Below, piece by piece: positions 1-64,000 of a stretch of 64,000 bases of DNA. The translations under genes and the position numbers were made by a program. Source of the stretch: an uncultured Gemmatimonadales bacterium. GTDB lineage: Bacteria; Gemmatimonadota; Gemmatimonadetes; Gemmatimonadales; GWC2-71-9. The notes beneath the pieces were generated by a model, which saw nothing but the letters and a program-made list of their open reading frames with translations, ran no database searches and was not told the origin of the DNA. Position 1 is the first letter of the stretch; each line of letters opens with the position of its first letter. Where the stretch lies: NCBI GenBank assembly GCA_963840215.1, contig CAWIYG010000006.1, positions 158,932 to 222,931 on the forward strand, given 5' to 3'.

Positions 1-1824
<1,824 letters not shown>

Positions 1825-1846
1825 ACCGCGCTTCTCCTGGGTTGGC

Positions 1847-2416
1847 TCAGGGTGACTCGCGGTGGGGCCGGAAGACAATGTCGAACGCCGGCGTCCAGGT
1901 CTTGCCGCCATCCAGCGATCGCTCCGCCTTCTCGCGGACGTCGGCGCCCTCCTTCCACCAGATCCCCCGCAGCAGCGACGCCTTGCCGTCCGACGTGTGG
2001 TCCGGTCCCGTCAACACCATCCGCCCGCCCTCGAGCCCGCCGTTCAGCAGCAGCAGGCTTCCGCGGTTGGTGACCCAGCTCTGGTGCCACCGTCGGTGGA
2101 CGGGGTCGTAGAGACTGAGGCTCTCACCCGCCAGGCCCTTCGGCTCCTCGTACACCTCCCGCAGCGCGCAGCCGCCGAGCACGATGGTCACCCGATTCCG
2201 CGCCACGACCTTGGCGGGGTTGTCGATGTCGTACGTATCCCAGTCGCCCGCGAAGAAATCGAACTGGCGGAACTCCGGCGTCGCGCACGATTCTGCCGGT
2301 TCCGGCGATGCATCGCGGGGGCCTCGCCACGCCGCGGTCATGAGGACGAGAGCGCCGGTGGCGGCGACGAGCAGGAGCGCCGCGACACGTCGCGGCGGAC
2401 GGAGCAGGTAGGACAT
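1847..2416 (-). CDS. hypothetical secreted protein (DUF1579-like by memory)
   Basis: C-terminal 189 aa of ORF 1847..3841. Start MSYLLRPPRRVAALLLVAATGALVLMTAAW (signal/anchor), then non-repetitive sequence (FDFFAGDWDTYDI...WHQSWVTNRGSLLLLNGG). Begins 11 nt after the corrected alkA stop. Confidence 0.7.
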   Translation of the reverse strand: MSYLLRPPRRVAALLLVAATGALVLMTAAWRGPRDASPEPAESCATPEFRQFDFFAGDWDTYDIDNPAKVVARNRVTIVLGGCALREVYEEPKGLAGESLSLYDPVHRRWHQSWVTNRGSLLLLNGGLEGGRMVLTGPDHTSDGKASLLRGIWWKEGADVREKAERSLDGGKTWTPAFDIVFRPHRESP

Positions 2417-2426
2417 GCATCCCTCT

Positions 2427-4065
2427 CTAGATCGGTGCGTTGGAACGGAGGCGGACGACACGAGCCGGGCCGGTGCGAGATCCGGGCGGGGCGTGCGGCG
2501 ACAGGTACGCCAGCGACAGGTGCGCCGTGGCATACGCACGCCACGGCCGCCACCGCTCCGCCAGCCGGAGCAGGGCCCGGGCGCCCGGCTGCACCGGCGG
2601 CGCGCTGGAGCATCGGATCGGCGGCGGAGAACGCGTCGGGCCACTGGAGGGCCCGCATGACGATGGCGGTGGCGGTGGCCTCGCCGATGCCCGGGATCGC
2701 CGTCAGCGCATCGAGCGTCGACGGCACGTCCGCGCCCGGCCGCAGGTGCAGCCGCCCGCTGGCGACGCCCCGGGCAACGGCGACGATCGCCTCGGCGCTG
2801 CCCGCGGCGACGCCGAGCCGCGCGAGCAAGGGCGCACCGGCGGCGACGACGGCCTCTGCGGTCGGCGCCAGACGGACCAAGTCCGGGAGCTCGGTCTCGA
2901 TCGGCGCTCCCAGGGCCCGGGCAACGTGGCGAAGCGGTCCGTCGGGGCCACGCGCACCTGCAGTCCCCTGCGCCGGCGGTCGCGCGTCGCGCAGCAGCTC
3001 CCGGAGCGCCGCCTCGAACCCATCGAACGCGCCCTGCATCCGGAGCCCCGGCCGCCGAGCGACCGCGGGTCCGAGACCGCCCGCCCGGAGGTGCGCGTCG
3101 ATCACCGACGGCTCGGCGTCGAGATCGAACAGCTGCCGCAGCCGGGCGAGCAACGGCATGAGCGCCGGCAGCAGCGAGGCCGACAGGTGAACCGCGAGCT
3201 CGCCGCCCGGACCGGCGCCCGCCACGCGATCGGCGCTGGCGCCGCGCAGCCGCCGGGAGGCCTCCGACCACACCGCCTGCTCGACCGAGACGATGCCGCG
3301 GGACCCGTCGAGGTGCACGGTCCGGGTATAGCGGCCCCGCTCCACGAGCTCGACGCCGGGCACGGCGTCGGCCGCGAGCCGGTGCAACAGCGCGTCCCAC
3401 GCCAGCGGGGGCCGATAGCTGAGCGTCAGGCGCACGAGATCCGCCGCCGGTCCGCCCGCGTCGCCCGCGCGCGGCGCGGCGCGACGACGCTGGCGGAGCG
3501 CGCTCGGACTCATGCGGTAGCGCTCCTGGAACACGGTGTTGAACCGGCGCAGGCTCTGGAATCCGCTCGCGAACGCCACCCGCGTCACCGGGAGGGTGGT
3601 GTCGGTCAGCAGGCACTTGGCGAGCAGCAGGCGATGCGTCTGCGCCAGCTCGACTGGCGAGACACCCAGCTCCCGCTCCATCGCGCGGCGGAGCTGGCGC
3701 TCGCCCACGCCGAGCTCCCGCGCGAGGTGGCCGACACCGCACCCGTTGAGCGCTCCGGCCGCGATGCGCACCGCCGCGGCCCGCGCCACCCGCGGCACCG
3801 CATCCATCAGCGCCCGCCCCGGCGCGAGCTCGGGCCGGCAACGGAGACAGGGCCGAAAGCCGTCGTGCTCCGCGGCGGCGGCAGACACGAAGAACCGCCG
3901 GCGGTCGGCATACGCCACGCGCGCCGGGCAGACGGGACGGCAGTAGATCATGGTCGAGCTGATGCCGACGAAGAAGACGCCGTCGAAGCGCGGGTCGCGC
4001 GACGCGAGTGCCTGGGCGCAGCTCTCGGGGTCGAGCATCGGCGTTCGGGCGGCGGGGGCGGTCAT
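2427..4065 (-). pseudogene. alkA: AdaA-AlkA fusion (Ada Zn-finger + AraC HTH + DNA-3-methyladenine glycosylase II), frameshifted near 2600-2615
   Basis: ORF 2338..4410 from MTAPAARTPMLDPE. Contains YCRPVCPAR...RPCLRCRP (Ada Cys4), an AraC HTH (VTRVAFASGFQSLRRFNTVFQERYRMSP) and HhH-GPD (LTAIPGIGEATATAIVMRAL). After ...ADPMLQRAAG the listed frame becomes junk. The +1 frame reads ...ARALLRLAERWRPWRAYATAHLSLAYL... (conserved AlkA C-terminal ERWRPWRxYA) and stops at 2429-2427. Confidence 0.85.
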
Positions 4066-4134
4066 GCGGTCAATGTAGCCGGTGGCGCGGCGCGGACTAG
4101 CCGGATTCGGACGTCGAATGACGCGGCTCGGGTA

Positions 4135-4330
4135 CTTCCTCCGGGCCGGCGGGCGCAGGGTGTCGAGGAACAGGCTCAGGATCTCGAGGTTCGCCAGCGC
4201 TGCTTGGTCGGGAAGGAGTGATACAGCGCACCCTTCGTGACGCCCGTCTGGGCCAGAATGGTATCGAGGCTCGAGGCCTGGAAGCCGCGCCGGCAGCTCT
4301 CGTCGAAGGCCGCCGCCAGCAGCTTGACAT
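4135..4330 (-). pseudogene. TetR-family regulator remnant (HTH only, no start codon in frame, frameshifted, truncated)
   Basis: Minus-strand reading VKLLAAAFDESCRRGFQASSLDTILAQTGVTKGALYHSFPTKQ is a typical TetR HTH. A TGA lies immediately upstream of the V. After PTKQ the sense continues in another frame (ALANLEILSLFLDTLRPPA) and runs into the alkA leader. Only about 70-90 codons are available. Confidence 0.4.
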
Positions 4331-4351
4331 ATCACTCGTACGTACGTGACA
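4324..4351. promoter_or_regulatory. divergent control region: TTGACA hexamer plus perfect 10-bp palindrome CGTACGTACG
   Basis: TTGACA at 4324-4329 and CGTACGTACG at 4337-4346, between the TetR remnant (minus) and the VOC gene (plus, AAGGAGG at 4367-4373). Candidate operator/promoter. No convincing -10 hexamer. Confidence 0.3.
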
Positions 4352-4378
4352 ACTGGCACCTGATTCAAGGAGGTCGAT

Positions 4379-4756
4379 GTGCTGCGGGATATCAACGCCA
4401 TGGCGACCATCGCCGTGAAGAAGATCGATGTCGCCCGCCGATTCTACGAGGACACGCTCGGATTCGAGCTGACCGCCACCGAGGGCGACGCCGTGCGGGC
4501 GTACCGGAGCGGGTCATCCACGATCCTGGTCTACGAGTCGAGCTTCGCGGGCACCAACAAGGCCACGAGCGCGACATGGACCGTCGGCGAAGAGCTGGAG
4601 GGAATCGTGCGGGCGCTCAAGGGCAAGGGCGTCAAGTTCGAGCACTATGACCTGCCCGACACCACCCGGCAGGGGGATGTGCACGTCTCGGGGAAAACCC
4701 GCGTGGCCTGGTTCAAGGATCCCGACGGCAACATCCTGTCCATCGTCAACGGATAG
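4379..4756 (+). CDS. VOC/glyoxalase-family protein
   Basis: ORF 4379..4756 with a GTG start 6 nt after AAGGAGG. Sequence AVKKIDVARRFYEDTLGFEL...AWFKDPDGNILSIV is typical of the glyoxalase/bleomycin-resistance fold. Confidence 0.85.
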   Translation: MLRDINAMATIAVKKIDVARRFYEDTLGFELTATEGDAVRAYRSGSSTILVYESSFAGTNKATSATWTVGEELEGIVRALKGKGVKFEHYDLPDTTRQGDVHVSGKTRVAWFKDPDGNILSIVNG

Positions 4757-4896
4757 GTGCGGTCACATGCCTGCATGACCGGCGCGGGCGTGTCGATTCG
4801 GCGGACCTTCGTTCGACGCATCAGTAGAGCCAGGGTGGAGCCGGTCGCTCCCGACCGGACGGCCCGCTCCGACCGTCACCCGAAGGAGACATCACC

Positions 4897-5326
4897 ATGC
4901 GGTTCATGATCATCGTGAAGGCGAACAAGGACTCCGAGGCCGGCGTGATGCCCGAGCGAGAAGCTGCTCGCCGACATGGGCAAGTACAACGAAGAGCTGG
5001 TGAAGGCCGGCGTGATGCTGGCGGGCGAGGGGCTGCAGCCCAGCTCGAAGGGCGCGCGGGTCAAGTTCTCGGGCAAGACCCGCACGGTCGTCGACGGGCC
5101 GTTCGCCGAAACCAAGGAGCTGATCGCCGGCTTCTGGCTGATCGAGGTGCGGTCGAAGGAGGAGGCGATCGAGTGGGTCAAGCGCGCGCCCAACCCGCAC
5201 GAGGGCGAGTCGGAGATCGAGATCCGGCAGGTCTTCGAGGCCGAAGACTTCGGCGAGGAGTTCACGCCCGAGCTGCGCGAGCAGGAGGAGCGGATCCGCA
5301 AGCAGGTCGCCGGGAAGAAGGCCTGA
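4897..5326 (+). pseudogene. YciI/DGPF-domain protein, one frameshift near 4951-4958
   Basis: MRFMIIVKANKDSEAGVMP (ORF 4897, frame 1) continues as (S)EKLLADMGKYNEELVKAGVML...VVDGPFAETKELIAGFWLIEV (ORF 4976, frame 2). Removing one base in cccGagcgag restores MPSEKLL. Confidence 0.8.
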
Positions 5327-5394
5327 GGCTGACCCGACGGGGCAGGCGGGGCGACCGCCCCGCCTTGCCCCGGCCGCCGGCGATGCGTTAATCG

Positions 5395-6692
5395 TTGGAG
5401 GTGACGGGAACCGATACCCACAGGACGATCGACGCGGTCTGGCGCATCGAGTCGGCCCGGCTGATCGCCGGGCTGGCCCGCATCGTCGGCGACATCGGCG
5501 TCGCCGAGGACCTGGCGCAGGACGCGCTCGTCGCCGCCCTCGAGCGCTGGCCGGAGGCCGGCGTGCCCGATAACCCCGGCGCCTGGCTCATGGCCACCGC
5601 GAAGCACCGGGCCATCGACCTCCTCCGCCGGCGGACGCTGCTCGAGCGGAAGCACGAGCAGCTCGGCCACGAGCTCGAGGCCCGGCAGGAGATGGCCGTG
5701 CCCGATCTCGACGCGGCGCTGGACGACCACGTGGGCGACGACCTCCTGCGCCTCATGTTTACCTCCTGCCATCCGGTGCTCTCCACGGAAGCCCGGGTGG
5801 CGCTCACGCTCCGGCTGGTCGGCGGCCTCACCACCGAGCGAGATCGCCCGCGCGTTCCTGGTCCCCGAGCCCACGGTCGCGCAGCGCATCGTGCGGGCCA
5901 AGCGGACCCTGGCCGATGCGCACGTCCCGTTCGAGGTCCCGCGCGGCGCGGAGCTCGACTGCGCGGCTGTCCTCGGTGCTGGGGGTGGTCTACCTGGTCT
6001 TCAACGAGGGCTACTCGGCCACCGCCGGCGACGACTGGATGCGCCCGTCACTGTGCGAGGAGGCCCTCCGCCTGGGGCGGATACTGGCGGGGCTGGCACC
6101 GAGTGAACCCGAGGTCCACGGCCTGGTGGCGCTGATGGAGATCCAGGCCTCCCGCTCGGCCGCCCGGGTCGGCCCCTCCGGCGAGCCGGTGCTGCTGCTG
6201 GAGCAGGACCGCGGGCGGTGGGACCAGCTGCTCATCCGCCGCGGGCTGGCGGCGCTGGCGCGCGCCCATGAGCTGGGGGGCGCCCACGGCCCGTACGCGC
6301 TCCAGGCGGCAATCGCCGCCTGTCATGCGCGGGCGCGCACGCCCGAGGCCACCGACTGGAAGCGGATCGCCGCGCTCTACGGCGAGCTTGCCGAGCGGGC
6401 TCCGTCGCCGGTGGTGGAACTCAACCGGGCGGTCGCGGTCGGTATGGCGTTCGGGCCGGCAGCGGGGCTCGAGCTGGCCGACGCGCTCACGGGGGAGCCC
6501 TCACTCAAGTCCTACCACCTCCTGCCGAGCGTGCGTGGGGACCTGCTCGCCAAGCTCGGCCGCGCCGAGGAGGCGAGCGCGGAGTTCCGGCGCGCGGCCT
6601 CGCTCACCCAGAACGGGCGCGAGCGGGCGCTGCTGCTGGCGCGCGCCGCCGAGAGCAGTCGCGGGGTCGAGGCCGCCCCGTCCGCCCCCTAG
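5395..6692 (+). pseudogene. ECF-type RNA polymerase sigma factor with long C-terminal TPR-like domain (YciI-associated, COG4941-type), two frameshifts (about 5838 and about 5955)
   Basis: Three successive frames. (1) ...DLAQDALVAALERWPEAGVPDNPGAWLMATAKHRAIDLLRR...RLVGGLTT. (2) EEIARAFLVPEPTVAQRIVRAKRTLADAHVPFEVPRGAEL. (3) ARLSSVLGVVYLVFNEGYSATAGDDW...HLLPSVRGDLLAKLGR. Sigma regions 2 and 4 are recognisable. TTG 5395 or GTG 5401 is the start. Confidence 0.8.
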
Positions 6693-6741
6693 CCCCCCGC
6701 CACTTGTTCAGCCGCCCAGCGCTGCTATCCTAAGGTCCGAT

Positions 6742-7447
6742 ATGAGCCTCCCCACCATTCGACAGGTGACCACGGCGCTCCTTGCCGCCGCTTCGACCGC
6801 GGCCTGTGGCCGACCGTCCGGCGCTTCCCAGCCAGCTCCCGAACCAAGCACGTCAACGCCTGAAACCTCGCCCACTCCCAGCACGTCTGAGCGGGTGCGC
6901 GCGGACAGCCTGCGCCGCCCCTATACCAAGGCGGACGTGCAATTCATGACCGACATGATCGGGCACCATGCCCAGGCGCTCGTAATGGCGGCGATGGTCC
7001 CCACGCGCGAGGCCGACCCGGCGATCGGCCGGCTCGCCGAGCGGATCATCAACGCCCAGCAGGACGAGATCGCCACCATGGACAGGTGGCTCGCGATCGC
7101 GGGCAACCCGTGCCTGAACCCGGGGCCGGGATGTCCCATCCAATGCAGCACGACGGGCACGACATGGCCATGCCGGTCATGCTGATGCCCGGCATGCTCA
7201 CGCCGGCCCAGATGGCGGCCTTGGATTCCGCCAGGGGCCCCGCCTTCGACCGCCTGTTCCTGGCCGGCATGATCCAGCATCATCGGGGCGCCGTGACGAT
7301 GGTGCAGCGCCTGTTCGACACGCCCGGCGCCGCCCAGGACGAGACCGTGTTCAAGTTTGCCTCCGACGTCAGCGCCGATCAGTCCACCGAGATCGCCCGG
7401 ATGCAGACGATGCTCGAGGCCCTCACTCCCGAAGAACCTCACCGTGA
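6742..7447 (+). pseudogene. DUF305-family lipoprotein, frameshift near 7090-7100, 3' end uncertain
   Basis: MSLPTIRQVTTALLAAASTAACG (lipobox), then FMTDMIGHHAQALVMA...INAQQDEIATMDRWLA (ORF 6268 frame). It continues in the ORF 7086 frame as RGQPVPEPGAGMSHPMQHDGHDMAMP...FLAGMIQHHRGAVTMV...STEIARMQTMLEAL. The duplicated HH..A..M motif is typical of DUF305. No in-frame stop before 7916. A TGA overlapping the next GTG (7444-7447) is in a third frame. Confidence 0.65.
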
Positions 7448-9479
7448 ATACCAGGACACTCGCCAAGCTCGTCCGCAGGCTTCCGTCCCTCTCGCTCGCC
7501 GTCGGCCTGCTGGCCTCGGCGGCGTGCGCGGGCTCCTCCACCGGGGCCGCCGGCGCGGTGCCGGCGGACGACATGTCCACCACGCCGCCGAGCCCGGATC
7601 CGCGCGTGGGCCTTCGCGCCGGGCTCACGAACGCCGAAGAAGCCACCTGGAACCTGCGGGTCGTCTCGAGGACGCCACCGTCGCCCCAGTTCGTGGGAGT
7701 CACCAACTCCGACCTCGCGTTCACCGGCAGCTACGCGATCCAGGGGAACTACAACGGCTACCAGGTCTGGGACATCGCGAACCGCGCGAAGCCGGCCGCT
7801 CAAGACGGCCTACGTCTGCCCGGCGTCGCAGAGCGACGTGTCCGTGTACAGGAACCTGCTCTTCGTCTCGGGCGAGGGACTCGGCGGCCGCCTCGACTGC
7901 GGCAGCGAGGGCGTGACCGACACGGTGAGCGCCGAGCGGCTGCGCGGCATCCGCATCTTCGACATCACCGACATCGCCAATCCGAAGTACGTCGGCAACG
8001 TGCAGACCTGCCGCGGCTCGCACACGCACACCGTGCTGGTCGATCCCGAAGGACACGGAGAACGTCTACGTCTACATCTCGGGCTCGTCGCGGCGTGCGC
8101 TCGCCGAGGAGCTGCCGGGCTGCGTGCGCGGCGGCGCCGACGGAGGATCCCAACTCGGCGCTGTTCCGCATCGAGGTCATCAAGGTGCCGCTGGCGCATC
8201 CCGAGCAGGCCGCGATCGTGAGCTCGCCGCGGATCTTCAACGACCTGGTGGCCCCGCCGACGCACGGCGAGGCGCCGGAGGACATCGCCGCGAGCACGCG
8301 GAAGATCGCCGAGGCGCGCGCGCAAGGGCGGGTTCATCGCGGTCATCGACAGGCACCGACCAGTTCGTGATCTCGGCCGCAGTTCACGCGGCCGATGCTC
8401 GACAGCATCGTGAAGGCGCGGCGGCACCGGCGACCGCCGACCGCCGCCGACAGCGCCACGCTTGCGCGAGGCGCTGCCGGCCATCGTCGCCGCAGATGGT
8501 CGGGCCGCCGCCGCCGGTGACCCGACGGCACCGCAGCCCGGCCCGACGCAGTGCCACGACATCACCGTCTATCCCGGCCATCGGCCTGGCCGGCGGCGCG
8601 TGCGGGGGCTACGGCCTGCTGCTCGACATCAGCGACCCGGCGCAACCCGATGCGCATCGGCGCCGTCGCCGACTCCAACTTCTCGTACTGGCACTCGGCC
8701 ACGTTCAACAACGACGGCACCAAGGTGCTGTTCTCCGACGAGTGGGGCGGCGGCGGCGCAGCCGAAGTGCCGCGCCACGGACAAGCCCGAGTGGGGCGCC
8801 GACGCGATCTTCACGATCGACCGACCGGAAGATGCAGTTCCAGAGCTACTACAAGATGCCGGCGCCGCAGACGCCGCAGGAGAACTGCGTCGCGCACAAC
8901 GGCTCGCTGATCCCGATCCCGGGCCGCGACGTGATGGTGCAGGCGTGGTACCAGGGCGGCATCTCGGTCTTCGACTGGACCGACGCCGCCGAACCCGAAG
9001 GAGATCGCCTTCTTCGACCGCGGCCCGGTCGACTCGACCCGGATGGCGATCGGCGGCTCGTGGTCGGTGTACTGGTACAACGGCGTCGATCGTGAGCTCC
9101 GAGATCGCGCGCGGCCTCGACATCTTCGAGCTCGCGCCGAGCGCGTTCATCTCGCAGAACGAGATCGACGCGGCGAAGACGGTGCACCTCGACTACCTGA
9201 ACGCGCAGGGCCAGCCGAAGCTCGTCTGGCCGCCGAGCTTCGCGCTCGCGCGGGCGTACGTCGATCAGCTCGAGCGGTCGCAGGGACTCGAGGCGGGGCG
9301 GATCGCCGCCGTCCGCGAGGCGCTGGCCGGCGCGGAGAAGGCCAGGGGCGCCGCGCGGCGTGATGCGCTGACGACCCTGGCGACGGGGCTCGACGCCGAC
9401 GCGAGCGGGGCGGGAGACGCGCGCGAAGGTGCGGACGCTGGCGGGCGCGGTGCGGGAGCTGGCCGGCACGGAGAGCTGA
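7444..9479 (+). pseudogene. LVIVD-repeat-like beta-propeller lipoprotein, about 14 frameshifts
   Basis: GTG 7444 gives VNTRTLAKLVRRLPSLSLAVGLLASAACAG (lipobox). Coherent protein text can be followed only by hopping frames 1>2>0>1... through ORFs 7357, 7838, 8124, 8462, 8551 and 9043. Recurrent blade motifs: NSDLAFTGSYAIQGNYNGYQVWDI, IRIFDITDIANPKYVG, GYGLLLDISDPAQP, GGISVFDWTD, ARGLDIFEL. Natural end AKVRTLAGAVRELAGTES with stop 9477-9479. Confidence 0.7.
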
Positions 9480-9511
9480 GGGGGGATCCGACCCGCGTTA
9501 CTCCTGAGCAG

Positions 9512-9549
9512 AGCGAAGGGGGCATGCCTTTGGGTATGCCCCCTTCGCT
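9512..9549. repeat. 14-bp perfect-stem hairpin AGCGAAGGGGGCAT / ATGCCCCCTTCGCT (member of a GGGGCATG hairpin family)
   Basis: Arms at 9512-9525 and 9536-9549 with a 10-nt loop, 33 nt after the stop at 9479. No T-run follows, so it is REP-like or a non-canonical terminator. Confidence 0.7.
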
Positions 9550-9581
9550 GCGCTCCAGGCTGACGCGGCCTGGAACGGGCA

Positions 9582-9602
9582 ATAGTTGACAAAAGCAACT
9601 AT
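9582..9602. promoter_or_regulatory. inverted repeat ATAGTTG-N7-CAACTAT overlapping a TTGACA hexamer; candidate MarR operator
   Basis: Perfect 7-bp arms at 9582-9588 and 9596-9602, 40 nt upstream of the MarR-GNAT start (9642). This is the only AT-rich patch in the intergenic region. Confidence 0.5.
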
Positions 9603-9641
9603 ATCCCCGATCCTGGAAGGGCCACCTCCCAGGGAGACCCC

Positions 9642-10601
9642 GTGACCACTCAGCTCGCCGCCGCCGCCCGGGTCCGGCGCTTCAACCGCTTCTACACCCG
9701 CCGCATCGGCCTGCTCGATCCGGGCCACCTGCACACCCCGTTCTCGCTCGCGGAGGCGCGCGTGCTGTACGAGGTGGCCCACGTCGACCGCCCGACGGCG
9801 AGCTCCCTGATCGACACGCTCGATCTCGACGCCGGCTACCTGAGCCGGCTGCTCCGCGGCCTGCGCCAGCGCGGCCTGCTCACGGCCCGCGCCGCGCCGG
9901 ACGACCGCCGCGTGCGGGAGCTCGCCCTCACCGCCCGCGGCCGGAAGGCATTCGGCCAGCTCGACGCCCGCGCCACCGAGGCGATCGCCGGCATGCTGGG
10001 CCACCTCTCGGCCGCCGAGCGGGATCGCCTGCTCGCCTCCCTCGGCACGGTCGAAGCGCTGCTCGACGATGCCCCGCCGCCGGCCGAGCGCCGGGGGCCG
10101 CTGGTGGCGCTCCGCGCGCCCGAGCCGGGCGACCTCGGCTGGGTGCTGCAGCGCCACGGCGAGCTGTACGCGGAGGAATACGGCTGGGACGCGAGCTTCG
10201 AACGGCTCGTGGCGAAGGTCGTGGGAGAGTTCGCGGCGGTGGACGCGGGTCCCGCAAACCGATGCTGGATCGCCACGCTCGACGGGGAGCGCGCGGGCTG
10301 CGTGTTCCTGATGCCCGGCTCGTCGCCGGGCGTGGGTAAGCTGCGGCTGCTGCTGGTGGAGCCCTGGGCCCGGGGCCACGGGCTGGGCGGACACCTCGTG
10401 GCCGCCTGCGTTGCCGGGGCGAGGGTTGCCGGGCTCGATACGCTCACGCTCTGGACCAACGACGTGCTCGCGGCGGCCCGCCGGCTGTACGAGCGGGCCG
10501 GCTTCCGGCTGGTGAAGCAGGAGCGGCACCGGAGCTTCGGGAAGGCGCTCGTGGGGCAGACGTGGGACCTCGAGCTTGGGCCGGCGCCGCGACGCGGCTA
10601 G
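9642..10601 (+). CDS. MarR-type HTH / GNAT N-acetyltransferase fusion protein
   Basis: ORF 9642..10601. N-terminal wHTH (FSLAEARVLYEVAHVDRPTASSLIDTLDLDAGYLSRLLRGLRQRGLL). C-terminal GNAT (LLLVEPWARGHGLGGHLVAACV...RLYERAGFRLV). Confidence 0.85.
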   Translation: MTTQLAAAARVRRFNRFYTRRIGLLDPGHLHTPFSLAEARVLYEVAHVDRPTASSLIDTLDLDAGYLSRLLRGLRQRGLLTARAAPDDRRVRELALTARGRKAFGQLDARATEAIAGMLGHLSAAERDRLLASLGTVEALLDDAPPPAERRGPLVALRAPEPGDLGWVLQRHGELYAEEYGWDASFERLVAKVVGEFAAVDAGPANRCWIATLDGERAGCVFLMPGSSPGVGKLRLLLVEPWARGHGLGGHLVAACVAGARVAGLDTLTLWTNDVLAAARRLYERAGFRLVKQERHRSFGKALVGQTWDLELGPAPRRG

Positions 10602-10631
10602 CTCGCCGCGAGTCGCCGGGCAGGCGGGCCG

Positions 10632-12500
10632 TCAGGGCGCGACCGTCTGAATCTCCAGCCGTGACGGGTAGCGCGGTGTGCGCCAGACGGCGTGCGTCTG
10701 CGCCCGGAAGTCACCGGCGGCGGCCTGGAAGATATTGGGCACCCACGTCTGCGGGTTGCGGTCGATGAGCGGGAACCAGGTGCTCTGCACCTGCACCATG
10801 ATCTTGTGGCCCGCCTGGAAGCGATAGCTCTGGGTGTGCAGGTCGATGGTGAACGGCGTGACTGCGTTGGGCACCAGCGGTACGGGCCGCTCGAACGAGC
10901 GGTGGAAGCGGCCGCGGAATACCTCGTTGGCCACCATGAGCTGGTAGCCGCCCAGCTTGAAGTCCGGCGGATAGTCTTCGGGGTAGACGTCGATCAGCTT
11001 CACGATCCAGTCGGCGTCCCGCCCCGTCGTGCTGGCGAAGAGCTTCGCGGTCACCCGCCCGGCGAGCACGACGTCCTCGGTGAGCGGCTCGGTCTCCCAG
11101 CTCAACACGTCCGGCCGCTGGTGCACGAACCGCTGGTCCTCGAGCAGCCAGGTGTACCAGCCCGAGCCCTTGGGGTAGTAGGTCGGCTCGATGGGCCGCG
11201 GGCGGTAGGGAACGGGGTGCGCCGGATCGCTCACGTAACGGTCGGCTGAGGACTTCCCGGCGGTTGGCGGTGTGAACGACAGCCGGCCGCCGGCGTGGAA
11301 GTAGAGCGCTCGCGTCTTGGCCTCGGGCGGCGGCCAGCTCGTGAAGGTACGCCAGCGGTTGCTGCCGCTCTCGAAGACGGTGGCTTCGGGCTGCTCGAGC
11401 CGGCCCTCGTCCTTCAGGTAGAACGCGAAGAACGGCGCCTCGATCGCCCGGCGGAAATGCTCGCCGGTCGGGGAGCCGAAGTCGATGTTGCCGAGCTTCT
11501 GCCCTGGGCCGGAGCTCCATCCGCCGTGTCGCCAGGGACCGACGACCAGGAAGTTTTGGTTGGCCGTGTCGTGCTTCTCCAGCTCGTCATAGATCGTGAC
11601 GGGCCCGTAGAAGTCCTCCTGGTCCCACCACCCCGCGACGTTCAGCGTCGGCGCCGTGACCCGCGTGAGATACGGGCGCATCGCCTGGCGGCGCCAGAAG
11701 GCGTCGTAGTTGGGATGCGCGCTGAAGTCGCGCCAGGTGGGCAGTACTTTGTCCTTGAGGACCTGCTTCTGGATGTTCGAGAGCGGGCCCACTCCCAGGT
11801 ACCACTCGTAGGTGTCGTAGCGCCCGAAGTCGAAGTGCGAGTTCTCCCGCGTAGCCTCGGTGAGCCAGGCGTACTCGAAGCCATAGCTCAGCCGGAACGC
11901 GCCGTTGTGGTGGAAGTCGTCGCCCAGGAACATGTCGGCCGGGGAGGCCTGCGGGCTCACGGCACGGAGCGCGGGATGGCCGCCGAGCATGCCCATGGCC
12001 GCGGTCCAGCCGTCGTAGCTCACTCCCAGCATGCCGACGCGGCCGTTGTTCCCGGGCAGGTTGGCCAGCATCCAGTCGATCGAGTCGTCGGTATCGGTGA
12101 TCTCGTCGCTCTCACCGGCTGGCGCCGCGGCGGCCTTGGGCGGCCGCTGCATTACGAAGGTTCCTCCGCTGCGATAGCGCCCCCGGATGTCCTGGAACAC
12201 GAAGAGGTATCCGTCTTCGGCGAGCGGCTGGTAGGCGCCACTCAGTTTGCCGCGCGAGTCGCCGACGCCGTAGGGCGTCCGGGTGAGCAGGATCGGCAGC
12301 GGTCCGGCCGGCGCCCGTGGTCGGAAGATCTCCGCGTGCAGGGTGACGCCGTCCCGCATCGGGATATCGGTGCTGGTCTGCTCGTAGGCGGCGGGATCGT
12401 AGCGGGGGTTGGACGGCTGCTGCGCCTGGAGTCCGGCGGCGGCGGTGGAAAGCAGGGCGAGCGTGAGCCACCGCCCCGGGAGGACGTCGAGGAATCGCAT
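10632..12500 (-). CDS. CocE/NonD-family hydrolase (S15 X-Pro dipeptidyl-peptidase-like), secreted
   Basis: Intact 622-aa ORF. Signal peptide MRFLDVLPGRWLTLALLSTAAAGLQAQ, motifs LLTRTPYGV and the GVSYDGW nucleophile elbow, and a C-terminal beta-sandwich region. Confidence 0.85.
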   Translation of the reverse strand: MRFLDVLPGRWLTLALLSTAAAGLQAQQPSNPRYDPAAYEQTSTDIPMRDGVTLHAEIFRPRAPAGPLPILLTRTPYGVGDSRGKLSGAYQPLAEDGYLFVFQDIRGRYRSGGTFVMQRPPKAAAAPAGESDEITDTDDSIDWMLANLPGNNGRVGMLGVSYDGWTAAMGMLGGHPALRAVSPQASPADMFLGDDFHHNGAFRLSYGFEYAWLTEATRENSHFDFGRYDTYEWYLGVGPLSNIQKQVLKDKVLPTWRDFSAHPNYDAFWRRQAMRPYLTRVTAPTLNVAGWWDQEDFYGPVTIYDELEKHDTANQNFLVVGPWRHGGWSSGPGQKLGNIDFGSPTGEHFRRAIEAPFFAFYLKDEGRLEQPEATVFESGSNRWRTFTSWPPPEAKTRALYFHAGGRLSFTPPTAGKSSADRYVSDPAHPVPYRPRPIEPTYYPKGSGWYTWLLEDQRFVHQRPDVLSWETEPLTEDVVLAGRVTAKLFASTTGRDADWIVKLIDVYPEDYPPDFKLGGYQLMVANEVFRGRFHRSFERPVPLVPNAVTPFTIDLHTQSYRFQAGHKIMVQVQSTWFPLIDRNPQTWVPNIFQAAAGDFRAQTHAVWRTPRYPSRLEIQTVAP

Positions 12501-12512
12501 GCAAGCTCCGGG

Positions 12513-13494
12513 CTACTGGAAGGAGACCCCCGTGAAGCGTGCCACCGGACGGTCCTGCGCGTAGAGGGTCAGGTGATCGCCGTGGCGCTCGAACGTGCCG
12601 CTGAGGCTGTTGCAGCCCGTGGACCCCGCCACCCGCGAGTCGGTGGCCTGGAACCGGAGATGCGGCTCCCGCGCCGCGCCCACGACGACCGGCTGCCCGT
12701 CGAGCTCGCTCAGCTTGCAGTACTTGTTGGTCAGCTCGCCGGGAGGGTCATCCGTCCGCAGCCCTCGACCGCGCGACCGTCCAGGCGCACGATCACGGCA
12801 TGGGTGAACGACGCGCCGCTCATCGCGTCCCGGCACGGCTGCTCGCGGATCTCCACGCGCAGGTTCCGTCCGTCGGGCTCAGCCTCGTAGGCCGCCGTGC
12901 CCGGCGGAGCGCCCCGCACCTGCCGGGGGGACGAGGCGTAGACCCGCGTCGCGCCGTAGTCGCCCAGGTAGCGGACCCAGCGTCCGTCGACGAGGTCCAG
13001 CGTCCAGCCCGGCTCCTGACCCACGGCCCGGAATTCGACGCCCATCAAGGCGGCCTCCTCCCATGCGTCGCCGGCGCGGCGTCCCCGGCAGCCGGTGTGG
13101 TGGACGCCACCGATCTCCAGGCACGCTTCCTCATCCTTGGACCAGAAGTCCACACCGCGGCCGGCGTATCGGACGCCGGAGGCGGCCTCGACGTGGCCCG
13201 GGTGTCGACGCGCTCGGGAAGGGAGACGACGAGCGAGTCGCCACGCGATCCACCGGTCGAGCGAACGCTGAACCGGACGCCATCGCCGCACGCGTATACG
13301 GTTGTGCCGGCAGATCGGGGCGACGGGCTCGAGGTGTCCCCTGCCGCCGGCGCGGCGCGCTGCTCGGCCGCTCCGCCGGCGGGGCGCTCCGGCGATCGGG
13401 GCGCGGCGCATCCGAGAGCCCACAGCGCGGCCAGGCCACCCCTCGCGATCAGGACCAGGCCCGGTCCTCCGGCCAGCCGGGTCGCTCCACGCAT
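12513..13494 (-). pseudogene. lipoprotein with MliC-like and META (HslJ-like) domains, two frameshifts (about 13200 and about 12750)
   Basis: Three minus-strand frames join. ORF 13045..13494 gives MRGATRL...LAALWALGCAAP...TTVYACGDGVRFSVRS...LVVSLPERVDT. The ORF 12731..14134 tail gives PGHVEAASGVRYAGRGVDFWSKDEEACLEIGG...FRAVGQEPGWTLDLVDG...VIVRLDGRAVEGCGR. ORF 12513..12836 gives YCKLSELDGQPVVVGAAREPHLRFQATDSRVAGSTGCNSLSGTFERHGDHLTL. Confidence 0.6.
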
Positions 13495-13500
13495 CCGATC

Positions 13501-15789
13501 CTAGCGCCCGCCCGCCGCCAGATGCTGCTCGAGGTATCGGGTGAGCAGCGAATACAGGTGCAGGCTGGTGCCGTCGCCCTCGCAGATGCAGTGGGTCCGG
13601 TTGGGGTACACCATCAGCGTGAACGGGCGGTTGGCGGCGACGAGCGCGTTGACGAGCCGCTCGGTGCCCTGGAAGTGGACGTTGTCGTCGCCCGAGCCAT
13701 GGACGACGAGCAGATTGCCGCGCAGCCGGTCGGCGAAGAAGAGCGGAGAGCCATCGTGATAGGCCGCCTCGTTCTCCTGCGGCAGGCCCATGTAGCGCTC
13801 CTGGTAGATCGTGTCGTACAGCCGCTCGTCGGGCACCGGCGCCACCGACATCCCCGTCTGGTACAGCTCCGGGTAGCGGAACATCAGGTTCAGCGTGGTC
13901 GAGCCACCGCCGCTCCAGCCCCAGACCCCCATCCGCGTCGAGTCCACCCAGGCCCACCGCCGCATGGTACGCGCCGCGCCGGCCTGGTCGGCCGAGTTGA
14001 CGAGGCCGACCTTCTTGTAGATCGCCTTCCGGAACGCGCGGCCGCGTGGCGCCGGCGTGCCGCGGTTGTCGAGCGAGGCCACCACGTACCCGCGCTGCGT
14101 CAGCATGAGGTACCACAGGTACCCGTCGTCCCACTGGTCGAGCGCGGTCTGGCCGGCGGGCTCGCCGTAGACCAGGTACAGCACCGGGTACCGCCTGGTC
14201 GAGTCGAAGGCCGGCGGCTTCATGATCCAGCCGTCGAGCCGGAGCCCGTCGCCCGCGTCGACCTTCACGAACTCCGCCGGCCCGCGCCGGAGCCGGGCGA
14301 CGGCATCGCGAAGGCGCCCGTTGGCCACCAGCGTCCGCACCGGCTCATGCTTCGGCAGGCGCACGAGATCGACGACAGGTGGCGTGCCCAGCCGGGAGAA
14401 GGTGTGAAACGCCCACCGGCCGTCGCTCGAGATCTTGTAGGTGTGGTAGCCCGGCTGGTCCCGTGGCGTGACGCGTTCCTGGCGGCCCTTGCCGTCGAGC
14501 CGCGTGCGATAGAGGTAGAGCTGGGTCGCGTCGTCCGGCGACGCGGTGTAGTAGACCCACCCAGCGGCCGAGTCGACGCCGACGACGTAGGATGCACCGA
14601 ACGCGCTCTGGGGGTTGTGGAGATCGAAGGTGCCGGGGGTCACGAGCCGGACCTTGGCCCCGTCCCGCGAGACGACATACAGATGCCGCCAACCGTCGCG
14701 CTCGCTGATCCAGGTGAAGCGCTTCCCGCCGTCGATCCAGCGGAGATCGTCTACCACGTCCACCCAGGCGCTGTCCCGCTCGGTCAGCACGGTCCGGGTC
14801 CGGCCGGTGCGCGCGTCGCCCAGCATCACGGCGATGGTGTTCTGCGCCCGGTTCATGTGCTCGAGCACGACTTCGTCCGGGCTTGCCGCCCACTCCATCC
14901 GCGCGATGTAGTTGTTGCGCGGATCGCCGGGGACGTCGAGCCAGACCGGCTCGCCGCCGTCCGCGTCGATCACCCCCACACGCGCCGCCGAGTTGGTCGT
15001 GCCGGCCTTGGGGTACTGCACCGGGACGACGAACGAATAGAGCGAGTCGGTGTCGTTGATCAGGTTGAAACTGCGGACCCCCGACGCGTCGAGCTGCCAG
15101 AAGGCGATCCGGCGGCCGTCCGGGCTCCAGCGGAACCCGTCGCGCAGGCCGAGCTCCTCCTCGTACACCCAGTCGAAGGTGCCGTTGATCATGGTGCGCG
15201 AGCCATCGTGCGTGAGGCGGGTGATGCCGCCGTCGGCGAGTCGCTCGACGTAGAGGTCGTGATCGCGCACGTACGCCACCCGGCCGCCGTCGGGTGAGAA
15301 CTTGGCGAACATGAGCGTGGACGCTGCCGCCGGGCCGCCGAGCTTCCGGAGCCGCCAGCCGGCCAGGTCGAGCGTCCAGTAGTCGCCGCGGGTGTTCTGG
15401 CGCCAGACCTTGCGTGAGTTGGTGTAGAGAAGGAGCCGCTTCCCGTCGGGCGACAGGGTGTAGTCCTCGATCACCAGCGGCAACGATTCGCCGGGCGGCA
15501 CCAGCCGCCCGGCGCCGACCCAGACGTCGCGCCGGCCGCTCGCGGCGTCGTAGCGGACGAGCGCCCGGCCGGGCGGGCTGGCAGAGTCGGGCTCGAGCTT
15601 GGTGTAGGCGGCCGCGCCCGCGATCCAGCGGATGGCGCCGAGGAAATCAGGGGCGAACTCGTCCGAGTCGAAGATGCGGTCGAGGGTGACGAGGGAGGAA
15701 TCCGGTTCCTGCGCCGTTCCCGCCCGGGCCGTCGAAAGGCCGAGTACCAGGACGAGCGCGGCCAGCACACGAGGGCAGGGCGACATCAT
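13501..15789 (-). CDS. dipeptidyl-peptidase IV-type S9 serine peptidase, secreted
   Basis: ORF 13501..16119. Start MMSPCPRVLAALVLVLGLSTARAGTAQ. DPP-IV N-terminal propeller text (FDWVYEEELGLRDGFRWSPDGRRIAFWQLD) and catalytic GVWGWSGGGSTTL ... LLVVHGSGDDNVHFQ. Confidence 0.9.
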   Translation of the reverse strand: MMSPCPRVLAALVLVLGLSTARAGTAQEPDSSLVTLDRIFDSDEFAPDFLGAIRWIAGAAAYTKLEPDSASPPGRALVRYDAASGRRDVWVGAGRLVPPGESLPLVIEDYTLSPDGKRLLLYTNSRKVWRQNTRGDYWTLDLAGWRLRKLGGPAAASTLMFAKFSPDGGRVAYVRDHDLYVERLADGGITRLTHDGSRTMINGTFDWVYEEELGLRDGFRWSPDGRRIAFWQLDASGVRSFNLINDTDSLYSFVVPVQYPKAGTTNSAARVGVIDADGGEPVWLDVPGDPRNNYIARMEWAASPDEVVLEHMNRAQNTIAVMLGDARTGRTRTVLTERDSAWVDVVDDLRWIDGGKRFTWISERDGWRHLYVVSRDGAKVRLVTPGTFDLHNPQSAFGASYVVGVDSAAGWVYYTASPDDATQLYLYRTRLDGKGRQERVTPRDQPGYHTYKISSDGRWAFHTFSRLGTPPVVDLVRLPKHEPVRTLVANGRLRDAVARLRRGPAEFVKVDAGDGLRLDGWIMKPPAFDSTRRYPVLYLVYGEPAGQTALDQWDDGYLWYLMLTQRGYVVASLDNRGTPAPRGRAFRKAIYKKVGLVNSADQAGAARTMRRWAWVDSTRMGVWGWSGGGSTTLNLMFRYPELYQTGMSVAPVPDERLYDTIYQERYMGLPQENEAAYHDGSPLFFADRLRGNLLVVHGSGDDNVHFQGTERLVNALVAANRPFTLMVYPNRTHCICEGDGTSLHLYSLLTRYLEQHLAAGGR

Positions 15790-15821
15790 CGGCTCCCAAG
15801 ACAAGGGCGGTGGGCTCGGCG

Positions 15822-16258
15822 TCAGTACCTGGGAAAGCCCCGGAACACTCCGTCGTCCTCGGCCGCCGCGGCGAATTCCTCGAAGTCCATGTTCGCGATC
15901 GACAGGTTGTTCTCGATCGCCTGGACCGTGGAAGGTAGCGCGCGGAGCGTCGGGTTCGCGTCCGCGAACAGGTCGATGACGAGCACGGCGTGTTCCGGGT
16001 GCGTGATGGCCGTGCGATCGACGACAATCACGAAGCTGTGGTTGGAGTCGGGCTCGAACAAGGCCGGACCTGCGCGGTATCGAGGTCGCGGTAGTCGGGG
16101 TCGTCCACGAACGTGACATAGGCGAGGAATTCGAGCGAGCTGCCGTTCTCGCGGACGGGGGCCCCGATCGCCAGGCGGGTCGCCTGCCACGCGGCCTCGT
16201 CGGAGAAATCGGTTCTGAGGACGATGGCCTGCTCCGACCTCGGAAGCGGTTTCACCAC
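15822..16258 (-). pseudogene. hypothetical cytoplasmic protein, one frameshift near 16070
   Basis: ORF 16028..16258 (MVKPLPRSEQAIVLRTDFSDEAAWQATRLAIGAPVRENGSSLEFLAYVTFVDDPDYRDLDTAQ) continues in ORF 15822..16190 (PALFEPDSNHSFVIVVDRTAITHPEHAVLVIDLFADANPTLRALPSTVQAIENNLSIANMDFEEF...). No confident family assignment. Confidence 0.5.
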
Positions 16259-16283
16259 GACCTCCCGCCGCCGAAGCCGCGGG

Positions 16284-16646
16284 CTACCGGTCCGCGTCCT
16301 CCGCGGAGGTGGCGCCGATGAGCCCCCCCAGCAGCGCGGCCGCCGTGCCCCACCAGAGGGTCTCCCCGATACAGCCGTCGCCAGCCAAGCCGAAACGGCG
16401 GCAGAATCGATAGCCCACGATGCCGCCGAGAAGGCCGCCGACCGCGGCTCCGATCATGAGGCGCCGCTCCGATTCCGAGGAGCGCTTCATCCGTAGGTCG
16501 GGCCGGCCGGAGGTGCCGCCCGCCGCGGCGCGCATCCAGAGCTCCGAAGGTCTGGGGCCCGCCACGGCTTGCGCCTGTGCCGGCCCGGCGAACGCCAGCG
16601 CCACGGCGAGCGCAGCCAGCAACCGATGCAGGGTGGGGGTCAGCAC
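16284..16646 (-). CDS. small secreted/membrane glycine-zipper protein
   Basis: ORF 16284..16646. Signal peptide MLTPTLHRLLAALAVALAFAGPAQAQA and C-terminal GxxxG-rich segments (IGAAVGGLLGGIVG, AAALLGGLIG). Confidence 0.55.
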   Translation of the reverse strand: MLTPTLHRLLAALAVALAFAGPAQAQAVAGPRPSELWMRAAAGGTSGRPDLRMKRSSESERRLMIGAAVGGLLGGIVGYRFCRRFGLAGDGCIGETLWWGTAAALLGGLIGATSAEDADR

Positions 16647-16724
16647 GCGAGGGCTCCCTGAATGAGTGGAGCTCCACCATGCGATCCCGCCGTTCCCCGG
16701 GCGTGACCTGACCAGGTGTCCGGC

Positions 16725-18299
16725 TCACGATCCCACCGGCTCGTGCGTCGCCCACCAGCTCCGCGCCCGGTCCTGGGTCCACCCGTTCGCGCCTTCGACC
16801 ACCGCCAGCCTGGCCGACAGCTCCCTCGCCGACTGCGGCCGCTCCGCCGGATCCTTGGCGAGGCAGGCGAGCACCAGCCGATCGAGCGCCGCGGGAATCG
16901 CCTGGTCGGTCCGGGCGGAAGGCGGCCTGGGCGCGGCCTGGACGTGCTGCATCAGCAGTCCCATCGACGTGTCGGAGGTGAACACGAACTTGCCGGTGAG
17001 CAGCCAGTATGCCACGCAGCCGATGGCGTAGATGTCGGTGCGACCATCCACCGCGCCGCCGACGGCCTGCTCGGGCGCCATGAAGGCCGGCGTGCCCTGC
17101 ACGGTGTTCTCCCCGGTCTGCAGCGGATCGGCCTTCGCGCCGTCGCCGGCGCCCTTCACGATGCCGAAGTCCAGCACCTTCACGAAATCGTACTCCTCCC
17201 CGTAGCGGCAGAGGAAGATGTTGGCAGGCTTGATGTCGCGGTGGACGAGGCCGCAGGACTCGGCCTCGGAGAGCGAGTGGCAGACCTGGCGCAGCAGGAA
17301 GACCGCCCGGTCGGGTGGCGCGGGCCCGTGGCGGCGCAGGAGCGAGTCGGCGTCGAGCCCGTCGAGCAGCTCCATGACGTAGTAGAAGGCGCCGTCCGCG
17401 GCGATGCCGAAGTCGAACAGCTCCACCGTGTGGGGCGAGCGCAGGCGGGCGATTGCCTGCGCCTCCCGCTCGAAGCGGCGCAGCGCCTCCGAGGAGATGT
17501 CGGCGGCACCGTCGCCCGCGCGCGACGGCCGGATGAGCTTGATGGCGGCGGGCCGCGCCAGCATCCGGTGCCGGGCCCGCCAGACCTCACCCATGCCACC
17601 CTCGCCCAGCTTCTCCTCCAGCTGGTAGCTCCCCAGCTCGCGCGCCCGCTTGATCTCGGTGCCCAGGCCGTACACCACGCGCGCCCCGACGTACGCCATG
17701 GCGACCACGAGCAGATAGGGGAACACGAGCCAGAAGAAGAACTGGCCCGGGTCCGGCCGGAACGAGGTGCGCCCGGCGGCGATCACGAAGCCGATGACGA
17801 CCGGCACCGAGCTCACCGAAGCGAGGGCTGTGAGCAGCGCCATGCGCGGCCGGGTCGGCACGACCACGGTGAACAGCACCGTCCACACGGCGACCCACGA
17901 CAGCCCGAGCGCACGGCCGCGGAGGTCGATCAGGGGGTCGGTGTACTCCGCGATGGCGATGCCGTAGGCGCCGACGATCTCGAAGGCCAGGCCGATCGCC
18001 ATTGCGAGCGGCAGGGAGAGCTGCTTGCTGCCGAGCACCGCGGCCACGAGGAGGGCCACCACGATGGCGATGACCGTCGGTCCCCAGAACGCGAAGCCGC
18101 TCAGGAAGAGCGCGAGATCCGCCGGAACGAGCAGCATCGGGAACACGCCCGCCATGAAGAACACGAACGCGTACAGCAGGGCGAGCACCCGGAGCCGCGC
18201 CGCCGACTGGCCGAGCAGGTCGGTGGGCAGCGACGACGAGATCCCGTGCGCGCCGGAGGGACGCGCGTCGGGCCGGAGCAGCGTCACGTGCTCGGCCAT
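16725..18299 (-). CDS. Ser/Thr protein kinase with N-terminal polytopic membrane domain
   Basis: ORF 16725..18896. Start MAEHVTLLRPD at 18299. About 240 aa of hydrophobic helices, then LGEGGMGEVW, AAIKLI, VHRDIKPANI, VLDFGI, GTPAFMAPEQ. Confidence 0.85.
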   Translation of the reverse strand: MAEHVTLLRPDARPSGAHGISSSLPTDLLGQSAARLRVLALLYAFVFFMAGVFPMLLVPADLALFLSGFAFWGPTVIAIVVALLVAAVLGSKQLSLPLAMAIGLAFEIVGAYGIAIAEYTDPLIDLRGRALGLSWVAVWTVLFTVVVPTRPRMALLTALASVSSVPVVIGFVIAAGRTSFRPDPGQFFFWLVFPYLLVVAMAYVGARVVYGLGTEIKRARELGSYQLEEKLGEGGMGEVWRARHRMLARPAAIKLIRPSRAGDGAADISSEALRRFEREAQAIARLRSPHTVELFDFGIAADGAFYYVMELLDGLDADSLLRRHGPAPPDRAVFLLRQVCHSLSEAESCGLVHRDIKPANIFLCRYGEEYDFVKVLDFGIVKGAGDGAKADPLQTGENTVQGTPAFMAPEQAVGGAVDGRTDIYAIGCVAYWLLTGKFVFTSDTSMGLLMQHVQAAPRPPSARTDQAIPAALDRLVLACLAKDPAERPQSARELSARLAVVEGANGWTQDRARSWWATHEPVGS

Positions 18300-18313
18300 C
18301 GGCGCGGGTCGCG

Positions 18314-19006
18314 TCAGCCGGCCTGCCGCAGCGTGATGTCGAACACGCCGAGCCGCGAGCCCGGCTCCGCCGGCGGTGGCGCCGGCTCGAAGGCCACCGT
18401 CACCCGCGACTGGTCCTGGGCCGGGAGCTCCTTCCGGATCAGGTCGCGGTCGTTGAGCGCCTCGCCGGCGAAGTACATCTGGGTGACGAGCTCGTGGTAG
18501 CCCCGGCGGGAGACCCGAAAGTGGATGTGCGGCGGCCGGACCCAGCCGGAGTCGTCGGCGGGGTAGGCGCCGGGCTTGATGGTCGTGAACCCGAAGCGGC
18601 CTTCCGCATCGGTGGGCATCTCGGCCCAACTCTGGAAATTGGGATCGAGCGGACGGGGATTGTTCGCGTCCTTCTCGTGATCGTAGCGCCCGTGGGTGTT
18701 GGCCTGCCAGATCTCCACCAGCGCGCCCGCGATCGGCTTGCACGCCTCGTCCAGGACGCGGCCCTGGACGACGATGATCTCGCCGGCGGCCCGGCCGGCG
18801 CGCCCCTTCACCCGGGTGAGGTCGGGATCCTCGTCCGCATGGTCCCGCGTGGGATAGTACGGGCCGGCGGTCTGCGGAACAGTCGGCTCGGCGCACCCGG
18901 GGCTCGGTGTCCCGTCGGCCCCGAGCCGCTGCGCGAGGAGGCCGGCCGCCGCGCCGGCGCCGACGCCGAGCAGGTTGCGGCGGGAGATCGAGGGATCCTG
19001 CGGCAT
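18314..19006 (-). CDS. intradiol ring-cleavage dioxygenase-family protein, Tat-exported
   Basis: Tail of ORF 18314..19447. AAGGAGG precedes MPQDPSISRRNLLGVGAGAAAG (twin-arginine signal). Motifs TAGPYYP, EIWQANTHGRYDHE, RPPHIHFRV. Confidence 0.85.
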   Translation of the reverse strand: MPQDPSISRRNLLGVGAGAAAGLLAQRLGADGTPSPGCAEPTVPQTAGPYYPTRDHADEDPDLTRVKGRAGRAAGEIIVVQGRVLDEACKPIAGALVEIWQANTHGRYDHEKDANNPRPLDPNFQSWAEMPTDAEGRFGFTTIKPGAYPADDSGWVRPPHIHFRVSRRGYHELVTQMYFAGEALNDRDLIRKELPAQDQSRVTVAFEPAPPPAEPGSRLGVFDITLRQAG

Positions 19007-19035
19007 GCGCCCTCCTTGAGGTGGGTCGAGGCGGC

Positions 19036-19407
19036 TCAGGACTGCTCGCGCAGCGATCGCCCGATCAAGCCCAGGCCGCCGGCGAGCAGTCCCAGCATGA
19101 CCAGCGTGTCGAACAGCGAGGTCGGCGCGAAGTAGATGTGGAGGTTGGCGATGATGCCGGCCAGGATGATCAACGCTCCCGCTCCGGTGAGGAGCCAGGC
19201 GCCGACGCTCCGGCCGTCGTAGAACAGCCAGGCGATCCCGGCGAGCAGCGGGAGGAGCGACAGGCCGAAGGCGTTGTACCCCCACAGCAGCCAGTGCCCG
19301 CTCCCCACGGTGACGCGGGCGAGCAGGAGGTAGCCGCCCACGACCAGCATGCCGAGGCCCAGCAGGAAAGTGCCGAGGCCGCCCGAGGTGCCGCCGGGGC
19401 CGCGCAT
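19036..19407 (-). CDS. integral membrane protein (4 predicted helices)
   Basis: ORF 19036..19407. Hydrophobic segments LGTFLLGLGMLVVGGYLLL, FGLSLLPLLAGIAWLF, WLLTGAGALIILAGII, LVMLGLLAGGLGLI. Confidence 0.6.
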   Translation of the reverse strand: MRGPGGTSGGLGTFLLGLGMLVVGGYLLLARVTVGSGHWLLWGYNAFGLSLLPLLAGIAWLFYDGRSVGAWLLTGAGALIILAGIIANLHIYFAPTSLFDTLVMLGLLAGGLGLIGRSLREQS

Positions 19408-19551
19408 GCTCAGCGGCTCGGCCGGCGCGCCCGCGGCCGGCGCACAAGAATGGGGAAGTGCATGGCGGATCTCACAGGGCTCGGGGGCGGAGCGGGGGGC
19501 CCGGTCGATGTGATAATCTAGCTGCCGCGGCGGTCACACGGGGATCTCTCG

Positions 19552-20025
19552 TCAGGCCCCGCCCCACCACCCCGTCGGATACGTCCCGTACAGCGTCTCA
19601 CCCAGTACGCAGAGGACGCCGGCGGCGACGACGGCCAGCCGCTCGCCGCGGGCGCCCGCGACGGCCAGGAGCACGAGCGCCGCGGGAACCAGCACCGTCT
19701 TGGCCAGGGCCAGACCGTACGACACGAGGGACGTGAGCGACGGATGGCCGCTCTCGTGCGGGCCGAACTCGGCCATCGCGAAGCACAGGAAATCGAGCGC
19801 CATCACGGCGCAGGCCCCCCAGGCCAGGCCGGTCACCCGGAGCCGCGGCGCCCCGGGGCGGGCGAGGACGATGAAGGGCAGGATCAGCGCTGCCATCACG
19901 AGCACGTCTACGGCGCCGGCACTGTTCCAGACCCGGAGCTGCACCGGCCGAAAGAGCACGGCGATCGCCAGAACGTAGCCGGCGAACAGCCCCGCCAGCG
20001 GCAGGAATCCGCTGGCGGACCTCAT
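19552..20025 (-). CDS. integral membrane protein
   Basis: Tail of ORF 19552..20676 from MRSASGFLPLAGLFAGYVLAIAVLF. Its start overlaps the stop of the upstream hydrolase gene by 4 nt (ATGA). Confidence 0.6.
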   Translation of the reverse strand: MRSASGFLPLAGLFAGYVLAIAVLFRPVQLRVWNSAGAVDVLVMAALILPFIVLARPGAPRLRVTGLAWGACAVMALDFLCFAMAEFGPHESGHPSLTSLVSYGLALAKTVLVPAALVLLAVAGARGERLAVVAAGVLCVLGETLYGTYPTGWWGGA

Positions 20026-20786
20026 GGCGTCAGGAACTCGTCGAGCATCCGGTGAAACCCCGGAGGATCGTCCAGGTGGGGCCAGTGTCCCTCGGCCCCG
20101 AGCCGCCGATGCGGCAGCTCCGGCACGAGCCGGTGCAGCGCGATGGGAACGTCGCCGATCGCCGAGACCAGGGACAGCCGGCGGCCGCGATACGCCGCGA
20201 GCGCCGGCACCGGATCGTACTCCCCCAGGGCGCGGAAGGTCCCGAGCACGGTCGCCTGCGGCGTGGCCTCCGCGTCCCGCACGACGCGATCGCGCACGGC
20301 CGGGTCGGGGCCGGCGATCGAGGTGTAGTACTCGCGGAGCACCGTGCGGTAGTGCGGACCCTGCAGGAGATCCAGGAAGTGGCGGCGCTGGTCCTCGGGA
20401 AACTGCCGGCCGTCCGGCGCCGGGTCCACCAGCAGCAGACCCCGCACGCGTTCCGGGTGACGGCTGGCGTACTGGAGGGCGGTGCTCCCGCCGCCGCTGT
20501 GGGCGACGAGCACGACATCGGCGAGGTCGAGCGCCGCCATGACCGCGCCGACGTCCTCCGCCCGCCCGGCAAAGGAGTAGTCGCCGTTGGCGGCGGGAGC
20601 CGACCGGCCGGAGCCTCGGAGGTCGAACGCTACGGCGCGATGGCGCGGGTGGAGGTGGTCGAGCGCCTCCCGCCACTGGGTGTGATTGCCGGCGTCGCAG
20701 TGCACGAACAGCACCGGGGGGCCTGCGCCGGGCTGGTCCTCGACGGCGAGCGCCCCTTGCGGTCCGTCGATCGTGCGGATGGCCAT
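20022..20786 (-). CDS. alpha/beta-fold hydrolase
   Basis: ORF 20022..20969 from MAIRTIDGPQGALAVEDQPGAGPPVLFVHCDAG. Nucleophile elbow LVAHSGGG and C-terminal GHWPHLDDP. Confidence 0.85.
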   Translation of the reverse strand: MAIRTIDGPQGALAVEDQPGAGPPVLFVHCDAGNHTQWREALDHLHPRHRAVAFDLRGSGRSAPAANGDYSFAGRAEDVGAVMAALDLADVVLVAHSGGGSTALQYASRHPERVRGLLLVDPAPDGRQFPEDQRRHFLDLLQGPHYRTVLREYYTSIAGPDPAVRDRVVRDAEATPQATVLGTFRALGEYDPVPALAAYRGRRLSLVSAIGDVPIALHRLVPELPHRRLGAEGHWPHLDDPPGFHRMLDEFLTP

Positions 20787-20856
20787 GGAACCTCGCCGGT
20801 GGAGGTCCCGGGATTCTAACCGGCCGCGGCGGGGAGGGCGAAGGGATGCTGCCCCG

Positions 20857-21186
20857 TCACCACGAGCCTCTCCGGGCGGCCGTCTCCTGGGGCCGTCCGG
20901 CCGCTTGTGCCGCCTCCTGCGCGAGAAACGTCCGGAACTGGAGCCGCGCCTCGCGCCACGGCGTGACACCCAGCGAGATCACGCCGACGCCATGGCCGCC
21001 CGACATCAGGTACACCGACAGATCGGTCAGCGGCAGCACGGTCGCCGACAACCAGAGGTCCTCGCTCGCCAGGGTGATCTCGGTGCCCGGCCCCGCCGCG
21101 CTGCCTGGGGCGAGGATCTCGTCGACCAGCTCGCGGGTGGCCAGCATGATCCGCTCGTACTCTCCGCTGCAAATTCTGAGTTTCAT
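20857..21186 (-). CDS. hypothetical protein
   Basis: Last 109 codons of ORF 20857..23082 (MKLRICSGEYERIMLATRELVDEILAPG...SVYLMSGGHGVGVISLGVTPWREARLQFRTFL). Non-repetitive composition, unlike the antisense junk upstream in the same ORF. Confidence 0.5.
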   Translation of the reverse strand: MKLRICSGEYERIMLATRELVDEILAPGSAAGPGTEITLASEDLWLSATVLPLTDLSVYLMSGGHGVGVISLGVTPWREARLQFRTFLAQEAAQAAGRPQETAARRGSW

Positions 21187-21203
21187 TCCCGTGCTCCCTC
21201 TGG

Positions 21204-21251
21204 GGTCGGACGGCGTGAGGTCGGACGGCAATATTGGACTTCGGTCCGACC
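21204..21251. promoter_or_regulatory. direct repeat GGTCGGACGGC x2 plus inverted partner GGTCCGACC in a divergent intergenic region
   Basis: GGTCGGACGGC at 21204-21214 and 21219-21229. tcGGTCCGACC at 21241-21251, separated by the only AT-rich patch (AATATTGGACTT). Lies between the hypothetical gene (minus) and the GAF kinase (plus). Confidence 0.35.
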
Positions 21252-21357
21252 ATCGCTGGCCGGCCACCGGACGAAAGTGAGGGGTCGCCACTGACCGCAG
21301 CCATCGGCACTGCGGCGGGCTTGCGGGGGGTGGGGCAGGGTAGCAAGATCGGAGCAC

Positions 21358-23103
21358 ATGACCAGGGACATGGCACCGCCTCCGCCTTCGGAGCCCAGCA
21401 CCGGACAGCTCCGGAAACTGCTGCGACAACGGGAGAGCGTGCGCGCGGTGGTGGAGACCATCAGCGGCGAGCTCGAGCTGCAGCCGCTGCTGGAGAGCAT
21501 CCTGCGCCATGCCTGCGAGCTGATCGGCGCCGAGCACGGCACCTTCGGCCTGGTGGACGAGGAGCGCGATCTGATCCGCACCGCGGCCGGCTATCGGATG
21601 CCGCCGGGCGAGGCCGGCGCCGAGATGCCGCGGGGCGTGGGGCTGGCGGGCGTGGTGCTCGAGCGCGGCACGCCCGTGGTGGTCGAGCGGTACGGCGACC
21701 TGCCGTTCCCCACCCACCCCGGCTTTGCGGAGCATTCCGTCATCGGCATGCCGATCGAGTGGGATGGGCGGATGATCGGGTTCCTCGGCGTCGGCACCGG
21801 CAGCCGCCTGATGGGCGCGGAAGAGGTCGAGACCCTCGCGCTGTTCGCGCGGCCGGCCGCGATCGCCATCGCCAACGCGTGGCGCTACGAGGACGAGCGG
21901 CAGCGGGCCGACCGGATGGCGCTGGTGGCGCGCGTCGCGCGGCTGGTCACGGCCGATCTCCGGCTCGACGAGCTGCTGCAGCGCGCGGCCGACGCGATCC
22001 ACGAGCTGCTGGGCTTCCCCAACCTCGCGATTCCCCTCATCGATCCCGAGCAGCCCGGCATGCTGGTGCTCAGCGTGAAGGGCGGCAGCTACAAGCAGCG
22101 CATCCCGGGCGAGTATCACATCCCGGTCACGACCGGCCTCATGGGCGAAGCCGCGCGCACCCGCCGGACCGTCCTGGTCAACGACGTCACGGCGGACCCG
22201 CGCTACCTGCCGACGCCGGGCGGGGTGCAGGCGCGGGCCGAGCTCGCGGTCCCCATCGTACTCGGCGAACGGGTGCTCGGCGTCGTCAACGTGGAGCGCG
22301 ACGAGCCCTTCTGCGACGAGGATGCCGCCATCGTCGGCATCATCGCCGACCAGCTCGCCGTGGCGATCGACAACGCGCGGCTGTACGCGAGCGCGCAGCA
22401 GGTGGCCGTGCTCGAGGAGCGGCAGCGGCTGGCACGCGAGCTCCACGACGCCGTCACGCAGCACCTCTCCAGCCTCACCCTGATGGCCCAGACCCTCGGT
22501 CCCGCGTACAGTCGCGGCCGCGAAGAAGGGGAAAGCCGGGCGCGGCGGGTGGTCGAGCTGAGCCAGGTGGCGCTGGACGAAATGCGCGTGCTGCTGGCCG
22601 AGCTCCGGCCCAGAGCGACGCGGCGGACGAACGGCGACGGCGAGGCCGACGCGCCGGCGGGATCGGCGCGGGCGCGCCTTCGCCACCACGGGCTGGCGGA
22701 GGCCCTGGCGCTGCTCGCCGGCGAAGTGTCGCACGACGCGCTGCCGGTGGAGGTGGAGCTCGCCCGGTACGTGCCCCGGCCGCTCGCCGAGGAGGAGGCC
22801 CTCTACCGGATCGCCCAGGAGGCGCTGAGCAACGTCGTGAAGCATGCCCGCGCCGCCCGCGTGCGCCTCCGGCTGGCGACCGACGGCCGGGCGACCCTGC
22901 TGCGCCTCGCCGACGACGGCGTGGGCCTGACGGCCTCGGTCGAGCGCACCGGTGAGCACGCGGTGCAGATGGGCGGGCTCGGCCTGCTGACGATGCGCGA
23001 GCGGGCCACCGCGATCGGCGGTACGATCCGCATCGATTCCGCCCCCGGCGGGGGCACTACCATCGAGGTCATGGTGCCGCACGACGCTGAGCGCCGCTCG
23101 TGA
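21358..23103 (+). CDS. tandem-GAF sensor histidine kinase (HisKA_3/NarX-type)
   Basis: Intact ORF. Two GAF-like regions, H-box ERQRLARELHDAVTQHL and an ATPase region (ALSNVVKHARA..., GLGLLTMRERATAIGG). Confidence 0.9.
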   Translation: MTRDMAPPPPSEPSTGQLRKLLRQRESVRAVVETISGELELQPLLESILRHACELIGAEHGTFGLVDEERDLIRTAAGYRMPPGEAGAEMPRGVGLAGVVLERGTPVVVERYGDLPFPTHPGFAEHSVIGMPIEWDGRMIGFLGVGTGSRLMGAEEVETLALFARPAAIAIANAWRYEDERQRADRMALVARVARLVTADLRLDELLQRAADAIHELLGFPNLAIPLIDPEQPGMLVLSVKGGSYKQRIPGEYHIPVTTGLMGEAARTRRTVLVNDVTADPRYLPTPGGVQARAELAVPIVLGERVLGVVNVERDEPFCDEDAAIVGIIADQLAVAIDNARLYASAQQVAVLEERQRLARELHDAVTQHLSSLTLMAQTLGPAYSRGREEGESRARRVVELSQVALDEMRVLLAELRPRATRRTNGDGEADAPAGSARARLRHHGLAEALALLAGEVSHDALPVEVELARYVPRPLAEEEALYRIAQEALSNVVKHARAARVRLRLATDGRATLLRLADDGVGLTASVERTGEHAVQMGGLGLLTMRERATAIGGTIRIDSAPGGGTTIEVMVPHDAERRS

Positions 23104-23774
23104 GCCCCGAGCGGCTGGGGCACGCGGGGCCGGTCCGGGTGCTGATCGCGGACGACCACCAGGTCGTCCGCGAAGGGCTCCGCATGATCCTGTCGGAGGA
23201 GCGGGAGACGATCGAGATCGTGGGCGAGGCGGCGGACGGACACGAGGTCCTGCGCCTGGCGGAGCGCCTCAAGCCGGACGTCGTGCTGATGGATCTGCTG
23301 ATGCCGGGTCTCGACGGCATCGCGGCCACCGAGCGGCTCCGGGCGGGCGGCGGCGGGCCGCGGGTCCTCATCCTCACGACCTATGCCGACGACGAGCGGG
23401 TGCGCGACGCCATCCGGGCCGGCGCCACCGGCTACCTGCTCAAGGACGTCCTGCGCGCGCAGCTGGTGCAGGCGATCCACGCCGCCGCGCTCGGCGTCCC
23501 CACGCTCGACCCGCGCGCCCAGCAGCACCTCATGCGGCAGGTCTCCACGCCGCCGTCCGCGTCGCCCTTCGCGGGGCTCACGCCCCGCGAGCTCGACGTC
23601 CTCCGGCTGGTGGCGCGCGGCATGGGAAACAAGCAGATCGCGGGAGCGCTCAACCTGAGCGTGGGCACCGTGAAGGGGTACGTGAGCGCGATCCTGCCCA
23701 AGATCCACGCAGGCGACCGCACCCAGGCCGCGCTCTTCGCGGTGAAGCATGGCCTCGAGGACGCGTCACGCTGA
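23100..23774 (+). CDS. NarL/LuxR-family response regulator
   Basis: GTG start overlaps the kinase stop (GTGA). Receiver domain (VLIADDHQVVREGL...VVLMDLLMPGLDG) and LuxR HTH (LTPRELDVLRLVARGMGNKQIAGALNLSVGTVKGY). Confidence 0.9.
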   Translation: MSPERLGHAGPVRVLIADDHQVVREGLRMILSEERETIEIVGEAADGHEVLRLAERLKPDVVLMDLLMPGLDGIAATERLRAGGGGPRVLILTTYADDERVRDAIRAGATGYLLKDVLRAQLVQAIHAAALGVPTLDPRAQQHLMRQVSTPPSASPFAGLTPRELDVLRLVARGMGNKQIAGALNLSVGTVKGYVSAILPKIHAGDRTQAALFAVKHGLEDASR

Positions 23775-23826
23775 AGGGGTGACACGCGCGGGGCCCCGAT
23801 TCCGTACGACGGTAGCGGGCGACGAG

Positions 23827-24942
23827 ATGCTGCCCATGCCAACGACCGAGGTGCAGCACATGCGTCACGAAGAGATCGAGACCGTCATCATCGGCGCCGG
23901 GCAGGCCGGGCTGTCCGTGGGCTACCACCTGGCGCGCCGCGGCGTGCCGTTCGTCATCCTGGAGGCCAATCAGCGCGTCGGTGACACCTGGCGGCGGCGC
24001 TGGGACTCGCTCCGCCTGTTCACGCCCGCCCGCTTCGACGGGCTCGACGGCCTGCCGTTCCCGGCGTCGGCCCACGCGTTTCCGACCAAGGACCAGATGG
24101 CCGATTACCTCGAGTCTTACGCCCAGCGGTTCGGGCTCCCGGTGCGGACCGGGGTCACGGTGGACCGGGTCACGCGAGCGGACGGCGGTTTCTTCGTCTC
24201 GGCCGGCGAGCTCCGGATCCGCGCCGAGCAGGTCGTGGTCGCGATGGCGACCTACCAGAAGCCGCGCGTGCCGGCGTTCGCGGCCGAGCTCGACCTGGAG
24301 ATCGTCCAGCTGCATTCGCTCGAGTACCGGAACCCCGGCCAGCTGCGCGACGGCGGCGTGCTCATCGTCGGGGCGGGAAACTCGGGCTCCGAAATCGCCA
24401 TGGAGCTTGCCTGCACCGGGCGCGCGACGTGGATGTCGGGGCGGGACACCGGCCACGTTCCGTTCCGGATCGACGGCACCGCCGCCCGCCTCGGCCTCCT
24501 CCGTCTGGTGCTCCGGGGGCTGTTCCACCGCGTGCTGACGCTGGATACGCCGCTGGGGCGCAAGGTCCGCCCGAAGGCGACCTCGCGGGGCGCGCCGCTG
24601 ATCCGGGTCAAGCCGCAGGACCTCGCGGCCGCCGGCGTCGTCCGGGTGCCGAGAATGGCCGGCGTCCGCGGCGGCCTGCCGGTGCTGGACGACGGCCGCG
24701 TGCTCGAGGTGACGAACGTCGTCTGGTGTACGGGGTTCGAGCCAGGGTTCACCTGGATCGACCTGGGGGGAGTGTTCGACGACCGCGGCGAGCCGGCTCA
24801 CGAGCGGGGCGTCGTCGCCGCGGCGCCCGGGCTCAGCTTCGTCGGCCTGCATTTCCTGTATGCCATGTCGTCCACGATGATCCACGGCGCGGGACGCGAT
24901 GCCGAGTACGTGGCCAGGCGGATCGCGGGAAGCGCGGCCTGA
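23827..24942 (+). CDS. FAD/NAD(P)-binding flavin monooxygenase-like oxidoreductase
   Basis: ORF 23749..24942. Two dinucleotide motifs: VIIGAGQAGLSVGYHL and LIVGAGNSGSEIA. The alternative start ATG 23860 (MRHEEIETV) is equally possible. Confidence 0.8.
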   Translation: MLPMPTTEVQHMRHEEIETVIIGAGQAGLSVGYHLARRGVPFVILEANQRVGDTWRRRWDSLRLFTPARFDGLDGLPFPASAHAFPTKDQMADYLESYAQRFGLPVRTGVTVDRVTRADGGFFVSAGELRIRAEQVVVAMATYQKPRVPAFAAELDLEIVQLHSLEYRNPGQLRDGGVLIVGAGNSGSEIAMELACTGRATWMSGRDTGHVPFRIDGTAARLGLLRLVLRGLFHRVLTLDTPLGRKVRPKATSRGAPLIRVKPQDLAAAGVVRVPRMAGVRGGLPVLDDGRVLEVTNVVWCTGFEPGFTWIDLGGVFDDRGEPAHERGVVAAAPGLSFVGLHFLYAMSSTMIHGAGRDAEYVARRIAGSAA

Positions 24943-24986
24943 GCGCAGCCTTCCCAGTCGCCAAGAGCGCCGAAGGCCTCGCCGTC

Positions 24987-25478
24987 TCAGCTCCGGGCGG
25001 CTGGCTCGCGGAACCCCCGCTGCGCCGCCCAGCCGAGCCAGACGAACAATGCCAACACGAGAAGCTGCGTCAGGAGGAACGGCGCCTCCTTCTGCGTCGG
25101 CGCGGACACGAGCATCGCGGGGATCCGCCGGAAGAGCTGGACCAGCAGGACGAAGACGTTGAGGTAGAGCGTGAAGACCGCGCCGACCACGTACACGGTG
25201 CGCCAGCCGCCGGCCAGGTGCTTCCAGTAGCGCGCCGCGATCACGATCGGCAGGATGAGCAGCGACAGGATGCCCACGCCGTGCGACGCCATGAACGTCG
25301 TGAAGCGAAAGCCGAACCCCGTGACGTTGGTCAGCACGGTCGTCACCAGGAACAGTCCGGTCCACCCGTCCAGCCGATTCCCCGCCACCAGCCCTCCGGC
25401 AACGACCAGCCCCGCGAAGATCCCGACGAGGCTCAGCACCACGTGAATCAGCGTGAACGTCGTGACGTCGAAGAGCAT
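24987..25478 (-). CDS. integral membrane protein
   Basis: ORF 24987..25478 with 5 hydrophobic helices (e.g. FTLIHVVLSLVGIFAGLVVAGGLV, ILSLLILPIVIAARYW). Confidence 0.65.
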   Translation of the reverse strand: MLFDVTTFTLIHVVLSLVGIFAGLVVAGGLVAGNRLDGWTGLFLVTTVLTNVTGFGFRFTTFMASHGVGILSLLILPIVIAARYWKHLAGGWRTVYVVGAVFTLYLNVFVLLVQLFRRIPAMLVSAPTQKEAPFLLTQLLVLALFVWLGWAAQRGFREPAARS

Positions 25479-25592
25479 GCTCGCGTCCTTTACAGGAGTG
25501 TGTCACAGGGGTGCGCCGACAACATGTGAGCCGGTCGCGCGGTTCGCAACCGGCTAAATTCCCCCGTCCGCCAACCTCACCGACGAGCGTAC

Positions 25593-27803
25593 ATGCACGC
25601 CCTTCTGCTGCTCCTGTCCGTCACCGCGATCACCCAGGCTCCCGCGCCCCGCGCCCCGCACGCCGATATCGTCCGCTGGGAGCGTGCGGCGCGCGCGGTC
25701 ACGATCACCCGGGACGACTGGGGCATCGCGCACGTCCGCGGGAAGACCGACGCCGACGCCGTGTTCGGGATGATCTATGCCCAGGCCGAGGACGACTTCA
25801 ACCGGGTCGAGGCCAACTACCTCCTGTCGATCGGGCGAATGGCCGAGGCGGAGGGGGAGGGTGCGATCTGGCAGGACCTCCGGATGAAGCTGTTCATCGA
25901 TCCCGACAAAATGCGCGCCAGGTACGCCGCGAGCCCCGCTTGGCTGCGCCGCCTCATGGACGCCTGGGCCGACGGGCTCAACTACTACCTCCACACGCAT
26001 CCGGCCGTGAAGCCGCGAGTCATCCGGCGCTTCGAGCCGTGGATGGCGCTCACGTTCAGCGAGGGCAGCATCGGCGGGGACATCGAGAGCGTGGACCTCG
26101 ACCAGCTCCGGGCGTTCTACGGCGACAGCGCCGCCAACCGGGCCGCGCCGCCCGCTACGACGGGCGACGGCAACACGGAGCCCACGGGCTCGAACGGCTT
26201 CGCGATCGCGCCGTCCAACACCGCCAGCGGCCGGGCGCTCCTCCTCATCAACCCGCACACGTCGTTCTTCTTCCGCGCCGAGCTCCAGATGACGAGCGAG
26301 GAGGGGCTCAACGCGTATGGCGCCGCCACGTGGGGGCAGTTCTTCGTCTACCAGGGCTTCAACGACCGGGTCGGCTGGATGCACACATCCACGGGCGCGG
26401 ACGTGATCGATGAGTACGCCGAGACCGTCGTGCGGAGGGGCGGCCGGCTCTTCTACAAGTACGGCCGCGAGGAGCGGCCCATGGAGACCGGACGCATCAC
26501 CGTCCCCTACCGGGTGGCCGGCGGCATGGCACGCCGGACGTTCACCGTCTACCGGACACGCCATGGGCCCATCGTCCGCGCTGCCGACGGCAAGTGGATC
26601 AGCGTCCGGCTCATGGAGAAGCCCGTCGAGGCGTTGAGCCAGTCGTTTCTCCGCACCAAGGCGCGGACGCTGGCCGAGTATCGCAAGGTGATGGAGCTCC
26701 ACGCCAACTCGTCGAACAACGACGTCTACGCCGACGCCGACGGGCACATCGCCTACTGGCACCCGCAGTTCGTCCCGCGGCGGGACGACCGGTTCGACTG
26801 GACCCGGCCGGTGGACGGAAGCGATCCCGCCACCGAGTGGCTCGGTGTGCACGGGGTCGAGGAGAGCCCGCACGTGATCGACCCGCCGACCGGCTGGATC
26901 CAGAACACCAACAACTGGCCGTACTCGGCGGCGGGCCCGGACAGCCCGAAGGCGAAGGACTTTCCGCGGTACATGGACAACGCCGGCGAGAGCCCGCGCG
27001 GGCTCCACGCGATCCGGGTGCTGGAAGGGCGCAAGGACTTTACGCTCGAGCGGCTCCGGGACGCGGCGTTCGACAGCTATCTCACGGCGTTCGCGCAGCT
27101 CGTGCCGCCGCTGCTGGCGGCGTACGACTCGCTGCCGGGAGCGGTGCCGGGCGGGGACTCGCTGAACACGACGCTCGCCGAGCCGATCGCGGCGCTGCGC
27201 GGCTGGGACTATCGCTGGTCGGCGGGCTCGGTGCCGACGTCGGTCGCGGTGTACTGGGGGGAGGGGCTCATGGGTCTCGTGCGGGACCGGGCCTACCCGC
27301 CCGGTATGGCCGTGTACGACAGCATGGTGACGGGGACGACGGCAGCGCAGAAGCTGAGGGCGCTCGCCGCCGCGGTCGGACGTCTCACGCGCGACTTCGG
27401 AACCTGGCGGACGCCGTGGGGGGAGATCAACCGGTTTCAGCGCCTCACCGGCGACATCGTGCAGCAGTTCGACGATGCGGCGCCGAGCACGCCGGTTCCC
27501 TTCACGTCGGCGCGGTGGGGATCGCTGGCGGCCTTCGGCGCGCGGACGTATCCGGGGACGCGGCGCCAATACGGCACCTACGGCAACAGCTTCGTGGCGG
27601 TGGTGGAGTTCGGCAAGGACAGCGTGCGGGCGCGGGCGGTGACGGCGGGCGGCGAGAGCGGCGATCCGCGGTCGCCGCACTTCGGGGACCAGGCGGAGCG
27701 ATACGCGGAGGGGAGCCTGCGGGACGTGTACTTCTATCCCGGGCAGCTCGAGGGGCACACGGAGCGGGCTTACCGCCCGGGCGGCGGACCGCCGGGCAGG
27801 TAG
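25593..27803 (+). CDS. penicillin-acylase-family (S45, Ntn-hydrolase) acylase, secreted
   Basis: Intact 736-aa ORF. Signal peptide, then ITRDDWGIAHVRGKTDADAVFGMIYAQAEDDF, the processing site/nucleophile ...TGSNGFAIAPS, and LLINPHTSFF. Confidence 0.9.
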   Translation: MHALLLLLSVTAITQAPAPRAPHADIVRWERAARAVTITRDDWGIAHVRGKTDADAVFGMIYAQAEDDFNRVEANYLLSIGRMAEAEGEGAIWQDLRMKLFIDPDKMRARYAASPAWLRRLMDAWADGLNYYLHTHPAVKPRVIRRFEPWMALTFSEGSIGGDIESVDLDQLRAFYGDSAANRAAPPATTGDGNTEPTGSNGFAIAPSNTASGRALLLINPHTSFFFRAELQMTSEEGLNAYGAATWGQFFVYQGFNDRVGWMHTSTGADVIDEYAETVVRRGGRLFYKYGREERPMETGRITVPYRVAGGMARRTFTVYRTRHGPIVRAADGKWISVRLMEKPVEALSQSFLRTKARTLAEYRKVMELHANSSNNDVYADADGHIAYWHPQFVPRRDDRFDWTRPVDGSDPATEWLGVHGVEESPHVIDPPTGWIQNTNNWPYSAAGPDSPKAKDFPRYMDNAGESPRGLHAIRVLEGRKDFTLERLRDAAFDSYLTAFAQLVPPLLAAYDSLPGAVPGGDSLNTTLAEPIAALRGWDYRWSAGSVPTSVAVYWGEGLMGLVRDRAYPPGMAVYDSMVTGTTAAQKLRALAAAVGRLTRDFGTWRTPWGEINRFQRLTGDIVQQFDDAAPSTPVPFTSARWGSLAAFGARTYPGTRRQYGTYGNSFVAVVEFGKDSVRARAVTAGGESGDPRSPHFGDQAERYAEGSLRDVYFYPGQLEGHTERAYRPGGGPPGR

Positions 27804-27891
27804 GTCGCCCCAACCTTCCCATTGGCTCCCCCTCCCGCTTACGTACTTCCCTATCGGGGGCCGCCTCGATCCGCCGCTCCCAGGAGCTCGC

Positions 27892-28878
27892 ATGCCCGAG
27901 ACCAAATCCGCCAAGAAGAAAGCCGCCCCTCGCCGGAAGAAGCGCCCCGAAGGCGCCCCCCGCTCCCGCGGCATCGCCCCCGACGCGCTCGGCGAAGGAT
28001 CGCCTCCGGCTGCTGTCGTCCGCCTGGCCGAGGCGATCGAATCGGACGGCGGCACGGCGCTCGCCACGTATCGCGATCCCCTCGGCGGCCACTGGCAGAT
28101 CTTCGCTGGCCTCCCCATCGATCTGGTCGAGCCCACGCCCTACCAGCGCGACCTCAGCGACGCCCACGTCGCCAAGCTCTGTTCGGCGATGGACCGCCTT
28201 GGCCGCTACCTCGACCCGATGGTGGTCGTGCGCACCCCGGACGGCCACTACTGGACTCCCAACGGCAACCACCGGCTCGCCGCCATGCGCACGCTCGGCG
28301 CCCGCGCGGCCGTCGCCATCGTGGTGCCGGAGCCCGAGGTGGCCCACCGCATCCTGCTGCTCAACACCGAGAAGGCGCACAATCTCCGCGAGCGTGCGCT
28401 CGAGGTCGCGCGGTTGGCGCAAAACCTCGCCGAGCTCGACGACCGGCCCGAGCGCCAGTTCGAGACCGAGTTCGAGGAGGCCGCGCTCCTGACGCTCGGC
28501 CTCTGCTACCTGGAGAACGGACGGTTCGCGGGCGGCGCCTACCACCCGGTGCTCCGGCGGATCGACAAGTTCCTCGGCGTCGCGCTGCCGAAGGCGCTGG
28601 AGATCCGCCGGGCGCGCGCGGCGCGGGTGCTCGAGCTCGAGGAGGCGGTCAGCGCGGCCGTGAAGGCGCTCAAGGAGCGCGGGTTCGAGAGCCCGTACCT
28701 CCGGGCGTTCGTGGTCGCCCGCGTCAACCCGCTCCGCTTCCAGCGGGGGGCCAAGGCGGAATTCGACGAGACGCTCGACAAGATGCTCGCCGCCGCCCGC
28801 CGCTTCGATCCGGCCAGGATCAAGGCCGACCAGGTGGCCCGTGCCGCCGGTCCTCCGGAGGAGTCGGCCTCGGGCTGA
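27892..28878 (+). CDS. ParB/sulfiredoxin-fold (ParB N-terminal-like) domain protein
   Basis: ORF 27892..28878. Basic N-terminal tail, then PTPYQRDLSDAHVAKL...PMVVVRTPDGHYWTPNGNHRLAAMRTLG, which aligns to the ParB box with GNHR in place of GERR. Helical C-terminal half. Confidence 0.7.
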   Translation: MPETKSAKKKAAPRRKKRPEGAPRSRGIAPDALGEGSPPAAVVRLAEAIESDGGTALATYRDPLGGHWQIFAGLPIDLVEPTPYQRDLSDAHVAKLCSAMDRLGRYLDPMVVVRTPDGHYWTPNGNHRLAAMRTLGARAAVAIVVPEPEVAHRILLLNTEKAHNLRERALEVARLAQNLAELDDRPERQFETEFEEAALLTLGLCYLENGRFAGGAYHPVLRRIDKFLGVALPKALEIRRARAARVLELEEAVSAAVKALKERGFESPYLRAFVVARVNPLRFQRGAKAEFDETLDKMLAAARRFDPARIKADQVARAAGPPEESASG

Positions 28879-29037
28879 CGAGCCGGGGCGGCCGTCCTGT
28901 GGCAACCGCGCAGCATGCGCGGTTCTTGCAGCCTGCAAGCCATGGCATTGCAATAACATACAGGTAATCTTCAGGCACCGCCGCGGCCCGAAACCTGCAT
29001 GTTCGCGCCGGTATATGTCCCCCAAAATTTCTTCCCG

Positions 29038-31797
29038 ATGACACGCCTGCGCCGGTTCCGGCTCGCGGGAATCGCCGTGCTGCTTTCGGCGATGTCCGTG
29101 CGGTGCGGTGGCGAGAAGATCGGTCCGACCCCGGAGCCCGCGGCGATCGACATGGCCGGTGGCAACGGACAGGTCGCGCCGGTCAACGACCCGCTTCCCC
29201 AGCCGCTGGTCGTTGTCGTCACCGACGAATTCGGCGATCCCGTCGAAGGCGTGTCCGTGCAGTGGGACGCCCAGGGGACCGGCGACGTATCGCCGGCGAC
29301 GGTCGAGACCGACGTGGACGGCAGGGCCTCCGCCGCCCGGACGCTCGGCGGCACTCCCGGCCAGGAGACGACGACCGCCTCCGTCACCGGCCTCCAGGGC
29401 TCGCCCGTCACCTTCACCGCCACGGCAACCGACGGCCTCACGCCCACGCTCGCCATCACGACCCAGCCGTCGGCGGTGGCTCAGACCGGCATCGCGCTCG
29501 CCGTCCAGCCCGTGATCCAGCTCAAGGACGGCGCCGGCGCGGACGACGCGCAAAGCGGTGTCACCATCACCGCCGCGCTCACGGGCGACACCGGGACGCT
29601 CGAGGGCGACGTCACCCGCACGACCGGCGCGGGCGGCGCCGCCAGCTTCGACGACCTCGCCATCACCGGCGCCGACGGCGCCTACACGATCACCTTCACC
29701 GCCCCCGGCCACATCCAGGTCGTTTCGGCGCCGGTGACCCTGGGCACGCCGTCGCTCGCCATGAAGACGCAGCCCTCCGCCGACGCGGTGAGCGGCACCG
29801 CGCTCGACCAGCAGCCGACAGTGCAGCTGATCGACGGCATCGGTGCCGACGACGCCCGGAGCGGCGTGGTGGTCACGGCGGCCCTGGTGGGCTCCGCCGG
29901 GACGCTCGGCGGCGACCAGACGCGCTCGACCGACGCCTCCGGCGCCGCGACGTTCACCAACCTCGCCGTCACCGGCGAGCCCGGTGACTACACCATCCGG
30001 TTCACCGCGACGGGCTACTCGCAGGTCACCTCGTCTGCGATCGCGGTCACCGCCGCGCCCGCGACCATCGCGCTCACGAGCAACCCGCCCACGTCGGCCC
30101 TGACGGGCGAAGTGTGGGATCCGGACGTGCAGCCGGAGGTGCAGGTGAAGGACGGCACCGGCCAGCCCTCCGCCGGCGTCGAGGTCACGGCCAGCATCGC
30201 GTCGGGCGGGGGCACCCTGGACGGCACCGTCACTGCGACGACCACCGCCTCGGGCTTCGCGAAGTTCGGTGACCTCGGCATCACGGGCACCGGCAATCAG
30301 ACGCTCCGGTTCGCCATCGCGTCGGACACCGTGACGGCGGCGCCGGTCGATATCAACCCGCTCACGGCGGCGGCCACCGACGGCCAGTGGGGCCCGGTCG
30401 TGAACTGGGACATCGTGCCCCTGCACCTGAGCCTGCTGCCGAGCGGCTCGCTGCTCGGCTGGGGGAAATACGAACCCGGCGGCAGCGCCATGGGCATGCC
30501 GCGGCTGTGGGATCCGGCCAGCGGGTCGCCGTCGAACGCGACGATGATCGCGGTGGACACGATGCTGTTCTGCGCCGGGCATGCCTTCCTGCCCGATGGC
30601 CGCCTCATGATCTCCGGCGGCCACAAGGCCGACGGCGAAGGACTGGACATCACGACCATCTTCAACCCGGTCGGCGAGACGTTCATCCAGAGCCTGCCCA
30701 AGATGGCCTTCGGGCGCTGGTATCCCACCGTCACCGAGATGCCCGACGGCCGGATGCTCACCATGGCTGGCCAGGACTCCGCGGGCGTGGTGGTGACGAC
30801 GCCGGAGATCTGGGAGGGCAACCAGTGGGTCGAGCTGCCGGGGGCGGGCAGCCTCGAGATCCCGTACTATCCGCGCAACTTCATCGATCCGACGAACGGC
30901 CAGGTGTTCATGGCCGCGGAGCGCATCCGGTCGCGCTGGTTCGACCCGGACGGGTCGACGGCGACCGGACGCGGGCGCTGGATCAACGGTCCGTTCCACC
31001 TCTGGGCGAGGAATCGGGAGTACGGCTCGGCCGTCATGTACGACGCCGGACGCATCCTGGTCGTGGGCGGCGGCGGCGATATGGCATGGAGCACGCCCGA
31101 CGCCAAATCGAACGTGCCGACCGCGACGGCCGAAAAGATCAACCTCAACGCCGGCACGCCCGCGTGGTCGGACGCCGGCTCGATGGCCGCGCCTCGGCGG
31201 CATCTGAACGCCACGATCCTGCCCGACGGCCAGGTGCTCGTCACCGGCGGCACCAGCGGCGGCGGGTTCGTGAATCTCAGCCCGGCCAACGCCACCCGTG
31301 ACGCCGAGATCTGGAACCCGGCCACGAACCAGTGGACCACCCTTGCGGCCAGCAGCGTCGTCCGGACGTACCACTCCGTCTCGCTGCTCCTGCCCGACGG
31401 CACGGTCCTCCACGGCGCGAGCGGCAACGCGAACGTGGGCGCCGTGGCGATGGACGACGAGAACAGCCACGAGATCTTCTCGCCTCCGTACCTGTTCAAG
31501 GGCGCCCGCCCGACGATCACCAGCGCCCCGGCCAGCGTGAGCTACGGCCAGACCTTCAACGTCCCGACCCCGAACGCGGCGCAGGTGACCGACGTCCGCT
31601 GGATCCACATCGGCTCGGTCACCCACGCGTTCGACTTCGGCCAGCGGGCCAACACGCTGAACTTCACGATCACGGCCACCGGGGTGAGCGTCACGGCCCC
31701 GAACAACTCGAGGCTGGCGACGCCCGGGCACTACATGCTGTTCATCCTCAACCGAAATGGCGTGCCTTCCCGGGGCAGGATCATCCGGCTGCAGTAG
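29038..31797 (+). CDS. lipoprotein: Ig-like stalk (1 Big_1-like + 3 repeat modules) fused to a copper-radical-oxidase (galactose/glyoxal-oxidase-like) domain
   Basis: ORF 28999..31797. Start MTRLRRFRLAGIAVLLSAMSVRCGG (lipobox). Three approximately 100-aa repeats (QPVIQLKDGAGADDAQSGVTITAAL..., QPTVQLIDGIGADDARSGVVVTAAL..., PEVQVKDGTGQPSAGVEVTASI...). The C-terminal domain carries FCAGH, GRWYPT, RTYHS and SVTHAFDFGQR. Confidence 0.85.
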   Translation: MTRLRRFRLAGIAVLLSAMSVRCGGEKIGPTPEPAAIDMAGGNGQVAPVNDPLPQPLVVVVTDEFGDPVEGVSVQWDAQGTGDVSPATVETDVDGRASAARTLGGTPGQETTTASVTGLQGSPVTFTATATDGLTPTLAITTQPSAVAQTGIALAVQPVIQLKDGAGADDAQSGVTITAALTGDTGTLEGDVTRTTGAGGAASFDDLAITGADGAYTITFTAPGHIQVVSAPVTLGTPSLAMKTQPSADAVSGTALDQQPTVQLIDGIGADDARSGVVVTAALVGSAGTLGGDQTRSTDASGAATFTNLAVTGEPGDYTIRFTATGYSQVTSSAIAVTAAPATIALTSNPPTSALTGEVWDPDVQPEVQVKDGTGQPSAGVEVTASIASGGGTLDGTVTATTTASGFAKFGDLGITGTGNQTLRFAIASDTVTAAPVDINPLTAAATDGQWGPVVNWDIVPLHLSLLPSGSLLGWGKYEPGGSAMGMPRLWDPASGSPSNATMIAVDTMLFCAGHAFLPDGRLMISGGHKADGEGLDITTIFNPVGETFIQSLPKMAFGRWYPTVTEMPDGRMLTMAGQDSAGVVVTTPEIWEGNQWVELPGAGSLEIPYYPRNFIDPTNGQVFMAAERIRSRWFDPDGSTATGRGRWINGPFHLWARNREYGSAVMYDAGRILVVGGGGDMAWSTPDAKSNVPTATAEKINLNAGTPAWSDAGSMAAPRRHLNATILPDGQVLVTGGTSGGGFVNLSPANATRDAEIWNPATNQWTTLAASSVVRTYHSVSLLLPDGTVLHGASGNANVGAVAMDDENSHEIFSPPYLFKGARPTITSAPASVSYGQTFNVPTPNAAQVTDVRWIHIGSVTHAFDFGQRANTLNFTITATGVSVTAPNNSRLATPGHYMLFILNRNGVPSRGRIIRLQ

Positions 31798-32102
31798 CGG
31801 TTCCCTCAGCGCCTCTGGACCCGTCCTTCGCCGCCGTCCGTCCCACCCCTCCCAAAGTGATATGGATCGTAGTTTTCGTCCGGTCATTCGTTTACGATGC
31901 ATCCCAGCACCGATGGCAGCCTGCCGCTTGCCGGGCCGGCCCTGGGCGTCCGAGGCTGCGTTCCTAAGTATCATCGCTGCAATGATATAAGCTTGCCAGC
32001 ACGAACGTTTCACCGCGCGGAACGTGGTTCCGTGGTGAGGCGTCGTGCGGCCCCTATTCCCAAGGTGAGTGGTGGCCGGAGGTTCCGGCCCCCCGAGTGA
32101 TC

Positions 32103-34556
32103 ATGACGCGACTCAGAAAGCTGAATCTCGCGGCCCTTGCCGCCCTCCTGGCAACCGTCTCCCTCCAGTGTGGTGGGGAGGACATCGCCCAGCCGCCCGA
32201 CGCCACGGCCATCGAGATGGCCGGCGGCGACGGACAGACTGCCCCGGTCAGTGCCACCCTCCCGAATCCACTCGTGGTCGTGGTGACCGACGACGCCGGC
32301 GATCCGGTCTCGGGCGTCACGGTCCAGTGGAGCGCGCAGGGTGGGGGCGAAGTGACGCCCGAGAGCGTCGAGACCGGGTCCGACGGCACGGCCTCCGTGA
32401 CCCGGACGCTCGGCATCACCCCCGGCCAGCAGGCCACGGTGGCCACGGTATCGGGCCTCCGGGGCTCGCCCGTGACCTTCACCGCGACCGCCACCGACGG
32501 CTCGACCCCGACGCTGGCCATCAAGACGGCGCCATCGCTCGCCGCCCAGAACGGCGTTCCGCTGGCCGTGCAGCCGGTGATCCAGCTCAAGGACGGCGAC
32601 GGCGCCGACCTGGCGGAGGCCGGCGTGGCGGTCACGGCCGAGGTCAACAGCGGGACCGGGACGCTCGCCGGCACGCTCATCCGCAGCACTGACAACAGCG
32701 GCGCCGCCACGTTTACGGATCTGGCCCTGAGCGGCAGCGCCGGCGAGTTCACGCTCAAGTTCACCGCGCCGGGCTACGTCCAGGTCACCTCCGCCACCAT
32801 CACCCTGGGCGGCACCGCCGCCGGCATCGTCATCACGGTGAATCCGCCGACGGCCGCCCTCACCGGCGAGGTGTTCGATCCCGCGGCGCAGCCGGTGGTC
32901 CAGGTGAACGACGGAAGCGGTCAGCCCGTGTCGGGGGTCGACGTCACGGCCAGCGTGGCTTCCGGCGGCGGGACGCTCCAGGGAGCCACCACGGCCACGA
33001 CCGACGCCTCGGGTCTCGCCAGGTTCGGCGACCTCGGCATCGAGGGCACCGGTGCGCAGACGCTGGCCTTCGCGGCGGGCGCGAGCAGCGTCACCTCGTC
33101 GCCGGTGAACCTGTCGGCGCTCTCCACCGAGGCCACGCAGGGCAAGTGGGGCCCGGTCGTGAACTGGGACATCGTGCCCCTGCACCTGAGCCTGCTGCCC
33201 ACCGGGAAGCTGCTGGGGTGGGGCAAGTTCGAGCCGGGCGGCACGATGATGGGTATGCCCCGGCTCTGGGATCCCGCGAGCGGCCCGCCGACCAGCGCGC
33301 GCGAGATCGCGGTGGACACCATGCTGTTCTGCGCCGGGCACGCGTTCCTGCCCGACGGCCGCCTCCTGATCTCCGGCGGACACAAGGAGGACAACGAGGG
33401 CATCGACGTCACCAATATCTTCGACCCGGCCAGCGAGACCTTCGTGGCGGGCCTGCCCAAGATGGCCTTCGGGCGCTGGTATCCCACCGTCACCGAGATG
33501 CCCGACGGGCGCGTGGTCACCATGGCCGGCCGGGATTCGGCCGGCAGGGTGGTGACGACTCCGGAGATCTGGGAGAACAACCAGTGGGTCCAGCTGCCAG
33601 GCGCCGGGTCGCTGGATATCCCCTACTACCCGCGCAACTTCATCGACCCGACGAACGGGCAGATCTTCATGGCCGCGGAGCGGATCCAGTCTCGCTGGTT
33701 CGACCCCGACGGGTCGGCGGCGGGCGGGCGCGGGAAGTGGACCAGCGGGCCGAGCCATATCTGGAAGTTCAACCGCGATTACGGCACCGCCGCGATGTAC
33801 GAGCCGGGGAAGATCCTGGTCGTGGGCGGCGGCGGCGACCCCGGCTGGGGCTCTCCCGACGCCAAGTCGCCGACGCCGACGGCCACGGCCGAGAAGATCG
33901 ATCTGACCGCCGGCTCGCCCAGCTGGCAGAATGCCGGTTCGATCTCGGCCCCGCGCCGGCACCTCAACGCCACGATCCTGCCGGATGGCCAGGTGCTCGT
34001 CACCGGCGGCACCCGTGGGGCCGGCTTCGTCAACATCGACCCGTCGCTGGCCACGAAGGCCGCGGAGGAGTGGAACCCGGCGACCAACGAGTGGACCACG
34101 CTGGCCGCGAACAGCAAGATGCGGGTCTATCACTCGGTGTCGATGCTGCTCCCCGACGGCACGGTGCTGCACGGCGCCAGCGGCAACGCGATGGCGATCA
34201 GCGTGCCCGTGCCCGACGAGCCCAACCACGAGATCTTCTCGCCGCCGTACCTGTTCAAGGGCGCCCGCCCGACGATCGGGAGTGCGCCGCCGAGCGCGGG
34301 CTATGGCCAGACGTTCACCGTCGCCACCCCGAACGCCGCGCAGGTGACCGAGGTGCGCTGGATTCACCTCGGCACGGTGACCCATGCGTTCGACTTCGGC
34401 CAGCGCGCCAACAAGCTGGCCTTCACTCGCACCACCACCGGCGTGAGCGTGACGGCACCAAGCGGCCCCAACCTCGCACCGCCGGGGCACTACATGCTCT
34501 TCATCCTCAACCGGAACGGCGTGCCGTCGACGGGCAAGATCATCCGGCTCCAGTAG
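32103..34556 (+). CDS. paralogous lipoprotein: Ig-like stalk (1 + 2 modules) fused to a copper-radical-oxidase domain
   Basis: ORF 32097..34556. Start MTRLRKLNLAALAALLATVSLQCGG. Same architecture as the upstream gene minus one stalk module. Motifs FCAGH, GRWYPT, RVYHS and TVTHAFDFGQR are conserved. 55- and 57-nt blocks are identical to gene 1. Confidence 0.85.
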   Translation: MTRLRKLNLAALAALLATVSLQCGGEDIAQPPDATAIEMAGGDGQTAPVSATLPNPLVVVVTDDAGDPVSGVTVQWSAQGGGEVTPESVETGSDGTASVTRTLGITPGQQATVATVSGLRGSPVTFTATATDGSTPTLAIKTAPSLAAQNGVPLAVQPVIQLKDGDGADLAEAGVAVTAEVNSGTGTLAGTLIRSTDNSGAATFTDLALSGSAGEFTLKFTAPGYVQVTSATITLGGTAAGIVITVNPPTAALTGEVFDPAAQPVVQVNDGSGQPVSGVDVTASVASGGGTLQGATTATTDASGLARFGDLGIEGTGAQTLAFAAGASSVTSSPVNLSALSTEATQGKWGPVVNWDIVPLHLSLLPTGKLLGWGKFEPGGTMMGMPRLWDPASGPPTSAREIAVDTMLFCAGHAFLPDGRLLISGGHKEDNEGIDVTNIFDPASETFVAGLPKMAFGRWYPTVTEMPDGRVVTMAGRDSAGRVVTTPEIWENNQWVQLPGAGSLDIPYYPRNFIDPTNGQIFMAAERIQSRWFDPDGSAAGGRGKWTSGPSHIWKFNRDYGTAAMYEPGKILVVGGGGDPGWGSPDAKSPTPTATAEKIDLTAGSPSWQNAGSISAPRRHLNATILPDGQVLVTGGTRGAGFVNIDPSLATKAAEEWNPATNEWTTLAANSKMRVYHSVSMLLPDGTVLHGASGNAMAISVPVPDEPNHEIFSPPYLFKGARPTIGSAPPSAGYGQTFTVATPNAAQVTEVRWIHLGTVTHAFDFGQRANKLAFTRTTTGVSVTAPSGPNLAPPGHYMLFILNRNGVPSTGKIIRLQ

Positions 34557-34614
34557 CCATCTGGCGGGCATACTCGTCACCTGGCTGGCGTACGCGTCAC
34601 CCTGAGCGAAGCGA

Positions 34615-34642
34615 AGGGGCCATGATTCGAATCATGGCCCCT
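34615..34642. repeat. 28-bp perfect palindrome AGGGGCCATGATTC/GAATCATGGCCCCT preceded by GTCACCCTGAGCGAAGCGAAGGGG (REP-like element)
   Basis: Read directly at 34615-34642, about 60 nt after the stop at 34556. An A-run follows (34651-34656). The GAGCGAAGCGAAGGGG leader resembles the left arm of the other GGGGCATG hairpins. Confidence 0.7.
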
Positions 34643-34790
34643 CTTCGTTGAAAAAATGTGGTCCCCGTCGCAGTCCGCACTCGCCCGAAGCGCTAGCCTG
34701 CATCGGGCTGGAGCCATCGCGGCTCCCGCCATCATCCATATTCCCGGCGCAGGCCGCTGCTCGCCGCGCCGTCACTCATAGGAGGCAGCC

Positions 34791-35015
34791 ATGTTCGGAT
34801 TGGGCAAGCGGAGCACCCGCAGCGGCTTAGGCCGTGGCGGGGTGTTCTCGGGCGGCGGCCTGCGCCGCGCGGCGATCGCGGGGCTGGGCATGCTGGCGTA
34901 CCGCTGGTGGCGGAATCGGCACGCGGGGAGCACACCGGCCACCGGCAACTGGCAGGGTGCCGGCGAGCCAGCGGCAGGGAACACGCAGCGGACCGGCAGC
35001 GGAGAGGTCTGGTAG
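34791..35015 (+). CDS. small Gly/Arg-rich hypothetical protein (74 aa)
   Basis: ORF 34791..35015 with AGGAGG 7 nt upstream of the ATG, bracketed by hairpins at 34615-34642 and 35035-35068. One hydrophobic stretch (AAIAGLGMLAYRWW). Coding status is uncertain. Confidence 0.4.
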   Translation: MFGLGKRSTRSGLGRGGVFSGGGLRRAAIAGLGMLAYRWWRNRHAGSTPATGNWQGAGEPAAGNTQRTGSGEVW

Positions 35016-35034
35016 GCCACTTCGTCCTGCGATG

Positions 35035-35071
35035 GGAAGGGGGCATGCGCCAAGGCATGCCCCTTTCCTTT
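35035..35071. terminator. hairpin GGAAGGGGGCATGC / GCATGCCCCTTTCC with flanking T-runs; likely bidirectional terminator
   Basis: 14-bp stem (one G-U) at 35035-35048 and 35055-35068, followed by TTT. Sits between convergent stops at 35015 (plus) and 35075 (minus). Confidence 0.6.
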
Positions 35072-35074
35072 GGC

Positions 35075-36553
35075 TCAGTGCGACTCGGCCGGCGCGCTCC
35101 CGATCGCTGCCCCGAGGCTCTCCGGCCCGACCAGCTGCTCCGGTCGCAGATCGAGCACCAGCTCGCCCTGTCCCGACGCCACGGCGCGCACCAGCAGCGC
35201 GGCGGGGGCGGCCCGGACGCTCAGCACCCGCCCGGACCGGACGTCCATCCGCAGGTGCACGCCCTCGGCCAGGTCGCGATTGAGGTTCCGCTCGAGCAGG
35301 TCGCGCCCGTCGGCCAGTGTCGGGCCGAGCTTGATCCGCACCTTGGTGCGCAGGAACTCTTCCACCGGCCCGGTCGCGAGCCAGGCGAGCGTCCCGGTCA
35401 TCAGGTCGCGCGTCCCCACGTCGTACTCCAGGTCCGGCATGTAGAGTTCGGCGGTGGCGGTGTCGTAGGCGGGGTGCCCCACCGCGTAGAGGACACCGCG
35501 CACGGAGCCGTGCACGGCGAGGCCGACCGCCACCCGGCCGTCGCCCACGCCGATCAGGTGGAGGCTATCCAGCACGAGCCGCTGGCGGGCCACCCGGATG
35601 CGGGTGCCGCGCAGCTCCTTGGTCAGGATGCTGCTGGCCACGTCGTACGGCAGGCGCCCCTCGGTCAGGAGATGCATCACCGGGGGCCGCGAGGTCGAGT
35701 CCTGCGGCGCCGGCATCGGCGTCGGCGCCACCTCGGGCCGCGGGCCGCCGACTACGCGAGGGTTGGCCGAGAGACCGACAGTGGTGACGAGCGTGTCGCC
35801 CTGCATCCGGAGCATCCCCAGCCGGACGGTGGCGGGATTGATCACGAGCCACAGGCTGTCGGTGAGCTTGAGCGGCGAGCTCAGCACGGTCCACAGGCGG
35901 CGAGACTCGTCGGGCAGATCGAACGCGGCGATCCGCGCGTCGAGCGTGGTGAGCCGCTGCTGCAGCGCCGCCTGGGCCGCGCCCATCACCTTGTCGGTGA
36001 TGTCCACCTTGAGAAACGTGACCTTGCAGCGATCGCGCTCCGGGTTCGAGAGCGGTGCCATGATCGCTCGGGTGCGCGGCCGGAGGGTCCAGCCGCTGGT
36101 GAGCTGCACGGTCGTCGCCACGGTGAGGCGGGCGCGTGGCGGGGTCTCGTCGTCGTCGCAGGAGGCGCTGATCTCGGGCAGCACCGGCGGGTTGTACCAT
36201 GCCCGGACGCGGTAGCGCATCTCGGCCTGGAGCACGGCCGTGCGGCCGTCCACCTGGAGCCGGAACGGCGTCCGGTGCACCGCGTAGGCGTAGTGCATGC
36301 GCGACTTGCCGGGTACCGCCTGGCGGTCCTCGAGATCGCCGAAGCGAACGGGGACCTCGGACTCGAGCCAGCGCATCGCCGGCGCGAGGTCGTATCGCAC
36401 GGGCACGTCGAGGTACGAGGTGGGCACCGGAGGCAGGCTGTCGACCCACACGCCGCTCGCCGTCGGAACGGGCGGAGCAACCTTCTCCCCGCGGCAGGCG
36501 CCGGTGGCCAGGAGCAGGCCGAGGGCGCATCGCTGCAGCATCGATGTGGCCAT
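35075..36553 (-). CDS. DUF4403-like lipoprotein
   Basis: ORF 35075..36772. Start MATSMLQRCALGLLLATGACRG (lipobox) at 36553. 492 aa of non-repetitive sequence. Family assignment is from memory only. Confidence 0.7.
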   Translation of the reverse strand: MATSMLQRCALGLLLATGACRGEKVAPPVPTASGVWVDSLPPVPTSYLDVPVRYDLAPAMRWLESEVPVRFGDLEDRQAVPGKSRMHYAYAVHRTPFRLQVDGRTAVLQAEMRYRVRAWYNPPVLPEISASCDDDETPPRARLTVATTVQLTSGWTLRPRTRAIMAPLSNPERDRCKVTFLKVDITDKVMGAAQAALQQRLTTLDARIAAFDLPDESRRLWTVLSSPLKLTDSLWLVINPATVRLGMLRMQGDTLVTTVGLSANPRVVGGPRPEVAPTPMPAPQDSTSRPPVMHLLTEGRLPYDVASSILTKELRGTRIRVARQRLVLDSLHLIGVGDGRVAVGLAVHGSVRGVLYAVGHPAYDTATAELYMPDLEYDVGTRDLMTGTLAWLATGPVEEFLRTKVRIKLGPTLADGRDLLERNLNRDLAEGVHLRMDVRSGRVLSVRAAPAALLVRAVASGQGELVLDLRPEQLVGPESLGAAIGSAPAESH

Positions 36554-36812
36554 GCGCGCTCCGTGGGTGGGCGGCCAACTGCCATGGTGGTAAGGGACTA
36601 GATGCAACATGCCCGCGGAGGACCGCTTGCGGCCATGACCGGCGTCACGCGGGGAGCGTGGCTCGGCTCCGGGTGGAGGGGACCGCACGCTGCTGCGCCC
36701 TGCGAGGCCCGGGCGGGCATTGGGCGAGTGCGGGTGGCCGACACTATCTTGACCCATAGAGAGCTCGAGCAACGCCCAGTGCCAAAAAGCGAACTATCCG
36801 AGGAGCACGCGC

Positions 36813-37772
36813 ATGATCCGACCACATTGGACACTCGCGGCACTGACCCTCGCCGCTGCCTGCGGCCGCGGCGACCGCCCCGCCCCCGGCGCCGACTCGG
36901 CCGCCGTCGCGACCGCCGATACCGTCGCCGCGGCCAGCGGCCCCAGTCGCGTCGAAGGGTTCGAGGGACCCGAGTCCGTCAGGTACGATCCGGATCTCGA
37001 CGTCTGGTACGTCTCCAACGTCAACGGCACGCCGGTCGCCAAGGACGGCAACGGCTACCTCTCGCGCCTGAAGAGTGATGGCACGGTCGATTCGCTCAAG
37101 TGGATCGTGAGCGGCGCGAACGGCGTGACACTCGACGCGCCCAAGGGGCTCGCCCTGCAGGGCGACACGCTCTGGGTGGCCGACATCACCAACGTGCGCG
37201 GGTTCAACCGCCGCACCGGCGCGCCGGTGGCCAGCATCGCGGTCAAGGGTTCGAAGTTCCTGAACGACATCGCCGTCGGTCCCGACGCCCTGTACCTGAC
37301 CGACAGCGGTTTCGAGGGCGGCGCCAAGGGGCTCGAGCACACCGGTCCCGACCGGATCTACCGCATCGGGCCCGATCGCCGCGTGAGTGTCGCGCTCCAG
37401 TCGGACAGCCTCACCGGGCCGAACGGCATCGCGTGGGATGCCGCCGGGAATCGGTTCATCGTCGTGCCCTTCGCCGGCAACGTCGTCCGCGCCTGGTCGC
37501 CCGGCAGCAAGGCTACGGTCGCGCTCGGGACCGCCAAGGGGCAGCTCGACGGCGTCGAGCTGCTCGGCGGCAACCGCCTGCTCCTCACCAGCTGGACCGA
37601 CTCCAGCCTGTTCGTGTTCGAGAACGGGACCACCACGCCCGTGGCCAACGGGCTTCCATCGCCCGCCGACATCGGCGTCGACCTCAAGCGCCAGCGCGTC
37701 GCCGTGCCGCTCCTGCTCGAGAACCGGGTCGAATTCCGCGCCCTGCCGGCCGCCGGCACGGCTCAGCCCTGA
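36813..37772 (+). CDS. six-bladed beta-propeller lipoprotein (SMP-30/gluconolactonase/LRE-like)
   Basis: ORF 36813..37772. Start MIRPHWTLAALTLAAACG (lipobox). Repeated blade text (PESVRYDPDLDVWYVSN, PKGLALQGDTLWVAD, LNDIAVGPDALYLTD, PNGIAWDAAGNRFIVV, LDGVELLGGNRLLLTS, PADIGVDLKRQRVAVP). Confidence 0.7.
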   Translation: MIRPHWTLAALTLAAACGRGDRPAPGADSAAVATADTVAAASGPSRVEGFEGPESVRYDPDLDVWYVSNVNGTPVAKDGNGYLSRLKSDGTVDSLKWIVSGANGVTLDAPKGLALQGDTLWVADITNVRGFNRRTGAPVASIAVKGSKFLNDIAVGPDALYLTDSGFEGGAKGLEHTGPDRIYRIGPDRRVSVALQSDSLTGPNGIAWDAAGNRFIVVPFAGNVVRAWSPGSKATVALGTAKGQLDGVELLGGNRLLLTSWTDSSLFVFENGTTTPVANGLPSPADIGVDLKRQRVAVPLLLENRVEFRALPAAGTAQP

Positions 37773-37781
37773 GGGGACGCC

Positions 37782-38606
37782 ATGACCAATCTGCCTGACC
37801 GCGCCCGCGGCGCCGCCACCTATGCCGCTGTCTTCGGCCTCGCTCTCGCGCTCGGCGCGGGCGGTGCCTGGATGGCGCGCGGCCCCGGACGCGACCCCGT
37901 CCAGCGGGACGCCGTCACCACCCACGGCGAGTGGGTCAAGATTCCGAGCGGGCGGGAGACCGTTCGCGCCTACGTGGCCTATCCCGAGCGGAAGACCAAG
38001 GCCCCGGCCGTGATCGTGATCCACGAGATCTTCGGGCTCACCGACTGGGAGCCCACCGTCGCGGACAGGCTCGCCAAGGAGGGCTTCGTCGCCGTCGTGC
38101 CGGACCTGCTCTCCAGCAAGCACGGGACGAGCCCCACCGATCCCGACTCGGGCCGGAAGCTCATCGGCGAGCTCGAGCCGGACCGGATCACCGCGGACCT
38201 CGATGCGACCTTTGCCTGGCTCAACGGGCTTCCGTCGGTCATGAAGGACCATATCGGCACGATCGGGTTCTGCTGGGGCGGCGGGCAGAGCTTCCGCTAT
38301 GCCACCAACAACCCCAACCTCCGCGCCGCCGTGGTGTGCTACGGCCCGGCGCCCGACTCCGCGTCCATTCGCCGGATCAAGGCGCCGGTCCTGGGGATCT
38401 ACGGCGAGAACGACGCGCGCATCAACGGCGCCCTCCCCGGTGTCGTGGCCGAGATGCAGTCGGCCGGGAAGACGTTCACGCAGGAGGTCTATCCGGGAAC
38501 CGGCCACGGCTTCCTCAAGCCCGGCCGGGAGGGCTCCGACGGCCCCCAGCCGGCCAAGGCGTGGGCCCGGATCTTCGAGTTCTACCGCGCGCGGCTCGGC
38601 AAGTGA
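37782..38606 (+). CDS. dienelactone-hydrolase-family protein with N-terminal anchor/signal
   Basis: ORF 37782..38606. Motifs APAVIVIHEIFGL, the nucleophile motif IGFCWGGG, and GTGHGF. Confidence 0.85.
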   Translation: MTNLPDRARGAATYAAVFGLALALGAGGAWMARGPGRDPVQRDAVTTHGEWVKIPSGRETVRAYVAYPERKTKAPAVIVIHEIFGLTDWEPTVADRLAKEGFVAVVPDLLSSKHGTSPTDPDSGRKLIGELEPDRITADLDATFAWLNGLPSVMKDHIGTIGFCWGGGQSFRYATNNPNLRAAVVCYGPAPDSASIRRIKAPVLGIYGENDARINGALPGVVAEMQSAGKTFTQEVYPGTGHGFLKPGREGSDGPQPAKAWARIFEFYRARLGK

Positions 38607-39880
38607 CCCCGGGCCGGCGGATCGGCGGGCCGGCGCTCGGCGCTCTCTGGGCGCTGGCCACCGCCGGCCCCCTTGCCGCGCAGGCCGACAGCACGCCTCC
38701 GCCGCATTCGCCCACGAGCTACGACATCGTCCTCGTCGACAGCGATACCGGCGCCCACGTCGTCGGCGAGGTGCAGACCGGCTGGCGGCTCCAGTCGGGG
38801 CTTCCGGTCGAGCTGAAGCTCGACTCCGCGCTCCGGGTCGTGCGGGTGCTGATGGACGGCCGTCCGAACACCCGGATCTCGCGCACGATGTACGGCCGGG
38901 CCGGCAACGACGTCGTGGTGCCCCACCAGAAAGCTGCGGGCGACACGCTCTCGACCCGCGTCCGCTACCATGGCGTCCCCCGGGGAGGATTCCAGATCGG
39001 GCCCGACCACGCGGGCGGGCGCGCGCTCGCCGGTGAGACGGCCGGCGGGCGGGCCTCGCTCTGGCTCCCGGTGCCGGAAACGAGCGGCGGGCGGGTGACC
39101 GTCGCGTGGCACGTGCAGGCGTCCGGCGGAGAGCGGGTCGTGGCCAACGGGACGCTGACCAAGGTGGATACGCTGGCCTACGGGCACACGACGTGGAACT
39201 TCGTGCTCGAGAGCCCGATTCCACTCGAGGGCATGGCGGTCGCGAGAGGCCGATACGCGGTGACGGCGCTGCCGCGCCCGGACTGTCGGGATGCCTGCGC
39301 GCCGGTGACGCTCTGGACCCCGCCCGATGATTCGGCGGCCGCCGCGGCGGGGCCCTTCCGGCGGGCGGGGGAGATGGTGGACTACCTGAGCGCCCGGCTT
39401 GGGCCGCTGCCATATCCCGGCCTGGCCCACGTCGCGGTCCCCCTGCCACCGGCCGGACGAGCGGGCGCGTCGATCGTGTTGTACGACGGCGCCCGGCTCC
39501 ACGCGGGCGAGATCGCCGAGCGCGAGGTCGCACGGGCGACGGCGGCGCAGTGGCTCGGCAACGCGGTCGACGAGGCGGGGCTCGAGCCGGAGCAGCCCTC
39601 CGCGGCGGCGTCGGCCTACCTCGCGTGGCTGTGGTCCCGACCGGCGGCGGATGGGCGTGCCACGCCCGCGGCCGGAGAGGCGTTGCCGCGCGCGGTGGAC
39701 GCGTTCCGGCGGCTACACGCGATGGTCGGGGACTCGGCCTTTTTCGGCGGGCTCCGCAGATACGTCGAAGAGAATCGGAACGCGACCGCCGCGCCGGGCG
39801 CGCTCGAGCGGGCGATGGCGGAGGCCGCGGGGCGCAGGCTCGACTGGACGTTCGACCGGGCGCTCGGGACGGCGCGGTGA
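38603..39880 (+). CDS. M1-aminopeptidase-like protein lacking the zinc motif (predicted pseudoenzyme), secreted
   Basis: In frame with ORF 37931..39880. The GTG at 38603 overlaps the upstream stop (GTGA). Signal peptide ALGALWALATAGPLAAQA. M1 N-terminal-domain-like text (YDIVLVDSDTG...VRYHGVP). Where HExxHQWFGN is expected the sequence reads ARATAAQWLGNAV. Confidence 0.6.
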   Translation: MTPGRRIGGPALGALWALATAGPLAAQADSTPPPHSPTSYDIVLVDSDTGAHVVGEVQTGWRLQSGLPVELKLDSALRVVRVLMDGRPNTRISRTMYGRAGNDVVVPHQKAAGDTLSTRVRYHGVPRGGFQIGPDHAGGRALAGETAGGRASLWLPVPETSGGRVTVAWHVQASGGERVVANGTLTKVDTLAYGHTTWNFVLESPIPLEGMAVARGRYAVTALPRPDCRDACAPVTLWTPPDDSAAAAAGPFRRAGEMVDYLSARLGPLPYPGLAHVAVPLPPAGRAGASIVLYDGARLHAGEIAEREVARATAAQWLGNAVDEAGLEPEQPSAAASAYLAWLWSRPAADGRATPAAGEALPRAVDAFRRLHAMVGDSAFFGGLRRYVEENRNATAAPGALERAMAEAAGRRLDWTFDRALGTAR

Positions 39881-40650
39881 AGGGGGCGGCCGTCGCCGTC
39901 GTCGCCGGCCTTGCCGCCTGCAGCGGCGCCCTGCCGCCGCTCCGCGGCCAGATGGAGGTGGGCCGCGACGCGTATGCCGTGTTCGTCGCCGGAGGCGCGG
40001 CGGCCGGCGGTGATCTCTACGCGGTGCGCGCTTCGGGCGGTCCGGTCGTGCCGATCACCTTCAGTACCGTGGGCGAGATGCGACCGGCCCTGTCACCGGA
40101 CGGCGGAATGCTCGCATTTCTCCGGGGCGCGTCGCTGCGGGACTCGACGCCGGGCAGCGTGTGGGTCATGAACCTGCTCAGCGGCGCGGAGCGTCAGGTC
40201 GAGCTGCCGCGAGGGGCCGGCGTGCCGCGGCAGGTGGGGTGGTCGCTCGATGGGAGGTCGCTGGTGGTGGCCGCCGGTAACCGGCTCTACCGGTCCAGCG
40301 CACCGCCGGCCCAGCTCAAGGCCGGGCTCATCCCGGTCGACGAGCGGGCGGCGGCGGAATCGGCCCTGGCAGTCCTGCTTGGCCGTCCGGCGTTCGGTCG
40401 GGTGGTGCCGTGCGCGGAGCCCGGCGCGCTCTGCGTCGCGGGCGACACCGGCGCACCAGGGCCGCTGGCCAGTGGTGCCCGCGACGCCGCCCGCTGGGGC
40501 GACGACTCGGTGATGTTCTTCGTGGGCGACGTCGTGGAGATCCGCCCCCTAGGCCCCGGCCGCGCCCGGCGGCTGGACTGGGAGGCCGTCCCGAGGCGGC
40601 CGCGCCAGATGACGGTGTTTCTGGGCAGGGAAGCAGCCCCGCCTACCTAG
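39877..40650 (+). CDS. TolB/PD40-like lipoprotein
   Basis: In frame with ORF 39550..40650. GTG 39877 overlaps the upstream stop (GTGA). VKGAAVAVVAGLAACSG (lipobox). PD40-like text (GEMRPALSPDGGMLAFLRG, VGWSLDGRSLVVAAG). Confidence 0.55.
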   Translation: MKGAAVAVVAGLAACSGALPPLRGQMEVGRDAYAVFVAGGAAAGGDLYAVRASGGPVVPITFSTVGEMRPALSPDGGMLAFLRGASLRDSTPGSVWVMNLLSGAERQVELPRGAGVPRQVGWSLDGRSLVVAAGNRLYRSSAPPAQLKAGLIPVDERAAAESALAVLLGRPAFGRVVPCAEPGALCVAGDTGAPGPLASGARDAARWGDDSVMFFVGDVVEIRPLGPGRARRLDWEAVPRRPRQMTVFLGREAAPPT

Positions 40651-41230
40651 CCGCAATCGCATCCCACGCCGCGTCCAGCGCCATCCCCACCGGCGGCGCG
40701 TCCGGCGCCCAGTCCCGGGCCCCGATCCGCTCGGCGATGAAGGCCACCAGGGCCAGCCACACGTCGGTCCAGAGCTCCGCCGGCCCGCTGCGCACGGCCC
40801 CATCCGAGCGACCGCCGGCCACAACCTGCTGCACCGCGTCGCGGAACTCCCGCTCCGCTTCGCGGCTCTTCTCGTCCAGGTGCTGCTCATCCCGCCGCCT
40901 GAGCAGCATCCGGGTGAGCGCGGCGTCGCTGGCAGCGGTCTCGAAGAGACTGCGGGCGATCTGGTGGAGGCGCCCGGGCGTCCCCTCGCCCGCGGCCTCC
41001 CGCACGAGGGTGGCGCCCCATCGCTGCGCCCCGCGAAATACCTCGTTGAGCAGGTGCTCCTTGCCGCTGAAGTGACGATAGATCGTGCCTTCGGCCACGC
41101 CCGCCCGGGCCGCGATGGCGGGCGTGGTCGTTGCCCGGAAGCCGACGGTGGTATAGAGCTCGAGTGCTGCGCGTAGCAGGCGCTGGCGGGTGGCCTCACC
41201 GTCGCGGCGCATAGGCTGAGTGGAAGTCAT
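40643..41230 (-). CDS. TetR-family transcriptional regulator
   Basis: ORF 40643..41230. HTH RQRLLRAALELYTTVGFRATTTPAIAARAGVAEGTIYRHFSGKEHLL. Confidence 0.9.
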   Translation of the reverse strand: MTSTQPMRRDGEATRQRLLRAALELYTTVGFRATTTPAIAARAGVAEGTIYRHFSGKEHLLNEVFRGAQRWGATLVREAAGEGTPGRLHQIARSLFETAASDAALTRMLLRRRDEQHLDEKSREAEREFRDAVQQVVAGGRSDGAVRSGPAELWTDVWLALVAFIAERIGARDWAPDAPPVGMALDAAWDAIAAR

Positions 41231-41327
41231 CTCGCAAAATAGGCAGCGGGACCGTTGAATCGCGACCCCACCCGAGGGTATTTTCCGGGGCTTTGTACCC
41301 GCCGTTTCCCGTGTCTGCTCGCGGTCA

Positions 41328-42488
41328 GTGGGGTTGTCGATGAAAATGCTGGTCCTCGGTGCTGGTCTGCAGGGCTGCGCCTGCGCGTACGACCTCCTTC
41401 AGAACCCCGCGGTGACCCAGGTGACCCTGGCCGACCTGCGCCTGGACAACCTGCCGCCGTTCCTGGCCGCGCGAGGTGACTGGAACGGCCGACTCCGTAC
41501 GGTTCGACTCGACGTGACCGACCCCGTGGCGGTGCAGGAGACCCTTCGCGGCCAGACCGCCGTCATGAGCGCCATTCCCTACTACTACAACGGCCCGATG
41601 GCCCGGGCGGCGGTCGAAGCCGGCTGCCACTTCTCCGACCTCGGCGGCAACACCGAGATCGTCTTCGAGCAGAAGAAGCTGCACGAGCAGGCCCTGGCGC
41701 GCGGGGTGTCGGTCATCCCGGACTGCGGGCTCGCTCCGGGGATGGTCAATATTCTCGCCGCCGAGGGGATCCGGCGCCTGGACCAGGCGGAGCAGGTGAA
41801 GGTGTACGTCGGCGGTCTGCCGCAGCAGCCCGAACCCCCCCTCAACTACCAGATCGTCTATTCGCTCGAAGGGGCCCTGGACTACTACACCACGCCGTCC
41901 TGGGTGCTCCGTGGCGGCAAGCCGCAGCAGGTGGACGCGCTGAGCGAGCTCGAGGCGGTGGATTTTCCACAGCCCGTGGGCACGCTGGAGGCGTTCCACA
42001 CCGGGGGCGGCATCAGCACCCTGCCGTTCGCCTACCAGGGAAAGATCGACGTCATGGAGTACAAGACCCTGCGCTATCCGGGCCATGTCGCCATCATGCG
42101 GCCGATCCGGGAGCTGGGGTTGCTGGACATCAAGCCGGTCGAGGTGAAGGGCAAGAGCGTCGTGCCGCGCGACCTGTTCATCGCGGCCGTGCACCCCAAG
42201 CTCCACAAGCCCCATGGGCGCGATCTGGTGGCGCTGCAGGTGATCGTGACCGGACGGAAGGCCGGCAAGCCGGCGCGGGTCTCGTTCCGCCTCATCGACC
42301 GCTACGACGCCGACCACGGCATCAGCGCCATGATGCGGACGACCGGTTACTCGCTGTCGATCACCGGTCAGATGCAGGCCGACGGCCGGGTCACGGACAA
42401 GGGCGTCCATACGCCCGACGAAGCGATCCCCTTCGGCGCCTATGTCGAGGAGCTGGGCCGCCGGGGTGTCCGGATCGAGGAACTCTAG
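41328..42488 (+). CDS. saccharopine-dehydrogenase-family NAD(P)-binding oxidoreductase
   Basis: ORF 41328..42488. Rossmann motif MKMLVLGAGLQG (ATG 41340 is an alternative start), plus VIPDCGLAPGM and EAFHTGGG. Confidence 0.85.
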   Translation: MGLSMKMLVLGAGLQGCACAYDLLQNPAVTQVTLADLRLDNLPPFLAARGDWNGRLRTVRLDVTDPVAVQETLRGQTAVMSAIPYYYNGPMARAAVEAGCHFSDLGGNTEIVFEQKKLHEQALARGVSVIPDCGLAPGMVNILAAEGIRRLDQAEQVKVYVGGLPQQPEPPLNYQIVYSLEGALDYYTTPSWVLRGGKPQQVDALSELEAVDFPQPVGTLEAFHTGGGISTLPFAYQGKIDVMEYKTLRYPGHVAIMRPIRELGLLDIKPVEVKGKSVVPRDLFIAAVHPKLHKPHGRDLVALQVIVTGRKAGKPARVSFRLIDRYDADHGISAMMRTTGYSLSITGQMQADGRVTDKGVHTPDEAIPFGAYVEELGRRGVRIEEL

Positions 42489-42533
42489 GCCGACGGCCGG
42501 TGTTCCCGTAGCGTCTCTCAGCCGGGCGGATGG

Positions 42534-43070
42534 ATGATGCTGGACTTCAGGACACTGTGGAATGACGCGCTGACCTTCGAGGCTTTTCTCGCGGTCAGCA
42601 CGAAGCACAAGGGATTGTGGGAGGGGATCTACGGCATTACCCGCCTGCCCGGGTGGGCGACTGCCGACCTGCCGCCCGGGATCGAGCGCAAGCTGCTCGT
42701 CATCGCGGAGGATTGGTGCGGCGACGCCTCGAGCACCGTGCCGATCCTGGCCAAGCTGGCGGCCAGCGTTCCCGGGCTCGAGCTGCGGATCATCCTGCGC
42801 GACCAGCATCCCGAGGTGATGGACCGCTATCTCACCAACGGTTCGCGGTCGATCCCGATCGTGATCGCGCTCGACGAGCAGTTCCGCGAGCTGGGCCACT
42901 GGGGCCCCCGTCCGCGGGAGCTTCAGGCCTGGGTGATGGACAACCGTCTGACCGTCCCCAAGGCCGAACTGTATCCCCAGGTTCGGCACTGGTACGCGCG
43001 CGATCACGGTGAGACGACGCTGCGGGAGGTGCTCGAGGCGGCAGGGCTGCCGGTCGCGAAGGTGGCCTAA
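42534..43070 (+). CDS. thioredoxin-fold family protein
   Basis: ORF 42534..43070. LVIAEDWCGDASSTVPILAKL (single-Cys variant of the Trx motif) and SIPIVIALD. Confidence 0.75.
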   Translation: MMLDFRTLWNDALTFEAFLAVSTKHKGLWEGIYGITRLPGWATADLPPGIERKLLVIAEDWCGDASSTVPILAKLAASVPGLELRIILRDQHPEVMDRYLTNGSRSIPIVIALDEQFRELGHWGPRPRELQAWVMDNRLTVPKAELYPQVRHWYARDHGETTLREVLEAAGLPVAKVA

Positions 43071-43072
43071 GG

Positions 43073-44275
43073 TCAGAACATCCAGCCGTTCCCGACCGAG
43101 AAGTTGAACCCGTCGGGCCCGCCTGCGAAGTTGAGCGTGATGATCGTGCTCCGGAGGATCCGGACACCCACGCCGCCGCCGCCGCCGACCTTCATGTCGT
43201 CGGTCGTGAGCTTGAATCCCTCCTCTTCGAACACCCGCCCCACATCCATGAACGCCAGCAGCGTGATGGCGCCGAGATCGCCGAACGGCAGCAGGTCGTG
43301 CCGGACCTCGAAGTTCCCGAACAGCGTGCTCCGCCCGGTGAGGCGTCCGTAGTCCAGTCCCCGGTGGGAATACTCCCCGCCCAGCACCGGGACCTCCTTC
43401 TCCCAGCCCGGCAGGGTGAAGCGAGCGTCGAGGGACGAGGTGCCTCCCATCCCCGCCGCGGCCAGTCGCGCCGCCAGCACGGTGCCTTCACGCACTTGGA
43501 GGTAGCCCCGCAGGATGGCGTACTGCCGGGTATACCCGTTGCCGCCGCTCCCCGCCTGCGAGCCGGCCTCCAGCAGCAGACCCTGGTGGGTGTTGTACTC
43601 GTTGTCGCGGGTATCGTAGATGACGGCGAGCCGGCCGCTGAAGTCATGCTGGGTGAAGTCGCCGGAGGGGAAGTCTTCGGCGAAGGCGGAGGGCCCCGGC
43701 AGCGAGGTGAAACGCGCCCGAGTGAAGCCCGTGAGCAGCGCCACCTGGAATGGACCATCGATCCGGCGGGTGACCTCCGCCATGAGCCGGTAGCGGGTGC
43801 GCCGCATGCGGTAGGGGAAGGGTGTCGCGTCGGTGTCCGCGTCCTTGTCGAACTCGCTGTCGTTGCCCAGCCCGAAGTATCCGTAGCGGGCCTGGCGCTC
43901 CATCGTGCCATACGCCGCGAGGCGCCAGCCGTCCCGATACATTGGCGCCTTGAATGAGGCGCCCACATAGCGGCTGCCCTTCGGCGCGATGCCCGCGTCG
44001 ACGTTGAATGCGGCCGTGTAAGTGCTGCGCTCCTCGTAGTCGGCCGGCTGCCAGTAGCGCAGGCGGAAGGACAGCACGGGCGTGTCGTTGGCGCCCCCCG
44101 CGAGGTACGGGAACCAGCTCGTGCGCCACCGCGCCGAGGGTTCTGGCTCCGGGTGCGCGGTTTCCGGCGGCGGCTCCGGCGCCTGCTGAGTTTCCGTCAC
44201 CTGCGCCGCGAGCGGCGGGGCGGAGACGGCGGCAGTGGCGAGCACGAGCAGCAGGGGGACCTGGAACGGCCGCAT
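43073..44275 (-). CDS. outer-membrane beta-barrel protein (Omp85/surface-antigen-D15-like barrel, no POTRA)
   Basis: ORF 43073..44275. Signal peptide MRPFQVPLLLVLATAAVSAPPLAAQ, alternating-strand pattern, and a C-terminal aromatic terminus ...NFSVGNGWMF. Confidence 0.75.
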   Translation of the reverse strand: MRPFQVPLLLVLATAAVSAPPLAAQVTETQQAPEPPPETAHPEPEPSARWRTSWFPYLAGGANDTPVLSFRLRYWQPADYEERSTYTAAFNVDAGIAPKGSRYVGASFKAPMYRDGWRLAAYGTMERQARYGYFGLGNDSEFDKDADTDATPFPYRMRRTRYRLMAEVTRRIDGPFQVALLTGFTRARFTSLPGPSAFAEDFPSGDFTQHDFSGRLAVIYDTRDNEYNTHQGLLLEAGSQAGSGGNGYTRQYAILRGYLQVREGTVLAARLAAAGMGGTSSLDARFTLPGWEKEVPVLGGEYSHRGLDYGRLTGRSTLFGNFEVRHDLLPFGDLGAITLLAFMDVGRVFEEEGFKLTTDDMKVGGGGGVGVRILRSTIITLNFAGGPDGFNFSVGNGWMF

Positions 44276-44805
44276 CAGGTCGGCCTCTCGTAATGGTGAG
44301 CGGCCCCGGAGCCGCTGCGCGTCTCTGGCGCGTAGAGCTGGAGACCCAAGCGGGACACCCCTTCTGCCATGACCGAGCCTCCAGGAGGGTAGGAACTCGA
44401 CCGGGCCATCCGGCCGAGGAGCGACCCCGGGCTCCGGGATTTAGGGAAACCTCGGACGGATGTCAACGGGCGGGGGCGTTGAGCCATCCGCGGCGGTGAG
44501 CGCGCGGAAAGCAGAACTCCTAGCCATCGCCATTGTTCTTTGATCAGGCGGGGAGAAAGATGGCGCAGGAGACGGGCGGATGACGCGGCTCGGGTCCTGA
44601 AACGTCGGCAGCCCGCATGTGATGCAGGGCACAGCATGTCATTTTTGGACCCCTATCTTGCTCTCCTAGTGGGAGTAAGACCGGTCGGCACTTTGCGAGA
44701 CGCCCGAAAACAGCCCTGAGTCCCCTGCTCTGAGGCCGGGTGCGCCTTCCGCTCCGCTGCTCTCGCTGATTATCCCATCACACACCCCTCTCAAATTATC
44801 TCGCG

Positions 44806-44842
44806 GGAACGGGCATTCGTGCCCGTTCCACCCACCTTTTTT
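44806..44842 (+). terminator. intrinsic terminator: GGAACGGGCA-UUCG-UGCCCGUUCC followed by ACCCACC-TTTTTT
   Basis: Perfect 10-bp GC-rich stem (44806-44815 and 44820-44829) with a UUCG tetraloop and a T6 run at 44837-44842. No annotated plus-strand gene ends upstream of it. Confidence 0.65.
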
Positions 44843-44929
44843 CGCTCCGGCGTGTGTGACCGCCGGCACCGCCGCGCCCCTCCTGACGAACGGAAGTTCG
44901 TTGGCGACCTCAGGGACGGGAGCGACATC

Positions 44930-45289
44930 ATGCCGCGTGGCGACAAGTCGGCCTATACCGAGAAGCAGAAGCGCCAGGCCGAGCACATCGAGGAAGACTA
45001 TGTGTCGCGTGGCGTGCCGCGAGACGAAGCAGAGCGGCGCGCCTGGGCGACGGAGAACAAGATGACGGGCGGCGGGAAGAAGTCCGGATCGGGGCGGGGC
45101 CGGAAGATCAATAAGGGCCCGGCCAGGAAGGGCGGCCGGCTCGGCGGACGCGCATCGGCCGAGCGTCCCAAGGCGGCGCGCTCCGCCTCGGCGAAGAAGG
45201 CCGCTGCCACGCGGAAGCGAAGGGCGGGGGCATCCCGGCGGAGCTCGCGGAGCACCTCCGGGAAAGGCAGCAGCGGGCGGACCCGCTGA
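44930..45289 (+). CDS. small highly basic conserved protein (KGG/plasmid-stabilisation-like annotation family)
   Basis: Within ORF 44819..45289. ATG 44930 gives MPRGDKSAYTEKQKRQAEHIEEDYVSRGVPRDEAERRAWATENKMTGGGKKSG, then a Lys/Arg/Ser-rich tail. Confidence 0.6.
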   Translation: MPRGDKSAYTEKQKRQAEHIEEDYVSRGVPRDEAERRAWATENKMTGGGKKSGSGRGRKINKGPARKGGRLGGRASAERPKAARSASAKKAAATRKRRAGASRRSSRSTSGKGSSGRTR

Positions 45290-45509
45290 TCGCAGGTACT
45301 GCCGCGTCCAGGTCACCTCGGGCGCCTGGAGGGCTTCCCGTAAATCACTGGCGTGCCTGCCGTTGCCCTGGGCAGCGTGACTCAGTTCACACCGCTACAC
45401 ACCCCGGGTTCACAGCGTCGGAAGTCGTTGCAGGCGATTGTGTAGCTGCCGGGAACCCCCCGGCGGCCCGCGCGCTCGCGCGGCTGACACCGTTCTCAGC
45501 GGAGTGTGT

Positions 45510-46127
45510 ATGTCGATCCTGAAATTTATCAAGGTTCCGGCAATCCTGGCCGTCGTCGCGCTCGGCGCTGCCGCGCCTCAAGCGGCCCAGGCGCAGGGCG
45601 GCGTCAATCTCGCCCCGTGGGCCGGCGTTTATATCCCTACGCGCAATTCGGTCGGCGACCTCAACAACGCGCTCAGCCGCGACGTCAGTGTCATCGGCGG
45701 TGCCAGGCTGACGTTCTGGGGCACCGGCGTGCTGGGCTTCGAGGCGACCGGCGGATATGCCCCCGCTCGGGTCTCGGGCGAGACCATCAATGAGACCAAC
45801 ACCAACCTGCTCGTGGCGAGCGCCCGGCTGATGCTGGCGCTGAGCCCGGTGACGAACCGCGTCGGTTTCTACATCGCGGCCGGGCCGGCCCTGCTGACGC
45901 GGGGCAGTGATCCCTTCGACGACGACCGGAGCCGCACCGATTTCGGCGGCAACGTCGGCGTTGGCTTCCGCTTCGGCCTCGGCCAAAGCAACAACACGGC
46001 GATCCGGCTCGACATCGAGGACTACCTCTACAACGGCGACTTCGGCGGCGGCGACGATTTCCAGAACGACCTGGTAGCGTCGGTGGGCCTGTCGATCCCG
46101 CTCGGTGGGAGCGCCGGAGACAAGTAG
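45510..46127 (+). CDS. small outer-membrane beta-barrel protein (OmpA-barrel/OmpW-like)
   Basis: Within ORF 45438..46127. GGAG precedes ATG 45510, giving MSILKFIKVPAILAVVALGAAAPQAAQAQ (signal peptide). Alternating strands (GARLTFWGTGVLGFEATGGY, NVGVGFRFGL, AIRLDIEDYLY). Confidence 0.75.
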   Translation: MSILKFIKVPAILAVVALGAAAPQAAQAQGGVNLAPWAGVYIPTRNSVGDLNNALSRDVSVIGGARLTFWGTGVLGFEATGGYAPARVSGETINETNTNLLVASARLMLALSPVTNRVGFYIAAGPALLTRGSDPFDDDRSRTDFGGNVGVGFRFGLGQSNNTAIRLDIEDYLYNGDFGGGDDFQNDLVASVGLSIPLGGSAGDK

Positions 46128-46149
46128 GCTAGTCTGATCTGAGCGAGGG

Positions 46150-46181
46150 AAGGGGGCATGACTTCGGGCATGTCCCCTTTT
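46150..46181 (+). terminator. intrinsic terminator AAGGGGGCATG / CATGTCCCCTT + TTTT
   Basis: 11-bp stem (one G-U) at 46150-46160 and 46069+100 = 46169-46179, running into a T-run, 23 nt after the stop at 46127. Confidence 0.7.
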
Positions 46182-46512
46182 CGTCCGGCCCGGGCGAGGT
46201 TCGGCGACGACGTGGGTGGATGAGGCGACGCGGCCGGCCTTCGAGCGGCTCGGCTCGGAGCCGTTTCGCCCCTTCGAGGCCGCCCGGCGGAAGGGTCTCG
46301 GCAGGCGCCGGGGACCGCAGGCGTAGGAGGACGCGAACATGTCGATGCATCCGAGCAGAATCTGCACGGTTTTCCAGCCACGTTTCGACATTTCCACATC
46401 CACTGCATTACTGTCAAGCTAAATCTGCACATTCTGCTTGGAATCCATTACACTTCCCTCAGGAGTGTCGGGTCCAGACGCGTTATTGGTTTTTCCCGTT
46501 GCAGAGCGGCTC

Positions 46513-48201
46513 ATGTCCCCATCGCCACGCAAGATTGTCTTTCACGTGCCATCCCTGATGCCCGACGAGGCGTCGCGCCGTCGCGCCGAGCCCACCGCGC
46601 GGCACGCCCCGACGCCGCCGGCCACCCCGCGCGAGAGCGCCAGTATCCCGGTCGAGGGCGGCATCCCGGTCGAGGGTGGCGATGTGCGGAAGCTCGCGAC
46701 CCTGCTCGAGGTCAGCCAGGCCCTGGCCGGCACGCTCAACCTCCAGACCGGCCTCTACGGCGTCCTGGAAGTGCTCGAGCGCCGGTGTGGCGCCCGCCGC
46801 GGCGCCGTCACCCTGATCGAGGAGGCGAGCGGGCTCTTGGTGGTGGAGGCGGCGCTCGGGTATCCCCGGGCCGCAGGCCGGGTCCGCTACCGCGTGGGCG
46901 AGGGGATCACCGGCGGCGTGGCGCAGCGGGGGACGCCCGCGGTGGTGCCGCATCTGATCGAGGACCCGGAGTTCCTCCACCGCGCCGTGCCCCGCGGCGA
47001 GCGCCGGGGTGAGGAGGACATGAGCTTTCTCTGCGTTCCCATCCTCATGGAGGGATCGAGCGCGGGCACGCTCGCCGTCGAGATGCCGTTCGTACCCGAG
47101 GCGGACAGCGAGCGGATGATCAAGGTCCTCCGTATCACCGCGGCGCTCATCTCCCAGGCAGTGAGGATCCACCGGCTGGTCGAGGGCGATCGGCAGCGGC
47201 TGGTCGAGGAGAACACCCAGCTCCGGGAGGAGCTGCGCGAGCGCTACGAGTTCACCAACATCGTCGGCAACAGCGGCACGATGCGCCGGGTCTACGAGCA
47301 GGTGGCGCAGGTGGTCGGCACCAGCGCCACGGTCATGGTGCGGGGCGAGAGCGGCACCGGCAAGGAGCTCATCGCCCACGCGCTTCACCACCACTCGCCG
47401 CGGGCCGGGAAGCCCTTCATCCGGGTGAACTGCGCCGCGCTTCCCGAAACCCTGGTCGAGACCGAGCTCTTCGGCCACGAGCGCGGCGCATTTACCGGGG
47501 CGCAGGCCCGCCGCAAGGGCAAGTTCGAGCAGGCGGACGGCGGCACGCTGTTCCTGGACGAGATCGGCGAGCTGAGCCAGTCCACCCAGGCCAAGCTGCT
47601 CCGGGCGCTGCAGGAGCGCGAGTTCGAGCGGGTCGGCGGCAACGAGACGATCCGGGTGGACGTCCGGATGATCGCGGCCACCAACAAGGACCTCGAGAAA
47701 GCGCTGGCGGAGGGGACGTTCCGGGAGGATCTGTACTACCGGCTCAACGTCTTCACGATCCACGTGCCGCCGCTGCGCGAGCGGAAGTCGGACGTGCTGC
47801 TCCTGGCCGACCATTTCGTCGAGAAGTACGCCCGGGTGCATCAGCGCACCATCAAGCGGATCTCGACCCCGGCCATCGACATGCTCATGGCCTACCACTG
47901 GCCGGGCAACGTCCGCGAGCTGGAGAACACGCTCGAGCGCGCCGTGCTGGTCGCCGACGGCGACGTGATCCACGGCCATCACCTTTCGCCGACGCTCCAG
48001 ACGGCGGAGGCCTCGGGCACCGTGGTCTCGCGCTCGCTGGGCGAGGCCGTGGGCGTGTTCGAGAGCAACCTGATCCAGGACGCGCTCAAGAGCACGCGCG
48101 GCAACCGCGCCAAAGCCGCGCGCCTGCTCGGCACCACCGAGCGGATCCTGAGCTACAAGGTGCGGCGCTACGGGATCGATCCCCGGCGGTTCCGCGGCTG
48201 A
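46513..48201 (+). CDS. sigma-54-dependent transcriptional activator, GAF-AAA+-Fis HTH (NifA/FhlA-like architecture, no receiver domain)
   Basis: ORF 46438..48201 (TTG 46438 or ATG 46513). GAF region, Walker A GESGTGKE, ERGAFTGA (the GAFTGA sigma-54 contact loop), LFLDEIGE, and C-terminal GNRAKAARLLGTTERILSYKVRRYGI. Confidence 0.9.
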   Translation: MSPSPRKIVFHVPSLMPDEASRRRAEPTARHAPTPPATPRESASIPVEGGIPVEGGDVRKLATLLEVSQALAGTLNLQTGLYGVLEVLERRCGARRGAVTLIEEASGLLVVEAALGYPRAAGRVRYRVGEGITGGVAQRGTPAVVPHLIEDPEFLHRAVPRGERRGEEDMSFLCVPILMEGSSAGTLAVEMPFVPEADSERMIKVLRITAALISQAVRIHRLVEGDRQRLVEENTQLREELRERYEFTNIVGNSGTMRRVYEQVAQVVGTSATVMVRGESGTGKELIAHALHHHSPRAGKPFIRVNCAALPETLVETELFGHERGAFTGAQARRKGKFEQADGGTLFLDEIGELSQSTQAKLLRALQEREFERVGGNETIRVDVRMIAATNKDLEKALAEGTFREDLYYRLNVFTIHVPPLRERKSDVLLLADHFVEKYARVHQRTIKRISTPAIDMLMAYHWPGNVRELENTLERAVLVADGDVIHGHHLSPTLQTAEASGTVVSRSLGEAVGVFESNLIQDALKSTRGNRAKAARLLGTTERILSYKVRRYGIDPRRFRG

Positions 48202-48218
48202 TCCCCCGCGCCCGCGCC

Positions 48219-48860
48219 TCAGCCCGCCGCGGGGATCTCGAAGCAGCAGCTCGGCCGCTCACCGTGGCGGCAGCATTGCCGCACCGGGGTGCCGACGATC
48301 TCGGTCAAGAGCGCCTCGAACGCGCCGCAGGTTTCGGGGCGGCGTGCCACCGTCGACGCCAGCGGGCAGCCGCAGCCGCGGATGACGGCCCCGCCCTCGC
48401 CCTCCTCCAGCACCGCCGCGCCCCCCAAGGCATTGAGCACACCCACCGCGGTCCGGAGCCGTGTCGCCCGACTCGCGGTCCCGGGCGGCAGGAGCGGCCC
48501 GGCGAGCCGGCGTCCGGTCCCCACCAGCAGCGCCTCCATCTGCTCGGCCGGCAGCTGGGCCACCACCTCCTCCAGAAGCGCGCCCAGCATCGGCGGGTAG
48601 GCGCGCGAGAACACGACCTCGGCTTCCGGCGGCAGCTCGTAGACCGTCGACGGCTTCCCGGCGCCGGGCCCCCGGCGCACCCCCGCCGAGCGAACCATCC
48701 CGTCCCGCTCGAGCGTCGAGAGATGTGCTCGGACGGCGTTGTCGGTCAGGTCGAGCGCCTGCGCCAGCTCCTCCACCGTGCGGGTGTCGCACCGCAGCAG
48801 GCTCAGGATCCGTCCCCGGGTAGTCTCGAGAAACCGTTGATTGTTCACGGGTTGGCCCAT
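48219..48860 (-). CDS. ArsR/SufR-like winged-HTH regulator with Cys-rich C-terminal domain
   Basis: ORF 48219..48860. wHTH RGRILSLLRCDTRTVEELAQALDLTDNAVRAHLSTLERDGMV. 7 Cys in the last 54 aa (GCGCP, ETCG, QCC, SCC). Confidence 0.8.
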   Translation of the reverse strand: MGQPVNNQRFLETTRGRILSLLRCDTRTVEELAQALDLTDNAVRAHLSTLERDGMVRSAGVRRGPGAGKPSTVYELPPEAEVVFSRAYPPMLGALLEEVVAQLPAEQMEALLVGTGRRLAGPLLPPGTASRATRLRTAVGVLNALGGAAVLEEGEGGAVIRGCGCPLASTVARRPETCGAFEALLTEIVGTPVRQCCRHGERPSCCFEIPAAG

Positions 48861-49008
48861 GTGCGCTCCGGTGTGCGTCGTTCGAAAATACTGCCAATCC
48901 GGAGGTTAGGCAAATAAGTCAATAAAAGACTTGACAAATTGTACTATCGACGCCAGTATGGGAGTGCCTGGTCCGCCAGTCCTCAAGTCATCCCCTCGGA
49001 GGTTCTCC

Positions 49009-49560
49009 ATGCGTCGGTCCCTTTCCTTTGCCGCCCTGCTCGCCCTGCCTGCCGCGCTGGTGCTCGCACCTGCGCCGGCCGCTGCCCAGGCGCTGGATGA
49101 CGCGACCATCGTCGCGATCTTCGACGCCGCCAACACCGCCGACATCGAAACCGGAAGCCTCGCGGCGAAGCGCGCCCAGTCGAAGGACGTGCGCGACTTC
49201 GGCGCGATGATGGCGCACGATCATGCGGCGGTACGCCAGATGGGTCGTGATCTCGCGAAGAAGCTCGGCGTCACCCCCACGCCACCCGCCGGGGACACCA
49301 GCGCGAAGACTCAGGCGGCAACGATGGCGTCCCTGCAGGCCAAGCACGGCGCCGAGTTCGATCTGGCCGTGATGCAGCACGAGGTGGCCTTCCACAAGAG
49401 TGTCATCGACGCCATCCGGACCACCCTGCTCCCGGCCGTTCACAACCCCGAGCTGAAGGCGCTGGTCGAGAAGGTGGCGCCGGCCTTCCAGGCGCACCTG
49501 CTCAGGGCGGAGCAGCTGGAGCGGCAGCTCCGGGAGACCAGACAGGCGGCGGCGAAGTAG
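49009..49560 (+). CDS. DUF4142-domain secreted protein
   Basis: Within ORF 48931..49560. GGAGG precedes ATG 49009, giving MRRSLSFAALLALPAALVLAPAPAAAQA. Ferritin-like four-helix text (AIFDAANTADIETGSLAAKRAQSKDVRDFGAMMAHDHAA...FDLAVMQHEVAFHKSVIDAI). Confidence 0.75.
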   Translation: MRRSLSFAALLALPAALVLAPAPAAAQALDDATIVAIFDAANTADIETGSLAAKRAQSKDVRDFGAMMAHDHAAVRQMGRDLAKKLGVTPTPPAGDTSAKTQAATMASLQAKHGAEFDLAVMQHEVAFHKSVIDAIRTTLLPAVHNPELKALVEKVAPAFQAHLLRAEQLERQLRETRQAAAK

Positions 49561-49850
49561 GCCGGCGAGAGCGGGCGACATCCCTGCGGCGCCCGGCGAC
49601 CCGCGCCCAACGGAATTGTCGCGCTCACCCCGACGCCGGAGCCCCGACGGGCCCCGGCGTCTTTCGCTAACCGGCATGTAGCACAGGAGTTCGGCCCCTG
49701 AGGAGAGAACTTGGCGGAAGGGCGGGCGCGGGGCACGCGACTTGTCCTACCGGAGGATTCGCGCGTGACCTTTGCGCGACCTTGCGCTCGCCGGTTCGAT
49801 GCGAGCGCGAGCGAGGTTCGCTCAACCTTCAGGCAATCTCAGGAGCAGGT

Positions 49851-50477
49851 ATGTACCGACGAACGATCGCTTCCCTGGCCGCGGCGCTCTCGCTCGCCGG
49901 CCTCGCCCCGCTGGCCGCTGCCGCCCAGAGCGCGCCGCCACCCTCGACGCTCGCTCTGTCGGCGACGGACGACCGGGTCCCGCTCCGGGCGGCGCTCAAG
50001 CCCGCGTATCAGTTGCGGCTCACGAGCACCTGGCCACAGGAGACCACGGCAGGCGGGTGCCGCAACGGCGGCGAGGAGACGATCGAGGGCGTGCTCGCGC
50101 GCGCGGCCGACGGCAGCTATGCCGGTACCTTCACCCGCCGGACGGAGCTCCTCTTCTGCGGCGCGCACGGCGGTCGCGAGGCCGCACCAGCCTCGGGGTG
50201 TGCGCTGACGCTGACGGGCCGTGGCGAGGTGGAGGCGACCGGTGTAGTGAGGGCGGATGACACGGGCCCGACGGGCCAGGAGGTGCGCCTCGTCTGGACG
50301 CCGGCGCCGGGGCATCAGGCCGCGGTGAGCGGCGAGTGCGCGCCGGCATTCAAGCAGGCGGTGAAGCGGATGTATCTCTCGACTCCGCACGCAGCGGAGT
50401 TTCCGCTCACGGCCGCGGGCGCGGGCCCGCGGTCGGAGCGGCTGGAAAACTATGCGTGGACGGTGGAGCTGGAGTAG
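49851..50477 (+). CDS. hypothetical secreted protein
   Basis: Within ORF 49782..50477. AGGAG precedes ATG 49851, giving MYRRTIASLAAALSLAGLAPLAAAAQS. Four Cys. No family recognised. Confidence 0.55.
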   Translation: MYRRTIASLAAALSLAGLAPLAAAAQSAPPPSTLALSATDDRVPLRAALKPAYQLRLTSTWPQETTAGGCRNGGEETIEGVLARAADGSYAGTFTRRTELLFCGAHGGREAAPASGCALTLTGRGEVEATGVVRADDTGPTGQEVRLVWTPAPGHQAAVSGECAPAFKQAVKRMYLSTPHAAEFPLTAAGAGPRSERLENYAWTVELE

Positions 50478-50679
50478 CGGCTTACAGTTTCAGGTTGACG
50501 TCGATGTCGACCCGGACGACGTCGTAGCCCGGCGCACGAGCACGTTGCGGGTGACCTTGACGGCGCGGTCGGTCGAGACGGCGTAGTGCTTGTCCTTTCC
50601 CTTGCCCTGCGCATGGGCCGGGGCGGCGGAGTCGGCGAGAGCGGACAGGGCGAGCGCGAGGCCCGCCGCGGTTGGGCAG

Positions 50680-51684
50680 TCAGCCTTCCTTCCGCACCTC
50701 GGCCGCCGTCTTGTCCTCGCGCAGTCCCAGGTATCGCGGATGCCGCAGCAGTCCCGCCGGCGTCCACTCCCCGAACCCGATCTCGACCACCAGCTTCGGC
50801 GTCACCCACTGCACCTCGCCCGCCGGCGCCGGCCCCGGCGCGAACGGCGACGTGCGGCGGTGCAGCGGCGCCAGCTTCCGGCCCAGCAGCTCGAGCGTAT
50901 CGCGATCGTATCCCGTGCCGACCTTGCCCGCGTACCGCAGCACGCCCTGCTCGTAGTACCCCACGAGCAGCGCGCCCAGGTTTTCGCGCGACCCCTTCGG
51001 CGCTGTGTACCCGCCGACCACGAATTCCTGCTGATGCACGCACTTGATCTTGAGCCAGTCGGCCGAGCGCGCGCTCACGTAGCGGCTCTCCGCCCGCTTG
51101 GCGATGATCCCCTCGGCGCCCTTGGCGCACGCCCGCCGCAGCATCGCGGCCGAGCCGGTGGTACGGAACGGCGTAAACCGGATCGGATCGTCGTACCACA
51201 CGACGTCCCGGAGCACCGCCTTCCGATCCACCAGCGGCAGGTTGGTCAGGTCGATCCCCTCGTAGAACAGGCAGTCGAACAGGTAGAGCTCGACCGCCAC
51301 GTCGCTCGACCGGGCCTTGAGCTGGTCGCGCAGCTGCATCCGGCGCTGCAGCCGGGAGAAGCTGCTCTGGCCGGTGTCGGGGTCCACGGCCACCACCTCG
51401 CCGTCGAGCACGGCGTCGCCACGCACGGCGAAGGAGAGGGCATCGACCAGCTCGGGATAGGCGTTGTCGAGCGGCTTCCGGTTGCGGGAGAAGAGCCGCA
51501 CGTTCCCGCCGTTGGTGTAGACCAGCACGCGCACGCCGTCGAGCTTGGGCTCGTACAGCCACTGGCCGCCGTGGGGCGTCGCCTCGACCAGGGTGGCGAG
51601 CATGGGCGGGATCCAGCCGGGCTGCGCCCGGTAGCGGAGCCGCGCGTTGGCGGACTTGGAGAGCGACTCCAGGCGGCGGCTCAT
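50680..51684 (-). CDS. ligD: ATP-dependent DNA ligase, stand-alone LigD ligase domain (NHEJ)
   Basis: ORF 50680..51963. Start MSRRLESLSK at 51684 overlaps the stop of the upstream gene (ATGA). Adenylation motif YEPKLDGVR, plus EGIIAKRAES, WLKIK and an OB-fold tail. Confidence 0.9.
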   Translation of the reverse strand: MSRRLESLSKSANARLRYRAQPGWIPPMLATLVEATPHGGQWLYEPKLDGVRVLVYTNGGNVRLFSRNRKPLDNAYPELVDALSFAVRGDAVLDGEVVAVDPDTGQSSFSRLQRRMQLRDQLKARSSDVAVELYLFDCLFYEGIDLTNLPLVDRKAVLRDVVWYDDPIRFTPFRTTGSAAMLRRACAKGAEGIIAKRAESRYVSARSADWLKIKCVHQQEFVVGGYTAPKGSRENLGALLVGYYEQGVLRYAGKVGTGYDRDTLELLGRKLAPLHRRTSPFAPGPAPAGEVQWVTPKLVVEIGFGEWTPAGLLRHPRYLGLREDKTAAEVRKEG

Positions 51685-52775
51685 CGGGCACGCTCCGCGC
51701 TGCTGGCATCGAGCGCGCCGGCGAGGTCCTGCTTGGCGTCGAGGATGCCGGCCCAGACGTCCCCGTCGGACTCCAGGCGGTCGGGCACGGTGTGGAGGGT
51801 GAAATCGGTCGGGTAGACCCGCTCGAGCTCGTCCCACGAGATCGGCATCGAGACCGTGGCCGCCGCGTGGCGCCGGGGCGAGAACGGCGTCGCCAACGAC
51901 TTGCCGCGGCTGTTCTGGTTGAAATCGAAGAAGATCTTGCCCGTCCGCCGGCGCACCGCCCACTCGACCGTCACGTCCTTGGGCCGCTCGCGCTGGACGT
52001 GCCGCGCGATGGTCTCCGCCACGCCCCGCGCCGCGTCGAAATCGAGATCGCGGACGATCGGGAGATACAGGTGGAGGCCCGTGCGGCCCGACGTCTTGAT
52101 GAAGGTGACGAGACCGAGGCCCTCGAGGATCTCGCGGATCCGGAGCGCGAGCCGGCGGACCCGGGCGAACGCCCGGCGGTGCAACTCCGGCTCCTCGCCG
52201 CGTCCCTCGCGGCCCGAGTAGACGTAGGGATCGAGGTCGAAGACGATGAAGTCCGGGTAGTTGAGGATCGATCGCTCGAGCGTCGCCTCGGAGCCGGTGA
52301 ACTTCCCGCCGTGGGCCCGGCCGTCAGGCTCCGGGTTCACCCGCGAAAACCACGCATGCAGCTCCAGCCCAGCCATCTGGCCGAGCCAGAGGAGCGTGGC
52401 GACGTTCTCGCAGATGAGGTAGTCGCCGTCGCGGTCATTCTGCGAGGAGTGAATCGACACCGTCCGGGCGAACCGCGGGGCCGGCTCCCAGTGCTTCTGG
52501 AAGAAGCTCTTGCCGCTCACACCGTCGGGGAACCGGGTGACGAACAGCGGCCGGTCGGCGAGATGCGGGAGCATGTAGGGCGCGACCCGGACCAGGTAGC
52601 GCAGCAGGTCCCGCTTGGTGGCGCCCTTGCGGCGGCCGGCCCCGGGCCAGAGCTGCTTGTCGAGGCTGGTGACGGGCAGCTCGTGGCCGTCGACGATCAG
52701 CGTCGTCTTGGGGCCGGCGGCGTCGAGCTGGTCGAGCACCTCGTTGGCATCCGTCTTCGTGCGGCGCTTCGGCAT
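51681..52775 (-). CDS. ligD: stand-alone LigD polymerase/primase domain (NHEJ PolDom)
   Basis: Intact ORF. Motifs FQKHW, PDFIVFDLDP, KTSGRTGLHLYLPI and IFFDFNQNSRGKSLATPFSPR are typical of the archaeo-eukaryotic-primase-like LigD Pol domain. Confidence 0.9.
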   Translation of the reverse strand: MPKRRTKTDANEVLDQLDAAGPKTTLIVDGHELPVTSLDKQLWPGAGRRKGATKRDLLRYLVRVAPYMLPHLADRPLFVTRFPDGVSGKSFFQKHWEPAPRFARTVSIHSSQNDRDGDYLICENVATLLWLGQMAGLELHAWFSRVNPEPDGRAHGGKFTGSEATLERSILNYPDFIVFDLDPYVYSGREGRGEEPELHRRAFARVRRLALRIREILEGLGLVTFIKTSGRTGLHLYLPIVRDLDFDAARGVAETIARHVQRERPKDVTVEWAVRRRTGKIFFDFNQNSRGKSLATPFSPRRHAAATVSMPISWDELERVYPTDFTLHTVPDRLESDGDVWAGILDAKQDLAGALDASSAERAR

Positions 52776-52777
52776 AG

Positions 52778-52866
52778 TTCACCACAGAGGCACAGAGGCC
52801 ACGGAGGACAACACCAGGTGTTGTCTTTCTCTGCGGGTCTCCGTGCCGCGGTGCCTCTGTGGTGAA
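52778..52866. repeat. 89-bp composite hairpin (REP-like CACAGAGGCAC element) between ku and the PolDom gene
   Basis: Outer 16-bp perfect stem TTCACCACAGAGGCAC (52778-52793) / GTGCCTCTGTGGTGAA (52851-52866). Second stem CACGGAG (52800-52806) / CTCCGTG (52839-52845). Inner palindrome GACAACACC-A-GGTGTTGTC. Confidence 0.8.
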
Positions 52867-52895
52867 TCGGATGACGGCTGGTCCCGAAGCACGGC

Positions 52896-53735
52896 TCAGC
52901 TCGCCTTCCGCGCCCGCCGGGTCTGCCGGCGCGCCGGCGCCTTGGCCGCCGACTTCCGGGCACGGCCGCCCTTCTTGGCCGCTTCCACGCTCTTGCGGAG
53001 CGCGTCGGCGAGGTCGATGACCTTGGTCTCACGCGCGGGCGGCGACTTGACGACGTCGCGACCCTCGAGCTTGGCCTCGATGAGCTGCGCCAGCGCCTCG
53101 CGGTAGTGGTCCTGGTACTCCTCGGGCTCGAACGGCTTGCGGAGCAGCTCGATCAGGGTGAACGCCATCTCCAGCTCGCGCTCGCTCACCCGCGCCTTGT
53201 CGAGGTCCACGCCGGGCTCACTCCGCACCTCGTCGGGATAGTACAGCGTCTCCAGCATCACCACGCCGTCCTTGGGGCGGAGCGCGCAGAGCTGCTCCTT
53301 CTTCCGGATCGTGATCGTGGCGAGCGCGGTGAGGCCCTTCTTCTCCAGGGCCTGGAGCAGCAGCGCGTACGCCTTCTCCGCGCGCTCGTCCGGTGCCAGG
53401 TAGTAGCTCCGCTCGTAGTAGACCGGGTCGATCTCCGTCTCCTTCACGAAGGCGCTCAGGTCGATGATGTGGCGGCTCGGCAGGGGCAGTTTCTCGAAGT
53501 CCTCGTCGGTCAGCGTCACATACTCGTCCTTGGAGTATTCGTAGCCCCGGACGGTCTCGCTCCACGGCACCTCGACCTCGTCGGTCGGGCACCAGCGGAC
53601 CTGCTTGAGTCGCGTGCCGCACGTCGAATGGAGCAGGTGGAAGCTGATGTCCTTGCTCTCCGTCGCTCCGTAGAGCTTCACCGGGATGCTCACCATCCCG
53701 AAGCTGATCGAGCCGCTCCAGATCGCCCTGGCCAT
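52896..53735 (-). CDS. ku: Ku protein (NHEJ DNA-end binding)
   Basis: ORF 52896..53951. GGAGG precedes MARAIWSGSISFGMVSIPVKLYGATE (canonical bacterial Ku start). Ku core followed by a Lys/Arg/Ala-rich C-terminal tail. Confidence 0.92.
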   Translation of the reverse strand: MARAIWSGSISFGMVSIPVKLYGATESKDISFHLLHSTCGTRLKQVRWCPTDEVEVPWSETVRGYEYSKDEYVTLTDEDFEKLPLPSRHIIDLSAFVKETEIDPVYYERSYYLAPDERAEKAYALLLQALEKKGLTALATITIRKKEQLCALRPKDGVVMLETLYYPDEVRSEPGVDLDKARVSERELEMAFTLIELLRKPFEPEEYQDHYREALAQLIEAKLEGRDVVKSPPARETKVIDLADALRKSVEAAKKGGRARKSAAKAPARRQTRRARKAS

Positions 53736-53791
53736 GCGCCCTCCTCCCTTAGAGGCCCGGCCCGACCGGCCGTATGAGGACTCCGCGCAGG

Positions 53792-53857
53792 TTTTCCACA
53801 CCGCGGCGGAGATTTCCACAGGGTTGTCAACATAAGTTGTTGATAAATAACAACTTA
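53792..53857. promoter_or_regulatory. ku upstream control region: two DnaA-box-like 9-mers and a perfect 9-bp inverted repeat in an AT-rich patch
   Basis: TTTTCCACA (53792-53800) and ATTTCCACA (53812-53820) in the same orientation. TAAGTTGTT (53833-53841) -N7- AACAACTTA (53849-53857). On the minus strand a TTGACA (complement of 53826-53831) faces ku. Confidence 0.45.
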
Positions 53858-53916
53858 CGCTGCCGGATAATCTATCAGGTCGGAGGGCACTGCTGTGGGG
53901 CGGGTCACAGGGGGTC

Positions 53917-55635
53917 TTACGGCTGCTTGGCGTCCTTTCCGCCGACGGCACGGAGGATCCGCTTCATCGCCGAATCGTCCCGGCTGCTCGCTGAAGGCAT
54001 GAGGGGCACGCCGCCCGCCAGCGCGGGCACATCCATCTGCATCTGGTCGGGCGCCGGCGCGATCGGCGCCGGGATCACCGTCGAGTCCCGAGTAGACGCC
54101 GCCGACGTCACGCCGGCGCCGGCATTTGGGAGCTTGGGGGCGGGACCGGACGCCATGGCGCGCGGCTCGAGCGCAGCGGCAAAACCCGACGAGGCCGGTG
54201 CGGGCGGCGCGACCGCGGCGGCCGGGCCGGACAAGGGCGTGATCACCGCGCTCGGACTACGCGTGACGCTGCCCGTGGTCGTCTCCGCCGGGGCAGCGGC
54301 CTGGGCAGCGGTAGAGGGTGTGGCTCCGCCACCGGGCAGCGCGGGCCGATCCACCCGAGCCGCGGCAGGCACCGAGCCGTTGCCGCGCACCGGCGAGTAG
54401 AACGACTTCGCGAGGTAGCCGCCGGCCGCGAGCACCAGCACCGCCACGGCCACCTGGAGCGGACGCCGGCCACGGGACGTGCCCGCGCGCTCGGGAACGG
54501 GCTCGTCTGCCGGCGTGATCTCGGGGTAGGAAATCGACTGCAGCTCAGGCGCCACGGCTTCGACGGGCGAACGCCAGGGCACCGGCGCGCTCGGCCGGAT
54601 GGCGCCGCGCGTCTCGGTCGCCGCATCAGGGGCGATCGCTGCCTCAGGCGCGATCGCGACGAACGGGTCGTCGGAGACGAGGCGAACCGACGGCGGCAGA
54701 TAGGAATCGGGCCGATACGAGGACCTGGCGCGTGGTGCCGGCACGGGGTGTGGCTGGGCCGGCGGCTCGTGCAGCGTGGGCGCGGGCGATGCCAGCAGCG
54801 GGCGCGGCGCGACTTCGCCGCCGGCCACGAAGTGATCACGCACCTCGGACACGGGGCTCGGCTTGGACGCGATCGGGTGCTCCGCGACTGGATGCTCCGC
54901 GGTGGCATCCTCCGGCGAGAGTTGGTCCGCCGCCGACAACTGGAGGGAGTGATGCTCGTGCGCCCGCGGCTCCAGCGCACGATGTCCCTGCGCACGATGT
55001 CCCTGCCCGGTGATCTCGCGCACGGGGTGATCAGCGGCCTGTCGATCGGAATGAGACAACTCCGGGTCCACCGGCGGATGCCCGGCAACCGTCTGCACGG
55101 TCGTCGGCGGTTCCGCGCTCGGCTGAACGGCCTTCGGTTGCTCGGCGATCGGGGGCTCGGTGGCCGGCTGCTCGCTGGTCCGCAGCTCCCCGACCCGATG
55201 CGGCGCCGCCGACGGCTCCGGCAGCTCCACACGCGGACCCATCGCCTGCGCACGCCCGATGGGCAACCGTTTCCTGATCTGACGCTCCGGCGGCTCGGTC
55301 CCGGTGGGCTTGGGCGCGGCGGTCTGCGCTTCGGCCGTCGGCTCCGCGATCGGCGCTGAGTCGGGCCGCGTAACGGGCGGTTTGACGGCGAAGCTCACTG
55401 TATCGATCCGAGGCCGGCCTGCCGGCTTCGGCGCGACCGCTTCCGCCACCCGCGAGGCCGGCAGCGCCAGCGCCTTCTTGTAGTGTGGATGAAACTCGAT
55501 CGGCAGCCACTTCTGGGACGCGTTGTGATAGATCCGGCACCGGGGCGTCACCAGGCCGTTCCGCACGCCGATGGCGAGCTCCTCGATGGTCCGGAATACG
55601 GTTTCCTCGCCGGGTGCCAGCTCGATCCGGTACAT
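53917..55635 (-). CDS. Pro/Ala-rich membrane-anchored protein with N-terminal GYF_2/DUF4339-like domain
   Basis: Intact 572-aa ORF. Start MYRIELAPGEETVFRTIEELAIGVRNGLVTPRCRIYHNASQKWLPIEFHPHYKKAL, then a low-complexity P/A/E region and a single TM helix (RRPLQVAVAVLVLAAGGYLA). Confidence 0.6.
   Translation of the reverse strand: MYRIELAPGEETVFRTIEELAIGVRNGLVTPRCRIYHNASQKWLPIEFHPHYKKALALPASRVAEAVAPKPAGRPRIDTVSFAVKPPVTRPDSAPIAEPTAEAQTAAPKPTGTEPPERQIRKRLPIGRAQAMGPRVELPEPSAAPHRVGELRTSEQPATEPPIAEQPKAVQPSAEPPTTVQTVAGHPPVDPELSHSDRQAADHPVREITGQGHRAQGHRALEPRAHEHHSLQLSAADQLSPEDATAEHPVAEHPIASKPSPVSEVRDHFVAGGEVAPRPLLASPAPTLHEPPAQPHPVPAPRARSSYRPDSYLPPSVRLVSDDPFVAIAPEAAIAPDAATETRGAIRPSAPVPWRSPVEAVAPELQSISYPEITPADEPVPERAGTSRGRRPLQVAVAVLVLAAGGYLAKSFYSPVRGNGSVPAAARVDRPALPGGGATPSTAAQAAAPAETTTGSVTRSPSAVITPLSGPAAAVAPPAPASSGFAAALEPRAMASGPAPKLPNAGAGVTSAASTRDSTVIPAPIAPAPDQMQMDVPALAGGVPLMPSASSRDDSAMKRILRAVGGKDAKQP
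54976..55005. repeat. perfect 15-bp tandem duplication (CGCACGATGTCCCTG x2) inside the Pro-rich gene
   Basis: Units at 54976-54990 and 54991-55005. Encodes the QGHRAQGHRA repeat on the minus strand. Confidence 0.85.
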
Positions 55636-55947
55636 GCCGCATCCTCAGGTGTGGGGCGGGTTGAGGGTCGAAACCGATGCCATTTCCATGCTCGGGAAAG
55701 GTGCACTTCTCTGCATGACTGGCTGGCAGCATGGCGCCGCGCCGCGCCGAGCTGGGCACCGCGCTGGGGGCCGGCACGCGCGTCGGGAAGCGACGGCGTT
55801 CGATAGGCTTAGACGTCGAGACCGCCACGACTGGCCCGCGGGTGCTCGCAAACGCCTGTTGGCGCTCGCGCACCGGATCGCCGTGCTCGCGCCGGGAGGG
55901 TGGGAATCCGTCTCGTAGTTTGCGAGAGTGGGGGGTAAGTTGACCCC

Positions 55948-56688
55948 ATGTCCGACGGCATCGCCCTCGAGGCGCGTGAGGTGTCCAAGCGGTACGGTCC
56001 GGTGACCGCGCTCGACCGTGTGTCCCTCGCGATCCGCCGGGCTGAATGCGTGGCGCTGATCGGCGAAAGTGGCTCGGGAAAGACGACGCTGCTCCGGTGC
56101 TTCAACCGGCTCACCGACCCCGACGACGGCGCCGTGCTGGTGGACGGCACGGACACCGCGGGGCTCGACCCGGTGGGGCTCCGCCGCCGCGTGGGCTACG
56201 TGCCGCAGGAAGGCGGTCTGCTCCCCCACTGGCGCGTGCGACGGAACGTGGCGCTGGTGCCCTGGCTTCGCGGGCAGGAGGACTCGGCGGCGAGCGTGGA
56301 CCACGCGCTTCAGCTCGTCGGGCTCGAGCCGGCGGCGGTGGGAGACCGCTGGCCGCGCGAGCTCTCCGGCGGCCAGCGCCAGCGCGTCGCCGTCGCCCGC
56401 GCTCTGGCGGCCCGACCGGATCTCGTGCTGCTCGACGAGCCGTTCGGGGCGCTCGACGCGATCACCCGCGCGGACCTGCAGGCCTCCTTTCTCAATCTGC
56501 GGCGCGAGCTCGCGATCACCACGCTGCTCGTGACTCACGATCTGTCCGAGGCCTTTCTCCTCGCCGACCGGATCGCCGTGATGCACGCGGGCCGCATCGA
56601 GCAGGTGGCGGCGCCCGGCGAGCTGCGCGATGCACCGGCGACGCCCTACGTGCGGGCGCTGCTCGCGCGGGCGCGGGTCCGCGCGTGA
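55948..56688 (+). CDS. ABC transporter ATP-binding protein (osmoprotectant/betaine-type)
   Basis: ORF 55948..56688. Walker A GESGSGKTT, signature LSGGQRQR, Walker B LVLLDEPF. Confidence 0.9.
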   Translation: MSDGIALEAREVSKRYGPVTALDRVSLAIRRAECVALIGESGSGKTTLLRCFNRLTDPDDGAVLVDGTDTAGLDPVGLRRRVGYVPQEGGLLPHWRVRRNVALVPWLRGQEDSAASVDHALQLVGLEPAAVGDRWPRELSGGQRQRVAVARALAARPDLVLLDEPFGALDAITRADLQASFLNLRRELAITTLLVTHDLSEAFLLADRIAVMHAGRIEQVAAPGELRDAPATPYVRALLARARVRA

Positions 56689-58247
56689 GGCCGGGGCTGG
56701 CGATCTCGGTCGCGCTGGGGACCTCGCTTGCGCTGGGGAGCCTCGCGGGCGCGCAGGATCAGGCTCCGCCCGTGATCGTGGCCTCGAAGCCGTTCGGCGA
56801 GTCCTACCTGCTGGCCGAGATGTTCGCCCAGCTGCTGGAGGCCCGCGGGATCGCGGTGGAGCGGCGGCTCGGTCTCGGGGCCACCGAGATCGCGTTCGGC
56901 GCGCTCAAGACCGGCGCCATCGACGTCTATCCCGAGTACACCGGGACCGGGCTGCTCGCGATCCTGCACGAGCGGCCGAGCGCCGATCCGCGCGCGGTGT
57001 ACGCGCAGGTGGCCCGCGAGTTCGCCGCCCGGTTCGGCGTCCGCTGGCTGCCGCCGCTCGGCTTCCAGAATACCTACGCCATCGCCGTTCGCCGCGAGAC
57101 CGCCGAGCGGCTCGGGCTCCGGACGCTCACGGACCTCGCGCGCGCGGGCCCGACGCTCCGCGCGGGGCTCACGCCCGATTTCATCGGCCGGGACGACGGG
57201 CTCCCTGGCCTTGCCCGCGCCTATGGACTCCGCTTTCGCGAAGTCCGCGCGCTGCTGCCGGCGGTCAAGTACCAGGCGCTCGCCGCCGGCCAGGTGGACG
57301 TGATCGACGGGTACTCCACCGACGGCCTCATCGCGCGCTACGACCTCGTGGTGCTCGAGGACGATCGCGCCTTCTTCCCGCCGTACGAGGCCGCCGCGCT
57401 CGTGGCGCCCGGGCTGGCTGAGCGCCGCCCGGCGGCGGTGGCGGCGCTCACCGAGCTGAGCGGCAGGCTGAGCGAGACGGCGATGCGGACGCTCAACCGC
57501 AGAGTCGAGGTGGACAACGAGCCCGTGGGGCGGGTCGCGCGCGACGCGCTCGGGACGCTGGGGCTGCTCGCCGTGCCCGCGCGGGAGGCTGGCCGGGAGC
57601 CGTCGCGAGAGCGCCCCGGCCTGGCCGCCTACCTCTGGGCCGAGCGCGGCACCCTGCTCGGCCTCACCGGGCGGCACGTGTTTCTGGTAGTGGTGTCGCT
57701 CGTCGCGGCGATCGCGCTGGCGGTGCCGCTGGGGCTCGCGCTCGAGCGCATGCGTGGCGGCGCCGAAGGGGTGATCCGCGCCGTCGGCGTGCTCCAGACC
57801 GTTCCGGGCATCGCGCTGCTCGCGTTCATGATTCCGCTCCTCGGCATCGGCGTGGTCCCGGCGCTGGTGGCGCTCTTCCTCTACTCCCTGTATCCGATCC
57901 TGCGGAACACCTACACCGGCGTGAGGGACGCGGCGCCGGACGCCGTCGGTGCCGCCACCGCGCTGGGCATGACCCCGCGACAGGTGCTCCGGCACGTGCG
58001 CCTGCCGCTCGCCGCGCCGCTCATCATGGCCGGCATCCGCACGGCCGCGGTGATCAACGTGGGAACGGCCACGCTGGCCGCGTTCATCGGGGCCGGCGGC
58101 CTGGGCGATCCGATCGCCTCAGGGCTGGCGCTGTCCGACACGCGGATGATCCTGTCCGGCGCGCTCCCGGCCGCCGCGCTGGCGTTGGTGGTGGACGCGG
58201 CACTCGGCGCGTGCGAGCGGCTGGTGCGGCCAGGTGGTGGAGGGTAA
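56685..58247 (+). CDS. fused glycine-betaine-type substrate-binding domain / ABC permease
   Basis: In frame with ORF 56046..58247. GTG 56685 overlaps the ATPase stop (GTGA). OpuAC-like N-terminal half (IDVYPEYTGTGL, VIDGYSTDGLI). C-terminal half has 5-6 TM helices and a permease EAA-like loop (ALGMTPRQVLRHVRLPLAAP). Confidence 0.85.
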   Translation: MRPGLAISVALGTSLALGSLAGAQDQAPPVIVASKPFGESYLLAEMFAQLLEARGIAVERRLGLGATEIAFGALKTGAIDVYPEYTGTGLLAILHERPSADPRAVYAQVAREFAARFGVRWLPPLGFQNTYAIAVRRETAERLGLRTLTDLARAGPTLRAGLTPDFIGRDDGLPGLARAYGLRFREVRALLPAVKYQALAAGQVDVIDGYSTDGLIARYDLVVLEDDRAFFPPYEAAALVAPGLAERRPAAVAALTELSGRLSETAMRTLNRRVEVDNEPVGRVARDALGTLGLLAVPAREAGREPSRERPGLAAYLWAERGTLLGLTGRHVFLVVVSLVAAIALAVPLGLALERMRGGAEGVIRAVGVLQTVPGIALLAFMIPLLGIGVVPALVALFLYSLYPILRNTYTGVRDAAPDAVGAATALGMTPRQVLRHVRLPLAAPLIMAGIRTAAVINVGTATLAAFIGAGGLGDPIASGLALSDTRMILSGALPAAALALVVDAALGACERLVRPGGGG

Positions 58248-58329
58248 GGCCGCTTGCATTCGCCCGCCGTCCGCGGATAGGATGCCGTCGTTCCGCGCCA
58301 CCGCCTCCCTCATTTCCGGGCCGCGCCGC

Positions 58330-59556
58330 ATGCGACTCCACCCATTCCGCGCCGTTCGCCCGGCCCCCGAGCTCGCCGAGCGCGTGGCATCGGTGCCGTA
58401 CGACGTCGTGAACCGCACCGAGGCCGCGGCACTGGCCGAGGGGAACCCCTACAGCTTTCTCCACGTCGGCCGGTCGGACATCGACCTGCCGTCCGACGTC
58501 GATCCGTACGACCCCCGGATCTACGCCCAGGCCCGCGCGGCGCTCGACCGGTTCCTGGCCGAGGGGACGCTGCTCCGCGAAGCTACCCCGTCGCTCTATC
58601 TCTACCGCCAGATCATGGACGGCCGGGCCCAGACCGGCATCGTGGGCTGCGTGCACATCGACGACTACGAGCAGGACATCATCCGGAAGCACGAGAACGA
58701 CCCGGCCCGACAAGGAGGACGATCGCACGCGCCACGTGCTGACGCTCCGGGCCAACGCCGAGCCGGTTTTCCTGACCTACCGCGGGCGACCGGACATCGA
58801 GGCGCTCACCGCGGCGCTCGTGGCCGAACCGCCGCTGTACGACTTCACCGCGCCGGACGGCGTGCGCCACACCGTCTGGCGGATCGCGGACGCGGGGCCG
58901 TTCCTGGACGCCTTCCGGGCCGTGCCGCACGCCTACGTGGCCGATGGCCACCACCGCTCCGCCAGCGCCTGGCGCGCCGGACGGGAGCTGCCGGACCGCG
59001 CCGGCGCCGCACCGCGGCGACGGGGAGTACAACTGGTTCCTGGCCGTGCTGTTTCCCGCCGAGCAGCTGCGCATCCTGCCCTACAACCGCGTGGTGCGCG
59101 ACCTCGGCGACCTCGGTCCCGCGGGCGTGCTCGCACGGCTCTCGCGGCTCGGCCGCCTCGTGACGACGGACGAGCCGGCGCCCAGCCGGCCGGCCAGCTT
59201 CGGCATCTATCTCAAGAACGCCTGGTACCGGCTCGACCTCGACGAGGCCACGATCGACCGCACCGACCCCATCGGGTCGCTCGACGTCTCGCTCCTGCAG
59301 GACCGGGTGCTGGGCCCGATCCTCGGCATCGGCGACCCCCGCACCGACAAGCGGATCGACTTCGTCGGGGGCATCCGCGGACGCCGCCGAGCTCGAGCGT
59401 CGGGTGCGCTCCGGCGAGATGGCGATCGCGTTCTCGCTCTACCCCACGACCCTGGACCAGCTCATGGCGGTGTCGGACGCGGGCCAGATCATGCCGCCCA
59501 AGAGCACGTGGTTCGAGCCCAAGCTGCGGAGCGGGCTCTTCGTGCATACTTTGTAG
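58330..59556 (+). pseudogene. DUF1015-family protein, three frameshifts (about 58697, about 59000, about 59385)
   Basis: Frames 1>2>0>1. MRLHPFRAVRPAPELAERVASVPYDVVNRTEA...IIRKHE | TRPDKEDDRTRHVLTLRANAEPVFLTY...YVADGHHRSASAWRAG | GEYNWFLAVLFPAEQLRILPYNRVV...KRIDFVGGIRG | AELERRVRSGEMAIAFSLYPTTLDQLMAVSDAGQIMPPKSTWFEPKLRSGLFVHTL, stop 59554-59556. Confidence 0.75.
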
Positions 59557-59586
59557 GCTCACGATGACCGGGCGGAGCGTGCGCGC

Positions 59587-60810
59587 ATGAAGGTGTTGAT
59601 CGCGGACAAGTTCGAGAAGGTGGGGATCGATGGGCTGAAGGAGCTCGGCTGTACGGTGGTCTCGCTGCCGGACGTGAAGGCCGAGGAGCTCCCCGCCGCC
59701 ATCCGGGCCGCGGATCCGCACATCCTCATCGTCCGCTGCAAGAAGGTGAACGCGGACGCGCTCAAGGCCGGCACCGCGCTGACCCTGGTCATCCGCGCCG
59801 GCGCCGGCATCGACACCATCGACGTCAATACCGCGTCGAGCCTCGGGGTCTTCGTCTCCAACTGTCCGGGCAAGAACTCGATCGCCGTGGCCGAGCTGGT
59901 GATGGCGCTGCTGCTCTCGTGCGACCGGCGGATCCCCGATCAGGTCGCCGAGCTCCGCGCCGGCACCTGGAACAAGGGCGAGTACTCCAAGGCGCGCGGC
60001 CTGCACGGGCGGACGCTCGGCATCGTGGGCCTGGGACAGATCGGGCGGGAGATCGCCGTGCGGGCGCGGGCGTTCGGGATGCGGGTCATGGGCTGGATCG
60101 CGGAGCCTCACGCACGAGGAGGCCGACCGGCTCGGCATCACCTACGCGCAGACGCCGCTGGAGGTCGCCCGCGCCTGCGGACGCGGTCTCGATCAACGTC
60201 GCCGCGAACGCCGAGACCAAGCAGCTGGTGAACGCGGAGTTCCTCGCGGCGATGCGGCCGGGCGCCTACCTGATCAACACCTCGCGCGGCAGCGTGGTGG
60301 ACGAAGCGGCGCTCGAGCAGGCGATCCGGGAGAAGAGGCTGCGGGCGGGGCTCGACGTGTTCCAGGACGAGCCGGCGGGCGGCACCGGGGCGTTCGGCAA
60401 CACGATCGTGCGCGCGCCCGGGGTCTACGGCACCCATCACGTCGGGCGCGTCCACCGACCAGGCGCAGGTGGCGATCGCCCACGAGGTGATCCGGATCGT
60501 CCAGACCTTCCAGACCACCGGTGAGGTGCCCAACGTGGTGAACCGGCTCGCACGCAGCTCGGCGACGCACGTGCTCTCGATCCGGCATCGGAACCGGCCC
60601 GGCGTGCTGGCCCACGTCTTCGGCGTCCTTGCCGGGGGCGACATCAACGTGGAAGAGGTCGAGAACATCATCTACCACGGCGCGCAGGCCACGCTGGCCC
60701 GGATTCACCTCGACGGCGAGCCGGACGGCGCCGCCCTGGAGCGGATCCGGACGGGAACACCGGACATCATCAGCGTGGAGTTGAGCGAGATCGACGGGAA
60801 GGCGCGATAG
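59587..60810 (+). pseudogene. serA: D-3-phosphoglycerate dehydrogenase with C-terminal ACT domain, three frameshifts (about 60095, about 60178, about 60445)
   Basis: Frames 1>2>0>1. MKVLIADKFEKVGIDGLKELG...GIVGLGQIGREIAVRARAFGMRVMGW | SRSLTHEEADRLGITYAQTPLEVARAC | DAVSINVAANAETKQLV...LINTSRGSVVDEAAL...GVYGTHHVG | ASTDQAQVAIAHEV...VLSIRHRNRPGVLAHVFGVLAGGDINVEEV. Confidence 0.85.
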
Positions 60811-60838
60811 GCGCCCGACCGACACCCAAAGGATCACA

Positions 60839-61950
60839 ATGACCGACCGCATCCACAACTTCAGCGCCGGCCCCGCCGTGCTGCCCGAGCCCGTCCTCCG
60901 GAAGGCGCAGGAGGCGATCTGGAACGTGGCCGGCAGCGGCATCGGCATCATGGAGCACAGCCACCGCGGCAAGGTGTTCGACCGGATTCTCGACGAGGCC
61001 GAGGCGAACTGCCGCGAACTCGCCGGAATCTCCGACGACTACGCGGTGCTGTTTCTGCAGGGCGGCGCCTCGCTCCAGTTCTCGATGGTGCCGATGAACC
61101 TGCTGCCCGCCGACCGCACGGCCGACTACCTGCTCACCGGGGTCTGGGCGCAGAAGGCGGTCAAGGAGGCCAAGGTGCTGGGCGGCAAGGTGCACATCGC
61201 GGCCAGCAGCGAGGCCACGAACTTCGACCGGATCCCGAAGCCGGGCGAGATCAGCTAGTCGGCCGAACCCGGCGTACGTGCACCTCACGACCAACAACAC
61301 GATCTACGGCACCCAGTGGCGCAGCGAGCCGGCCGTGCCGGCCGGCGTCCCGCTCGTGGCGGACACCTCGAGCGACATGTACAGCCGCCCGATCGACGTG
61401 AGCAAGTACGGCCTCATCTATGCCGGCGCGCAGAAGAACCTGGGACCCTCGGGTGTCGTCCTGGTGATCATCCGGGACGATCTGGTCGAGGCGGGGCCGA
61501 AGACGCCTGCCCACGATGCTGCAGTACCGGACGTTCGCGGCGGAGAAGTCGCTCTACAATACCCCGCCGACGTTCGGCATCTACCTCATGGGCGAAGTGT
61601 TCAAGTGGATCAAGGCGCAGGGCGGTCTCGCGGCCATGGCCGAGCACAATGCGAGCCAAGGCCAAGCTGCTCTACGACTTCCTCGACGCGAGCGAGTTCT
61701 TCCGCGGCACGGTGCAGCCGGACAGCCGGTCGCTCATGAACGTCATGCTTCCGCGCGCCGACCGAGGAGCTGGAGAGCAAGTTCATCGCCGAGGCCACCA
61801 AGCGCGGCCTCGACGGACTCAAGGGACACCGATCGGTCGGCGGGATGCGGGCCAGCATCTACAACGCCTGTCCCGCGCGCGGCCGTCGAGGCGCTGGTGA
61901 CGTTCATGAAGGAGTTCGAGCGGGCCAACCGCGCCGCCGCGGTGCGCTGA
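60839..61950 (+). pseudogene. serC: phosphoserine aminotransferase, at least five frameshifts
   Basis: Frames 2>0>1>2>0>1. [47 protein letters not shown]... | [17 protein letters not shown]...[24 protein letters not shown] | [37 protein letters not shown] | [29 protein letters not shown] | [40 protein letters not shown] | [16 protein letters not shown]. Confidence 0.85.
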
Positions 61951-61984
61951 GCTATCCGCGGCGACGCGAGGCTTACCCCGCTTG

Positions 61985-63097
61985 CTAGCGTCGCACCAGC
62001 TCCTCGTGCGGGCCCGCCGCATGTCGGTGATGAGCTCGTTCATCGCGGTGATGGCCGACATGCCCGCGATCCGGTGACGCAGGAGGCGGCTACGGCCAGC
62101 GCCTCCTCCGAAAGCAGCAGCTCCTCTCGCCGGGTGGCGCTCGCCACGAGGTCGATGGCCGGGAAGATCCGCCGCTCCGCCAGCTCGCGGCTCAGCACCA
62201 GCTCGCTGTTGCCGGTGCCCTTGAACTCCTCGAAGATCACCTGGTCCATCTTGCTGCCCGGTGTCCACCAGGGCCGTGGCGATGATGGTGAGCGAGCCGC
62301 CGCCCTGCGCGGATCGATCTTGCGGGCGCTGCCGAGGAAGCGCTTGGGCTTTTCCAGCGACTGGGCGTCCAGCCCGCCCGACAGCGTCCGGCCCGTGCCC
62401 TTCTCGACCGTGTTGTAGGCCCGCGCCAGCCGGGTGAGCGAGTCGACGATCAGCACCACGTCCTCGCCCAGCTCCACCCGCCGCCGCGCCCGCTCGAGCG
62501 TCAGCTCGGCCACGCGCACGTGCTGCGACGCGGGGTTGTCGAAGCTCGAGGCGACGACCTCGCCCACGCCCGGCCGCCTCCATCTCGAACACTTCCTCCG
62601 GCCGCTCGTCGACCAGCAGGATGAGCAGCGTGGCCTCGGGATAGGTTGGCGCTGACGCCCTCGGCGATGGACTGCAGGACCATGGTCTTGCCGGCCTTGG
62701 CCGGGGCCACGATCAGCGCGCGCTGGCCCTTGCCGAACGGGGCAGAGGATGTCGATGACGCGATTGGTGAAGTCGGGCTGGCCCTGGCGCATGAGGCCGG
62801 ACTCCAGCCTGATCTGCTCGTTGGGATGGATGGCGCCGAGGCGGGCTGAACTCCGGGCGGCCGCGGACTCTGTTCGGGGGCCGGCCGTTGATTGCGCTGA
62901 TATGCGTTCGAGCGTCGGGTCCGCGGCCCTTCCCGCCGGGACGGACCTCGCCCTCGATCTCGTCGCCCGCGCGGAGCTCGTGCTGGCGGATGAGCTCGCT
63001 CGCCGACGTGGATGTCGCCGCGGTCGGGGAGGTATCCCGTCTCTCGGCGCCGGAGAAACCCGCTGCCCCTGCCGGCAGCTCGAGAACGCCGAAGCAT
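61985..63097 (-). pseudogene. rho: transcription termination factor Rho, at least nine frameshifts; starts at the cold-shock-like RNA-binding domain (no N-terminal helix bundle)
   Basis: Pieces across ORFs 62501..63706, 62040..62792 and 61819..62592: GFLRRRETGYLPDRGDIHV, SELIRQHELRAGDEIEGEVRP, RLGAIHPNEQIRLESGLMRQGQPDFTNRVIDILCP, FGKGQRALIVAPAKAGKTMVLQSIAEGV (Walker A), LLVDERPEEV, GEVVASSFDNPASQHVRVAE, VVLIVDSLTRLARAYN, GGSLTIIATALVDTG, MDQVIFEEFKGTGNSELVLSRELAERRIFPAIDL. The ATG at 63097-63095 overlaps the sufE stop (TGATG). Probable end is ...GPHEELVRR, stop 61987-61985. Confidence 0.8.
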
Positions 63098-63520
63098 CAC
63101 GCGGCGGCGGCCACGGAGCGCTTGATCCGATAGAGAATGGCGGTGAGTCCCTGGGTCCGGGTCATGCCGAGCGTCTCGCTGAGGCCGAGCTGGTCGAGGA
63201 GGTCGTCCGGCACGCGGGCCACCTCGTCCGGCGCCGCGCCGTCGAGGCTCTTCGGGCCAAGAGGGAGATGAAGCCGCGTACCGTGGGCGACTCCGGCGGC
63301 ACGTCGGCGTGGATGTGGACCTTGCCCCCCTCGACCTCGACCCAGAGGAAGACGGGAGTCTGGCATTCGGGTACCCGATGGTCGTCACTGTCCGCTCCTT
63401 CTCGTCCTGGAGGCGCTCGGGGAGCGGCGGAAGCTTGCGCGAGTAGTCGAGCAGCGTCTCGAGCCGGGTGGTGCGATCCGCGGCCTTGAATCGGGGAATC
63501 AGCGTGTCGAGCGTGGGCAT
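63097..63520 (-). pseudogene. sufE: SufE-family cysteine-desulfuration/sulfur-acceptor protein, two frameshifts (about 63385, about 63255)
   Basis: [43 protein letters not shown] | [46 protein letters not shown] | [50 protein letters not shown]. The conserved PEC(Q) active-site Cys and the SufE C-terminal helix are both present. Confidence 0.75.
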
Positions 63521-63651
63521 GGTCGGCGTGGAGGAGGCGGTCGGACCGTTCGGCATTGGCCGAATACTCGCACGATCGGGTGCCGGAAGGTACCCCCGGG
63601 CCCGGTCTCCTCCGCCTTTCGCCACCGGTCCCCGGACGATATCGTTGAGGC

Positions 63652-64000
63652 ATGACTCCTTCCACGCTCGCTCGCCGGGCGCTCGTCCTCGCCCTCGCCG
63701 CGGCATCGCCCGTCGCGGCCCAGTCGCCCCGCCTGGGCACGATCTCGTTTCCGAACTCCGGGCCGCGAGCCGCGCAGCGGCCGTTCCTCCGCGGGGTCCT
63801 GCTGCTCCACAGCTTCGAGTACGACGATGCCGGCGCGGCCTTCCGCGAGGCGCAGCGCCTCGCGCCCGGCTTCGCGCTGGCCTACTGGGGGGAGGCGCTG
63901 ACGCTCACGCACCCGGTCTGGAACGAGCAGGACCTCGACTCCGCGCGTGCGGTGCTCGCCCGGCTGGCGCCGACTCCGGCGGCGCGCCGCGCGAAGGCGG
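63652..64000 (+). CDS. secreted TPR-like protein, 5' part only (runs off window)
   Basis: GAGG precedes ATG 63652, giving [94 protein letters not shown]... Open to the window end, so absent from the ORF track. Confidence 0.5.

Follow-up and report, generated by a model that had tools for sequence, protein, structure and literature searches.

Which function can be given to two neighbouring bacterial genes whose products combine an oxidase-like propeller with a row of immunoglobulin-like (Ig) modules? The question was raised by a first-pass annotation of the window, i.e. the whole stretch of 64 kb analysed here, from an uncultured Gemmatimonadales bacterium. Copper radical oxidases are valued biocatalysts and, as far as we are aware, nearly all knowledge on them was gained with fungal enzymes and one enzyme of Streptomyces. 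The locus represents a large multi-copy bacterial clade, which is a source of new enzymes for screening. The reading that we prefer, with a probability of roughly 0.6, is that both genes encode exported, N-terminally tethered oxidases of the galactose oxidase/glyoxal oxidase/GlxA superfamily (CAZy AA5-like) borne on Ig rods.

Domain architecture and active site

The two ORFs were found adjacent on the same strand, as first annotated (Table 1). According to the ORF list, gene 1 (CRO-1) encodes 919 aa, counted from MTRLR, and gene 2 (CRO-2) 817 aa; the 920 and 818 aa given earlier include the stop codon. Glyoxal_oxid_N, DUF1929/E-set and Big_1, to be expected from the first description, were found by Pfam in both proteins, which contain Big_1, CarboxypepD_reg/MG4-type Ig-like modules, Glyoxal_oxid_N, Kelch and GO-like_E_set (DUF1929). 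Glyoxal_oxid_N scores 37.7 and 42.8 bits, barely over the Pfam cut-off of 37.5, and GO-like_E_set 88 and 91 bits (cut-off 25). The oxidase domain had been described as about 530 aa long with a full set of catalytic residues: the residue set is indeed full, but the catalytic part measures 478 aa in each protein and consists of a seven-bladed Kelch propeller followed by the E-set.

Table 1. Position in the window of the genes and sequence elements discussed in the text
Feature	Position	Strand	Basis
Penicillin amidase gene	25593-27803		Pfam
Weak ParB_N-like protein gene	27892-28878		Pfam
Palindrome TTGCAG-C-CTGCAA upstream of gene 1	28926-28938	+	conservation
Sigma-54-type -24/-12 promoter-like element GGCCCGAAACCTGCAT before gene 1	28985-29000	+	motif match
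Gene 1 (CRO-1)	29038-31797	+	ORF list
Gene 1 signal peptide	29038-29106	+	ends at Cys23 (29104-29106)
Gene 1 Big_1 (invasin/intimin-type) Ig domain	29137-29436	+	Pfam Big_1
Gene 1 stalk modules A, A', C	29437-29742, 29743-30060, 30061-30360 (total 29437-30360)	+	module identities; direct-repeat families D1, D4, D6
Gene 1 catalytic region, Kelch propeller and C-terminal E-set	30361-31794	+	Glyoxal_oxid_N, Kelch, GO-like_E_set; PDB matches
Gene 1 active site	C512 30571-30573; W561-Y562 30718-30723; Y778-H779 31369-31374; H863 31624-31626	+	
Inverted repeat GATCGTAG-N18-TTTACGATGCAT in the gene 1/gene 2 spacer	31865-31902	+	conserved in L001, L005, L006, L007
Degenerate sigma-54-type copy before gene 2, GG and GC both lost	32013-32029	+	orthologue comparison
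Gene 2 (CRO-2)	32103-34556	+	ORF list
Gene 2 signal peptide	32103-32171	+	Cys23 at 32169-32171
Gene 2 Big_1	32202-32501	+	
Gene 2 modules A, C	32502-32813, 32814-33119	+	
Gene 2 catalytic region	33120-34553	+	
Gene 2 active site	C410 33330-33332; W459-Y460 33477-33482; Y676-H677 34128-34133; H761 34383-34385	+	
Conversion tract 1, 55 nt	30386-30440 = 33145-33199	+	identity, permutation, orthologue codons
Conversion tract 2, 58 nt	30692-30749 = 33451-33508	+	spans Trp-Tyr active-site motif
GC-rich terminator-like hairpin 3' of gene 2	34605-34650	+	dG -30.5 kcal/mol, z = -5.25
GAF/Sigma54_activat (AAA+)/HTH_8 activator gene	46438-48201		

The motifs FCAGH, GRWYPT, (T/V)YHS and VTHAFDFGQR, noticed at first reading, are present in both genes and invariant in a 55-sequence family alignment. 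Among these 55 homologues all five galactose-oxidase active-site residues and W459 are conserved without exception. The alignment places C410 and Y460 of gene 2 on Cys228 and Tyr272 of the Fusarium galactose oxidase; Y676/H677 correspond to Tyr495/His496 and H761 to His581, as mapped from ungapped alignment ranges. The gene 1 counterparts of the copper ligands are Y562, Y778, H779 and H863. The cross-link Cys is aligned in the three enzymes (FCAGH, compared to FCPG in galactose oxidase and FCTGH in GlxA), and the position of Trp290 aligns with an Asp (GRDSAG). With phmmer against PDB the match for gene 1 to a bacterial galactose oxidase, 9g8h, reaches 4.6e-52 with 26% identity; further matches are a Colletotrichum oxidase (1e-45), GlxA (1.4e-44) and 1gof (4e-39). 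When the AlphaFold2 model of gene 2 (pLDDT 87) is compared to PDB with Foldseek, matches 1 to 27 are all solved AA5 copper radical oxidases. The residues map onto the copper site of galactose oxidase and of GlxA, and a complete copper-radical-oxidase (AA5-like) domain is supported in both proteins by residue mapping and predicted fold. One copper would be bound through a putative Tyr-Cys cross-link (Y460-C410 in gene 2), Tyr676, His677 and His761. By homology, the enzymes would oxidise a primary alcohol or a hydrated aldehyde, pass two electrons to O2 and release H2O2.

The module count of the first-pass annotation was recovered: Big_1-A-A'-C-catalytic for gene 1 and Big_1-A-C-catalytic for gene 2. 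The length difference of 102 aa is one module, as had been stated, and this module is A' or equally A of gene 1. Identities reach 69% between the two Big_1 domains, 65% between the C modules, and 59% both for A against A' and for A against the A module of gene 2. The number of modules differs between paralogues and also between orthologues, in agreement with the variable stalk length proposed at first: in 113 homologues the stalks fall into discrete lengths of about 220, 320 or 425 aa. In the Gemmatimonadales clade the order is fixed (signal-Cys, Big_1, zero to three modules, oxidase). A stalk-only model (pLDDT 94) has its best structural matches with invasin, FdeC, InvD and intimin D0-D1, and also with the S-layer protein SbsC and RTX adhesin extender repeats. 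One Big_1 and two or three modules of about 102 aa would form a rigid rod with the propeller and its E-set cap at the far end. Such a stalk would fix the distance of the chemistry from the membrane, and paralogues with unequal stalks might work at different depths or on different substrates.

This likeness of the stalk to invasin, intimin and FdeC, together with the Kelch motifs, would also fit adhesins with a non-catalytic Kelch propeller used for binding. We consider this extremely improbable: the five copper/cofactor residues are invariant together with the E-set that supplies the last His, and generic Kelch domains have a Foldseek score 20 orders of magnitude worse than the oxidases.

The N-terminal cysteine and the question of anchoring

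Both proteins start with a short Sec-type signal peptide, which probably directs export. Its layout, e.g. MTRLRKLN / LAALAALLATVSL / QC, comprises a positive n-region, a 13-residue h-region and Cys23, which is invariant in the family and lies in the lipoprotein range of about 15-35. The lipobox Cys annotated at first reading is thus real, but it does not sit in a canonical lipobox, taken as [LVI][ASTVI][GAS]-C with a small residue right before Cys: the sequence is SVR-C in gene 1 and SLQ-C in gene 2. In the family the preceding residues are distributed as follows: R in 21 cases, T in 19 and Q in 11 (51 of 59), and A, S or G in 7 of 59. Among the further putative lipoproteins encoded at these loci, 51 of 61 have A (39), G (9) or S (3) before Cys. 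On these counts the non-canonical residue is specific to the family.

R or Q before Cys is not expected to suit signal peptidase II, and the tether is uncertain because these residues precede Cys23. Small residues are found at -3 and -5 from Cys (e.g. ATVS-LQC, SAMS-VRC). Each protein has only two Cys, Cys23 and the active-site Cys, so that Cys23 has no disulphide partner within the protein. All of this would suit oxidases that are no lipoproteins but soluble, either periplasmic or secreted: cleavage by signal peptidase I would fall two residues ahead of Cys, after (A/S/T)-x-(S/T), and the one spare Cys would be used otherwise, e.g. in an intermolecular disulphide (homodimer or paralogue heterodimer). 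This alternative is possible, though rather unlikely. The charged n-region, the h-region length and a Cys near position 23 are the typical layout of a lipoprotein signal, the A, S or G found in the few remaining family members is expected if Cys is lipidated, and a rod-like stalk is most sensible with one end fixed. We therefore keep to tethered oxidases, with lipidation and surface exposure as what we infer from the sequences. With this deviant Cys signal, lipoprotein prediction rules could be put to a concrete test beyond model phyla.

Duplication, transcription and genomic context

The first-pass annotation proposed a recent duplication or gene conversion. The first of these does not hold: each copy is represented by orthologues in at least five related genomes, with 79-90% identity within the orthologues of one copy and 72-78% between copies, so that the duplication is older than those species. 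Gene conversion, on the other hand, was supported by identical blocks beyond chance and by codons common to the two genes. The 55-nt block described earlier exists, with its second coordinate off by one, and the second block is of 58 nt instead of 57 (Table 1). In a permutation stratified by amino acid the longest identical run has P=0.003, and a second run of the observed length occurs in 0 of 5000 shuffles. Within tract 1, gene 2 carries the CRO-1-type codons CTGAGC (Leu-Ser) where four CRO-2 orthologues have Met/Leu-His. Within tract 2, GAGATGCCC (Glu-Met-Pro) is common only to both window genes, and 8 of 8 orthologues have Leu-Pro or Leu-Thr. The pair is, judging from these comparisons, an old tandem duplication in which short tracts are still exchanged by gene conversion.

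Upstream of gene 1, the promoter-like element reads cGGCCCG-AAAC-CTGCAT, a spacing which fits the GG/GC layout of TGGCAC-N5-TTGCW; GGCNCGN4YTGCWT has no other exact match in the window. If gene 1 started instead at the in-frame ATG at 28999, which overlaps the -12 element, it would encode 932 aa. Of 82 family genes, 42-46 have the element at a distance of 112-160 nt before the Cys23 codon, for 0.6-2.5 expected, i.e. an 18- to 70-fold enrichment of the sigma-54-type motif; no enrichment upstream of family genes was observed with an ECF-type promoter model. Before gene 2, the orthologues L001, L006, L007 and L008 have GGCGCGGAACCTGCTT or close variants, and the window has CCGCGCGGAACGTGGTT. The palindrome upstream of gene 1 is kept in L005, and in L006 it is TTGCAC-C-GTGCAA, a change that preserves the palindrome; it may be the site of an enhancer-binding protein. 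Similarly, the inverted repeat of the spacer, which precedes the promoter-like element of gene 2 by about 120-140 nt, is a candidate activator site. An activator gene with GAF, Sigma54_activat (AAA+) and HTH_8 domains is present in the window; rpoN is absent from these 64 kb, which are only part of the genome. The hairpin 3' of gene 2 is likely the end of the transcription unit, and the 305-nt spacer between the genes contains no comparable structure (z = -1.2). These elements point to a probable sigma-54-dependent transcription from the promoter before gene 1, with gene 2 presumably expressed by read-through or weakly by itself.

The neighbours named at first, a penicillin-acylase-family enzyme and a ParB-like protein, were both found. 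A survey of whether the ParB-like gene co-occurs with the pair had been proposed at first. At locus L076 ParB-like, SGL and DLH genes adjoin one another with no oxidase in between, and a ParB-like gene is missing from about 70 of 79 family loci; for these reasons it is part of the syntenic backbone and no partner. The absence of an adjacent cslA-type glycan synthase was confirmed, with no glycosyltransferase among the window ORFs scanned; GT2, GH6, LPMO, cslA-, cslZ- and lpmP-like genes are all missing from this set. In a census of 130 flanking genes from the 79 family loci, no glycan synthase (GT2), peroxidase or copper chaperone recurs as a neighbour. Most common among the flanking genes are those for a biopterin-dependent hydroxylase, short-chain dehydrogenases, sulfotransferases and radical-SAM/DUF512 proteins. 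This set has the appearance of simple synteny. In favour of a glycan as substrate, genes for GT2 and GT4 glycosyltransferases, for a sulfotransferase and for PKD proteins were found next to a more distant family locus.

What is oxidised would most likely be a glycan, or else some other polymer, located at the cell envelope or farther out. Relatives at 45-50% identity bear CBM6, CBM35 and CBM4_9 modules, and because of these carbohydrate-binding modules the comparison suggests glycans as a substrate class. The proteins might instead serve chiefly to produce H2O2 from small alcohols or aldehydes that diffuse freely (glycolaldehyde, glyoxal, methylglyoxal, aryl alcohols). Their role, like that of fungal glyoxal oxidase, would then be antagonism, detoxification or an oxidative attack against plant polymers, and not glycan modification. 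This is possible, though less likely. GlxA and SCO2837p, which have the Trp-Tyr motif in common with the window proteins, are in vitro mainly active on glycolaldehyde (PMC11611005), Asp replaces the stacking residue Trp290, both window proteins lack a carbohydrate-binding module, and there is no glycan synthase among the window ORFs scanned. However, neither peroxidase nor any other H2O2-using enzyme is recurrent among neighbours, a tether of defined length is hard to square with a freely diffusing substrate, and there remain the modules of the relatives.

The window encodes Omp85 and an outer-membrane beta-barrel protein, and its host is therefore a diderm. A bolder version of the tethered glycan oxidase is a long shot in our opinion: the invariant Cys after Arg, Gln or Thr would be a family-specific sorting or anchoring signal, and the proteins would be sigma-54-controlled oxidases on graded stalks, turning the cell's own surface or matrix glycans into aldehydes. 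If true, it would imply a relaxed Lgt/LspA specificity or another modification of N-terminal Cys in Gemmatimonadota, oxidation at defined distances from the membrane, and a developmental or stress-induced envelope remodelling (cross-linking) in a diderm; the multi-copy family would be a set of different reach lengths.

The host is a soil-type Gemmatimonadales bacterium. Gemmatimonadota are a poorly understood soil phylum, and the locus raises a tractable question: which extracellular substrate is oxidised, and which signal induces the genes? The family is much expanded in Gemmatimonadales, with 381 matches in species genomes, and clustering of the wider superfamily at 50% identity gives more than 4000 clusters. 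Nor is the architecture unique: thousands of bacterial relatives pair the catalytic domain with Big, PKD, fn3 or CBM arrays. The statement that no function was described stands, as we found neither a paper on such enzymes in Gemmatimonadota nor a published assay of an enzyme of this clade in the literature. The pair belongs to a large, annotated bacterial branch of a well-known enzyme family, without published study. What distinguishes the clade is a second shell like that of GlxA in the absence of its capping domain, a rod of modules that would set the distance of the enzyme from its anchor, and a common sigma-54-type promoter.

Comparison with known systems

GlxA of Streptomyces (SCO2837 / SLI_3188) is bacterial and envelope-tethered, and has the same five first-shell residues as the window proteins. 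A Trp precedes the cross-linked Tyr in both (EARWYPT, W288-Y289, compared to FGRWYPT, W459-Y460); the GlxA motif is described in a review (PMC11611005), and both lack a Trp290-type stacking residue and CBM32 (PMC11611005). GlxA also gives the lowest rmsd (3.4 A) to the gene 2 model among the best structural matches by Foldseek. On these grounds the proteins could be taken for GlxA orthologues depositing a surface glycan with a cellulose-synthase-like enzyme, Streptomyces-style, which is very improbable and largely refuted. Orthology was rejected with NCBIfam NF052501, the GlxA equivalog model (223.6 and 226.8 bits for a cut-off of 800). The GlxA domain inserted in the propeller between the cross-link Cys and Trp-Tyr, which caps the copper site (domain 2, about 120 aa, chain positions 110-228), has no counterpart, and the flanking aligned stretches abut in the query. 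GlxA is anchored by a transmembrane helix, for which the h-region here is too short, and has no Ig stalk, whereas the window proteins have a Cys-ended signal peptide and three to four Ig domains. In Streptomyces cslA and glxA are transcribed together (PMC9040799). There, cslZ and lpmP lie close by as well, whereas no such gene was found among the window ORFs scanned.

The galactose oxidase of Pseudoarthrobacter siccitolerans (9g43/9g8h) and the galactose 6-oxidase of Fusarium graminearum (1gof, AA5_2) are the best match by sequence and by Foldseek. They share with the window proteins the propeller and E-set fold and the Cys228/Tyr272/Tyr495/His496/His581 set, but have GRGYQS and the stacking Trp290 where the window proteins have GRWYPT and Asp. 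At the N-terminus the fungal enzyme carries CBM32 in place of the Big_1/Ig stalk.

In invasin, intimin and FdeC, as presumably here, a tandem Big_1-type rod presents a C-terminal domain away from the membrane. These inverse autotransporter adhesins are fixed in the outer membrane by an N-terminal beta-barrel and carry a lectin-like binding domain at the other end, whereas the window proteins have a signal peptide with Cys, no barrel, and end in an oxidase.

Further related systems are uncharacterised metagenomic relatives with a catalytic domain 42-55% identical to that of the window proteins. Their arrays are composed of Big_1, Invasin_D3, Big_2, Big_7, PKD, fn3, CBM6/35, CBM4_9 or LamG, are N- or C-terminal and often include true CBMs, whereas the Gemmatimonadales clade has a fixed order of domains and its own promoter motif.

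Architecture of the stalked oxidases

CRO-1 (gene 1) and CRO-2 (gene 2) encode exported proteins: behind an N-terminal signal that ends in a cysteine, three or four Ig domains form a rod, and the oxidase domain at its far end has an intact cofactor site. The GC3 of both genes (0.93) is typical of real genes in a window of 71% G+C. The window belongs to a metagenomic contig of 1.08 Mb (ENA ERZ25039516, contig_5804). The nearest relatives are in every case Gemmatimonadales MAGs, and the host is a diderm, since the window encodes Omp85 and an outer-membrane beta-barrel protein. Pfam models identify in both proteins Big_1, Ig-like modules of the CarboxypepD_reg/MG4 type, Glyoxal_oxid_N, Kelch motifs and a galactose-oxidase E-set domain.

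The catalytic domain clearly belongs to a known superfamily. In phmmer comparisons with the PDB the E-values were 4.6e-52 for the bacterial galactose oxidase from Pseudoarthrobacter siccitolerans (9g8h/9g43), 1e-45 for a Colletotrichum oxidase, 1.4e-44 for GlxA and 4e-39 for the galactose oxidase of Fusarium. With the structure model of gene 2, places 1-27 of the Foldseek ranking are all copper radical oxidases, and generic Kelch proteins come only after a gap of about 20 orders of magnitude. The assignment made in the first-pass annotation is supported by sequence and by fold. In gene 2 numbering, the counterparts of Cys228 and Tyr272 of galactose oxidase are C410 and Y460 (the engineered variant 8tx5 is numbered +1 in this mapping); Y676/H677 correspond to Tyr495/His496 and H761 to His581, from an alignment with 1gof (range 487-595 against query 15-122). 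These five residues and W459 are invariant in an alignment of 55 sequences. The radical-copper residue set read from the sequence at first pass is supported, all five residues mapping to galactose oxidase positions; their roles in copper radical oxidases are summarised in a review (PMC11611005).

Between Big_1 and the catalytic domain lie Ig-like modules of about 102 aa, which were delimited by self-comparison. Their order is signal peptide, Big_1, A, A', C and catalytic domain in gene 1, and signal peptide, Big_1, A, C and catalytic domain in gene 2. The length difference between the two proteins is therefore exactly one module (102 aa), as had been proposed, and this extra module is not a recent insertion because A and A' share only 59% identity. 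In the AlphaFold2 model of gene 2 (pLDDT 87) residues 36-340 are all-beta and precede the propeller. A model of the stalk only (pLDDT 94) best matched invasin, FdeC, InvD, intimin D0-D1, the S-layer protein SbsC, the extender repeats of an RTX adhesin and macroglobulin domains; these are rod-forming Ig arrays throughout. An array of carbohydrate-binding modules was ruled out, no CBM being present among the structural matches of the stalk model. In 113 close homologues the Cys and the catalytic domain are separated by distances of three classes (about 220, 320 and 425 residues), and module number varies among orthologues in five related genomes (825-932 aa for CRO-1, 714-819 aa for CRO-2). Given these quantised distances and the length variation among orthologues, "extendable stalk" is a fair label.

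Both proteins begin with a charged n-region, followed by 13 hydrophobic residues and, at position 23, a Cys that is invariant across the oxidase family. Cys23 has no intramolecular partner, since the only other Cys of each protein is that of the active site. Tat export was ruled out, no twin-arginine motif being conserved among homologues. The lipobox claimed at first pass stands as regards the cysteine itself; the box is non-canonical. The residue before Cys23 is R or Q in the window proteins and R, T or Q in 51 of the 59 oxidases of the family loci. Of 61 other putative lipoproteins encoded in the DNA of the same loci (L001-L086, related loci carrying family genes or compared with them, each with its own coordinates), 51 have A, G or S there. 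All three "other" lipoproteins with T before the Cys turned out to be oxidase genes passed over by the sorting filter. The adjoining lipoprotein-like genes of the window, encoding DUF4403 and an SGL-like protein, have canonical GAC and AAC boxes. Canonical residues in the neighbours and in other lipoproteins of the same loci indicate that the deviation is specific to the oxidase family and not to the genome. It may reflect a relaxed lipobox, Cys23 being lipidated, or cleavage by signal peptidase I two residues upstream of Cys23. A surface tether of the oxidases is plausible.

History of the gene pair

The catalytic parts were compared in five genomes with the same gene arrangement. CRO-1 proteins are mutually 77-85% identical and CRO-2 proteins 81-90%, and the paralogues within a genome share 72-78%. 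CRO-1 and CRO-2 thus form separate orthologue groups across the five genomes, and the duplication is older than these species. This rules out the recent duplication suggested in the first-pass annotation.

Its other suggestion, gene conversion, fared better. Where the two proteins have the same amino acid, 35% of the codons differ synonymously; against this background gene 1 and gene 2 share two stretches, of 17 and 18 codons, with no difference at all. A permutation stratified by amino acid gave P=0.003 for the longest run, and 0 of 5000 shuffles produced a second run of equal length. In tract 1, gene 2 carries CRO-1-type Leu-Ser codons at a site that is Met/Leu-His in all four CRO-2 orthologues, and a GTC codon is common to both window genes and absent from every orthologue. 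Tract 2, which covers the Trp-Tyr motif, has Glu-Met-Pro in both window genes and Leu-Pro or Leu-Thr in all eight orthologues. The stratified permutation and the derived states confined to one genome rule out codon bias as the source of the identical blocks, which are short gene-conversion tracts. L007 has its own converted stretch, with paralogues 96-97% identical over about 50 codons.

Of 79 loci, at least 13 have oxidase copies in tandem or in clusters; in several genomes there are three or more loci. In the more distant genome of L003 (= L010) three paralogues lie within 7 kb (10001-17021): one stalked, one stalkless (573 aa) and one apparently split (241 + 338 aa). In L017 (JBIOWF010000068.1, 3.6 kb), a contig binned as Microtetraspora sp. 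(Actinomycetota), one family member shares 68% identity with gene 2; a binning error is more likely here than inter-phylum transfer.

Promoter-like element and gene neighbourhood

Comparison of upstream regions revealed a conserved element with the consensus C-GGCCCG-GAA-SS-TGCAT, in which GG and GC have the spacing of sigma-54 promoters (consensus TGGCAC-N5-TTGCW). Between 60 and 185 nt upstream of the Cys codon, GGC-N8-TGC[AT] is present in 46 of 82 family genes (2.5 expected) and the minimal GG-N9-TGC in 70 (18 expected). Among the loci with the element upstream of family genes are L001, L005-L009, L018, L031, L033, L041, L044, L045, L054, L056, L066, L067, L072 and L084. An ECF-sigma reading of the motif (GGAAC-N16-17-CGTC) showed no enrichment. 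The enhancer-binding protein encoded downstream of the pair (see table) suggests that the organism uses sigma-54.

Features of the oxidase pair and its surroundings (window positions unless a locus is named)
Feature	Position	Strand	Remarks
ParB_N-like gene	27892-28878; L005 5816-6802, L006 4183-5169, L007 6312-7298, L076 2711-3683	+ (window)	Conserved directly upstream of CRO-1 in closest genomes
Palindrome TTGCAG-C-CTGCAA	28926-28938		Upstream of gene 1; change in L006 preserves palindrome
Sigma-54-type -24/-12 element, gene 1	28985-29000		Clean copy; only exact match in window
Gene 1 (CRO-1)	29038-31797	+	ORF list; 919 aa counted from MTRLR
Inverted repeat GATCGTAG-N18-TTTACGATGCAT	31865-31902		After gene 1 stop; conserved in four other genomes
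Degenerate element copy, gene 2	32013-32029		Both key dinucleotides mutated in window; kept by orthologues
Gene 2 (CRO-2)	32103-34556	+	ORF list; 817 aa
Very stable hairpin	34605-34650		After gene 2; dG -30.5 kcal/mol, z = -5.25
GAF / sigma-54 AAA+ / HTH_8 enhancer-binding protein gene	46438-48201	+	12 kb downstream of pair
Biopterin-dependent hydroxylase genes (examples)	L043 8674-9603, L045 8555-9484, L054 8561-9490, L058 8567-9496, L059 8623-9552		

The spacer between the two genes contains no strong hairpin and no significant fold. Together with the mutated element of gene 2 and the stable hairpin that follows it, this makes co-transcription of both genes from the predicted gene 1 promoter the simplest reading. 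The inverted repeat and the palindrome are possible activator-binding sites. No Rfam match was obtained in 27000-37000, and sigma-70 and terminator scans gave nothing beyond chance. The next ORF after the hairpin is a small Gly/Arg-rich one (74 aa, 34791-35015); L004 and L006 likewise have it annotated as a gene.

For gene 1 the start codon is ambiguous: a further ATG in frame, at 28999, overlaps the -12 element and would lengthen the protein by 13 aa. In orthologues the start is a conserved ACATG about 20 nt past the -12 GC (L005 ~6938, L006 ~5306, L007 ~7432), which would give nearly leaderless mRNAs; in the window a 1-nt difference places this type of start out of frame (stretch 28999-29040). 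Should the -24/-12 element be a genuine promoter, transcription would begin downstream of the ATG at 28999, and the start at 29038 adopted at first pass would be right.

The order ParB_N-like gene, CRO-1, CRO-2, DUF4403 (opposite strand), SGL-like lipoprotein and dienelactone hydrolase (DLH) is common to the window, L005 and L006, with partial copies in L001, L007, L008 and L056; further upstream the DNA differs in every case compared. The ParB_N-like protein (328 aa) is cytoplasmic, with a basic tail and a GNHR motif, and its matches to ParB and to the serine kinase SerK are only marginal. Its co-occurrence with the oxidases, proposed earlier as a check, is confined to the closest clade: about 70 of the 79 family loci (GTDB species genomes) are without a ParB-like gene, and in L076 the ParB-like, SGL and DLH genes are adjacent with no intervening oxidase. 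A role as functional partner is thus unsupported, and we read the ParB-like gene as syntenic backbone. In L001 (3509-8568) several transposase/integrase genes (rve, Transposase_20) are upstream of the pair in place of the penicillin amidase and ParB-like genes, with an ABC-toxin-like giant gene beyond them. Elsewhere in the window, 50680-53951 (-) holds a Ku / LigD primase-polymerase / ATP-dependent ligase cluster for non-homologous end joining, unrelated to the pair.

Among 130 genes that flank family members, a Pfam census recorded biopterin-dependent hydroxylase (20), short-chain dehydrogenases (13), sulfotransferases (11), radical-SAM/DUF512 (10), PKD proteins (7) and RecQ (7). It contains no recurrent glycan synthase, peroxidase or copper chaperone. 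At one more distant locus, L003 (= L010), GT2, GT4, sulfotransferase and two PKD-repeat genes adjoin the oxidase paralogues. In other Gemmatimonadales many oxidases of the 715-aa class (about 20 loci) are directly preceded by a gene for a biopterin-dependent aromatic amino acid hydroxylase (about 309 aa).

Proposed function and comparison with known oxidases

By homology, the enzymes would be loaded with copper outside the cytoplasm, process themselves to the Tyr-Cys radical cofactor and oxidise a primary alcohol or hydrated aldehyde with release of H2O2. The substrate favoured here is a carbohydrate, polymeric or surface-bound. Three points speak for it: CBM6, CBM35 and CBM4_9 modules occur in relatives at 45-50% identity, the enzyme has a fixed distance from its anchor, and glycan deposition is the role of GlxA, to our knowledge the only bacterial member whose role is known. 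The enzymes may instead generate H2O2 from small aldehydes or alcohols, since GlxA-type enzymes prefer glycolaldehyde in vitro (PMC11611005).

The superfamily of the catalytic domain was already known, and database records name these proteins "galactose oxidase-like" or "DUF1929 domain-containing". The wider bacterial superfamily (4275 clusters at 50% identity, E<=1e-30) is architecturally diverse. Our literature search yielded no publication on copper radical oxidases from Gemmatimonadota or with Ig stalks, in agreement with the earlier remark that no function had been described. New here are a defined clade architecture, a quantised stalk, a family-specific Cys signal, a predicted sigma-54-type promoter and evidence for an old duplication with gene conversion still continuing.

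Several features separate the window proteins from GlxA. Orthology was rejected, the curated GlxA equivalog model scoring 224-227 bits against a cut-off of 800; the inserted domain of about 120 aa is absent, and the N-terminal hydrophobic residues are too few for a transmembrane anchor like that of GlxA. The GlxA operon has been described (PMC9040799); among the window ORFs scanned there is no cslA, cslZ or lpmP-type gene, so the earlier statement that no cslA-type synthase is adjacent was accurate. The second shell of the catalytic site nevertheless resembles that of GlxA and not that of galactose oxidase: the cross-linked Tyr comes straight after a Trp (FGRWYPT in the window proteins, EARWYPT in GlxA), and the position of Trp290 of galactose oxidase is an Asp in the window protein.
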